Below are positions 1-64,000 of a stretch of DNA of 64,000 nucleotides, piece by piece. The stretch spans positions 806,001 through 870,000 of the forward strand of contig NW_027117347.1 of NCBI RefSeq assembly GCF_038025025.1, written 5' to 3'. The stretch's first letter is position 1. Each line of letters opens with the position of its first letter. The DNA is from Phyllosticta citribraziliensis (taxonomy: Eukaryota). Both the position numbers and the translations under genes were made by a program. The notes beneath the pieces are model-generated. The model saw nothing but the letters and a program-made list of their open reading frames with translations, did no database searches and was not told the origin of the DNA.

Positions 1-152
1 GACGCAGGCTTGTGAAGGGGCACAACAATACAAGCTCGCAACTCGGATCCTCCACGAGCAGTGCCAATATTCCGAGAACTGGATCTCGAGTGACACGGGT
101 CTTGTCCCAAGCCAAGTCTTTGGGCGTACGGTCCATATCAAGTTTCCTCTTT

Positions 153-795
153 TCAAAATGCTTGTTCATCCGTCGGAACAATGGGGGGCATGGGCTGGTC
201 ATAGTCCATCATAGAACCCTTGAGCGCAGTCCCCTCCTTGAGGAATAGAACCAGTCTAAACGCAGTATTCCCATTGAGATAATAGCGGTGGAGTCTCTTG
301 CTTCTCAGGAAACCGAGACGTTCGTACAAGCGCAAGGATGCCGTGTTGGACGTTTCAGTCTCGAGAACAATCTCGTCGGCCTCGCGCGCCGTCATGGCAT
401 CGATGGCCAACTTGACCAGCTTGCTTGCGATGCCTTGGCCACGCCAGGCCTCTTGCACAGCGAGCATGGCAATGTATCCGCGGAAGGTGCCAGAGCGATG
501 AGGTTCGAGCTTACAGATGATGACGCCGATCAGCTTGGATTCGTTGTCGAGGGCCTAGTTTTTTCCTTCGCGTCAGCAAATATTCCCCGAGGAAATAAGC
601 AATTGGCACAGGGGCGTGGCCAGGTACCATGTAGCACAAGTCACCCCATTGGTACAGGAAGTAGCGGTAGACGTAGATGCTGTAGGGCTCGGAGAGGTCC
701 TTGGAAATCAGCTGGCGGATGGCGGGCAGCCAACGCTCCTCCTCGCGACCATCATACTGGACATAGCGCAGCTGGTCGGCGTTGGGCGCAGACAT
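153..795 (-). CDS. MAK3: NatC N-terminal acetyltransferase catalytic subunit (Mak3/Naa30), 2 exons (795-628, 554-153)
   Basis: Spliced translation MSAPNADQ...ISKDLSEPYSIYVYRYFLYQWGDLCYM|ALDNESKLIGVIICKLEPHR...GYIAMLAV...RGQGIASKLV...LETETSN..SLRLYERLGF...RYYLNG. GNAT motifs typical of Mak3; GT-AG intron 627-555. Confidence 0.93.
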
Positions 796-1106
796 GGCGA
801 ATGCGCATGGCAGGGGACCTGGACGGCCGGCGAGGAGTACAGGCAACGGACGAGCGAGGGCGTCAGCGTGGCTACCTGGGGCGGATGACGGGATGGGAAC
901 GGTGGTGGGTGGTGCAGTCGCGTCCCGCGGCGGCGAGCGAGCGAGTGAGCGAGGTTCACATGCCCAGGCACGTATGACGACGCTCGAGACAGATAGCAGA
1001 TACGAACCTAGCTTTACATTCGCACCCGGACCACCTCTGCACAGCTCGCGCGGAGCTCAACCATTTCGCCATCACTTGCTCGCTTGAGAGGTGTACCCCA
1101 GGCGCC

Positions 1107-3193
1107 ATGTCCTCCTCTCTTCGTCGACGCGCCGCCGGCAACAGCGGCCAGGATGCTGCCTCCGACGACCAAAGCCGCACCTCCGCCAAAGATGATTCCT
1201 CGTCGCCCGCGCCCAAGCGGACCGTACAAAAGAAGCGCTTTGGCAGCAAGAGATGGAACTTGTTCGTCCTCGGGCTCGGCGGCGTCCTGGGCATCGTACT
1301 TGCCGGATGGTTCGCCCAGAACAACGAGATGATAGACCTGGCAGCTATTGCGGACCTGAATCTGGAGACGATAGCGGACATTCTGCCTGCCGGTCTCCTC
1401 CAGGACGCAAAAGACTTGCAAGTAAGCCTCCAAATGTGGGGATGGGGGAGTTTTTTTGTGAGCCGGCCGTGTGCGGTGCCTTGTGGCTTCAGTCGTGCTT
1501 TTCTTTGCTTTTCAACCATTATATTTGCACAGGATGATTGTGCACGCTTGGACTTACAATGCGATCAACTCTATAGAAACACGAGCGCGAAGCGGTAAAC
1601 TACGATTCGTTTGCGGTCGGTCTCCACGCGCGATCCCAAGGCGTGCAAGCCTCCAACCCCGTCATCATGGTTCCCGGCGTCATATCGACAGGTCTGGAGA
1701 GTTGGGGAACCGAGGAAATATCCAGACAATACTTTCGCAAGCGCCTTTGGGGCAGTTGGACCATGATGAAAGCTCTGGTCATGGACAAGCCCAACTGGAA
1801 GCAGCACATCATGCTGGACAAGAATACTGGCCTGGATCCGCCCGGCGGTATCAAGTTGCGGGCTGCCCAGGGTTTCGATGCTACGGACTTCTTCATCACG
1901 GGCTACTGGATTTGGAACAAGATTTTGGAGAATCTGGCGACCATTGGCTATGACCCCACGAACGCGTTTACGGCGGCTTATGACTGGCGACTCTCGTACA
2001 TGAACTACGAGAAGCGGGATCAATACTTTACCCGTCTCAAGTCCCACATCGAGCTCGCTGTGAAGGTTTCCGACAAAAAGGTCGTCCTGCTCTCTCACAG
2101 CATGGGCTCACAAGTACTCTATTACTTCTTCCACTGGGTCGAAGCCAAGGGGTACGGTGATGGCGGCCCCAATTGGGTAGAAGAGCACGTGGATTCGTGG
2201 ATCAACATCAGTGGCTGTATGCTTGGTACTCCCAAAGGAATGCCCGCGGTCCTGTCTGGCGAGATGAAAGATACTGCTCAGCTGAATGCTTTTGCCGTCT
2301 ACGGCGCTGAAAAGTTCCTCAGCCGCTCCGAGAGAGCAGAAATATTCCGCGCCATGCCAGGCATCAGCAGCATGCTACCCATGGGTGGAGAAGCAGTCTG
2401 GGGAAATCACGAGTCTGCTCCGGATGACGCCCCTGGACAGAACAACTCCTTTGGTTCATTCATACGATTTAGGGAGATTAACGGCACCACACATGGATAC
2501 AACAACATGACTGTCACAGAGGCCCTGCCCTTCCTCTTCAAGCACAGCGAAGAATGGTACAAGGACATGATCACGAGCAGCTACTCACACGGTGTAGCGC
2601 ACACGAAGGAAGAGATTGATCGCAACCAAGACATCCCGTCGAAATGGGTCAACCCATTGGAAACACGTCTCCCACTCGCACCGAGCCTGAAGATATACTG
2701 CTTCTACGGCGTTGGCAAACCAACGGAGCGGGCCTATTTCTACCGCAAGGACCACGACCTCCTCTCATCGCTCAACGTCACCATGGACACGGGCTACACT
2801 TCCGGCGAAGTCGACCACGGCATCTTGATGGGCGAGGGCGATGGCACAGTCAATTTGCTGAGTACGGGCTACATGTGCGCCAAGGGATGGAAGATGAAGC
2901 GATACAACCCCGCCGGCGCGCAGATCAAAACCTACGAGATGCCCCACGAGCCGGACCGGTTCTCGCCCAGAGGTGGCCCTAACACGGGTAAGTTGAGACG
3001 TTTCAACTGATGAATGCGAGCAGTTCTAATGTAATGGACTTTAGGCGACCACGTCGACATCCTCGGCCGCTCTAGCCTCAACGACATGATCCTCAAGGTC
3101 GCCGGAGGCAAGGGGCACACGATTGACAGCCACATCGTCTCCAACATCTTGGAATACGCCGACAAGGTGGCCATTCGAGACGACGACGAGTAA
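1107..3193 (+). CDS. LRO1: Phospholipid:diacylglycerol acyltransferase (LCAT family), 3 exons (1107-1421, 1577-2987, 3045-3193)
   Basis: N-terminal TM segment; PVIMVPGVISTGLESW, AYDWRL, catalytic HSMG, GDGTV and DHVDILG motifs; canonical introns keep the frame. Confidence 0.95.
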
Positions 3194-3588
3194 TTCTGGG
3201 ACGGTGCGTAGACTTGCGGTTTTTTCTTGCATCGAAGCGGCGTTTTGGTGGTAAGATTCTTTTTGAGTGGGTGATACCAGTAGATTTCTGGGGGCGGAAG
3301 AGCCTCCTGTGCCATGACTGTTTTTTTGGACACGAGAAATTCTTGGAGCGCGCCGCATTGTTACGCCGTCGTGGAAGCTTAGCTCATTACTTTTTGTTTC
3401 ATTCACTGTTGGAATTCGAAGCTTGGAGCCGGATACGGCCAGAAGAAATTGGAACATGTCAATCTCCTTCATTCATTTCATTTTGTCTGCGTGTCATCAC
3501 GCCCCTCACCTTCTACGGTCCTCTCGATCGGCCGCATCGATTTAAGATTAATCACAAAGCAGAGGCGACAGTCCAACACAAGGGCCGC

Positions 3589-5428
3589 CTATCTCTCCAG
3601 CTGATTGACGCGCTGGACTTGCCAATCGAGTTTGTGGCCCAGCCCGTCCTTCCAGTGCTTAGCCTTCCCGAGTTTCTGAATCCACTCGACAGTCTCCTGG
3701 ATCGAATCGCAGTCCGTCAGCGCATTCTGCTTGAGCTCAACCACAACGTGCAAACGACTGCCGTCCCAATCGCGCCGAAACTGCACCCTCTTGTACGTCG
3801 AGATGTTGCCGGCGGGATAGATTGCAGCGATCAGCGCCGCCACGCGTCCGAAGTACCTCAACGCCCACAGATCCGTCGAGATGGCCTTCAGCCGGTCGTA
3901 TAAGTCCGTGTTTATCGGATCGAGCGCCTTGCGCCCACCGTACCTCTCGCATAGACCGACAGCAAGCGCGGCGCGGTCCTCGTGACTGAGGCCGTGGGCG
4001 CCCGCCAGCGCGCCGGTGATGGTGCTCTGAAGGGCGCAGGCGGCATTGACATCCTTTGACAACGACGCGTGCAGGAACATGGATCGTGCCAGCGCTTCCA
4101 CGAAGCCGCTTGCTTGCAGCGGGCGCGACGTGTGCGGGGCCGCGGCGCGCAGGAGCTCGCATACAGCAGAGGCTGAGGCATCGGACAGGGCGTTAGGGGC
4201 CAGCTTGGTGGCGACGGCGAGGGGATGCTGCTGACGGATTTCATGGGGAAGACTGGCGAACAGCGCGCCCTCTCGCACGCCGCCCTGGCAAAAATAGATG
4301 TTGTGGAGTTTTGGGACGGCTTCGCCGACACAGGACACGAGGTTTGCCACGGCGGGAATCTGGGAGATGCGGCGCTTCGACAGACGGTGCATTTTTAGGA
4401 GCTTGCTGTTTTCTGACTTGGCGCGGACGGCGGCGGCGATGGTTTGCGTGTCGTGGAACATTTCTGCTGGCACGTTGAAGCCGTTGATGACGGGGATGGG
4501 GTAGGGGTTTTGCGGGTGGTTGTCCATGAGCGCGAAACCCCAGCCCCTGAATCCACCGCCGGACAGGTAGAGATTGAGGCGGCCTTGAGATAGGTCCTTC
4601 TTGAGCTCGATGGGCAGATTGAGGCTTTCGTATGCCTCTCTGAGTTTGGAAATGATAACGCTCTTAAAGTCGTTAGATAACAAGACTTTTCGTTTTCGTT
4701 TGGTGGTTTACTCACTCGCTCTGGGGGATTATGCGTGAGAGCCGCCGCTCCGTATGGTAAGCTCACAGCCGACTCAGACTTGAGGACCTCACCCTCGCGG
4801 GCGCATATCCACGACATCTGAGTGCTTCCACCGCCCAAGTCCATGCACAAGCCCCGCACCTGGTGGAAGCTACTCGCGATGCCGAACGCACCATAGTCAC
4901 CTTCGTCTTGTTTGGACAACAGGCGGACACTCCAACCGGTGCTTTGCTTGATTGCCGAGAGAAAGTCTTCAGAGTTGATCGCCACGCGAGTAGCTTCGGT
5001 TGCGAGCACTTGGATGTTTTGCTCGTCGACGTCAAAATCTGAGCAGATGACTTTGAAGCGCAGAAACGCCTTGACAACTTGCTGAATGACGTCTTCTGGA
5101 ATCGGTCTTTTCTCTCCATTAATCCATTGGGCATCGTAGAGTGAGAGACCTAGCCTGTCTGAATACACGGTGGGCAAAATGCGCGCGGTTCTCTCCGAAA
5201 TGTCGCTGATTGAGAACCTGATGCCATTGCTAGAAGATTGGGGCGGGGTCAGCTACCTGTTTTGGGGCGATGAAACAAGAAGCTGAGTACCAGAAGACTC
5301 GGCACTTTTAAAGGAAGTTTCATTTGACCGTGGAATTGGAAGAATGTTCGGTAATTGGAGTTGGGCAAGGCTGAGAATTGAGAATGCAAATACCTGCCCA
5401 TGTCTATGACTGCTTTGAAGTTGGCCAT
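3589..5428 (-). CDS. RTG2: Retrograde regulation protein 2 (Ppx/GppA family), 3 exons (5428-5394, 5229-4716, 4662-3589)
   Basis: Spliced N-terminus MANFKAVIDMGSNGIRFSISD; ATEATR, DLGGGSTQ, SLPYGAAAL, LYLSGGGFRGWG and CQGGVREG motifs. Confidence 0.9.
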
Positions 5429-6211
5429 GGTGTGTGTTCAGCCAATACTGATCTTGGAACAGCGTGAAGGTCGCGGAGAGAAGGATTGGGATTGTGAAGT
5501 TCGAAAAGGAGAGCAGTTTTCAAAAAGTCGGAGGCAAGACAACGTTTGGGGGCCAGCTGTCACGGCAGACTGGGGTTAAGCTCTCGGGTGCGCTAGTCTC
5601 GAAACGGCAGTCGTCTCAACACCACATCTTCGACATCCCTCCTCCTTTTATCCTGTACAGCTGCATCCTCTTTAGTCCCTCCTTCAAAAAGCCATCCGGA
5701 TACTACGGGAATTCTATTGATGCAATAATACACGTCTGGGCTATCAGCCCGCTTGTATGCTGAGTCGCTACCACCCAAAAGCACGACATCAAGACTTCTG
5801 AAACCGTAACTCTTTCTATTCGGAGTTTGGGAGTATTTCACACAGACTAGTTTTTTTCTTGTCGTGGTTCAAGATGTACAAAGAGATGGGTAAGTCTCAC
5901 GAGCAAGGGCCAATGTGCAATGGAATGTTGAGTGTGCGTGTTGTGCTGGTCTTCTGCCGTTGTGAAATGTATCGTGAGGAAGGCGCAGTTGACCTGCTCC
6001 TTCCTACACGCAGGTTTATCTAATCGTGCCGATTTTGTTTGTTTTGAATCTTTTCTAAACTTTTCCCTCCGTTTCTGCTCAACCTCCATTGTTCCTACAA
6101 CTGCGTTTGCCGCGTTCATTCACCTTGGTGCCGCCGAGTGCCTTACCCGTCGCGTTGGCGACGCGTCGCCCGTCACCTCCACATCAAAACACTGCGAGTT
6201 CTTCTTTCATC

Positions 6212-7038
6212 ATGACTGACACCATCTCCTCCTCAGATGGTGGAGTCCTCCTCAACGTCCTGCCCATTCGCAGCCGCCCGTTGGCCGCCTCAGCCGCCAT
6301 GGACGACACGCAGACTCGATTCTTTGCCGGATTCCACGATTACACCATCGACGACAACGTTGATTCCCTCGAGAACTTCAGGCGCTTGTCGGGCTTGCGC
6401 AACTGGGGCGTTGGCAGCACCCTCTGGCGCAGCAACTGGCTGCACTGCTTCAACCGCACCTACAGCGACGCGCAGTATCCGTTCAGAGGCGAAGCCAGTC
6501 CCTACTTCGACCAATTCGACAACTTCTTCACCAACCCGCGTGCCTCTATGAGACAGCAGTTCGCCCATCTCGCCATGCTCATGGGCTGGAGGGTGGGCTC
6601 CAGGCAGTGGAAGGACCAGTGGACTGAGTATCTTCGCATGGAGTTCGCGCACAACTACGGCACCAGCGCTTCAAACCTCTCAGGATGGCAGAAGCTCTGC
6701 GAGGAAGTTGGTGAAGTCCCAGGCAACTCGATGACCCAGTGCAAAAAGGTAAATCCTTTCTCCTCTTGATTGTTCAAATCTTGACTAATGCTTCGATGTA
6801 GACGCTGAAGCGCCTCTACATCAACATCGTCAACCTTCTCGAATGTCGCCACAACTTCAACAAGGACCATGGAGAACACCGCCCTGTTCCAGCGGCCGGC
6901 CTTCCTGGCCTCATCAAGTTCTCCGACTACCGCTCTTTCAGCAACTACACCAAGGCTGGCAAGATCTTCCCGAAGTCTCGAGCGAAGGCGGATGGCTTGC
7001 TCAAGGCGTTTCTTCGCGAAATCTTCCACCACCACTAG
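6212..7038 (+). CDS. Fungal hypothetical protein with two Trp-rich internal repeats, 2 exons (intron 6749-6801)
   Basis: GT-AG intron with CTAAT branch site joins ...WQKLCEEVG...SMTQCKK|TLKRLYINIVNLLE...KIFPKSRAKADGLLKAFLREIF; coding-like codon usage. Confidence 0.75.
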
Positions 7039-8118
7039 GTGCCCGTCAGTCAACAGGCATTTCACAGTGTCTGGAATCTTCATGGGTCCCGAAATCGGAC
7101 TGAGCAACCGCAGTAGGCGAATGTACGAAGGATCTGAAAAGCGGCGTTGGTAATAGTGGGAGAAGGATACTATGGGAGAGCCATACTGGGAGACCTAAAT
7201 GCCCTAATCGGCAGTCTTCCTTGTTGGTTGAAACAAAAGTTGGAAAGGATCATCCAATTTCGGTAGCCGGACAATCCAATGACCAACTTTCTCCCTTACA
7301 ACGACCACTCCCGCTCTTGAGGACGGCTTAGTAGTTTTCCAGCAGTGTTTATGATTATGTGGAAAAGCTGACTTGTCTTTTTGCGTGCGTACTTGCACAC
7401 TGCATTTAGTTTGAACTTCAGTATATGGTGCAAGATCCTCAATCAGAAGAGACCTCTCAACAACGGCTCAGCGTCACCATATTTCCGTCAGTCAAAGTAG
7501 GTTGCATTGATGTCGAACCCCAAGACATCATCATCCCTGCACCATTCAGCTCATCATCATTGCATTCTGCGGACCAAGGCACAAAAGGAAAAAGTTATCT
7601 TATAAAGAGCGACTATGACATAAATACAAGAGAAGCCTCGACGATTCCAATCAATTCAGACCCGTCTGAAGACATCGGGACATGTGCGCGTATATGTACA
7701 GCGACAGAGGGGAAGCATTAAGAGATTTCAAGCGCAAGCAGAGCAGGAAAAGAAGCGGTCGACTTCAAAGCGACAACGACGACGACGACCGAGAGGCGCG
7801 TCTGGGCTCGATCGGCCCAAGAAGACCAAGAGCAAAGGGTATGGGAGAGTGATATCTTGCCGGGCAACAACAACAACAACAGCAAAAACGAAGATGGAAA
7901 ACGAGGAAGAAGATGAGTCAAAAAAGAGGAAGAATTATTTGGTTCTGGCTTCCAAAGACCGCGCAGACTCGTGTTTGGGTCCATCTCCAACTAGCAGTCA
8001 GTCAATTCATAAGACAAGGGAGCCATGGAGACGAGAAAAGAGAAGATGAGTAAACAAAAAGGACTGGCGACAAAAAGAGAAAAAGAAGCGAAGCTGCCAT
8101 CACGTCATTAAAGTGTCT

Positions 8119-11100
8119 TCAGACAGCAGTGTAGGTCCCGCTCGTAATCTTCTTGACCGTCGCCACCGGCTTCCAGGTTGGGGCAGCAGCGGCGGCGCTG
8201 CTGCTCGGACCGCTGTCGTCGGCGAAAGGATCCGCCTCAGCGTCAGCGCTTTCGCCACTCGGCGGCACCATTTGCGTGACCTCCAACCCACTTCCTTGGC
8301 CAGCGGCCTGCTCTCCGCTGATCTCCCACCGCGCTTCTGCGTTGCCAGGCCTGGCCTCGCCCTCGGTGAAGAAACGTGCTCGGAGCTGCTGCGCGGGTTG
8401 ATCGCTGCTGAGCGTGACGGCGCCAAGGCGCCAGTAAATCAGGTTTCTGTCTTTGGAGAAGGTTCCGACTGGTTTTGACTGGCAGTGCGGAGACTTTGCG
8501 CCGGTAGGGTCGAGGTGGATGACGAGGACCACGTTGTTGAGGGTGATGCTGGTGCGGCCGTGCGCGAGCTTGAAAGCGGGATTGAGAGAGTAGCTAAGGA
8601 TCACAGACGTCTGAGTCGGCTCAACCTTCCATGCCGTCGATAGGGAGATGGGCGCAAAAGAGGCCACATTCGAGTCATCGAGATGCACCTGATATTTAAA
8701 TCCCACTTGCGTCCTCGTGATGCTGGAGAGGCTGACCGTGTAGTCGCCAGCTCTTTCTTGCACTGAGTCGATGAATGTTGGGTTCGGCGCGACCTTTTCG
8801 AGGACGGGGAAGTTCTCCAAACGAATCGTTTCATTTCCAAAAGGAACCGACAAGTCGATGGGGTTGTATGCCAATGCAAGCTCTCCGATGACAACCGCCT
8901 TGGTGACGTTGCCTTGCACAAACCAAGCACTCACGGTCTCCACAATAGAAGAGTTGAGACCTGGCTCGTGCAGGTCTGGATGCTTGACGGTGTGGCTGTG
9001 GGCACTGCTCAATGATCGACCGGAACGAATCGACTGGGTATCCGACGCGGGGGGCTCGTCGCCGAGGTTGAGGCGGTGGCTATTCGGTCGCAGAGGAGAT
9101 TGTGGCCTTCCTGAAGGCGGCGAGGTTGGCGCTGTTACTGGAGACCCAGAGGATGATGCTGTTGGTACAGGTGGTACCGGCGGCATGCTGACAGGATCTG
9201 GGAAAGGAGGCACTTCCGTGGCTTGAGGGGACGGCACAAATATCGTGTTGCGCACGTCTCGCCTTCCTCTTGTTGTACCAGAACGTTTTGCCGGAGCCGT
9301 TTGCTGTTCTGGTTAGTAAATACACAGACCCACAAATGTACAGAACGCTCACCATGCGCAAGGTGTTGGCTACACTGGCCATGGCTGCTTGGGCGTCGCC
9401 GCTATCCTCTTCTTGAATTGGGGCATTCCGTATGTCGACTTTAAATTGAGGCGGTACATTTTCCCTGGGAACAGTTGTGAGCCAAGGGAACCCTCCGCAC
9501 ACGATCTAGCTTACCCTGCGGCCTCGGCCTCCGCTTGTGAGAAAAGATCAGAGGTAGTAGAAACGCCAGGCATGGAGTAACCTTCAGCGTCCTTTTGTGG
9601 CTACGGCCTCATTAGCATCTGCTTGAGATTCTCAAATACTGTAATGCTTACTTCAGGTGGCGTCAAAGTTGATGACGTTGGTTGCAGAGGTTCTTGCAGT
9701 TGCGGGATGCCGACGTTGAGTCCTCCATTGACAACCTCCGACTCCGCGATGGGCTGGTGCTCAGGCACAGGGGGGATTCCGTTGGTGCGGTCAGGAACAG
9801 TCCTGCCAGGAGAGACCATTGACTCGCTGGCGCTCGGTGAGCTTGGAATCTGACTTTCGGCGAGCCGAGATGGCGAGGAAGGTCGATGATCCGCGTCTCT
9901 CGACTTGCTCACACGGCTGCCAAAAGATGAGAACGCTGAGCCAAAGTTGGCAGTGGATCTTCTATCAGGAGAAGTTGCACGGGCATACGGCACGGCGCTC
10001 TTTCGTCGTCCTAACACGGTTCCAAGGCGTTTAAGTCCAGAGAGCCCGCCCAGCTTTTGCTCATGTACTATGGATGGTGAGCGGGGTTCCTGGGACAGAT
10101 GGGACAGAGCAGGCGGCCTACCTGAGCCCGATCTCTGGCTTGACCCATCGTCAGGGGTAGGAGGCGGCTGCATGCTTGGAGTTTGGACGGCGCTGGGTTG
10201 TCCTGGAGTCCTGCTCGTCGTCCTCTCGATTTTGGCCTTGCCATCTGTGGTTTTGAGAGCAAACATTTTGACCTCGTCGGCAGTCTGCACATCGAGTATT
10301 AGGCTCAGACATTGCTCTGTTGGGGCCCGAGTCCGGTCGATTTGGTCAAGTTCCAGGGTTTGAAATTGGGTGAGAGCATCCCGTAAATGGTTGATCCTGC
10401 TCTCATCAACTGCCTGGAGCTGCTCGTAAACGTAAGGCGCTTGGGATTGCCATTGCTGCAAGGCATTCTCCACGTCCGACGTAGCATTGGCGACCTTGCC
10501 TGCGGGAGCCTTTTCGCCCTTGCCCTTCAGCTTATCCGCTCGCTTCTGCGATGCTTCAATCTCCTTTGCCATGGACGCCATGTTCCCGCTAATTGTGGAC
10601 ATGGTCTGCATCTCTCGGTTGGCTTGTGCAAAGTCGCGGAGAGTGCGCTCGACATCATGCTCCAGCTTTGCCGCAAAGGAGTGGTGCGATTCCGCGAGGG
10701 CTTCGGTTGCGCTGACGATTTTGGTCCAGGGCATCGAAAACACACTGCTCGCCGCTCAGTTCCAGCACCACAAACTCAATTTTGGAGCACCATACCCTAA
10801 ATCGGCTCCGGAGTCGAGAGGCTGCCTTGCAGCAAGTTTTCGCAGTCCTTGGGCATATGCGTCTTCCAGCCGACGTCGCTCCTGAAGACTGCCGTGAGTA
10901 TCCGCGGGGAGGGAGGGAGGCGGGCGGGCGCGAGTACCTGGAGGAAGTCGGCGACGTCTGCATTTACTTTGCTGATGTGCTTCAAGCGCTGATTCAGCAC
11001 GGCCACGGCCTGGGCGGGCTCGAGAGAGTCCTGCGATGCGGGCGTCAGTAGACTGGCATGGTGGTTGTGAGGTGAGGATCGGGTGGAGCGGGCTCACCAG

Positions 11101-11133
11101 CATGGCTGGGTACTCTCTCCTGGAGAGGTCCAT
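8119..11133 (-). CDS. SYP1: Muniscin Syp1: N-terminal F-BAR plus C-terminal mu-homology domain, multi-exon
   Basis: MDLSRREYPAML start exon; ERRRLEDAYAQGLRKL and helical F-BAR segment; C-terminal PGLNSSIVETVSAWF...GELALAYN...LEKVAPNP...WKVEPTQTSVIL...SGTY muniscin domain. Internal exon boundaries not all resolved. Confidence 0.88.
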
Positions 11134-11502
11134 TATGAATGGCAAGATTACAGTAGACGACGCCGGGCAGTCGGAGGGAACGATGACATAGGTAGAGGGA
11201 AATGCGCAATGGCGAAGGTTGTTACTCGGCGGCGGAGGTCGGTCTGGAGCTGGACTGGAGCTGTAGCTGGGTACGGTAGGTAGGTTCGTTCCGCTCGGCT
11301 GGGCGGCCGGTCCGCTCGCTGGGCTGACATGTAGCTCTGCTTCCGATGCATCCATCCTCTCGCACCCTCACGGACCAACAACCTGTTACTCCTAATTTAC
11401 CGTCAGCACAAATTCCATGCCCCCCGTCGTTTGTGCTGGTCCAATCCGTCCCGCTGTCAAGTTACGGCTAAATTGACTCCCTGTCTTTCGTCTAGGGCCG
11501 AG

Positions 11503-13046
11503 ATGGACTGGAGGGCGGCCGTGAGCTTTTCAGAGCGCCTGGCAAAAATCGTCAAAATGTACGGCACGTTTACGACCTGGGGAACTCCAGCTGTCCAATT
11601 GTCCCTTTCATCTCGCTTTCCGGCCGGTCGAGCACTGTAATTTTTCCCTCTTCATTTGGCTCACCAACGCAGAACCCATAATTACAAGCTTGCTTACCCA
11701 AATGTCCCCCCTGTCGACGTGAGCAAGGAAGCTCAGGCGCTGGAGGGTGGTGCCTATGCCGATGCTGGCTCATTTGTACGTAGTCGATGTGATTCCAGCA
11801 TGACGTTCTCTGACCATGCGCAGGCGGATTACGAACATTGCTGTAATTCCATCATAGAAGAATTATCGCCAGAAATTGCCTCTTCCGGTAACGCAAATGC
11901 TCAGCAGGTAAGCGTATGAAAGCATGGTTGTTCAGCTCGTGAGACCAACATTCGATGCAGGCTGCCGAGGACGAAGACAAGGATCTATTGGCAGGCCCTC
12001 ACGCCGATATTGGCAAATACAAAGGCGCTGTGCATTTCCGCAACGGCTTGTTCTCCGAAGTCTACAAAGCCCGCAAACCTGATGCAGGGACTGGTTCAAA
12101 AGCTCAGAACGGATCATTGGTGGCATTGAAGCTGACGACACCGGCCATGATGAGTGCACCCCATGATTCTGAGAGGGAAGCCCGAATCTTGTCCAAAGCA
12201 AAGTCTGAAGAAAAGAACATTGTGCCACTGCTAGAGACATTCTCCCTATCTGGTGGGCGATTCGTCCTAGTATTTGAGTACATGCCGTGGGATCTGGACC
12301 ACCTTCTCCAGAAACAGATCTCTTCGAGAACTCAGATCCAGTCAATCATCAAGGACCTGTTTGTAGCTCTTGCCCATATCCATTCTCTGGGAATCCTTCA
12401 TCGGGATATCAAGCCATCCAACATTCTTTTGAAGTCGCCCTCGGGGCCAGCGTTCCTGACAGACTTTGGCATCGCATGGCTGGATGGAGACAAAGCTTCC
12501 GAGCCTGCAGACCAAAAGATTACCGATGTTGGTACAACACATTACCGAGCACCAGAGTTGCTCTTCGGAAACCACCGCTATGGCTCTTCACTGGACATGT
12601 GGGCTGCCGGATGTGCTGTCGCCGAAGCCGCGTGTTTAAACGGACAACCTCTGTTTGACTCTGGAGAGTTGGGCAGCGACCTTGCGCTTATCCAAAGCCA
12701 TTTCAAGATCCTGGGTACTCCTGATTTGAAAGTGTGGCCGGTAGGTTAGCAAGACATTGGGGAGAAAAGACAGACTAACGCTTAATCAGGGAGCGAAGGA
12801 CTGCGACGACTGGGGAAAGATGGAGTTCTACAGGTATGCGCCGAAGCCATGGGAAGAAGTTTTGCCAAGTTGTGATGGCCGCGCAAGAGACCTTGTCAGC
12901 AAACTCGTCGCGTACGAGAGCTCGACACGATTGACAGCTGCCGAAGTAAGTCACGGCAATGTTTTTGTGGCGGCACGCCACATCAGTCGGATGCATGGAC
13001 TAACCCGAGATTCTAGGCTCTCCGGCACGAGTATTTCCAGAGCTGA
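11503..13046 (+). CDS. CDK-like Ser/Thr kinase (Csk1/Cak1-like CDK-activating kinase) with N-terminal helical extension; 6 exons (11503-11558, 11673-11775, 11824-11907, 11961-12740, 12790-12945, 13017-13046)
   Basis: VALK, HRDIKPSN, DFG, GTTHYRAPELLFG and DMWAAGC motifs; degenerate Gly loop (NGLFSEV), as in monomeric CAKs; all five introns are GT-AG and frame-consistent. Confidence 0.82.
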
Positions 13047-13630
13047 GGTCTTGACAAGGCGAGAGGCTTGTGGAGGTGGCACATTGCTTGGGACTAGTGG
13101 CGTTCAACGGAGATGAATTTATCAAACTAGGAGGCATGGTGCACGCAGCGGGAGGTAGGATAGCAACCACGAAAAGAATTTCTCGATTGCGTCTCACCAG
13201 CAAGCACCGAGTGTTGATTCCAAGGCATGTTGGTGGACGACGGGTGGTGGTGTTGTTGTTGCGTCGAGTCCCTGCAGCAACGTGGGCGAGGGCGAGCTGG
13301 CGCCGGTTCACTGTCATCGCTTGCCCCACGTTTCACCTTGGTCGCTCGACTCGCAACAGCCAGGTCGGCTCTACCAAGACAAGACGCCTCCACCTCCAAC
13401 TCTCTCCGGCACAAGGAAGCTCCGTGGGCAGATCAATTTATTGATTGCCGCCACAAGGCCACTGCTTGCTGCGCGGTCTGGTTTTCGCTTGCACCCGCAG
13501 CATTCAGTTTGCAATCGTCTCGTTTGCGCCGTCCGTACCACGCTCCCGGCCGACAGTCCAATTGGACAAGCCGGTCCGCACATGCCCCCTCGCCCGAGGA
13601 CGGCATATTAACTCGACACCTGCCGTCACC

Positions 13631-14928
13631 ATGGCCTTCTTATTCAGCCGCAACAGGCAGCGGAACAACATGGACCTCGTGCGGTCGACCAAAGAGACGC
13701 TGATGCGCGTGGCGGGCGAAGACAAGCCCCAGGCCAACAGGGCCGAGGAGGATCTGGCGAGGAACCTGGCTCAGATGAAGATGACGCTCTCAGGAACGCC
13801 AGGTACGATGGGCTCCACGGGCTCGTGTGACGAGCACTGACATGCGACAGACGCGGACGTGAGCCCCGAGCAGGTTTATCAGCTTGTCAATCTGATATGC
13901 TCCGAAGACGTCCTACTTCTGCTGGCCCAAAACATCCACAAGCTGCCCTTTGAGGCACGCAAGGATACCCAACTCATAATATCGAATGCCTTCCGATACA
14001 AGCTGCCCGGCAGCCCCCACGCCGAACCTCCTGCCATGAACCACGTCCTATCGAACCGACCCGAGGTCATAATAGAGCTTTGCTACGGATACGAGCGCAG
14101 AGAAAGCGCCATGGCATGCGGAGGAGTACTTCGCGAGGCATTGAAGCACGATGCGGTCGCGGCGTTGATCTTGTACGATGAGCCTGACCGGAGGGGGAAG
14201 GATATGCTGGCCCACATTGACCCCACCGTTCCCTCGACCGGCCAAGGCGTGTTCTGGAAGTTCTTTGAATGGATCGACAGGGGAGCGTTTGAGGCTTGCG
14301 CGGACGCGTTCAATACGTTTAGAGTGAGTGCCGGGCTGAGGGGCGGCGAAGCGAGAGAGCAACCGAGGGGCTGACGGGGAACAGGACATTCTGACCAAGC
14401 ACAAAGCGCTCGTGGCGGACTACTTGCAGGTCAACTTTGAGCGCTTCTTCAAGACTTACAACACGGTGTTGGTGCAGTCGGAGAGCTATGTTACCAAGCG
14501 GCAATCGATCAAGCTGCTCGGGGAGCTCCTGTTGGACCGTGCGAACTACAACGTCATGACACAATACGTTGCGTCAGGAGACAACCTGAAGATAATCATG
14601 AAGCTGCTTCGCGACGACAGGCGCATGATCAACTACGAGGGCTTCCATGTGTTCAAGGTGCGTTTCGAGGGAAGAGTTGGGGGGGTGACGAGTGCTGATG
14701 GAACGACAACAGGTGTTTGTTGCAAATCCCAACAAGTCGCTGGCCGTGCAAAAGATCTTGATCAACAACAGGGACCGGCTGCTGAGATTCCTGCCGTCGT
14801 TTCTGGACGATCGGACAGACGATGACCAGTTCACGGACGAAAAAAGCTTCCTGGTGCGGCAGATTGAGCTGCTTCCGCCAGCGCCGACGGCACCCGGACA
14901 GCAGGGACAGCAGGCGGGGCAAGCGTAG
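13631..14928 (+). CDS. HYM1: MO25/Hym1 (HymA) kinase scaffold protein, 4 exons
   Basis: MAFLFSR..., LPFEARKD, YVTKRQSIKLLGELLLDRANY, YEGFHVFKVFVANPNK and DDQFTDEKSFL are MO25-family motifs. Confidence 0.93.
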
Positions 14929-15809
14929 GAGTGGGTGGAAGGGCAGCGTTTCAAGGCGAATAAATTGAGAGAGCAGGTGGTTTGGTTTTGCATGGAAGGG
15001 CGTTTCTGGGCAGGGAAAGAATGGGGCGGGCAGGGCAGGTCAGGTCGCGGCGGAGTCACGGAGCACCTGCAGCGATAATTCACGCGAGGGCAGAAAAGGC
15101 CTGTGGGCGCAGATGACATTGGTGGGTGGCGGGCGGGCACGAGGACGACAGTCGGACTGGACGATGGGGGGGTCTTGAAGTTTGCTTCAGCGGTGATGTC
15201 AGAGTCGGCAGGGAAAAGGCGGGCAGCCTTAGGAGGCTCCGTCGGTGTCGGCGGCGGCGTGGGCCGCGGAACCTGCCCGGGCTGGAGGGTGTTTTTGTGG
15301 ATGGGCAGGACAGCGAAGCAAACGGGAGCGCAAAGGGCGAGGCGAGGCGACGCAGGCAGAGGGCGTCATGTACCGTATCGCATGATGATGGATGGTGTCG
15401 AGGTTGAGGACGCAGGTGAACCATGTCCGTCCCGTCAGTCGCAGAGAGAGCCGGCCTGGAGCCGCCGCCGGGCCCTGTCGCGAAATACGTCATCGCCCTT
15501 TTGGCTCAGCACAGGTCTGCACTGGCTCTGGCTCTGGCTCTGGCACTGGCTCTGGCTGGCTTCTGTTCCCGCCCTAGTCCAGGTAGGCCTTTCCGTTACT
15601 TGCGACCTTGCGTCCGTCGTTCTTCGCGCATTCAGAGTCCGCCTCACCCCAGACTGCTGCACCGCAGTGAACCAACATTCCACCACCTCCCTCCCACGTC
15701 TCTCAGGTCTGATGTGGCCTCCGCGCAGCATTGGCTCCTCCTCTTCCTCAGCTCCAGTCGTCCTGCGCCCTCAAGAACTCGGGCCCTGGCAGGAGACGGG
15801 CACGGCGAT

Positions 15810-18800
15810 ATGATCACAAATTCAACGCCGCCTTCTCCATCACCGTCTGCTGCCAGAGCCAAAGGCGGCTCCCACGCCCACGCCCACTCCCACCCGCACT
15901 CGCACTCGCACTCCCACTCCGCCGACCAAGAGCCCCAGATCCAACTCCCAACATCCACAGCCACGACCACTACTGCTACCACGACCACTCCTCCCGCTCA
16001 AGCTACCAGCAACCAGTACTTCGCTCCAGACCAGACTCCCCCTTCTCGTCCGTCGCTGCATCGATCCTCGCGCGTCTCCTCCCCGCCAAGCGATGAAACG
16101 CCTGCGCTGAAGCAATCTCTTGGCTCTGTGCCTTCGACCACCACCACCACGACCACCACCGCCTCTGCTACCACCACCACGCCCGCCGTTGCCGACCTCC
16201 CACCCACTTCCCACCCTTCCTCTCCCGCCGCCAATGCCGCTACTGTCTCTGCGACCGCCGCTCCTCCCCCACGAGAGGCGCCCGCATCCAACCCAGCCCT
16301 CGACGAGATCGACAGGTTGAGGCACGCCGTCAATGCGAAAATGGTCCTGAGTCAGCAGCGCGCTAAGTTGGGTGCCATGGGTGGTGCGCCTCCAAGTCCT
16401 CGCTCTCTGGGTTCGCGCAGGGTCTCACCCGTCACTGAAGAAGCTCACGTCGAGGCCACAATATCTCCCTCGCTCGATGCTGCCTTCAGCAGTCCCGTCC
16501 CTACCGGTTCGCTGACGACGTCGACCGAGTCGACCGAGTCGTCTAGGACTGTGCGCGGCAGCGTCCCCGCCACGCCCGCTCAAATGCCTATGCGGACCCC
16601 GTCCTATCCTTTTCCATATGTGCCTGGAAGCACTAGATCCTGGTCTTCTTCATTCCATCAGCCATTTACTACTTTGTCGCCTACCGTTGGCGCGCTTAAT
16701 TCCAAGGACGAAACCCCGCGAGAAAGGCAAATGTCGGGCGTCAGTACTCCGGCCCCCGTCGCTGCGAATTTCATGCCCCCCGGCTCCTCAATGCCTGTTG
16801 TCGAGGACATGCAGTACCCTACGCCTAATTTATATGACCTCACGCTGGTGCTGAGCTCCGAGCCTGGGTTGGACGCCTGGTGGGCGGCTGTTACAAACAT
16901 CATGACGGACTGGTATGGAGCGGAAAGGGTAACGCTTGCTGTGCCAGCTGACCCGACCGACATTGAAAATGTTCCTTGGGGGCAAAAAGCGACCTTTGGA
17001 ATCAATGGACCGCCTCAGACACGAGCGTCGGCAAGAATGCACCACCAGTCAAAGACGAAGGATGCGAGACCCAAAGACGGCAAAGCCAAAGAGACAAAAG
17101 GCAAGGATTTCAAGAGCGAATGTGTGGATTCTACGCAAAACGAGGCGGATTGCGAGGTGAACAGAAAAAGAAACAGGCCAAAGCTGGAGTCGCGGCATTC
17201 GTTTGCTGGACATGAACGCGTCAAAAAAGAAGGCGAAAACGAGAAGAAATCAGCCGAACGTCCGAGTAGACCGCGCGGGTTGATGAGAACAGCAAGCCAT
17301 GCATTGCATAATGTGGGCACGTCAGAAACGCCAATCCCCATACGCGAGCCCGCGATGCCGGCACAGTTTCCTCATTTCCAAAAACAGTACGTCCAGGAGT
17401 CTACCTTTAGCGATCCCGATTTTTCCAGCATTGGCGAAGATTTGCACATTGGACGTCACGCAGAGGTCTTTCCGGTGCTACGCGCGCTGGACAATGAAGC
17501 GCACGCGCTTATAGACAACGCTGGCGTCAATCGGGTCTTGGAAAGAGGCAAGCTGGTCACTCTTACGCGCGATTACTCGACGACAGAGCCTTCAGAGAGA
17601 GACAACAGTGGACGACTTGGCGCTTCGAAAGCGTCCGAAACGAAGACGACAACTTCAAAGAGAGATCCCTCTCATATGACTTCAGAAAGCCGAAGCAGGG
17701 CGAGTACTCTTGGCGGGGATGACGTCTACCGTCTCAAGCTGGCTACGCATTACGAAGAGTACGAGCAGTATCCGAGTTCTCCATGGGCTCAGTCTCCAGC
17801 TCCATCGCCCGCCATCCAAGCCAACCCTGGCGAAAACCCCTTCTTTGCTGGGGCCAATGTCGATGAAGAATCTTTCAATCCTACTGGAGCAGGCCCAGAT
17901 TACTCTCAGTTTGGACCAGTGGAAGCTATTGGCGTAGACCGAGCCAGTACAGTTACTCACGTTCCTCTGATTCATCCTGTGCTCTCTCAGGTGATGCAGC
18001 CTTTTGACACTGAGACTCCAGCTGATACTCCGGCCGAATCCCGTCTACGCCAGGCAGCGTCTACTGCGTCGTCGGAGATACCAGGTTTCCAAAGAAAGGC
18101 GCCGATAGCCATCCTCTCGATGCTGTCATCTACTGTGCCTTATCCGCAGAACCTCACACAATCCTTGAAGCTTCTTTCTCCGCACCTTGCCACTACGTTT
18201 TCAAACGCGATGCATTTTTGCAACGCCCAGCGGCAAGTCTTGGACTCTCGCCATCGGCGGTTTGACACGAGCCATCCCCCATCAGGCTTCACTTCGGCCT
18301 CGGCAGACACCGAGAGCTTGGACGATCTCCTCCAGCTCGACATGGACCAGCTCAACGAGTCTGCAACGGGGAGCATGACAAGTCCTTCAGAATACTCTGT
18401 GCGCTCAAAGAATAGCCCTGGCGGTTCGCTTGCAGGTACACCTGGGTGGGACCCGTCATTATTTGGCTTTTCGTCGAGCAAACATTCCGTTGGAAACACC
18501 CCTGGTCATGTACTTGGCAGTGACGTCGTCGACAGTTACTTCGATGCCAAGAAGAAGACTGCCGGTAGTCGATCTGGCAATAGTGGTGATACACCGCCTC
18601 CCATGGACCTCAAACCCACCAGTCGCAAAGTGGTTTCGATTTTACCACACGAAGATGACGACACGACGCCAAAGCTTGATCCACAGCCCACTGGCAAGAC
18701 ACCACTCAAGGAAAAGCCGCAGGATTCCACCTTGCGGGACCGCGTGAACTCTCCCCGCAGAATGAGCTTGCGATTGAACCAGGCAGAACGCGATCACCAG

Positions 18801-21800
18801 CGACAGCACAGCTTCCTCCACTCGTACGGAGCCGACTTCAGTTCGTCTTTCCAATCTTTACCTGCGGCTACGACGCCTCTTCGCACTCCTGCCATCCCTC
18901 ATGGCCACGTCAGGAGCGGATCAATGTCTGAACGTCCCGACATGCCACCTCCTTCTGAGCGGCTACTACGGACAATAATAGACTCGCTTCCCGTCCAGGT
19001 CTTTACAGCTGCACCATCAACTGGGGCTTTGACGTGGGCCAACACCAAGTTTTTAGTCTACCGGGGCCAGGATTCTCGTCAGGTTCTGCAAGAGCCGTGG
19101 GATGCGATCCACCCGGAGGATCGCACCGAATACACAAACATGTGGACCAGGTCTCTAAGAACCGGCCAGCAGTTCCAGCAAAAAGCTCGCGTCAAGCGAT
19201 TCGACGGTCACTACCGCTGGTTCTACGTACGCGCTGCGCCGTTGAAAGACAAGCGCCAAAATATCGTGCACTGGATCGGCACCAACATGGATGTTCATGA
19301 ACAGCATCTTGCCGAGATCAACGCCGCTCGACAGCAAGAGACGGCAGCGTCCGAGGCAAAGTACCGGGCACTGGCGAATTCCAGCCCGCAAATAGTCTTT
19401 GCCGTCACCAAAAAGAAGGGCCTTACATTCTGCAACAGTCAATGGCTCACTTACTCAGGCCAATCAGAACACGAAGCGCAGGGTTTAGGCTTCATGGACT
19501 ATGTGCACCAGGAGGATATTGTCAAATGCCGTTTGCCCGACTTTGAAGACGATTGCGCGACACCCAAGAATGTCCCTCTCTCCATGCCTGCTGACCTCAA
19601 ACGCTCGAATTCTCTTTCCAATGACTCGAACGCTTCGAGTGATTCGAGCGCAACCAAGACGGTGATGAGTCCAGGCGCAACGTCTCCAACAATCCACATG
19701 CCGCAGACAAGACTTTCCAAACTTGCCGATACAGGCATCCTCAAGGTGACGAGAGATCCGGACGGGAGACCATCTTACTCGACAGAAGTTCGGCTGAAAT
19801 CGAAGGACGGCTCATTCCATTGGCATCTCGTGCGAATCTTGCTGGCAGAGCCCGTTCTACAGGGTGAAGACGAGGAAGAGACGTGGTATGGAACTTGCAC
19901 AGACATCAATGACCACAAGCTCCTGGAGCAGACTTTGAAGGAGACGATGGATGCCAAGTCGAGATTCTTGAGCAACATGTCACACGAGATCAGGACGCCT
20001 CTCAATGGCATCACTGGCATGGTCAACTTCTTGATCGACAGCAACCTCACATCCGAACAGATGGAACATGTCAACATCATCCGCAGCAGTACCGAAGGCC
20101 TACGAGATTTGATCAACGACATTCTCGACCTGTCTAAGGTCGAAGCCGGCATGATCACTTTGTCTATGGACTGGCTGCACATCCGGTCGCTAATTGAGGA
20201 AGTCAACGATCTGACTTCAGCCATGGCAATTAACAAGGGTCTGGAACTCAACTACATTGTTGAGGAAGAAGTCCCGTCCATGGTCAAGGGAGACAGGTTC
20301 CGGATCCGGCAGGTCCTGCTCAATGTGATTGGAAACGCCATCAAGTTCACGCAAAAGGGCGAAGTGTTTGTGCGTTGCAGAATGGCTGACAACCAAGACT
20401 CGATCGAGCCAGGAAAAGAATCACTTGTCCAATTCGACGTCATTGATACAGGCTCTGGATTCACTGAGAAAGAAGCCGAATACCTCTTCAAGCGCTTCAG
20501 CCAGATCGATGGAAGCAGCACAAGACAGCATGGGGGCACAGGACTTGGTCTCGCAATTTCAATGCAGCTGGTAGAGCTTCACGGCGGCAAGATGAAAGCT
20601 ACCAGTGTTCCAGGGAAAGGATCGACTTTTACTTTTACCATCAAGTTTACGCTGCCTTCCAGCAAGGAGCAGCCCCCGGCTGAAGCTATGAGCTCCGCAA
20701 CTCCATTCCCGACACCAGCTGCACCTCCTTCTACGCCAGTCCGCCCTGCCAAGCCCGCCTCCCCGATTAAAGCTCCGAGCAACTCATCCATCAAGGCAGC
20801 TGACTCGGCATCTTCGTCTGCAAGTTCTGATCCTTCAATCAGGACTGGTCGCACCAGTCTCCCCTCAACACGGTCATCGGCTTCGTCCTTTGTGTCGGAC
20901 ACTAGACCTGTGACTATGAATCTTTCTTTGCCGCATGACTCTTCGAAAAGAGCGGAATCAAGCGAGTCCAATGAGTCGACTTCCACAGTTCGACAGGCCA
21001 CAGAAGTCCCGACCAAGGCAGCGACCCCACCAGTTGCAGCTCAGCCTCCGATGTACTCAATCTTGGTTGTCTGCCCTCTGGTCTTCAGCAGGGATGCGAC
21101 GGTCAAGCACGTCGAGATGACGCTCCCAAAAACGGTGCCTGCTCAAATCACTGCCCGAGAGTCTATCGAAGAGTGTCGCAGGATGATATCGAGCGATGAT
21201 CCAGTAATCTTCACACACATCGTCCTTGTGCTGCACGAATCCAAAGAAGTGCTCGACTTCACCGAGCAAGTCTTCAATTCGCAGTTGCACTCGAACACAA
21301 GTGTCATTGTCATCTGCGACCTTGTCCAGAAACGTGAGATCATGACAGAGGAACGTGCACGCACGTACGACAAACTGGTTGGCGAGCGCCGCCTGCGGTT
21401 CATTTTCAAGCCGCTCAAGCCGTCGAAGTTTGCAGTCATTTTCGACCCCCAACGAGAGAGGGAGCTGAGCACCGATCGCAACGAAAACAGTGCGCAGCAG
21501 GTGGCAGTCAACCAGAAGATGGTATTTGACGACATGAAGCGACGATTGGGCAACAAAGGCCACCGCGTGCTGTTGGTCGAAGACAACAAGATTAATCAAA
21601 CGGTACGCTGGATTCCTTTGCGAATTGTGTGATTGATTCTGACTTGAGCAGGTACTCCTCAAACTACTAAGCAAAGTGGCGATCAACGTCGAGACTGTCT
21701 TGGACGGCGTGGAATGCACAGACGCGGTCTTCTCCAAAGACCATGGGTATTACTCCATCATACTCGTAAGTTGAGCCGTGTTTGTGACAAATCACGCGGA

Positions 21801-22089
21801 AGCTGACTTTGAGTAACAGTGCGATCTTCACATGCCGAACAAGGACGGATACCAAACATGCAGAGAAATACGCCAGTGGGAGAAGCGGAAGAAGTACCCG
21901 CACTTGCCGATAATAGCACTGTCGGCCAACGTGCTTGGAGACGTGTACTCGCAGTGCGTGGATGCCGGCTTCAACTCGTACGTGACGAAGCCGGTCGATT
22001 TCAAGGAGCTCAGTTCGGTGATGACGAGGTTTTTGGATCCGCTGGATCCGTCCAAACCACACGAGTTCATGCGACCGCGGAAAGAGTAA
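15810..22089 (+). CDS. Hybrid sensor histidine kinase with two PAS/PAC domains, HisKA, HATPase_c and C-terminal receiver (introns 21603-21651, 21766-21819); start codon uncertain
   Basis: PAS motifs (IHPEDR, DGHYRWF, HWIGTNMD), H-box FLSNMSHEIRTPLNG, N-box QVLLNVIGNAIKFT, G boxes DTGSG and GGTGLGL; receiver VLLVEDN...YSIILCDLHMP...SAN...YVTKP after splicing. Confidence 0.92.
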
Positions 22090-22987
22090 CGAGCAGCATC
22101 ATGCAAGGGACCAATCCATCTATCTCACTGTTTGCAAGCATTTCACCGAGAAGGAGGAGGACTAAGCCGGCGCATATTGCATCTGGGGAAAGGACAATGA
22201 CCAGGCGAATGGCGCAGGGGCTGCTTACAAAATACCAATGACAGGGCATACTTTTATATACCTTTCGAGTTCGTTTCGGGCCTTCGGCGGTTCTGGTACT
22301 GGGAGGTGCCTCTTGGGGGCCATTCGCGATGCGATGGCTGCGCGTTTCATTCTTTCATTTGCCATCTTTTTGTTCGTGGTCTTTCAGTCTGGCCTTGAAG
22401 CGTCCACGCTTGCGCGAGCTGCGGCGGTGGTGGATACGACGGCATGCATTAGCAGAGGGCGGTTGGAATTCTTTGGACGCAGCATTCAAAACTGTAGTTG
22501 ACGACGCGAGGTTTCAGGGAGTGGACAGAGGCGAGCGGGCGAGGGGTCGGCGTTTGTAGCTGGCACGTAGCACGAGCAGTGTAACAATACGAAGAGAAGA
22601 ATTGGCACAATGGTGGTTTGGAGGTCTGGGCGGGGCGGTGCATCACGCTTGGAGTCGCTGGGGGGTCTTGTTTAGCCACCCTTGACTCGGCCACCCGCGC
22701 GATAGTGACCCTTTTCGGCCCTGGCGCTGCGCTAGCCTTTGGATCGCCCAGTGCCACTGCCCCCAGAGGCGTTTCATCACCTCCATCTTGTTGCTTACCT
22801 ACTTACCGCACCCTCAACCTGCTTCCCCACCGATCCACTCACCATCGAACTCTCTGCCCCCGCCGCCTCTTGGCTTCACTATCGCTCTTCCTCTCCGCAG
22901 GCCTCGGTCGCCGCCACCGACTCGTTTTCCTCCCGTCGTGTGCCCATCTCTACCATTACGCCCTCGACCCGTTGACTCGTGCCGCCC

Positions 22988-24626
22988 ATGCGGCTCCAAC
23001 GAGCCCTGTGCCCGGCGCGGGCGTCGCCGCTGTCCCTCCTCTCTTTCGCTCTCCTCGCCTTGTCGTCACACGCCGAAGCCGAAGAATTAAAAGTAGAAGC
23101 CACCAAAAATGTCACCTGCACCCGCAAAACCCACGAGGGTGACGTCGTCAACATCAACTACCGCGGCGTGCTCAAGAGCGACAATACAGTCTTTGACGAC
23201 AGCTACAAGAGGGGCTCCCCCATAGGTTTCGAGCTCGGCGCAGGACAGGTCATCCAGGGCTTCGATGTGGGGTCGATGGACATGTGCATCGGGGAGGCGA
23301 GGAGGTTGACCATCCCGCCGGAGCTTGCTTATGGCGAAAGCGGCGCCGGTCCCATACCACCCAAATCGACGTTACGTAGGTCGAATCTCGTGCTACCACA
23401 GACGCGTGCGCTGACATGTCTCGAACACAGTCTTTGACATACAACTCATGGGCATCGAGGGTGTGACGCCAGATAAAGCACCGACGCCGGAACCGCCCCC
23501 GCCGCTACCACCGCTACATTCTGAGGAAGGGCAACACGGACACTCGGAATCAGAAGGACAGCAGCACGGAATACAAGGCGGACCGAAGAATGACAAGCCG
23601 GAGCATAGGGGAGAGTGTCGTTTGCTAGGCCCCTTTGCGCTCGTGATTCAGGGCGCCCTGGGAGCCCTGGCCTTACTTTCGCTGGTTTGGAAGAGATGGC
23701 GCGAGAGCCCAAGACGACCCGTCAAGGTCTGGTCCTTTGACGTATCAAAACAGGTTGTGGGCTCTATCCTACTTCACTTGGCGAACCTCTTCATGTCGAT
23801 GCTGTCTTCGGGCGATTTTCAAATTGCCGCGGAAGAGAGAGTCAAGGCCGTGAGGCCAAACTTCATCAAGGGCAAGGATATGCCCAACCCTTGCTCTTTT
23901 TACCTCCTCAATCTCGCAATAGACGTAAGTACTGTCCCCGCTGGCTCGCAACGAGGCGAAACTAACAGGTCCCAGACCACGCTTGGAATCCCCATCCTCG
24001 TCTTCTTCCTCCGCCTCTACCACGCCCTGTTCCTCCGCACAGCAATGGCCAACCCCCCTGAGTCCATCAAATCTGGCAACTATGGCCAGCCTCCTCGTGC
24101 CACATGGTGGCTGAAACAGTCTCTGATATATTTTCTCGGTCTCTTCAGCATGAAGCTCTGCGTCTTCTTCATTTTCCAAGTTTTCCCGTGGTTAGGCTGG
24201 GTCGGCGACTGGGCATTGCGCTGGACCGAGGGCAACGAGGCCGTCCAAATCGCCTTTGTCATGTTCATTTTCCCGGTGGTCATGAACGCGATACAATACT
24301 ACATTATCGACAGCTTCATCAAAGATACCTCCGGTGGAGACGCCCATTACGAGGCAGTGGGTCCTTCGGATGAAGACGACGAACGACGGCGGCTGCAGCG
24401 CGACAGCTTCGACGACGACAGCGAGGACGAGACGTATGAGCACGCACGAGGAAGCCGCGACCGGCGTAAGCAGCTGTCGCGAGCCAGTACGCACGAGGTT
24501 CTTAAGGAGGCCAATCCGCTACCCGTCCCCGAGTACCAGACGCTTCCCGGAGATGGTGGCAGCTCTAGCAGTCCGCGGAGCTTGGAAAGCACGGCAACGA
24601 AAGAGTTAGAGCCGGAGAACAGATAG
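22988..24626 (+). CDS. Signal peptide + FKBP-type PPIase fused to STIMATE/YPL162C-like multi-pass membrane domain (introns 23376-23430, 23925-23975)
   Basis: FKBP motifs YRGVL...FDDSY...GAGQVIQGFD...MCIGEARRLTIPPELAYG...IPPKSTL(L)FDIQLM continue in frame into CRLLGPFALVIQGALG...KRWRESPRRPVKVWSFDVSKQ...NPCSFYLLN...Q..FVMFIFPVVMNAIQYYIIDSFIK. Confidence 0.85.
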
Positions 24627-26113
24627 AGCAACCCGGCCCTAACGAATTTCATTTCTTCAGCCAAAGTTGAGGCGCATACTCGTATACTCATGGAGCAGCG
24701 CGTTTCCCAGACGAACACATACATACCCAGGACTGTCTGATCCGGGCTCAGGCACACAGACGACGTCCTTTTTTTCCCTTGGTATTCTTCTCTCTTATTT
24801 CTTCCGGAGCGGCACGGCATACGGCTTGGGGGGGAACAGGGGCGTGTCGCGGGGCGTTTTTGTGCCATCTTTTTCAGCAATTTCTCCTTGGCTTCTTCTA
24901 GGTTTGGGGCGGTGTTGTCTCTTGTTTATTCCCCTCCTCCTCCACTTCAAGTCTTCTTGCCGCTCGGAAAATAACACGTCACAAGCCGCGTTTCGACGCT
25001 GCCTTTTCTCCTCTGCCTCTCTTCTTCTCGCTCTGCATGACTCGGTGCCAACCAACCATCCATCCATCCATCCAACCCTTTCGCTTTTCATATTCCCCCG
25101 CAACTTTCCTCTTTTCGTCGTTTCCTTGGCTGGAATGCGTGGATGGGCTGCCCGCCGTGGTGTGCAGATGGCGCGCGTCAATTGGTTGAGACGGCAGGGG
25201 AGACTGAGAAGGACTGGCTGGTACATATGGTGTGGGTAGAACGAACAGCAACTCTTGCGCTCTCGTGCGCTAACGTCACTGCCTGTACTGCTGCTGGTGT
25301 CGTTGATGAAAGCCGTATGTCAGCTGGGAAGAGGCGACGTTGATATTGCGGGCATTGACGTGGAGCACCTAGACGGTGACACATATCATCAATCACGTTT
25401 GCAAAGACAGGAAATTCGTCGTCGAAAACTTGGAGCCACGGCTCTGAAGCCCGCTACTCTGTCTTCCTAACTCGTCCGCTCGCCCACCCGAAGCTGCCGA
25501 GCTTTCATCATCTTGGCACCGCCCGCTTGCTTGCCACCTGGCTCTCTCGCTCTCTTACTGTCTTGACGGCGGGTGAGCGGGTGCGGCGGAGCAGAGTGAC
25601 GTGCACATTATCATTTGCTTGTCTGGGCTCTTGGCGCCGGGGCGGAGGAGTGCGGATGGAGAAAGCAATGAACGGACGGGATGGGATGAGCAGGGTAGAC
25701 GGGAGTTGTGAAGAGGCGGTGGGTTTGGTGTGTGGTGGATGGCGGGCGGAGGCAAGACGGAGGTTCGCGTGGTTTCAGGGGGCGGGCAAGTTGGCGAGGG
25801 GTCGGTTGCCGTTGCTGCGCTTCGCGTTTGACGGTAGCGCGTCGTTGGGGTCTCTCGCTTGCTCTCGCGATTTCGCGCGAGATGGTCAAGACAGATGCGC
25901 GTCCGAGATATTTGGGAGGGTAGATGGGCAGCATTTCGCTGATCATCAGAGGAAGAGGGAGAATGGAGATACTGCGTGTGATTGAACCGCTGTTTGGAAT
26001 TGCCGCGTTGCAATCGCGATCAATTTTTAAGGACGGAAAGAAAAGGGTGCTAAGTCCGCTTGCAATACCGGGGAGTATTATAATGGTAGCGGCGAATGTG
26101 TTGTTCACGTAAA

Positions 26114-26586
26114 TTAAGCGCTCTCCCTGATCGCCGCCTTCGCGCTCGCAATCGCCTCCTTGGCCTTGGTGATCTCGTCGGTTGGCGCGGCCTCCTTGTT
26201 TGCCTCCTGAGACGCATGTGAGATTCGTGGCCAACACCTGGACTAGGCAGAATAATTGCTGCTGCACTTACCAGTTCGTCTTCAAGCTTGGCGACGGCGT
26301 CCTTGATCTTTTCGCCCAGTGCAGGCAGCACGTTCTTGGTCTCTTCCAGGGCTTGGCGCTAGATTCGTTAGGGCTGGAGTCAGCGCTGATTGTGGTTATG
26401 GTGTTGTATTTTCTGCAGACGGACCTCTTGCTTCAACTGGTATTCGGCATTCTCATCGGCGGTGTCGGTTTCGAGCTTCTGAATGCGCGCCTGCTGTTGC
26501 TCGAGCTCCTTGTGGTAGCTGGCCTCCTCTTTGACGAGACGGATGACTGAAGAAGAGAGAACGGCAAGTTTCGAGGGTGGCGCCAT
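26114..26586 (-). CDS. RBL2: Tubulin-specific chaperone A (cofactor A), 3 exons
   Basis: MAPPSKL...VIRLVKEEASYHKELEQQ...ENAEYQLKQE|RQALEETKNVLP...LEDEL|EANKE...EITKAKEAI matches the TBCA pattern. Confidence 0.9.
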
Positions 26587-26714
26587 GATGGTGTCTTTTC
26601 TTTTTTGTGTTGAATGTTGACAAGTCGGGAGAGGCTCACGCTCAAGGATGGCTTGAAGCAACTTGGTGCACGGCGGGACAGCAGAAGCCTACGATTGGCT
26701 GAGCGCAGGCAAGA

Positions 26715-26760
26715 ACGCGCTAACCATATTGGGCTCAAATTGAACGCGACGCGAACGCGT
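26715..26760. promoter_or_regulatory. Cluster of MCB-like (ACGCGT/ACGCGA) cell-cycle elements in the divergent TBCA/MCM4 promoter
   Basis: ACGCGC 26715, ACGCGA 26744 and 26749, ACGCGT 26755; about 140 bp upstream of the MCM4 ATG. Confidence 0.6.
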
Positions 26761-26896
26761 CCCATCGGCCAAACGTTGGCGCTGACCTGCATGCCCCAAG
26801 CGCCCCGAAACTTCAACACTCAGCGTCGCCCGCGTCCTCCACCACCGCGTCGCTCCTCACTCTTCCTCCTCCCCACAACCCTCCCCCACCCGCAAC

Positions 26897-29800
26897 ATGT
26901 CCTCCCCGGCGCCAAGGCGCTCCACTCGCAGCTCAGCGTCTGCCACTCCCCGGCGGAGCACGCGCAATTCTCAGGTCCCTCAGAGCAGCCCGTTGGCTGC
27001 CGGTGCTGACGAGCAGCTGCGCTTCGAGGCCTCTCAAGGCTCACAGACGCAGAGCACTCCCAGAGCCCGCGTGCAGCAGCAAAACAACGTTCCGAGCTCG
27101 TCGCCTCTGTTCTACAATACCTCTCCAGCCAATGGTTCGGCTCCCATCAACGGTGCTAATGGCGTTGACGCCAGCTCTCCGACAAGACACCAACCGGCTA
27201 GCACCGATGGTGACAGGACACCGAGAGCATCGGCAATGAACATTGGGGGTGAGTGAATGGCTATCAATCGATGGTCTTGATGCTGACTCTCTAGAATCTT
27301 CTCCCATCCGCTACGCTTCCAGCTCCAGTCCCACTCGCGCCCGGCAAACCCAGCGCGAGCCTCGCAGCAGCAGCAGCGCCCTCTTTGTTCGATCCGGTGG
27401 TCTTGAGTCGGCAGCTCGCAACCGTCGCAGCGACATCCACTCGGACGTTTTTGGCAGCTCGAGTGCGGCGCGTAGCCGCCGGCTTTTCGTCGACGAACAT
27501 GGCAACACATCTGGCGCCGCCATGCAATCCGACATTGCAACATTTTCGAACCTCGATCCTCACACTTCTGAGGCAGAAGCCTTGGGCGGCGAGTCTACCA
27601 GAGTCATCTGGGGTACCAACATCTCGATCCTGGATAGTTTGCACAATGCTAAGGACTTCTTGCGCAACTACCAGAAGAAGTACCGCTTGATTCAGGACGG
27701 AGAGCTCCTCGAGGGGACCAACTTGCCTTCGGACCACCCTGGGAGCATCAAGCCTTACGCACGGATGTTGAACACGATGCTTGACATTGGCGTCATTGCG
27801 CTGAACCTGGACTTGCGGGACCTCAAGTCCTACCCTACTACCCGCAAAATGTGGCACCAGTTCTTGAACTACCCACAAGAAATGATTCCCATTTTTGATA
27901 TGGCCATCAAGGACTGCATTCTGGAGCTGGCGCGGCAACGCCAGGCCGATATGAGGCAACAGGCACAGCAAGCGCAGAGGCCCCAACGCGGACGGGATGG
28001 GAGCTCTCTTCCTCCAGCACCGAGCTCGGAGATGGACGCCCCTACTCCGATGACTGTCGATGGGACTGGTCAGGATGATGTGCCTGATCTCGAGAGCGAT
28101 GTTCACAGCAGGATTTACCGGGTCCGGCCGTTCAACATGGACGAGACTATTAATCTGCGAGACCTCAATCCAAGTGGTAAGTAGGCGAAATCCTCACCTT
28201 GTAGCACTTCTAACGCGTCTCAGATATGGAGAAGCTTGTCAGTGTCAAGGGTCTTGTCATCCGGACGACGCCCATCATCCCGGATATGAAGGATGCGTTC
28301 TTCAAGTGCTCGGCTTGCAATCATACCGTCAAGGTCGACATTGACCGCGGCAAGATTGCCGAGCCCACCAAGTGCCCTAGGGCTGTTTGCGACCAGCCGA
28401 ACTCCATGCAAATCGTCCACAACCGCTGTGGCTTTGCGGATAAGCAGGTTATCAAGCTCCAGGAGACACCAGACAATGTCCCTGATGGCCAGACGCCTCA
28501 CTCTGTTTCACTCGTTGCGTACGATGACCTGGTGGATGTCTGCAAAGCTGGTGACAGGATCGAGGTCACTGGTGTCTTCAAATGCAACCAAGTCCGCGTC
28601 AACCCGAGACAAAGGACCGTAAAGAACATTTTCAAGACCTACGTCGATATTGTACACATTCAAAAGGTTGACAAGAAGAGAATGGGCATCGACACTTCGA
28701 CCGTGGAAGAGGAACTGGCCGAGCAGACCGCTGGCGACATCGAAGAAACCCGCAAGGTGACGGAAGAAGAACTGGAGAGAATCCAAGAGATTTCCAGGCG
28801 ACCCGATGTCTACGAACTTCTCTCGCGCTCTTTGGCACCGAGCATCTACGAGATGGATGACGTCAAGAAAGGAATCTTGCTGCAGCTCTTTGGCGGCACC
28901 AACAAGTCCTTTGAGAAGGGAGGAAGCCCGAAGTACAGAGGAGACATCAACATACTTCTCTGCGGTGATCCCTCGACGTCAAAGTCTCAGATTCTTCAAT
29001 ATGTCCACAAGATTGCTCCTCGCGGTGTGTACACGAGTGGCAAGGGCTCTTCGGCGGTCGGTCTGACGGCGTACATTACTCGCGACCCCGAGACGCGCCA
29101 GGTTGTCCTCGAGTCCGGTGCTCTCGTCCTCTCGGACGGTGGTGTTTGCTGTATCGACGAATTCGACAAGATGAACGATTCGACGCGCTCCGTCCTCCAC
29201 GAAGTCATGGAGCAGCAAACAGTCTCTGTCGCCAAGGCAGGCATCATCACCACCCTCAACGCTCGCACATCTATTCTTGCCTCTGCCAACCCAATCGGCT
29301 CCAAGTACAATCCAAACCTTCCGGTGCCTCAGAACATTGACCTCCCGCCCACCCTCCTGTCTCGTTTCGATCTCGTCTACCTCGTCCTGGATCGTATTGA
29401 CGAGCAAACCGACCGCCGCCTTGCTCGCCATCTTGTCGGCATGTATCTCGAGGACAACCCAGATAATGCTTCTGCCAACGAGGTTCTCCCTGTCGAATTC
29501 TTGACGGCTTACATTTCATATGCCCGCGCAAATGTGCAGCCGCGCCTCACTCAAGCCGCTGCCGACGAACTCACCAACGCATACGTTGAGATGCGCAAGC
29601 TCGGTGAGGACGTCCGCGCTGCTGAGCGCCGTATCACGGCGACGACGCGTCAACTCGAAAGCATGATCCGACTTGCCGAGGCACACGCAAAGATGCGCCT
29701 GTCGCCTACAGTCGAAGCGTCGGACGTGAACGAGGCCGTCCGGCTGATCAAGAGCGCACTCAAGCAGGCGGCGACGGACGCGCGGACGGGCTTGATCGAC

Positions 29801-30073
29801 ATGGCGCTCCTGACGGAGGGCACGTCGGCGAGCGAGCGCAAGCGCAAGGAGGACCTCAAGGCCGCCGTGCTGAGCACAGTCGACGACATGACGCGCTCCG
29901 GCGCTGCGGTGCGCATCGGCGACTTGGTGAGGCGGATCGGCGAAGGCTCCAGCGTCAACGTCGAGACGCAGGAGGTCGCTGACGCGTTGAGAACGCTCGA
30001 GGCCGAGGGCAAGGTGCAGGTCAGCGGCCAGGGCGCGCAGAGAAGCGTGCGCAGAGTGACGGCCGAGGCTTGA
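26897..30073 (+). CDS. MCM4: DNA replication licensing factor MCM4, 3 exons
   Basis: S/P-rich N-terminus, IWGTNIS, YPQEMIP, Zn finger CSAC...CPRAVC, Walker A GDPSTSKS, IDEFDKM, SRFD arginine finger, ATTRQLESMIRL. Confidence 0.97.
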
Positions 30074-31328
30074 GTTTTCTCTTGATTCCTTTCTCGAGAC
30101 GAGTTGTATAAGGCAATTGGGTTGGGTGTAGTAGGTTGGCTAAGGCAGGGCCTGGGAAATGTTTGGACAAGGACGAAGCGTCGTACAAAATGTGGTCGGG
30201 TCTTTGCGGTGGGCGTTGAGGCGCAACGACGACTACTTCTCTTTCTGTTCATGATGACTCTTGCAGTTTGAAAAGATATCAGTTTTGCAAGCTATGGCTT
30301 TCTTTGACGCCTTGCCTTCTCTCAGCCTCTCCTGTCAGTCAGCCGTCTTGCTGTGCACTTCGGCTCACCCGTTGGTACACATACGACCGTTATCTACCGC
30401 CTGCACTATGCACCTTCATACTTACATACATACTCTTTGTATACAGCTCTCCATCGCAACGCATAAAGGATACCATCACTACCTCCAAAACTACTTTCTA
30501 ACATATTCCTACATTTGCTGAATTTTTATTGCCCAGGTCAACTGGCATGTAGATGCCCTTGCAAGTCACCGAGTTCCGCATGATATGCGTGCGATTGTAC
30601 GACCACCACCGACACAGCTGTCCGCCTGTTGCGCTGACATAGCCGTAAGAATCTCCCCCTTCTTGTTAGCATTTTCGAATTTCCCCCCTTCGCAGGATTG
30701 AATCGCTTTTCCCTTGACGTATTCTCCACCTAATTAATTCTCTGTCACCTCACTCCCTCTCGCTTTCTTTTCCGCTGACAAGCAGACCCAACCATGTCCA
30801 GCCACTCCCCAGCCAGCGGCATGAGGCGCGTGTAGGTTACATCACGCTCCACGCAACTAAGCGTCCACCTGCCCACACATGCATGCATGCACGGAGGCAT
30901 ATGCAAATCGCGGGAACGCCGACGGCAAGTGCGGTGAGGCGGGTAGATGCACGCACGCGCGCTTGAAGCAAGCTTGACGCATGCAAGATGAGGTGTAAGT
31001 ACAGTCACCAACAAGAGAGTGTGCTGAGAGAATGGCTGTCATCGGCAGCGCCGGCGCCACTGCCGCATCACATGCGCGTGAAGTGACGCAACACGCGCAG
31101 AGTTGGTCGTAGCAGCATGCGTGGACAATTTGTCGGATGGCTCGACTCTGTATCTGGACAAGGTTTTTAGGCGGCCGACAAAGAAGGTAGATGATGCCTT
31201 GGGTTGTGAGGGAACCAGGTGAATGAGTAATTCAGAGGTGGCTGTGGGTGGACCAACCGCAAAAGATCCCGGGGATGGGAGGAAAAAGAGTAGACAAACG
31301 GGTGGACGACTAGGATTGCACGGGACGG

Positions 31329-31464
31329 TGACACTCAATTAATCGGGGCACAGCAGTTTCAGTAATCCACTTAATTAATGCTAAGTCTAAGGTCTATTAG
31401 GCTAGGATAACTAACTAAAGTACTACTCCTAATATTCTACTATATATATAACTTCTACCCTATA
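31329..31464 (-). repeat. 3' LTR of outer Gypsy element (136 bp)
   Basis: Colinear with 59775-59910, differing only by C>T/G>A transitions; adjacent to the PPT. Confidence 0.85.
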
Positions 31465-32953
31465 GCTTACCTCCCTTTTTCTTAAAGTTAATACTAGTAG
31501 ATTAGCTTTACTAGGCCTAGATCTTAAAGTAAATCTCCTATTTATTAGAGTATACTTAAAGTATCTTTTCTACTATATAAGTTACCTTATACTAGTAAAT
31601 AAAATAAAAGTAATATTAAGTAAGTTACCTTCTCTATTACTATTTTAGTAAATATATACTACTATCCTTTTAATATTAGACTATCTTTAGGTCTATTAAA
31701 TAAAAGAGTAATACTTAAAATACTATCTATAAATAAGTAGCTAGTAAAGAAAATACTTTTATTATTATCTTACTATTATTATAATAGTAGTTATAAATAA
31801 AAGGAAACTAATTATACTAAATATAAGATAATAGAAGAGATATCTTTAATCTATATTCTCTATATTATTAGTATTATTAATTACCTAAGAATCCTTAGTC
31901 TATTTAATAGCTATAGCTAATTTACTATAACCCTTAGTTATCTTTATATACTTTCTAGTAGTTACCTACTTAGTACCCTTCTTAATAGTAATAGAGTTAA
32001 CCTTATTATTATTAGACTTATCTACTATTATATTAGCTTTTATATTTTTAACTAGCTACTTAGGAGTCTTCTTCTTAGGACTATTAAATTTAGCTAGCTT
32101 TAATAGCTTAGAGTTAATAAGGTTTACTATAGTAGATTTATATTAATTTTCTTTATTAGCTACCTTTATAAGGTTATTATAGATAGCTATATATTTACTA
32201 TACTTCTAGAAAAGCTCTAGAGTTAAAGTAATATTCTTAGGGATATCTATAATTAGAGTAACTAAAGATATTAATAAGTAAATAACCTTAATATTAAGAT
32301 CTTTAACTAGTATTAATCTACTCTTCTTAAGTTAGTAGTTAGTAGTATTAAGTATATTTTTAAGGTCTATTACTTATTATTCTCTTAAGTTAAATATAGT
32401 CTTTAGTAGACCTATATATTTCTTATAAGGATTAAGATATAACTTAATCTTAGTTTATATACTCTTAATATACTTTTTATATTTAATATCTTAGTAAGCC
32501 TTTATTTTTACTAATTTAATTAGCTACTTAATATTTATACTAAGATACTTAAGACCTAAAGTATCTATAATAATAGGTTAGTCTAATATATAGAAGATTA
32601 CCTCTAGAAATATTATATCTTTTATTACTACCTCTTCTTTAATTAATAGTAGTATAGCTCTAAATTTACTATTTATTAAATAATATACTTAGGTAATAAC
32701 TAAGATCTTATACTAGTATAAATTACTATTAGTCTTATAATATAGTAGATCTAATTAGTATAGAATATAATAACCTCCTTTAAAGAGATATTTATATATA
32801 TAGTCTATTAACTCTAAGTTATCCTAAATTAAATAGTATAGAACTAAGTTAACTTTTAAACTTTCTTTCTTAGTAGTATTATTTAGGAAGTTCTTAATAA
32901 GCTATACTATACTAATAAATATCTTCTTATTATAGGTTAATATCTTAGCCTTT

Positions 32954-33376
32954 TATTATAATAGGCGTACACGCGCCTATATAAGTACTAGGGCCAGCAT
33001 GGATAAACCTAGTATTATATAGTTATAAGAAGTACAAGCCTCACCTTAGATAGCAGCCTGCTATAGCTCAGGCTAAAACCTATAGGCTGGCACCAGCTAC
33101 TATAGCCTAGCACTAGCTACTACAGCCCTAGGCAGATACTACATAACAGCCTATTAATACCTTACCTTTATAACTCACCTAATAATAACTAAGGACCCTT
33201 ATATAAAGGATAAGAGATAGAATAGTATAAAGAAAGGACTAGGAAATATATAGGTAGTAAGTATCTTTTATATTTTATTCTTTTAACTTATTAGATTTAA
33301 TAGAGATATATATATATTCTCTAGTAGTTTACCTTTAGCCCTTACCTATATAATAAGAAATCTATAAGTTATAATA
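32954..33376 (+). repeat. 5' LTR chromovirus copy 1
   Basis: Matches the three other 423-bp copies, with transition differences. Confidence 0.92.
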
Positions 33377-36300
33377 GATATAAAAGATTATTCTAAGTTT
33401 TAGCTCTATCCTACTTCTTTACCTATAAAGGTATTATAATATTTGACCTAAGTAATATTATATGCAGCTATAGTCTTATATAAGACTACTTATTACTTTT
33501 CCCTAGTAAACCTAAGTTATCTTTATTAGGCGCATTAGTATCATCTAAGGACTAAGGAGTATTAAGTATATATTAACTATAGAAGTCTTTAGTTAAGGCT
33601 ATAGGGCAGTATATAAATATCTAGGAGGCATCCTATCTATAACCTGCTTAAGGGATATTCTAAGTAGAAGACTATAAAGACAGTATGGCTAAGAATAAAG
33701 CTAATATATCTAGTACTACTAAAGGTATTAGTACTAGTTAATTAACCTAATAAGATTCGTATAAAGGAACTAAAGATTTATATAATACTAGATACTTATT
33801 AAATAATAATAAGAGAGGACCTACCCCTATTCTCCTATATAATTTCTACTTAGTCCTAGTAGTAGAGGTAAAAGAATGTACCTAAGACCTAGGGTCAACT
33901 TGTACTATTTAAGCTCTAGTTATAGAGGCGTTTATAAAGGTACCGCGCTTAGATATTAATTAATTTAAATCTAAGATTATATCCTTAAATAAGTCTTAAG
34001 TATAGTAGTAACTAAACTATATATAAAGGCAGAACTAGGCTCTTAAGTAAATACTCTTAAACTATACTAATAGACTAAGGGAAGCCTTAAGGGAAGGATA
34101 TATTAGGCCCTCTTTATTAGCTTAGTACCTAAGACCTATTACCCTCTCTTAAGATCCTTCTACTAGTAGAGTAATAAGGACTCTTAGACCTCCTCTAACC
34201 TATATAAGGGAAACTACTACTAAAACCTCTACTTTATCTTTAAGTAGTAAGAAATACTAAAGTAGTAAGGTTCCTAATCCTCCTCTTCTTACTAATAGAG
34301 AAGACCCCTTATATAAATACTAGACCCTCCTTATATAAAATAAAATTAAATAAAACCACGATTACTTTACTAAGGATATAGTAGAGGAGACTAAATAGAA
34401 TATTACAGGTTATATTATTTCCTATATTAGTAGAGAAGTCTTATATTACCTAACTCCTTTTCTTACTTCTTATATAAAGGCTAATAAAGTTACTCTAGAT
34501 AAGGATATCTTTAAATTCCTAGATAACCTCCTCTAGAGTCTATATAAATATAAGGATATAAAGAAGTAGTTATACTCTCTTATATACTATATTCCTATAG
34601 ACCTTTAGAAGTTTTAATTAAACTTTATATAATTGGCCTTAGACGCAGATCTTCTCTAGGAATAGTAGAAAGAGGACTTTTATAATATAATAGATCCTCT
34701 CCTTTAAACCTATATAGTTACTATAGAGTAAGATAAGGATGTCAACTTTTATAAGTACCTCTAATAAGCCTACCCTATTACTTAAAGTCTTAGTAACTAC
34801 TATTCTAATTATAGAAAACTAATACTCATATCATGTGAGGATTAAGTAAAGAAGAGATAATAAGAATAAGTAAAGATAACTACCTTAAGTAGTATAAGTA
34901 CTTTATCTTCTAGTTATACCTAGGCGCGATCTATATCTAGGGCTCCCTTATACAATATAACCTATAAAGGTAAAGTAGAAGTCTATATAGAGATTAGACT
35001 ATATAATTACTACAGCTAGTTTAGCTATTTATAGAGATAATACCTATAACCTAAGATAAAGGTAATAGAGTTAGTTAAAGAAGAAAGCGCTAAAGATATC
35101 TATATAAATAAAGGAGATTAGTCTTTATTAGAAAATAATAAGACCTAGGTAAAGTCTCCTACTATAGGTCTAAACTTAGAGTAATACACATTAAAGGTTC
35201 TTATATAAATCTTAGTTACTTTATTAGAGGTATACCCTTTACTATATAAACCTTAATTATATCTAATAGCCGCGCCTTAGAAATTCATGCCCTAGCTAAT
35301 ACTAGTACTAGTAGTATAAGTTTTATTTACCCTAAGCTACTACTAACTCTCTAGTCTATAGGTGCTGTAAAAAAGAGAATAATAGGTAAAGGGCTTAATA
35401 TTACTAGGTTTAACTAATATATAAATAAGAAAGTTAATTTTTACTTTTATCTTTAACTCTATTTCTAAGATTAAATGGTTTCTACTTATACTTTTATTTA
35501 TAATATTAGCCGTAATAACATGATTCTTAGGTAATAGTTTTTTAACTAGCATGATGTCCTTCTAGACTATAAATAATATAAACTAGTCTAGAGATAGCTA
35601 CTAGTTAACTAGTCTTTTTAGCATCTTTTATAACTACTAAAAATCTCTGTGTAAAGTAAAGAACTATAGAAAGAATACTAAGTAGATATAGACTATAGAG
35701 ATAAAAAATTTAATAAATACCTTCTTCCCTCTATATAGGTTATTAAGGGAATTAAATTCTAAACTTAAGATGTATTTAAGCTTTCTATTTATAAAATATA
35801 AGTTATACTAATAGAGATCTATACTATCAACCTTATATAAGTCTAAGCAGCTATTAAAGATAAGGAAACTAAGGAATTACTAGCTTCTAAGCTACTAGCT
35901 GCTTATAAGGAATTTTAAGATGTGTTTTCTAAAATAGAGTCTAATAAGCTACTACCCTATTATATAGGAGTTGATTATAAAATATCTCTTATATATAATA
36001 GTCTACTAGAGCTTCTGCCTAGTCCTCTCTATAGAATGTCTCTAGAGCAGCTTAAGGCTATAAAAGAGTATATTATTAAGAACCTTTAGAAAGGCTTTAT
36101 TACTAAGAGCTTTACCACCTATACTTCTCCTATTCTTATAGTAAAAAAGCCTAGTAGGGGATAGAGATTTTATATAGACTACTAATAGCTTAATAAATAA
36201 ACTACTAAGGATTCACACCCCCTCCCTCTTATTATAGAGTTACTTTAGTATATTAGAAAGGGCAATATTTATACTAAGCTTAATATTTAATAAGCTTTCT

Positions 36301-38999
36301 ACCGCATCTATCTTACTAAGGATTCTAAAGATAAAACCACTTTCTATATAAGATATAGGTTATTTAAATACTGTATCTTACCTTTTAGATTAAGTAATAG
36401 ACTGGTAGCCTTTTAATATTTTATTAACTAGGTTCTCTTTAAGTATTTAGATAATTTTGTTATGGCTTTTATAGACAATATGCTTATTATCTCTAAAGAC
36501 CCTATAGAGCATAAGGAACAAGTAAAAAAAGTACTAGTAAGACTATAAAAAGCAGGACTATAGGTAGATTTAAAGAAGAGTAAGTTTTTAGTTACTTATA
36601 TAAAGTTCCTTAGATATATCGTTTCTATAGAAGGCATTTAGATAGACCTAGATAAAGTAGAACCTATATAAAACTAGCTAATACCTAAAACCCTTAAAGC
36701 TCTTTAATCCTTCCTAGGTTTCTATAATTTCTACTGATAATTTCTCCCTAACTATAGATAAATTAGCTGACTATTAGAGAAACTATACTCTAAGGTAAAA
36801 TAGTAACAACTAGGACCCCTAGAAGAAGAGGTAATTTAGTAACTTAAGAAGCTAATATATAGTAATATACTCCTAGCTAACTATGACCCTACTCTTAACA
36901 CTTATATAGAGACTAATATAAGTAATAGAGTTACTATAGGCGTTTTAATGCAGCTCTAATAACCTTTATATAATTAGAAACTAGTAGCCTTCTACTCTAA
37001 GGTAATAGCTAATATAGAACTTTATTATAGAATTTTAGATAAAGAACTACTAGCTATTAAGAATAGACTAGAAGAATAGAGACTAATACTTATTAGCCTT
37101 AAAAAACCTTTTCTTATAATTATAGACTATTAGGTATTAGAGTACTACTCTACTAAACGACAACTTAATTAATAATAAGCTAGATAGTCTAAGTTTTTTA
37201 TAGAATTCTATATATAATTCTCTTATTAACTAGGAAAGGAAAATATCATTACTAATTATCTTACTTAAAAATAAGAAGACCTAAAGACTTAGAAAGAAAA
37301 AGTAAAAGCTATATAAGAGATATGTCTTATCCTACTAGAGACTATTATCCCTCTTTCTATTTTAGAATAAGAACTTCCTCCTCTAGTATTATTTTTAGAT
37401 AAACTCCTCTACATAAACTAGGAAGATTCTAAATTAGAACTCTAGAAATAGAAAGCCCTCTTAAAGGACCTTAAATAAAGAAATAGTTAGGAACTAAAGG
37501 ATGGTCTTTTACTATAATATAGTATACTCTTTATACTAGATTATAACAACCTCCGCACAAGAACGCTTAATACTTTATATACTATCTATATAACTGCCCA
37601 TTCTAGTATTATAAAGATGCAAAAACTCCTTAAGTAATATTACTATTAGCCAGCTATAAATCGCACGATTAATATTTATAGGTAAGGATGCCATATTTAC
37701 TACTAAATAAAAGAGTTTTATAATAAAGACCTAGGCCTTCTATAACCCCTAGAGATTCCTACTTAACCCTAGTAACACCTAGCTATAGATTTTAAAGAGA
37801 TACCTAAAGACTAAAAAGGCTATAATGCAATTCTAGTTATTATAGACTAGTTAAGTTAAAGAACCTTTAGCTTGCCTTATATAAAGAAGATTAATACTAA
37901 AGGAGTCTCTAGGCTCTTTTATAAATATATCTACTATATTTATAGAAACCCTAAGTCTATCCTATCTAACTAAGGCCCTTAGTTCATCTTAGTATTTATA
38001 AATAAACTATATAAGCTGACTAGTATAGAGCAGCATTTTAACTCATCCTACTACTCTTAGACTAATAGTATTATAGAGATTATTAATTAGCATCTTATAT
38101 AAAGATTAAGACCTTTTATTAATTACTTTTAGAATAATTAGTCTAATCTTCTACTATTAATAGACCTCACACAAGTAACACTTCCTTATAAAGCTACTAG
38201 ACTTTTACCTTTTAAGATTAAGTTAGGATATTCCCCTTAATTATACTATAACTAGTAATAAAGAACTAAAACCCCCTAGTAACTAGAGAAAATAGCTCGC
38301 ATAGTAGTATAAATACTATAAAAGAGAAGATAAGAAGCTTTTAAATTTATAAAGAATCTTATTCTTAAATCCTAAGAGCATATATACTAATAAGCTAATA
38401 AATACCGTCGCGCGCTAGACTTTATAGTTAGAGATTATATCTATATTAAGAAAATAGGATGGTCTACTAATTAGCTAAACCTTAAATTAGACTTTCCTAA
38501 TACTAGACCTTTTAAGATTATAGGAATAGAAGGACCCTCCTATATCCTTAATCTTCCCTTATATATAAAGATAGTCAACCTTTTTTATACTAATAGGCTA
38601 TATAAGGCCGAAATAGAACAGCTTCCTAGTTAGGAATATACTAAACCTAAACCTAAGATTATTTAAGATGAGCCTAAGTGGGAAGTAGACTATATTTAAG
38701 CTAGTTAAGTCTTATATAGGAAGCTTTAATACTAAGTTAAATAGACTAGATATAACTAAGATGACTAGTAGTATAATATAAGTTCTTTTAGTAGTATGCT
38801 ATAGAAAATTAAAGAATTCTACTCATTATACCCTATTATAGCAGGACTACTAAAAAATCTAGAAAAATAGAAGGCTACCTTCCTTTAAGAAGAACTATAG
38901 ATTAAAATAGAAAGTAATAATAAAACAAGTTACTTAGGCCTATAGTAAATATTATAAAGATATAGAAAGTAGACTAATTAGTTTACTATCTACTCTTAT

Positions 39000-40700
39000 A
39001 TAAATACTATTAATCTTAACTTCTACTCTCTAGTCTCTCCTTTTTACTACTTATTCCCTACTATCCTCTTCTTTAATTTCTACCCTTTACTTCTTCCCTT
39101 TTCCCTTCTTCTTATTATAATAGTTATTATATAAGACTGTCTCCTCTAGATCCTCTAGCTTATTAGGCAGGATGTTCTACTTAGCTAAAGCCTAATTAGT
39201 TTAATCCTCTAACCTAGCTTAGTAGTATAAGTTCTAGAACTCCTCTATATAAATTTTATCTTCACGCCTCTTATAATAAGCAGGCAGCTTGGTACCCTTT
39301 AAGTTACTAATAGTATAGTCTAAGTTACCTATACCCTAAAGGTAGTTGGCGCAGCGGCCCTATAAGAAACTAGGCAGGTGGTAATAACTAATAAACGCGC
39401 GAGTGTTAGTGTTATTATAATACTTAGTACAGCTAATAGGGTTATTAATTCTAGTATACTAGATAAGAAAAGCATCGCGCGAGCTAGCTTAAGTTTTAAC
39501 TAATAAGTAGTTAAATTGCTAAGTAGAAACTATAATATGTAAGTGAGGTATGCTGTTACCTAAGGCCAAGATGCGTTTAGTATACTCTTATACTTTAGAA
39601 CTACTAAGGCGCGCCTATATAGTTAGTTAGATAAGAATCCCTTATATTAGTAAGATAAACTTACTTGCGCGATACTCTCTATATTCTTATAAGGAATATA
39701 AAGCGTTAACTTAAAGTCCTACTTAATAGGTGCCTTATTAGAGCTAACTGGTAATACTATAATGCAAATCTTACTGTTGCTACTATTATATGAAGTAGTA
39801 GGCAGTAAGTACTTAGCTACTAGAACCTAATAAGCTATAGGATTATAATAATAGCGCATATAAGTAGGCTCTTTACCTTCTTCCTCTAAAACAGGCTGCG
39901 CGACAGTAAACTAGCGGTAATATAGTATAATGTGCTAGTTAGTAGCAGGCTATATAGCTATAGATGATAAACCTCGCGTAATAACTAATAATACTAATTA
40001 AGTAGAACCTGATACTATAGTATGCTATAGGTAAAGCAACAAGCCTGTAGCTGTTCCTAGCTAAATAAGTAAAGCCTAGCCTAACTAAGTCTTTATATAA
40101 GTATCCTCCTCTATAATTATATTAGTTGGCAAGATGGGACGATAAAGCAGTAAAACCTAGATATATAATGCTACTTAATAGCCTAGATAACAATTAGTAA
40201 TAGTCTAAAGAGATAGAATTAAAGTTTACTTACCTTAGAACTCTATATAATAGTCCTTATAGATACTGCCAGCTAAAACAGCTCTCTAAGCAAGCAGCGA
40301 CTATAATAGATTATAAATAACGCTATATAATAACGACTTAATACTGTAACTCTTATATAATAGTAATAAGTCCTAATAGACTAGACTATAATAAGCAGCA
40401 GACGTATTAAGCGCACGGCGGCTAGGAATGTCTACTTTACTATTAGTAGGGTATAAATTATTTAAATTATTAGAACCTTCACGCGCGACAGTTAGTTTAC
40501 CAGATTATAGCTAAATTAGACTAGGGCAACAATATACTTTAATAGGGAGCTTTAGATATAGCTAAGTAAGATAGTAACCTTCTATAGGTCGCGCAGTAAA
40601 AGAGATAGTAATAGAAAGAGATAGTATAGTAGTAGACCTAGACTAATAATTATACTTTATAACTATACAGAATGCTTAAATTACTAAATTACCGCCGTTA
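39000..40700 (-). pseudogene. RIP-mutated antisense accessory ORF of chromovirus copy 1 with Cys-rich DUF3716-like motif (boundaries approximate)
   Basis: One minus frame read over ~39300-39660 has only TAA/TAG stops (RIP products of CAA/CAG/TGG) and gives DAFLIQ.TG...CTKC...RAF..CYHLPGF..GRCANC.W......C after de-RIP. Confidence 0.6.
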
Positions 40701-40777
40701 TATATTATAAGTCTGCGCCTATATAAGCGCCTATAGCTACTAATTCCTATAATTTTAGCTTCTCTTTAGAGGGGGCA

Positions 40778-41200
40778 TGTCACAATAGGCATATATATAC
40801 CTATATAAGTACTAGGGCTAGCATAGATAAACCTAGTATTATATAGTTATAGGAAGCACAAGCCTCACCTTAGGTAGTAGCCTACTATAGCTTAGGCTAA
40901 AACCTATAGGCTGGTACTAGCTACTACAGCCTGGCACTAGCTACTATAGCCCTAGGCAGATACTATATAATAGCCTATTAACACCTTACCTTTATAACTC
41001 ACCTAATAATAACTAAGGACCCTTATATAAAGGACAAGAGGTAGAACAGTATAAAGGAAGGACTAGGAAATATATAGGTAGTAAGTATCTTTTATATTTT
41101 ATTCTTTTAACTTATTAGATTTAATTAAGATATATATATATTTTCTAGCAGTTTACCTTTAGCCCTTACCTATATAATAAGAAATCTACAAGTTGTAACA
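40778..41200 (+). repeat. 3' LTR chromovirus copy 1
   Basis: Intact TG...CA termini, preceded by the PPT, followed by TSD CCTTT. Confidence 0.93.
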
Positions 41201-44200
41201 CCTTTTAAAGTAGTAGCTTCTTCTTTATAAGCTCCTTCCTCTACTCTAATATTAGGCTAGAGGTATAGTAGGATAACTATTATCTAGATATATATACTAG
41301 TATAGTACTAGTACTATTACTAAATTTAAATAGCTCTATTAGAGTAACTCTTATAGCCTTAAGAGAGATATTATTACTATCTATATTATTATTTATCTTA
41401 GGATTATACTTCTTTTTCTTATTAATACTAAAATACTATATATTATCTTCTATTCCTAAAGTTAGGGCTATTAGAGAAGTACTTAATTATATAGCTTAAA
41501 GACTACTACTAGTATAGTCTTTATCCTTTTATACTCTAGATCTATTAATACCTTTATCTTTCTTATTAATATACTTAGAGACTCTTACTACCTAAAGGTA
41601 GAGGTTATTAATAGTAAACTAGGGGTCTATCTTATTATCTAGTATAACTAGTCTATCTCCTATATATATAAAACCCTAGTAGTAGAGATTCTTATAGCTA
41701 TTATTATCTAAAAAGATAGTAGTATTATAATCTACTAATTTATTAGTAATACCTAATATTTAATTATTATCTCTTAGGACTTACTATTCTTTACTAGTAT
41801 CTAAGTTATACTACTTATTACTAATATTATAGTTAGATCTAGTATTATAATTAGATCTAGATTTTAAGTTATAACTATTAATACTATCCTTATAAGTAGA
41901 TAAGGTAGTTATATTCTTAATTATCTTTATAAAATCTAGCTATATATTAAGTAGTAATATAGATCTTATTAAGAGTTTCTTATTAGAAGGACTAAAGTTA
42001 TTAGGACTATTAAGATAAAGTAGATTATAATCTAGTATTTTCTTATATAGTTTACTACCTTTAATACTAATCTACTAGTTAATTAGGTCTATATACTCTT
42101 ATAGACCTTCCTACTCTTTACTCTTACTAGTAGTATTATAGTACTAATTATCTTCTTCTTTAATACTACTATTTATAGGAGACTCTTCTCTAGTATCTAG
42201 TATTATACCTTTCTATACTAGTAGTAATAGAATTATAGGAATACTAGATAGCTAAGGATATAGGTCTAGTAGTAGAAGGAGTATAGTATTAAGATAATAA
42301 GGTTATATAGTAGTAGAATTATAGGTTAAAGGGCTAATAATAAGGATAAAGGTAGCTATTATAAAAGATAATAGGTTTTAATATTAATAGGGAATTATCT
42401 ACTAGGTCTAATAGGGCTAACTCTTAGTTATATAGTATCTATCCCTTAAGGTATATAGTCCTAAGCTACTTAGTTATTATAAAGGTAGAGGGTTAATAGT
42501 ATTATAGTAGTAGAAGGTAAGGTAGTAGCTTTTATAACTAGCTAATCTTCTTCCTCTATAGTCCTTAATATATTATTATCTAATTTCTATTATTTACTAA
42601 ATTATCTTTCTTCTTTTATCTACTATACCTTATTAAAATCCTATCTCTTAAGAAATACCTCTCTTACTAACTAATAAATATACCTCTAGCTAGGAAATTA
42701 TCTAGTATACTACTCCTATTTCTTAATACTCCTATAGTTTACTTACTTACTAAAATTAATAACTTTAAGCTAATTACCTATTAACTCCCTTTTTCTAGCC
42801 TATTACTTAGTATAGGTTAAAATTAAAAATACCTAAATACCTAGAATATATAAATATAACTCTACTTAGTAGAGAAAGAGGGTAGCACCTAATCTATAGA
42901 CTAGAGATTTATTAAGTCTAAGCTATATAGCTTCTAGTATTTAGGATATACCTTATTATAGACTTTATTAGGAAACTCTATAATATTCTATAACTATTCC
43001 TTAGTAGATAGTCCTATCTATTATATTTTTAGCCTATCTACTTTATACTAGGTCTCTTTTTATAGTTGCTCTACTAATTTAGCCTATACTTTATTATTAT
43101 TAGCTAGTATTACTTACTACTATATTTAATTCTTAGTAGTAGTATCTATTATAGCCTTCTATCCTAGTAGTTAGTTATACTACTTATAAGTAATAAAGAC
43201 CTTAATATTATTAATATAGTATATACTAATAGGTAATTCTAAATAAAGGTTAGTTAATATAATAGACTAGTTTTTAAAGTATACCTATAATACCTAGTAT
43301 AGTTCTATCTACTATAGTTTAAGTTTCTTTCCTCTTTAATTATTAAGGGTATAGTATCTTAGTAATACTAAGTTACCTTATAGTAGGGGTAGCTACTATA
43401 TTATATCTTCTATCTATTAGGCTATCTTCTATTACTATACTAAGTACTTATTAAGTACCTATTCCTAAATCTTATTAAGCTATATAAGCTATACTTTAAA
43501 ATTAATAGCTACTATAGTCTTATCTACCTTAATATTATAGCTACTAGCTTTAAATATAGCTTAGATAGAATCTACTATAATTATAGATATTATATTAGGC
43601 TACTTATATTATTAAGGTTAAAATCTATAAAGAAGCTTATTAGATAAGAATCTATATATATAGGAAACTTATAAATTTAGTATATATATAATATTATTAA
43701 GGAGTATATTCTACTTATATATTTATTCTAATAATTCCTAAATATATTTAATAATAGTATACTATACTATCTTAATATAGGATTCTATAAGGCCTATAGA
43801 TTATAGATATCCTATATTACTATAGAGGTACTTAATCTTCTTTATATCTAGTAGACCTATAAAGTCCTTTCTATAGAAATATAAACTATTATCTATATAG
43901 GTTATCTATATCTAATTAATAGGCTTAATAATAGTATCTTCTAGATTCTTAATTATCTCTTTTACTATTACTCCTAATAATATATAAATCTAGACCTTCT
44001 TAGTAAAGTAGTTAACTATTATAAGGATATAATAATTACCTTATACTATAATAGAAGTTAGGGGTCCTAGGTAATCTAGAGTAACTAAATTAAGGGGTTA
44101 TAGTTATATAACTAGAATAGTTCCTACTAATAGTTAAAGAGGTCTAGTTAGTTAATATAAAGGGTATAATTAAGTATAGTCCTAGGTATTCTTTAAGTAA

Positions 44201-46466
44201 GTTAGCTAGTAGTAGTATCTAATTAACTTTACTAATATAGGGTTACTTCTAAAATAGCTATAAGAGTTATAGTATTTATATAATACCTTTAGTATATCTA
44301 GCTCTTTAATATACTAACTAAGTTTTCCCTTTTACTTTTTAAATATTAAGTAAGGTAGACTAGTCCTAGGCTTAATAAGGATAAAATACCTTATCTAGTA
44401 GTAGATTTTTCTTATATATATAGAATTTAAAGATATCCCCTTCTCTAACTTAAGTACTATATCTATTAGCTTATATTAGATAATATCTCTATACTAGTAG
44501 TCTAATATTTAGGGATCCTAATAGTCTAGTCTTCTAGTAATAGTATTATCTATAGTACCCCTATTAATAGTAAATACTTAATACTTAAAGCTATTATTAA
44601 AATTAAGCTTATTATATAGTTAGCTAATTTATAAAAGTCTATTAGCTACTATATTAACTTATCCTAGAATATACTAAATATCTAGATAGAATTTAGAAAG
44701 CCTATACTCCTATTATAAAATTCTACCTATTATATCTAGTAAGTTAATTATATTAATTAAGGTAATATAATTAGTATATACCTTAATAGGGAATTTTAAA
44801 CCTATAATAAGCTAATATACTTCTTTAAGGTACTAAACTAATACTAGTACTTCTAATTTAGTAGTCTTATATTATATTTTAGTATCTAATAGACTATAAC
44901 TTATAAATATTACTACCTCCTATTACTCTAGTAGTATAGCTAGTATAGATATACTAATAGGAACTATAGGAATTTAGAAGAGTATACCCCTTAATCTAGT
45001 CTTTAAAGTATTAATAGATAGGTAGTACTAGTATCTCTTATCTCTACCTACTAGTATAATATACTAGATTACTTCTTAGATCTTCTTAAATACCTATTAG
45101 TATAGCTTATACTATATAAACTCCTTAATAATATACTTCTTCTTATACTTCTTCCCCTTTTTTAACTTATTAACTAGAACTATCTCTATAATAAGAGTAG
45201 TTTTAAGGATTTTAATAAGGTTAGCTCTTTCTAGAATATAATAGTATAAGAAAGGTAGAATATCTATAAATTACTTTAATTTAACTTTATTATATAGAGG
45301 TACCTAGTTATAGAAGGCTTTAACCTTATTAATAGAAGGCTAGTAACTCTTAGGTATCTTCTAAAATCCTAGAACCTTAATAGTACTATAGAAGAACCTT
45401 AACTTTTTAGGATTTAAGGTTAGTTTAGCCTATACTATATAAGAAAAGTAAGCTTTATATAGAAAGTTATATAGGAAGTTAAAGATTACTACTCCTCTAA
45501 AAATATTATTAATAAAGTAATAGAATACTAGGAATCTAGATAACTATTAATTAAGAGGAGCTTTACTATATAGTCCTAGAATAAAACTAGTAACTAAGTC
45601 TATTAGCTTAGTATATATTACTAGAGTACTAGTTAGGCCTTAACCTATATATATATAGGTAAGCTAACTAAGAGTTAAGGTAAATATAGTCTTATATATA
45701 TTACTTAGAATAATAGGGACTGCCTAATATCTATTAGAATAATCTATAGTAAATATATACTTATACTATAACTAGCTAAGCTTATTAAGTATTAGCTTAA
45801 TTTACTTTATAGGATAAGTAGACTTCCTAGTTATATTATTAAGGGTATAGAAGATATAGACTATCTATAAATCTTTAGACTTCTTATATAGGAACTAGGT
45901 TTTAGTAGACTATTCTAATACTATATATTTTAATACTCTAGCCTTTACTAACTTAATAAGATTATTAGTCTACTAATACTCTTCTTCTAGAGTATATAGA
46001 GGTAGCTTTATAGTATAGGGCTTTACCTAAGTATATATTAGGATATAATATTTAATAAGGTTAGTATATAGTATATTCTAGATCTTCTATATAAATATAT
46101 TCTACTAAGTCTATAATATTATCCCTACCTTCTTTAATTACTATATATCCTATATTAGATCTCCTAAGATACTAGGGTATTTATCTAGCTAGTCTTATAA
46201 TACTATATTACTAGGAGGTTATTAGATTTTATATTAGAATTTATATAGATATTAGCTAATAGGGAACTAGTTCTAGATTATAAATATTAAAGTATCTTTA
46301 TTATTCTCTACTTCTATATAGAAAACTATAATAGTATTATTATACTATAAAAGTACTCTATTATAAATCTTATTAAAACTAATATCCTTTAGTAGTAATA
46401 CTAGGAGAAGCCTATATTAGAATACCCTTATTTTTCCCTTAATATTAAGATTAGAGAAGTAACCTT

Positions 46467-46889
46467 TATTATAATAGGTATATATATACCTATATAAGTA
46501 CTAGGGCCAGTATAGATAAACCTAGCATTGTGTAGTTATAGGAAGTATAAGCCTTACCTTAAGTAGTAGCCCGCTATAGCTTAGGCCGAAACCTGTAGGC
46601 TAGTACTAGCTACTACAGCCTAGTACCAGCCACTATAGCCTTAGGAAGATACCACGCAACAGCCTATTAATACCTTACCTTTATAACTTACCTAATAATA
46701 ACTAAGGACCCTTATATAAAGGATAAGAGGTAGAATAGTATAAAGGAAGGACTAGGAAATATATAAGTAGTAAGTATCTTTTATATTTTGTTCTTTTAAC
46801 TTATTAGATTTAATTAAGATATATATGTATTTTCTAGTAGTTTACCTTTAGCCCTTACCTGTGTAATAAGAAATCTATAAGTTATAATA
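46467..46889 (+). repeat. 5' LTR chromovirus copy 2
   Basis: 423-bp match to the other LTR copies. Confidence 0.92.
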
Positions 46890-49800
46890 GATATAAAAGA
46901 TTATTCTAAGTTTTAGCTCTATCCTACTTCTTTACCTATAAAGGTGTTATAATATTTAACCTAAGTAACGTCGTGCGCAGCTATAGTCTTATATAAGACT
47001 GCTTGTTACTTTTCCCTAGTAAACCTAAGTTATCTTTATTAGGCGCATTAGTGTCATCTAAGGACTAAGGAGTATTAAGTATATATTAACTATAGAAGTC
47101 TTTAGTTAAGGCTATAGGGTAGTATATAAATATTTAGGAGGTGTCCTATCTATAACCTACTTAAGGAACATTCTAAGTAGAAGACTATAAAGATAGTATA
47201 GCTAAGAATAAAGCCGACGCATCTAGTACTACTAAAGGTGTTAGTACTAGTTAATTAACTTAATAAGATTCGCGTAAAGAGACTAAAGATTTATATAATA
47301 CTAGATACTTATTAAATAATAATAAGAGAGGACCTACCCCTATTCTCCTATATAATTTCTACTTAGTCCTAGTAGTAGAGGTAAAAGAACATACCTAAGA
47401 CCTAGAGTTAACTTATACTATTTAAGCTCTAGTTATAGAGGTGTTTATAAAGGTACCGCGCTTAGATATTAATTAATTTAAATCTAAGATTACATCCTTA
47501 AATAAGTCTTAAGTGCAGCAGCAACTAAACTACACATAAAGGCAGAACTAGGCTCTTAAGTAAACGCTCTTAAACTATACTAATAGACTAAGGGAAGCCT
47601 TAAGGGAAGGATATATTAGGCCCTCTTTATTAGCTTAGCACCTAAGACCTATTACCCTCTCTTAAGATCCTTCTACTAGTAGAGTAATAAGGACTCTTAG
47701 ACCTCCTCTAACCTATATAAGGGAAACTACTACTAAAACCTCTACTTTATCTTTAAGTAGTAAGAAATACTAAAGTAGTAAGGTTCCTAATCCTCCTCTT
47801 CTTACTAATAGAGAAGACCCCTTATATAAATACTAGACCCTCCTTATATAAAATAAAATTAAATAAAACCACGATTACTTTACTAAGGATATAGTAGAGG
47901 AGACTAAATAGAATATTACAAGTTATATTATTTCCTATATTAGTAGAGAAGTCTTATATTACCTAACTCCTTTTCTTACTTCTTATATAAAGGCTAATAA
48001 AGTTACTCTAGATAAGGATATCTTTAAATTCCTAGATAACCTCCTCTAGAGTCTATATAAATATAAGGATATAAAAAAGTAGTTATACTCTCTTATATAC
48101 TATATTTCTATAGACCTTTAGAAGTTTTAATTAAACTTTATATAATTAGCCTTAGATGCAGATCTTCTCTAAGAATAGTAGAAAGAGGACTTTTATAATA
48201 TAATAGATCCTCTCCTTTAAACCTATATAGTTACTATAGAGTAAGATAAGGATATTAACTTTTATAAGTACCTCTAATAAGCCTACCCTATTACTTAAAG
48301 TCTTAGTAACTACTATTCTAATTATAGAAAACCAACGCTCACGTCACATAAGGATTAAGTAAAGAAGAGATAATAAGAATAAGTAAAGATAACTACCTTA
48401 GGCAGTATAAGTACTTTATCTTCTAGTTATACCTAGGCGCGATCTATATCTAGGGCTCCCTCACATAATCTAACCTATAAAGGCAAAGTAGAAGTCTATA
48501 TAGAGATTAGACCGTATAATTGCTATAGCTAGTTTGGCTATTTATAGAGATAATACCTATAACTAGAGATAAAGGTAATAGAGTTAGTTAAAGAAGAAAG
48601 TACTAAAGATATCTATATAAATAAAGGAGATTAGTCTTTATTAGAAAATAATAAGACCTAGGTGAAGTCTCCTACTATAGGTCTAAACTTAGAGTAATAT
48701 ATATTAAAGGTTCTTATATAAATCTTAGTTACTTTATTAGAGGTGTACCCTTTACTATATAAACCTTAATTATATCTAATAGCCGCGCCTTAGAAATTTG
48801 TGCCCTAGCTAATACTAGTACTAGTAGTATAAGTTTTATTTACCCTAAGCTACTACTAACTCTCTAGTCTATAGGTGCTATAAAAAAGAGAATAATAGGT
48901 AAAGGGCTTAATATTACTAGGTTTAACTAATATATAAATAAAAAAGTTAATTTTTACTTTTATCTTTAACTCTACTTCTAGGATTAAATAGTTTCTACTT
49001 ATACTTTTATTTATAATATTAGCCGCAATAACATGATTCTTAGATAATAGTTTTTTAACTAGCACGATATTCTTCTAGACTATAAATAATACAAACTAGT
49101 CTAGAGATAGCTACTAGTTAACTAATCCTTTTAGCATCTTTTACACCTACTAAAAGTCTCTATACAAAGCAATAAACCGCAGAAAGAACATTAAGTAGAT
49201 ATAGACTATAGAGATAAAAACTTTAATAAACGCCTTCTTCCCTTAGTATAGGTTATTAAGGGAATTAAATTTTAAACTTAAGATGCTTTTAAGCTTTCTA
49301 TCTATAAAATACAAGTTACGCTAATAGAGATCTATACTATTAACCTTATACAAGTTTAAGCGGCTCTTAAAGATAAAGAAACTAAGGAATTATTAGCTTC
49401 TAAGCTACTAGCTACTTATAAGGAATTTTAAGATGTATTTTCTAAAATAGAGTCTAATAAGCTACCACCATATCACATAGGAGTTAATCACAAAATATCT
49501 CTTATATATAATAGTCTACTAGAGCTTCTACCTAGCCCTCTCTATAGAATGTCTCTAGAGCAGCTTAAGGCTATAAAAGAGTATATTATTAAGAATATTT
49601 AGAAAGGCTTTATTATAGAGAGCTTTACTACCTATACTTCTCCTATTCTTATAGTAAAAAAGCCTAGTAGGGGATAGAGATTCTATATAGACTACTAATA
49701 GCTTAATAAATAAACTACTAAGGATTTACACCCCCTCCCTCTTATTATAGAGTTGCTTTAGCGCATTAGAAAGGGCAAGATTTATACTAAGCTTAATATT

Positions 49801-52499
49801 TAATAAGCTTTCTACCACATTTATCTTACTAAGGATTCTAAAGATAAAACCACCTTCTATATAAGATATAGGTTATTTAAATACTATGTCTTGCCGTTTA
49901 GATTAAGTAATAGACCTATAGCCTTTTAATATTTTATTAACCAGGTTCTCTTTAAGTATTTAGATGATTTTATTATAGCTTTTATAGATAACATACTTAT
50001 TATCTCTAAAAACCCTATAGAGCATAAGGAATAAGTAAAAAAAGTACTAGTAAGACTATAAAAAGTAGGACTATAGGTAGATTTAAAGAAGAGTAAGTTT
50101 TTAGTTACTTATATAAAGTTTCTTAGATATATCGTTTCTATAGAAGGCATTTAAATAGACCTAGATAAGGTAGAACCTATATAAAACTAGCTAATACTAA
50201 AAACTCTTAAAGCTCTTTAATCCTTCCTAGGTTTCTATAATTTCTACTAATAATTTCTCCCTAACTATAGATAAATTAGCCGGCTATTAGAGAAACTATA
50301 CTCTAAGGCAAAATAGTAACAACTAGGACCCCTAGAAGAAGAGGCAATTTAATAACTTAAGAAGCTAATATATAGTGACATACTTCTAGCTAATTATAAC
50401 CCTACTCTTGACACTTATATAGAGACTAATATAAGTAATAGAGTTACTACTAGCGTTTTAATACAGCTCTAGTAACCTTTATATAATTAGAAACTAGTAG
50501 CGTTCTACTCTAAGGCAATAGCAGACGCAGAACTTTATTATAGAATTTTAGATAAAGAACTACTAGCTATTAAGAATAGACTAGAAGAATAGAGACTAAT
50601 ACTTATTAGCCTTAAAAAACCTTTTCTTATAATTATAGACTATTAGGCGTTAGAGTACTACTCTACTAAATAACAACTTAATTAATAACAAGCTAGATAG
50701 TCTGAGTTTTTTATAGAATTCTATATACAATTCTTCTATTAACTAGAAAAGGAAAATATCATTACTAATTACCTTACTTAAAAATAAGAAGACCTAAAGA
50801 CTTAAAAAGAAAAAGTAAGGGCTATATAAGAGATATGCCTTATCCTACTAGAGACTATTATCCCTCTTTCTATTTTAGAATAAGAACTTCCTCCTCTAGT
50901 ATTATTTTTAGATAAACTCCTCTATATAAACTAGGAAGATTCTAAATTAGAACTCTAGAAATAGAAAGCCCTCTTAAAAGACCTTAAATAAAGAAATAGT
51001 TAGGAACTAAAAGATAGTCTTTTACTATAATATAGCACCCTCTTTATACCAGATTATAATAACCTCTGCATAAGAATGCTTAATGCTTTATATACTACCT
51101 ATATAACTGCCTATTCTAGTATTATAAAGATGCAAAAACTCCTTAAGCGACATTACTACTAGCTAGCTATAAATTATACGATTAATATTTACAGGCGAGG
51201 ATGCTATATTTACTACTAAATAAAAGAGTTTTATAATAAAGACCTAGGCCTTCTATAACCCCTAGAGATTCCTACTTAACCCTAGTAATACTTAGCTATA
51301 GATTTTAAAGAGATGCCTAAAGACTAAAAGGGCTATAATATAATCCTAGTTATTATAGACTAGTTAAGTTAAAGAACCTTTAGTTTACCTTATATAAAAA
51401 AGATTAATACTAAAGGAGTCTCTAGGCTCTTTTATAAATATATCTACTATATTTATAGAAACCCTAAGTCTATTCTATCTAACTAAGGCCCTTAGTTCAT
51501 CTCAGCATTTATAAATAAACTATATAAGCTAACTAGTATAGAGCAGTATTTTAACTCATCCTACTACTCTTAAACTAATAGTATTATAGAGATTATTAAT
51601 TAGCATCTTATATAAAGATTAAGACCTTTTATTAATTACTTTTAGAATAATTAGTCTAATCTTCTACTATTAATAGACCTTATATAAGTAACACTTCCCT
51701 ATAAAGCTACTAGACTTTTACCTTTTAAGATTAAGTTAGGATATTCCCCTTAAATATACTATAACTAGTAATAAAGAACTAAGACCCCCTAGCAACTAGA
51801 GAAGATGGCTTATATAGTAGTATAAATACTATAAAAGAGAAGATAAGAAGCTTTTAAATTTATAAAGAATCTTATTCTTAAATCCTAAGAGTATATATAC
51901 TAATAAGCTAATAAATACCGTCGCGCGCTAGACTTTATAGTTAGAGATTATATCTATATTAAGAAAACAGGATGGTCTACTAATTAGCTAAACCTTAAAT
52001 TAGACTTTCCTAATACTAGACCTTTTAAGATTATAGGAATAGAAGGATCCTTCTATATCCTTAATCTTCTCTTATATATAAAGATAGTTAACCTTTTCTA
52101 TACTAATAGGCTATATAAGGCTAAAATAGAACAGCTTCCTAGTTAGGAATATACTAAACCTAAACCTAAGATTATTTAAGATGAGCCTAAGTAGGAAGTA
52201 GACTATATTTAAGCTAGTTAAGTCTTATATAGGAAGCTTTAATACTAAGTTAAATAGACTAGATATAACTAAGATAACTAGTAGTATAATACAAGTTCTT
52301 TTAGCGGCGTGCTATAGAAAATTAAAGAATTCTACTTATTATACCCTATTATAGTAGGACTACTAAAAAATCTAGAAAAATAGAAGGCTGCCTTCCTCTA
52401 AGAAGAACTATAGATTAAAATAGAAAGTAATAATAAAATAAGTTACTTAGGCCTATAGTAAATATTATAAAGATATAGAAAGTAGACTAATTAGTTTAC

Positions 52500-54190
52500 T
52501 ATCTACCCTTATATAAATACTATTAATCTTAACTTCTACTCTCTAGTCTTTCCTTTTTATTACTTATTCCCTACTATCCCTTCTTTTACTTCCTTCCTTT
52601 TCCCTTCTTCTTATTATAATAGTTATTATATAAGACTATCTCCTCTAGATCCTCTAGCTTATTAGGTAGGATGTCCTACTTAGCTAAAGCCTAATTAGTT
52701 TAATCCTCTAACCTAGCTTAGTAGTATAAGTTCTAGAACTCCTCTATGTAAATTTTATCTTCATGCCTCTTATAATAAGCAGGCGGCTTGGCACCCTTTA
52801 AGTTATTTATAGTATAGTTAAGGTTGCCTATACCCTAAAGGTAGTTGGCGCAGCAGCCCTATAAGAAACTAGGCAGGTAGTAACAACTAATAAACGCGCG
52901 AGTATTAGTATTATTATAATACTTAGTATAGCTAATAGGGTTATTAATTCTAGTATACTAGATAAGAAAAGCATCGCGTGAGCTAGCTTAAGTTTTAACT
53001 AATAAGTAGTTAAATTGCTAAGCAGAAACTATAATGTGTAAGTAAGGCATGCTATTACCTAAGGCTAAGATGTACTTAGTGCACTCTTATACTTTAGAAC
53101 TACTAAGGCGCGCCTATATAGTTAGTTAGATAAGAATCCCTTATATTAGTAAGATAAACTTACTCGCGCGACACTCTCTATATTCTTATAAGGGATATAA
53201 AGTATTAACTTAAAGTCCTACTTAATAGGTACCTTATTAGAGCTAACTAGTAATACTATAACGCGAATCTTACTATTGCTGCTATTATATAAAGTAGCAG
53301 GTAGTAAGTACTTAGCTGCTAGAACCTAATAAGCTGTAGGATTATAATAATAGTATATATAAGTAGGCTCTTTATCTTCTTCCTCTAAAACAGGCTGTAT
53401 GATAGTAAACCGGCAGCAATATAGCATAATAGGCTGGTTAGTAGCAGGCTATATAGCTGTAGATAATGAACCTCGCGCGATAACTAATAATACTAATTAA
53501 GTAGAACCTAATACTATAGTATGCTATAGGTAAAGTAATAAGCCTGTAGCTATTTCTAGCTAAATAAGTAAAGCCTGGCCTAACTAAGTCTTTATATAAG
53601 TGTCCTCCTCTACAATTATATTAGTTAGCAAGATAGGACGATAAAGTAGTAAAACCTAGATATATAATACTACTTAATGGCCTAGATAATAATTAGTAAT
53701 AGTTAGAGATAGAATTAAAGTTTACTTACCTTAGGACTCTATATAATAGTCCTTATAGATACTACTAGCTAAAACAGCTCTTTAAGTGAGCAGTAACTAT
53801 AATAGATTATAAATGACACTATATAATAACAACTTAATACTATAACTCTTATATAATAGTAATAAGTCCTAATAGACCAGACTATAATAAGCAGCAGATA
53901 TATTAAGTATATAGTAGCTAGGAATGTCTGCTTTACTATTAGTAGGGTATAAATTATTTAAATTATTAGAACCTTTACACGCGATAGTTAGTTTACTAGA
54001 TCATGGCTAAATTAGACTAGGATAACAATATACTTTAATAGGGAGCTTTAGATATAGCTAAGTAAGATGGCGACCTTCTATAGGTCGCGCAGTAAAAGAG
54101 ATAGTAATAGAAAGAGATGGTATAGTAGTAGACCTAGACTAACAATTATACTACGCATATAGAACGCTTAAATTGCCAAATTACTACTAT
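52500..54190 (-). pseudogene. RIP-mutated antisense accessory ORF of chromovirus copy 2 (DUF3716-like motif ~52810-52985; boundaries approximate)
   Basis: Homologous to 39000-40700; retains TGT (Cys) at ~52883-52885 where copy 1 has TAT. Confidence 0.58.
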
Positions 54191-54269
54191 TATATATTAT
54201 AAGTCTGCGCCTATATAAGCGCCTATAGCTGCTAATTCCTATAATTTCAGCTTCTCTTTAGGGGGGGCA

Positions 54270-54692
54270 TGTCATAATAGGCGTATATATACCTATATAA
54301 GTACCAGGGCCAGTATAGACAAACCTAGTATTATACAGTTATAGGAAGCATGAGCCTCACCTTAGGTAGCAGCCTACTATAGCTTAGGCTGAAACCTGTA
54401 GGCTAGCACCAGCTACTACAGCCTAGTACCAGCTACTATAGCCTTAGGAAGATACTATATAACAGCCTATTAATACCTTACCTTTATAACTTACCTAATA
54501 ATAACTAAGGACCCTTATATAAAGGATAAGAGGTAGAATAGTATAAAGGAAGGACTAGGAAATATATAGGTAGTAAGTATCTTTTATATTTTATTCTTTT
54601 AACTTATTAGATTTAATTAAGATATATATACATTCTCTAGTAGTTTGCCTTTAGCCCTTACCTATATAACAAGAAATCTGTGAGTCGTAATA
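54270..54692 (+). repeat. 3' LTR chromovirus copy 2
   Basis: Starts TGTCATA after the PPT; followed by TSD ACCTT. Confidence 0.92.
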
Positions 54693-57600
54693 ACCTTCTT
54701 AGAACCTCTTATTAGGCTTCTCTCTATTATAGACCTTAGTAGTATAAGTATACTCTATTAGCTCCTAGTACTTAATATATACTTATTTAATTAGATATTT
54801 AGAATTAAGGTACTTATAATTCCTAACTTATAAGATTTTATAATATTAAAGTCTCTTCTAATAGTATTATTTATAGGCTAGCTAATAGTTATCCTATAAT
54901 TTATTAAGAGGTTAACTATTATACTATTTCTCTTTTACTATAAATAAGTATAGGTCTAGGTAGTTTTCCTATAGGGTAATATTAATTAGGTATTTTAATA
55001 GTAATAGTAGCTCTCTATTCTAATCTATCTTTAAGAGATACTACTAGGTTAGGACTAAGGCTACTACTACTATATATACTACTATTATTAGGTTATCTTA
55101 CTTATATATAGGAAGTCTAACTAGTAGGAGATTCCTACTTACTATAACTATAGTAGATATATCTATTACTTTAATCTCTATACCTAGTATAGGTTATTAA
55201 GTCTTAATAATATTACCTAGGGAATAGTAATAGATAGTAGCCTTCTTATTAATTTCTACTAAGCTAGTTATAGTAGCTAGGGATTCTTTACTCTCTATAG
55301 AGTTTACTTTTATAGTTATAAGTCTTACTAACTTAAGGGATACTACTATAGGTAGGCTAGTAAATTTATAATACTTAACTATAAAGGGATACTATATAGA
55401 GGGTAGTTAAGATACCTTAGGGTATAATATTATTAATTTAGTATTACTTACTAGGTCTTACTCCTTAATACTAACTACTTCTAGCTTAATAGTTAGTAAT
55501 ATATATTTCCTAAATATCTAGAATAGTAAGTATCTTCTAGATTACTATTATTTAAGTTATAGTTCTTAGTATCTTTACTTATATTATAGCTAAAACTATT
55601 AGGACTAAAGTCTAACTTAGAAAGTAACTTTAATAAATATATCTCTACTTCTTCTAGAGTAATATTATTATTATCTCCCTTCTCCTTATTACTACTATCC
55701 TCCTTAAGTAGGTCTAGTAGTTTATATAGAGGTAGGAATATTAATATATTATCTAACTTATTACTATTAAAAAAGAATAGCTTAATATTTATCTTCTCCT
55801 TAATAATTATCTCTAGTAGGTTCTAGGGAAATATAGTATAGTTTCTAAGAATATTAACTAGATAATTATCTAGTCCCTTAATAGTTAATATTTATACCTT
55901 ATAATTCTTATTTACTATAGTATAGTATAGCTAAGGTTAACTAAGTAAAATACTCTATAGGTTAGCTTAATTAGTAACCTATACCTAGACTAAGAAGTCT
56001 ATATTTATAACTATAATAATAAAGTAAATAAAGTAATATAAGTAATTAGGGCCCTTAGTAGTATATATCTAATAGAGTATATATACTATATAGACTAGTA
56101 GCTATATTATCTAGACTATCTCTTTAAGGATAAGATTTACTATAGTACCTATATTAATAAGGACTTCTCTTACTCTCTAGAGATAGAAATCTAGATTATT
56201 ACTTAATTAGTATATAATAATAGTAATATAGAAGTTCTTAATATATAGGTTACTAATACTATTATTATAGAATAATATAGTTTCCTTATAGAATTAGATA
56301 TTTATAGCCTTATTTAGAACCTTCTTCTTCTTCCTAGTCCTCTTAATAGCTAGGCCCTTTACTAATAAGGTGTGTACCTTAGGTAATAATTAAAAGAGGT
56401 ACTTTATATAGAAGTCTAGGAGTAATTATATCTTACTAATTACCTTTATAAAGTTATAAGTAGGCTAGTTTAGTATTATCTAGATAATTAGTAGTTCTAT
56501 AGCCTTCTTCTTCTTCTTAAGCTTACTTATATCTACTAGCTTATCTTTATTAAGCTATATAGGACTTAAATAGCTAGAACTAGTAGTAGATTAGAATAGT
56601 ATCTTTAGAGGATTAGTAAATTATATATACTTAGCTAGTATAGGTTAAGGTATCTAGTTCTACTACTAGCTAGCTAGCTACTAGGTAGTACTATAGCCTA
56701 GAGGTTAGAATCTTAGTAGTAATAATAGGCCTAAGTTACCCTAGAATATTAACTTCCTACTAGCTAATAAGAAGGGTAGCTAGTCTTATAGGTAGGACTT
56801 CTATATAGATAGAATAGATAGAGTACCTATTTAGGCCCTTATAAAGGAGTTACTAGTAGCTAACTACTAAGGCTTCTAAGGAGTCTAGCTATTTAATACC
56901 TACTAGTTATCTAGTACCTATAGTAGAAATAGGTTATATTACTTAGATTAGAGAACTTTATTATTAATATTACTTATATTATTAACCCTAGCTCTCTTTA
57001 TAGTATAGACTTCTTCTTTAGTTAATTCTCTTTAAGCCTCTATAGTAAAACTCTATTAAGTAGCTCTTCCTAGACTATATTAACTCCTAACTACTATACT
57101 TTATAAAAGTAGTAGTTTAAGATATTATAGATCTTAGGTAATACTACTCTACTTTATATTCTATATAGGAAGTACTCCTCTATAAAGTAGGTATTACTAG
57201 TATTAGGATTCTACTAGCTATTATAGGTTTCTAGAAATTTATATAATAATTAGTTATTATTCTAGTACTATTTAGCTTTATACCTATACCTCTCTTTATA
57301 TATTCTCCTAGTATATAGATACTTATTACTATAGTAGTAGTTAGGTTTATCTTTTTAGTAATTAAAATATAGTAGCTCTTAGTAAGCTTTCTAGAGTTAT
57401 ATAAACTAATTTAGGTACTATTACTATTAAGTTAACTAAGTATCTTATACTAAGAACTATTCCCTTAGATACTACTATTAAGTACTTAGTTAATAGGAGT
57501 TAGTCTACTAACTACTTAGCTAGAAAGAATTAGATTACTAGTATAAATTACTCTACTAAGGATTTAGGCCTAGTTACTAGCCTTAGCTACCTTAGAATTA

Positions 57601-59774
57601 TAATCCTAGAGGTAGTTAATTATTCTACTAAAAGCCTAAAGAAGCCTAGTTAGTCCTATTATTTACTCTATAACTATAAAGGTATACTTACTAGGTACTA
57701 TTACTAGTTATATTTATTATAATAACTTACTTAAGAGCCTTATATATTAGACTAAGTTAAGCTCTAATAATACTACCTATTATCTAAGCCTATTATTTAT
57801 CCTTAATTATATATTATATCTTTTAAGTTTATTCTAAGGCTAGGCCTCTAGGTATAGAGTAAATAATATCCCTAATAATAGTAATTATATTATTAAATAT
57901 TACTAGACCTCTCTATCTAGTACCTCTTTTCTATCTAGAATTACTCTAAACCTATATTAATACTAGCCTACTAGTAGTATAGTTATTAAGATTTTCTATA
58001 AAGTACTTAATAACTACTTCTAATATACTAGTACCTATAAGCTTAATAATCTTCTTAGACTTAGTAATATATTCCTCTAGAGGTATTCTACCTTAGTAAA
58101 GTATAATAAAATCTTAGTATACTTATTTTACCTTATACTAGCTCTAGAGTAGGAAATACTTATATAGGTAGTTATAAGTAGTCTTAATATTATTATAGAT
58201 ACTATTATCTAGGCTATAGAAATACTCCTTAGCTATACCTTTAAGATAATTCTCTAAGAATAGTACTTATATAATATCTTACTCTTTAATTAGGAGATAT
58301 TAGTAAATAATTTAAGATATAATTATATATTATTAAGTCTATTATTTAGTATCTTTTCTATAATAACCTAAGAAAACTATTATTATAATAGGTATAGAAG
58401 TAGATACTACTATTCTAGCTAAATATTTAATAAGTTTATACTATTCCTTTTCCTTATATACCTTCTCTTCTTCTTTCTAGTATTAAGTCTCTTCTACTAA
58501 GTATTAAGCCTCTTCTACCTTCTAGTATTAAGCCTCTTTTATTAGGTATTAAAGTTCCTTCTCTATATTATTTATTATTTTAAATTAATAAATTTATTTA
58601 GATTCTATAATACTTACTAACTCCTATAATAAGGATAAGCCTACTTATAGTAGACTATAAGTTACTAAAGTCCTATTAGTAGTACTATAGGTATAACTAG
58701 TCTAAGTACTCTATATATATTAGCCTATATAAGTATAGTTAATATTTATATATAGATTATATCTTAAGATATAGGAAACTTACTAGGTCTAACTAAATAT
58801 TAGGCTTATAGGGGATAAGATAGAGGAAAATAAATAACTAGAAGAAGTAAATAATTTAAAAGATTATATTTTAAATAGTTAACTCTATAGAGACTATAAT
58901 AGAATCCTTAAATAGGTAAGCTTATTAATAAGTAAGTTAAAGGAGCTCTAAATTAAGGTAAGAAGATAGATAATAATAGGATTAATAATAGCTAATATAA
59001 AAGAGATAACCCTTTAGATTAATAATAGTAAATCTTAAGATTAGTATTAAAGAGTATAAGGGGTATTTAATACTTTTAATTTACTACTTAAATCTAATAG
59101 TACTAGGTTAATTATTAATATAGTATATTAATAGGGATAACTTCTCTTAAAGTAGTTAGAATCTAGATCTAGACTAGTACTTTTCCTAGTAGTAGTTAAG
59201 ATAAAGAACTAATACTATAATAAGTAGGAGTCTATTAATAGAGAGAGGTATTATAAATAATAAGTAGAGTATTAATAGTAGTATAAAGTTTAGTATAGAG
59301 AGTAGGTAAAGAGGAGACTAAAGGTTAAAAGAAAATAAAATACTAGAGTAACTATAAGACTTAGTTTTTTAGCTCTCTCTTAGATAACTACTATCTTTAT
59401 AGTAGCTACTACTATTATTATAAGGAAACTACCTTATAATAATAATACCTTTCTACTTTAGGACTATACTAGACTATACTCTAAGTTAAAAGTCCTAACT
59501 ATTATTATAGCTAGAGATATATAAGATAAGTAATTATTTTCCTAAAGTAATAGTATAATATCTATCTAATAGTCTTTATTTAATTTTTATAGTTATCTCC
59601 TAGTACTACTAGTAACCTACTTAGTATTATATAGTTTACTTAGTATATTATTTACTTAATAAGACTATCTCTACTAGCTTAATATATACTCCTACTACTT
59701 AAAATCTAGGTTACTTAATATACTAAAGTCTATACTATTAACCTACTACTAATTCCCTTATAGTAACTACTAGC

Positions 59775-59910
59775 TAATACTTAATTAATTAGAGTATAGT
59801 AGTTTTAGTAATCTACTTAATTAATACTAAGTCTAAGGTCTATTAGGCTAGGATGACTAACTAAAGTGCTACTCCTAATATTCTGCTATATATATAACTT
59901 CTGCCCCATA
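59775..59910 (-). repeat. 5' LTR of outer Gypsy element (136 bp)
   Basis: Direct repeat of 31329-31464; marks the sharp return from AT-rich to GC-rich DNA. Confidence 0.85.
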
Positions 59911-62387
59911 ATAGGAAGCGGGCGGGAATGTGGTGCAGATAGGGAAGAGGAGTGGGTAGTGTAGGGAAGCGGGACGACGGGGCGTTGAAGCAAAGTCTCC
60001 ATGTTGTCCGTCGACAACGTAAATTGGATGACGAGATTTCGATTCTGAGCAAACAGTGCTGCAAAAATGATGATCGTACTGTACTAGATTAATTCGAGAC
60101 AGGAAGTAAATTCCGAACGCATTTTTGGAATCCAGTCGTGCTCCGGAAGAGTTGTGAACGACGTTCTCTGGACAATGTCTCTTGAATCACAAATCAGTTC
60201 CCGTTTTCCACCACTCACTTCAGCATGATCCAGGAGCGTGTTGGCTGACGGGCGGCCATACCATGTTCCCAACCTCCTTCCATCACCCACACTGCAATCC
60301 CGCCTCTCCACACACGAAAAAAGATGTTTTCGGGACGAAACGGAAGTCAGCAGTTGCGCCACAAATACCGTTGTTTTCAGTCGCAAAGCTTGTACAGAAC
60401 TCTGTCAATTCAAGTTTCTTTCGCTTAAGGTTAAGCATGATAGAGTTACCGTGACACCTCGCTCCCGTTTGAACTGACAGGACAAGCTTCCCGTTCCGCG
60501 TTAAATTCCTCCCGCCGTCTGTCCACAAAATCATGTCGCGCGCACGTAACGTACGCATGTCAGTCCACACCAGCGGAACGCTTCCAACAAAAGAAGGTTT
60601 GTTGTCTTCGAGCACCAGTATGCCAGGGGCAGGAACTCGGCCGTCGACGAAATCGGAACATGTCCAGACACCACAACAGCAAAAGGAGGCTGACTGAGCG
60701 CGTGAGCACACCAACACCGCCAAATAACGACGACCGACAGGCTAGCGGCTCCGGCTCCTCGAGGCGGCGGGCGCCGGCGGCGCGTTGCACCTATGCCAGC
60801 CACGTGGAGCCACACGCTCGCTCCCTCAGGTCTCTTGAACCAGTGTACCAGCGTACCAGCGTACCAGCATTCGGGCGCAACCGCCGGCCAGCCAGCCCAG
60901 CCCAGCCCAGCCAGTACGCACGCACACAAGTAAGCAGGCGAGCAAGCCAACGAGCCCTGCGGGTTGAAGCTTAGTTCCGCCTCTGCGCGCTAGCGCTGGC
61001 TGCTAGGTCAGGGGCACGCGGGCTAGATGCGAGGGATTCCTCGCGTCGGGCTCTGCCATGCGCGCGCGCTCTTTTTCCCTGTCCATCTCTCTCCACAAGT
61101 GCGTGAATGCCCAGGTATGTGCTGTACTGTAGGAGTGCAGCAGCCGCCCGACAGTCGCGTGTCGTTGGTTATGGGCGCAGTAGCACCGACCCGTCACTTT
61201 TGTCGTGCTGTAGTTAATCAGCCCGTAGCTACCTACCAGCTAGCCAGCTAGCCCGGTTCGCTCGCTCGCGCGCTCATTTGAAAAATGGGCTGTGCTGCCG
61301 AGGTCCTTCTCCGAACCGAACCAAATTTTGGCTCTTCGCGATCCGGTCTGGCAATACGAAAAGCTCATTTTGGCTGCTGCCGAACGGCGGCCGGATGCTT
61401 TGGGTTGGTGTGGTTGGTTGGTTGGTTGGGTGTGTGGCTAGCTGTGCGCGAGCTGATCCGAGTGGGAGAACGCTGTGTCGCAGAAGCACGTAGCATGCGG
61501 AACGGAAAGCGAAGGCTCGTCGGGACGCTCGGCTGCGCTTCTCGGTCGTGTCGTGCGCGTGGTGACGTCCGTGGTAGCACGGTGCGAGTCTTTTTCTTTT
61601 GACCGCAGGGTTGTGTTCGTTGTCGCCATCACGCGGTACGAATGACTGCGCCCTCTTCGGATAGGTGGACAACAAGAGTGTCGTGGATTCTTTCTACTCA
61701 GAATTACAGCATTATCGTACAGTGGTATCGTACAAATCTGTCCAGTTGGACGTGGTGGTGGATTAAGTAAAGAAGCATCGCCATTTTTGAAGAAAGACAT
61801 CATTTGCCTTGGATATGCTCTGAAATGATTCGCAGTTCGTCAACGCTCCAAGGTCAGGACCAAGTGGATGAGGGAGTCGCGGAAGAAAGGGGGAAACAGT
61901 CTACAAGGAGTGTCTCTACTTGAAGGCGGGCAAACCGCTGATGTGCTGATCGAACTGGAAATGGGTATGGTGAAGAAGATTAACAAATTCCGCCCGCTGA
62001 GTGCATGCTGCGCTTCTAGCCCCGTGTTTCGTGATGAATTGGAAATTCCCAGCCTCTTGCTTATCCAGATGAGATGTTTGGCAAGCTGGAGGAAGCCGGT
62101 TTAGGGTGGGTGCGAAATACGAATTCGTCGGCCGTGAGACGCGGTCTCCAGGCAGGACAATGCCAAAAGCCGCTCGAGGGTGTGCCGTGCCGCCGTCTCG
62201 TCGAACAAGAAGAACAAAAAGAAGAAGCATGATTCGTCAACCGCAAACACCCCAGTAAATGCTCGACCAAGCAAAAGATCAACAATGATGAGGGATAGTC
62301 GAGAATGTGCACAAAAATGCGGCCTTCAGCTACTCCCACGGCCGTTACGCTTCTGCGTCTGCGAAATTAAAAGCTGAAAGGAGAGCT

Positions 62388-64000
62388 TTACTCGCTGGTG
62401 TCATCATCGTCGCAAAGTCCAAGGAGAGACTGGAGTCCGCCGGGCTTTCCGTGCGTGATCTGGTCCAAGATCTGAATCGCTCCGATGCGTTCAGGGAATT
62501 CGCAGCTCTCGGCCGCAGGGCGGTAGGTCGCAGAGGTGACGGAGATTTCGAGCCCCGAGGCGATGTTGTTCGGGATGACGGTGCCATTGGCCTAAATTGC
62601 GTTTGACGTCAGTTAGGCTCGTTGAAAGGGACCAGCTGCAGTCGGAAGGAATGGAGGGAATGGGAATAGACTTTCTGTCCACTGGATTGGGATCGAGAGC
62701 CTGACTTCCCCATGACAGGTGTTTGTCGAGGACAGATTAAAGTCGGGTCGCCGCAACCTTAATTTGATGCCATGGGATTGCATGTGCACCGGGATTCTGG
62801 ACTTGGCGGGAACAAGGGGAAGGGATTAGTTGTTGAATAACTTACCGCAGTAACTGCCCACGCCATATTCTGCTGCAAAAATGGAATCATTTCATTCGCA
62901 TCCATACACGGGACGTCGCCGTTGGAGACACGCTTCTCCAGCGTGTTGGTGATCGGGATGGAGCCGTACAAGGCCGTGTTTCCTGACCGACCAGGTGCCA
63001 TGGCCGTGCCAACGAAAAGACCAGAGGCTCCGAGAAGGCTCTCATCTGAGCGCCACTCGTCAGGGTTGTTGTTGTACGGCCCGAGGAAGACATAAATAGA
63101 ACCGGAACCGCCAAGCGCGAACTTGTCAATTTTGTAGTTGACCGAGTACTCAGTTCGCGTCTGGTTCTTCTTGGCCGCGCCGGAATCAACTGAGCCAGGC
63201 TGGACAAATGCCTTGACAGTGTTAACGACGCCGTCCATCATTTCTTCAACAGCGTCACCAAGTTTGCCGACAGTTCGTTTAGTGGGGTGACCAATGGTTG
63301 GCTGGCCGTAGAGATTGTTGACCGTGGTCCTCAGGGCGTTGATATCGGGATTTTGAGTCTCTGGGTAGTCGTAGTGCATCTTCTTCCAATCCCGACAAGA
63401 TTCAGACGTCCAGAAATTGCCAGAAGCGTCCGAATGGAAAGGGGTCAAGGCTGTTCAATGTCAGTGCTCGATCGATTCCGAATTCAAGATTGAACCCTTA
63501 CGAGAGTTGGCATCCTGCACGGAACCAGCGTTGATCGTGTACGTCGAGTAATCCTGAGTCTCGGGTAGCACGTAGCTGTCCGGATGCAAAGCCTGCCAAA
63601 TGGCCAGCACTCTGTCAACTTGAATGTGGTGAAGCATGAAGAATGGGTCAAATGCAGACCAAGGCACCTCGAGCATATTGCCGTTGGCGCCTCCAACGTA
63701 GTTGTGCACCCAGCCATGGATCGTTTCGAAACTTTGATACTGGGCCGGATGATAAGAAGCCATGCTGCTGACAAGCGTGAAGTTGTCATAATTGACAAAG
63801 AGGTCATAGAGTGCGTCTCTCAGTTGAACGCGGAGCGACTGCATGCTGGACTTCACTTTGCCCTCAGTATTCTGAGCGTCTGTAGTCAGGCTTGTAGGGT
63901 AGCGCAAGGTCGTCTGGTACTGCTGGAATTGGGGTTCACTCGGATCCGCCAAGTCGCTCGGATTCAGTGGGTGGAATCGGTATTGGTAAAGGGGATTGTC
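62388..64000 (-). CDS. Tyrosinase (type-3 copper) with C-terminal shielding domain; 5' part outside window (introns ~63500-63452 and 62845-62592)
   Basis: CuB motifs FETIHGWVHNYVGG and SAFDPFFMLHHIQVDRVLAIWQ; TPF...YDYPE; last exon ANGTVIP...ITHGKPGGL...DTSE* with branch site and TAG acceptor. Confidence 0.9.

Follow-up and report, generated by a model that had tools for sequence, protein, structure and literature searches.

A putative accessory gene antisense to gag-pol in a RIP-degraded chromovirus of Phyllosticta citribraziliensis

Results and Discussion

The 64,000-nt stretch of contig NW_027117347.1 analysed here (the window) holds two copies of a Ty3/gypsy chromovirus, each with about 1.8 kb of extra DNA between pol and the PPT. 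We lean, without great confidence, towards reading this spacer as what RIP has left of an accessory gene that lay opposite gag-pol and was convergent with pol. The spacer probably once encoded a small Cys-rich protein on the opposite strand. Its position, a Cys/Tyr motif and intron-like signals within it, and its transposition together with the element are shown by the sequence.

Two dead copies of one Ty3/gypsy element

The AT-rich block of the window has a GC content of 0.24–0.30 and is heavily RIP-like, with TA/AT at 1.79 (0.52 in the flank) and (CA+TG)/(AC+GT) at 0.19 (1.27 in the flank). RIP has depleted TGA in all six frames, with 4–16 TGA against about 1000 TAA+TAG per 9000 codons. The main features of the element are as follows.

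32954..41200 (8247 nt), plus strand: copy 1 of the LTR retrotransposon, from its LTR family and the TSD CCTTT read at both ends
32954..33376 (~420 nt), plus strand: 5′ LTR of copy 1, its TG..CA ends RIP-changed to TA..
35781..~38900, plus strand: pol (RT, RNase H, integrase and a C-terminus resembling a chromodomain); its single frame carries 95 RIP stops over 1040 codons
38950..40767, no strand assigned: spacer of ~1.8 kb from pol end to PPT, present in both copies
40768-40775 / 40768-40777, plus strand: PPT-like AGAGGGGG / AGAGGGGGCA, abutting TGTCAC, the start of the 3′ LTR
40778..41200, plus strand: 3′ LTR of copy 1, from the LTR family and the TSD reading
46467..54692, plus strand: copy 2 of the same element, with the TSD ACCTT at its flanks

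Both copies are about 8.2 kb long, with LTRs of about 420 nt, and show RT, RNase H and integrase in gypsy order together with LTRs, a TSD and a PPT, as expected of Ty3/gypsy elements. They had been described from the sequence alone as nested; neither lies inside the other, and each is bounded by its own 5-bp TSD (CCTTT and ACCTT, respectively).

Both copies in the window are dead. In the RIPped pol, Pfam returned RVT_1 at 57.8 bits and RT_RNaseH at 46.2, along with rve (17) and Integrase_H2C2 (17.5, or none), which fall below the Pfam cut-offs; SH3_Tf2-1 and the chromodomain (PF00385) went undetected by Pfam, the latter in both copies. RIP changes TGY to TAY, and in a by-eye alignment the zinc-ligand CxxC of the integrase reads CxxY in both copies. 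Unmutated relatives match pol at E ~1e-170, a search of viral contigs gave no relative of pol, and the C-terminus of pol aligns by tblastn with a related unmutated metagenomic chromovirus, L001, across the Chromo stretch of the latter. In L001, Chromo scores 27.6 bits against a cut-off of 25.1, and SH3_Tf2-1, rve and Integrase_H2C2 score 49, 49.3 and 59.8 bits. Elsewhere in the RIPped part of the window (41199-46464 and 54693-59910), Pfam gave 0 families in any of the six frames.

The spacer transposed with the element

The distance of ~1.8 kb between pol end and PPT, already noticed in the sequence-only reading, was borne out in both copies. Aligned to copy 1, the spacer of copy 2 shows 142 transitions, 4 transversions and 37 gap columns. 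Because each copy has its own 5-bp TSD, the spacer must have transposed with the element; such an extra internal region, running from the pol stop to the PPT and kept in the copies of a family, is also what characterizes elements of the Boty/brtn type.

Among related loci, 13 had an LTR pair that could be recognised, and 12 of these lacked a comparable spacer, the same interval measuring 0–200 nt. Since those loci manage with so little, a length of 1.8 kb calls for an explanation. Relatives carry the spacer only patchily, and the nearest by pol (L070, L057 and L038) are without it where the region is visible. Parts of it were also found in contigs of runs carrying three other organism labels, with 29 of 30 bins of the stretch covered in run X5 and 24 each in X7 and X9. 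These contigs are short and, in the 40 listed of 233 differing places, depart from the window almost solely by transitions, meaning that an intact copy was not seen among them.

An intact relative with a gene in the same place

The unmutated element L001 contains an antisense gene in the corresponding interval.

L001 4398: pol stop, with the PPT near 5795
L001 5319-5059, 5006-4758 and 4711-4505, minus strand: antisense gene of three exons, encoding 238 aa

The two introns (52 and 46 nt) carry GTAAGT and CTGAC/CTAAC...CAG and are all in phase 0, and a gap of 107 nt separates the end of the gene from the pol stop. The product contains the module C-x2-C-x10-C-x9-C-x2-C-x6-C.

The resemblance to the window element lies in the arrangement. 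Both have a related chromodomain pol, and in both the gene or candidate gene sits between pol stop and PPT, convergent with pol; both show short fungal-type introns (candidate ones in the window) and a six-Cys module of similar spacing, followed by a helical charged region with basic clusters. On the other hand, the L001 module is near the N-terminus, whereas it lies further in under our tentative model for the window; there is no detectable sequence similarity, and the two elements belong to different pol clades. Because of that difference in clade, the L001 gene may be an independent acquisition and not evidence of homology.

Neither tblastn of the L001 antisense exons against 80 loci and the window, nor tblastn of the window frames against the loci, gave anything above noise, and hhalign of a two-copy profile of the window against the L001 exon returned a probability of 0.1. 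A RIP-tolerant Smith–Waterman comparison, in which each step used whichever ancestral codon scored best (median 90, top 122), placed the target outside the top 15, the method being too permissive. Regular expressions for patterns like that of DUF3716 or with six Cys, run over 890 kb of loci, picked out L001, a single Zn2Cys6-like site and otherwise only unrelated matches. For the L001 antisense exon, a word-indexed protein search produced 2 candidates, none at E ≤10, and a PDB sequence search found none; AlphaFold2 modelling of exon 1, run without an alignment, gave a mean pLDDT of 53.6. A tblastx match of the L001 tail to locus L064 was dismissed, as it sits in a low-complexity gag region.

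A Cys/Tyr motif on the minus strand

The minus-strand reading proposed from the letters alone was confirmed at codons 39614-3k, where the frame reads SSSKV*EYTKRILALG...SRDAFLI*YTRINNPISCTKYYNNTNTRAFISYYHLPSFL*GRCANYL*GIGNLDY, as was a Lys/Glu-rich stretch at ~39110-39010. The frame includes a motif with six positions occupied by Cys or Tyr.

39315..39431, minus strand: six-position Cys/Tyr motif C-x2-[Y]-x11-[Y/C]-x10-C-x2-[Y]-x8-[Y], copy 1
52814..52930, minus strand: the same motif in copy 2, from the reading and a pattern scan

It had been claimed that copy 2 keeps a TGT where copy 1 has TAT. This holds, and such complementation works both ways: the first Cys is TGT in copy 1 and TAT in copy 2, and the third is TGT in copy 2 and TAT in copy 1. 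The fourth is TGC in both. Cys codons are thus visible across the copies at three of the six positions of the restored motif; the other three are TAY in both copies, which is compatible with RIP, so that Cys at these positions is only inferred. Copy 2 has an additional Cys (in GCCAN), but this codon itself arose from CGC by a C-to-T change.

A generic six-[CY] spacing pattern gave 5 matches in ~57,000 codon positions, two of them being the target, one per copy. The remaining three are Tyr runs containing no real Cys and 3–8 stops, as compared with 2–3 real Cys and 2 stops in the target. A narrower pattern, F..[CY].{6,10}G.[CY].N[CY], was found solely at the target in a similar number of positions (~57,000). 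As the six-[CY] pattern was defined after the target had been seen, its rarity lends modest support. Retention of Cys in itself is not special, given 26 clusters of at least three real Cys codons per 40 codons in the block.

Once restored, the motif has C-x2-C, F-x2-C, G-x-C-x-N-C and a final C, and so agrees with what we take to be the pattern of the fungal DUF3716 family (PF12511), which has a C-x-N-C core. That the antisense protein was a member of this family, a zinc module that binds DNA and that the element had captured, is a possible reading, though we would not call it probable. It would agree with the confinement of the narrower pattern to the target and with the behaviour of the L001 module, whose nearest family-bearing cluster in the ESM Atlas has PF12511 on 28% of its members (138 shared features; language-model score 0.78, where scores below 0.9 count as leads only). 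Among the ten best family-bearing Atlas matches of L001, nine share a family or clan, and the module leans weakly towards DUF3716. Two precedents also point this way in the excerpted sources: DUF3716 genes are passengers of REP9, a Zymoseptoria transposon, the proteins REP9-1 and REP9-2 being encoded inside an IS3EU DNA transposon (PMC8232023), and the Fusarium DUF3716 protein PSC58 is said to be an orthologue of Neurospora NCU05718, which binds double-stranded TTAGGG (PMC10776026, PMC4650311). Such proteins share with the window a Pezizomycotina Cys-rich module that is sometimes transposon-borne, but REP9 belongs to a DNA transposon and PSC58 is cellular, neither being a case of an LTR retrotransposon, and the window has no profile match.

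The assignment to DUF3716 made in the sequence-only reading did not find support in any profile. Pfam returned 0 families for the raw readings of both copies with stops as X (no PF12511 at E ≤10), 0 for the short domain stretch and the upstream frames, and 0 for all six spacer frames at E ≤1, again with no PF12511. These negatives on the window carry little weight, because the element's own chromodomain was missed too, and the power of the test under RIP is almost nil. The intact L001 exon, which matched no Pfam family at E ≤1, PF12511 included, is a real negative. Furthermore, three of the six Cys are inferred, and no relative carrying PF12511 was recovered by the word-indexed search or by HMMER against 1.84 billion representatives.

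Other searches with the window's frame yielded candidates that we rejected. A word-indexed protein search with the window exon listed 14, none at E ≤1. The single HMMER match among 1.84 billion proteins, a bacterial repeat protein (E = 4e-4), was judged spurious, and the PDB hits, to Elongator protein 5 (E 0.04-0.08) and a GNAT protein (1.3), were treated as noise.

If the DUF3716 link were true, this orphan domain would gain a retrotransposon context beside the DNA transposon one already known, and the link would suggest a DNA-binding role.

Candidate antisense frame and tentative exon model

Around the motif, the minus strand can be arranged into candidate exons and introns.

39087..39614, minus strand: candidate last exon, 176 codons with 12 TAA/TAG
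39615..39664, minus strand: candidate intron of 50 nt (GTAAGT...CTAAC...TAG), identical in copy 2
39665..39859, minus strand: candidate upstream exon, with ATG at 39859-39857 (ATA in copy 2)
40183..40233, minus strand: second intron-like signal, 51 nt (in copy 2, at 53729, 48 nt with an intact CTAAC)

Whether the last of these belongs to the antisense gene is uncertain. The stretch 39907-39665 has only 2 stops in 81 codons, and across the candidate intron at 39664-39615 this frame continues into that of the motif exactly in phase 0. The best minus frame also switches at the candidate intron, as judged by codon log-odds trained on the RIPped pol, a measure of weak power. In the 28.4-kb block, strict intron-like signals (GTAAGT, CTAAC, YAG, 40–90 nt) occur 4 times on the minus strand, three times inside the two spacers, and not once on the plus strand. 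A contig from a run tentatively labelled as RNA (the label is a guess; the run gave six short contigs) crosses the candidate intron unspliced.

The TAA at 39089-39087 is the probable end of the frame, since variants of the element differ by a 14-nt indel that starts 4 nt beyond it and recurs in run X9. Such a position would be expected if the stop is genuine and the sequence after it untranslated. This TAA is ~140-190 nt from the end of pol (~38900-38950).

That the motif frame is interrupted only by TAA and TAG, which had been offered in its favour, turned out to be no evidence, as the same is true of every frame once RIP has depleted TGA. Nor is its openness evidence, because its stop density (12 in 176 codons; 95 in 1040 for pol in its own frame) is indistinguishable from background: when the block was divided into 5576 windows of this length, 724 had at most 13 stops. 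More generally, in RIPped DNA neither stops limited to TAA and TAG nor a missing Pfam match is informative about past coding.

The same figures bear on the possibility that the spacer is non-coding, for example an extended tail with no translated product or with a regulatory use, or filler that has decayed, in which the motif and the intron strings arose by chance in Tyr- and TA-rich RIPped DNA. Tyr makes up 9.4–10% of every frame, the three further six-[CY] matches come from Tyr runs, stop density is ordinary, and there is no homologue and no Pfam domain in any frame. We nevertheless regard a non-coding spacer as rather unlikely, a little more so than membership in DUF3716. The chance matches differ from the target in real Cys and in stops; the intron-like signals are biased by strand and by location; the in-phase frame switch coincides with the candidate intron; the related intact L001 carries a genuine gene in the corresponding interval; and the additional 1.8 kb would still need a reason.

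That the spacer is cargo, part of some host gene or other mobile element that the family ancestor acquired and that has no role in the retrotransposon, we consider improbable: its patchy distribution, introns that point to a cellular-type gene and the DUF3716-type genes that ride other transposons (as excerpted from PMC8232023) would suit such an origin, but the spacer has no terminal repeats or other inserted-element boundaries, was kept in two independent insertions, with parts in contigs of other runs, and has the orientation and tail-to-tail placement near the pol stop seen in L001 (107 nt there, ~140-190 nt here).

The accessory gene postulated in the sequence-only reading is thus plausible in view of the mobile spacer, the minus-strand intron signals and the parallel in L001, while the search for a homologue came back empty. 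As separate observations on coding, no protein search that we ran gave a homologue of the window frame, and its density of stops cannot be told from background.

Proposed mechanism

From these data we infer former coding, an exon model, metal binding and some function. In the tentative model the remnant accessory gene would have had at least two exons, one that opens with an ATG near 39859 and closes at the donor at 39665 and, after the 50-nt intron, a last exon at 39614-39087. The product, of perhaps ~240 residues, would comprise in this order a six-Cys module, probably metal-binding, a helical charged region and a basic KKKGKGKK cluster. Introns can survive retrotransposition in such a gene because it is antisense to the genomic RNA of the element. 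The protein may have been made from a separate transcript starting in the spacer beside the 3′ LTR, and its most likely role would be that of a nuclear nucleic-acid-binding factor modulating the expression or integration of the element itself.

HBZ of HTLV-1, a bZIP protein produced from an antisense transcript that starts on the 3′ LTR side, regulates its own element. It serves here as a working analogy only, as it comes from a vertebrate retrovirus, and no relationship is implied. A broader conjecture, to which we give little credence as a whole, is that in filamentous ascomycetes chromoviruses have repeatedly gained antisense genes with introns whose products are small DNA-binding proteins with six Cys, of the DUF3716 type. 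The window family and L001, from different pol clades, would be two cases, and another DUF3716 protein is reported to bind TTAGGG repeats directly. Alongside the chromodomain, these proteins would steer integration or control the element's own transcription, like retroviral antisense regulators.

Relation to known antisense genes

An antisense layout is not new in kind, having been published for Boty and for plant elements. According to excerpts of three papers (PMC7264820, PMC4227169, PMC8365987, citing Zhao et al. 2011, Virology 417:248), the Boty-like elements of Botrytis cinerea and Sclerotinia, which are Ty3/gypsy chromoviruses, carry an antisense gene, brtn, for which an excerpt of another mentions a transcript match in Monilinia (PMC5987419). 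Compared by description only, the window element resembles them as a Pezizomycotina chromovirus with a putative extra opposite-strand gene between pol and the 3′ LTR, and differs in that its copies are RIP-dead. Because the Boty layout was already known, the window element is interesting without being new in kind. If its gene is real, it would be the second fungal LTR retrotransposon with an antisense accessory gene, and L001 the third; functional knowledge of such genes in LTR retrotransposons is almost nil.

In plants, as far as the excerpted sources describe them, the Ty3/gypsy elements RIRE2, Grande, Retand and PvRetro13 have additional antisense ORFs between pol and the 3′ LTR (PMC7264820, PMC11963269). 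These share with the candidate gene of the window both position and orientation, and in the same excerpts the ORF is conserved within a family; the elements differ, again by description only, in belonging mostly to non-chromovirus lineages and in encoding unrelated proteins.

A RIPped chromovirus in two copies

The flanks of the window are gene-rich (GC 0.51-0.60) and border an AT-rich block at ~31-60 kb (GC 0.24-0.30), which carries the dinucleotide signature of RIP (TA/AT, 1.79 vs 0.52 in the flank; (CA+TG)/(AC+GT), 0.19 vs 1.27). The block holds two same-orientation copies of one LTR retrotransposon, with LTRs of ~420 nt.

Retrotransposon copies, as read from their ends
32954-41200, + strand, copy 1, 5-bp target-site duplication CCTTT
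46467-54692, + strand, copy 2, target-site duplication ACCTT

Since each copy has its own target-site duplication, they are separate insertions, and the nesting assumed in the sequence-only reading has to be given up. Both copies are dead. The ~5.3 kb after each copy (41199-46464 and 54693-59910) is even more AT-rich (GC 0.24-0.29); the two stretches are without mutual similarity, and a six-frame Pfam scan of them found no families. A 132-nt direct repeat with 89% identity (31333-31464 and 59779-59910) flanks the entire RIPped block, and may mark the termini of an older element, or a duplicated segment that took in both chromovirus copies.

The pol of copy 1 occupies a single + frame, from 35781 to ~38900. 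When the pol readings were scanned against Pfam with stops as X, RVT_1 (57.8 and 67.6 bits in the two copies), RT_RNaseH, rve (17 bits) and, in copy 1 only, Integrase_H2C2 (17.5 bits) were matched; PF00385 was detected in neither RIPped copy. A search with the pol reading returned unmutated relatives at E ~1e-170, and an alignment of five of these was used to fetch 80 metagenome loci. In the closest intact locus with flanks, L001, Chromo scored 27.6 bits, above its cut-off of 25.1. The element of the window may reasonably be labeled a chromovirus, because its pol aligns over the stretch that is Chromo in L001. The 3' LTR of copy 1 opens with TGTCAC at 40778, immediately after AGAGGGGGCA.

Set by eye against the consensus sequence of intact relatives, the integrase zinc-binding region (37545-37700) has CxxY for CxxC and Tyr for the first His in both copies, an internal example of RIP erasing metal ligands.

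The spacer and its Cys/Tyr motif

The sequence features on which an antisense accessory gene had been proposed are real. Both copies have ~1.8 kb between the end of pol and the PPT, and in both the minus-strand frame (codons at 39614-3k) reads as had been reported, with the motif C-x2-Y-x11-Y/C-x10-C-x2-Y-x8-Y.

Codons at the motif positions (- strand; copy 1 / copy 2)
First Cys: TGT / TAT
Third Cys: TAT / TGT
Fourth Cys: TGC / TGC
Remaining three positions: TAY / TAY

The earlier remark that copy 2 keeps TGT where copy 1 has TAT holds at the third Cys, and the reverse case occurs at the first. An extra Cys of copy 2 (GCC) derives from CGC by a C-to-T change. Because RIP turns TGY into TAY, and the integrase CxxC reads CxxY, it is legitimate to infer that the tyrosines of the motif were once cysteines.

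A generic six-[CY] spacing pattern gave 5 matches in ~57,000 codon positions, two of which are the target; the other three are Tyr runs with zero real Cys and 3-8 stops. It is unlikely that the motif arose in a 1.8-kb spacer by pure chance, but the pattern was picked after the target had been seen.

Other arguments do not discriminate. The frame is indeed interrupted only by TAA and TAG, as had been pointed out, and this is uninformative: TGA is almost gone from the whole block (4-16 per 9000 codons in the six frames, vs ~1000 TAA plus TAG), and the statement therefore holds for any frame. The stop-codon argument for an antisense gene is thus void. Nor does stop density help in recognizing the candidate exon as coding: it has 12 stops over 176 codons, as against 95 over 1040 in the true pol frame, and of the 5576 block windows of this length 724 show at most 13. 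Clusters of at least three surviving Cys codons within 40 codons number 26 in the block.

Support for an antisense gene

At least two transposition events of the element carried the spacer along. Comparison of the two spacers shows 142 transitions, 4 transversions and 37 gap columns, an excess of transitions that is expected from RIP after insertion. The spacer is also covered by contigs from runs that bear three other organism labels (29/30, 24/30 and 24/30 bins). We examined 25 related loci for a spacer, 13 of which had a recognizable LTR pair; in 12 of the 13, the 3' LTR begins between about -40 and +200 nt from the end of the pol match, making a 1.8-kb spacer exceptional among the LTR-paired loci. 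The thirteenth, L070, has a further piece of pol in place of a spacer. This second, partial RNase H-integrase-chromodomain segment (13790-16100), lying right after the pol of a chromovirus copy, is either nested or in tandem.

Matches to a strict intron pattern (GTAAGT, CTAAC and YAG in that order, spanning 40-90 nt) number four on the - strand of the block, three of them inside the spacers, and zero on the + strand.

Candidate features of the spacer of copy 1
39664-39615, - strand, candidate intron of 50 nt, strict pattern
39614-39087, - strand, candidate last exon, containing the motif
40233-40183, - strand, second intron-like signal, which may or may not belong to the gene

At the 50-nt intron, the upstream frame stops after ...ESIAQ and the motif frame starts with ARLSSSKV..., exactly in phase. 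Codon log-odds trained on RIPped pol, whose power is weak (+0.05 per codon in frame vs about -0.1 out), favor the first frame upstream of the intron and the motif frame downstream. The frame upstream of the candidate exons is fairly open (10 stops in 180 codons) and may or may not be part of the gene. Only one indel of notable size lies in the 3' part of the candidate gene; of 14 nt (39070-39083 in copy 1; near 52584 in copy 2), it starts 4 nt past the TAA at 39089-39087, which fits a genuine stop there. This indel separates the two copies, and the two variants existed as element subfamilies before the two insertions, because the same deletion is found in a contig of a public sequencing run (X9).

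Tentatively, the gene would start with an ATG at 39859 and comprise 65 codons, the intron and then ~175 codons, for a product of ~240 residues. The spacer is best read as an intron-containing accessory gene that runs antisense to pol and codes for a six-Cys protein, a reading to which we would give somewhat better than even chances.

A relative with an intact antisense gene

The element on L001, a metagenome contig of 7.2 kb, looks intact (GC 0.49 in pol; open gag and pol). Positions 1-7226 hold one element in circularly permuted order (pol, spacer, single LTR, gag), which would come from assembly through collapsed LTRs, a tandem pair or a one-LTR circle.

Features of L001
4398, + strand, end of the pol open reading frame
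5319-5059, 5006-4758 and 4711-4505, - strand, three exons of a clean antisense gene between the pol end and the PPT
near 5795, PPT-like GGAGGAGGGGGG

The two introns, of 52 and 46 nt, have GTAAGT, CTGAC or CTAAC, and CAG, every junction being in phase 0; the antisense stop lies 107 nt from that of pol. The predicted protein, of 238 residues, has C-x2-C-x10-C-x9-C-x2-C-x6-C near its N-terminus, followed by a charged, helical stretch and clusters of basic residues. This architecture equals that proposed for the spacer of the window. As L001 shows, a putative intron-bearing antisense six-Cys gene can occur in chromoviruses of this group, and the intact gene, open to direct study, is the most useful by-product of this analysis.

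It does not make the gene of the window the same one. Between the L001 protein and the frame of the window, tblastn found no match, hhalign gave a probability of 0.1, and a RIP-tolerant alignment was uninformative. In a quick pol tree, the window grouped with L070 and two other loci, L038 and L057 (SH-aLRT 99), and L001 with the locus L003 (SH-aLRT 100); the place of the window is unsure, given its long branch (0.99) and deviant composition.

In another locus, L063, a Zn2Cys6-type C-x2-C-x6-C-x9-C-x2-C-x6-C (15054-15143, - strand) lies ~8 kb from a chromovirus pol, and probably belongs to an ordinary fungal transcription-factor gene.

Possible relation to DUF3716

The Cys pattern of the window resembles the motif of DUF3716 (PF12511), as the sequence-only reading had proposed. 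Pfam scans of the raw RIPped readings and of the six spacer frames gave no match to PF12511. This says little, because RIP also hides small domains that are intact in L001: Chromo (27.6 bits there) and SH3_Tf2-1 (49) are lost in the window, and Integrase_H2C2 (59.8) and rve (49.3) are down to ~17 bits. The intact Cys module of L001 matched no Pfam family at E up to 1, a real negative. Its nearest ESM Atlas neighbors, at 0.88-0.87, are Ascomycota clusters without a name; of the clusters that bear a family, the nearest (0.78, 138 shared features) has PF12511 on 28% of its members, and a family or clan is common to 9 of the 10 best family-bearing matches. By the tool's own calibration, this link is a lead only. 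We consider it doubtful that the antisense protein of the window is a DUF3716 member.

DUF3716 genes are described as cargo of an IS3EU DNA transposon in Zymoseptoria (PMC8232023). The Fusarium DUF3716 protein PSC58 is described as orthologous to NCU05718 (PMC10776026), which is described as binding double-strand TTAGGG directly although no DNA-binding domain is annotated in it (PMC4650311). Membership of the module in DUF3716 would most naturally suggest DNA binding. In the few papers retrieved for DUF3716 or PF12511, we found no report of this domain inside an LTR retrotransposon.

Known antisense genes between pol and the 3' LTR

The original report of the gene brtn is reportedly that of Zhao et al. 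(2011). In Boty-like chromoviruses of Botrytis and Sclerotinia, brtn is described as lying in antisense orientation in the interval from pol to the 3' LTR (PMC7264820, PMC4227169, PMC8365987). As in those elements, the candidate gene of the window lies antisense between pol and the 3' LTR of a fungal chromovirus, and it is a further case of an already known class of antisense retrotransposon genes. The same layout is described for plant gypsy elements, among them RIRE2, Grande and Retand (PMC7264820). A brtn-carrying element is listed with gag, zinc knuckle, RT, IN and CHROMO (PMC4227169), and a Monilinia transcript is stated to match BRTN (PMC5987419).
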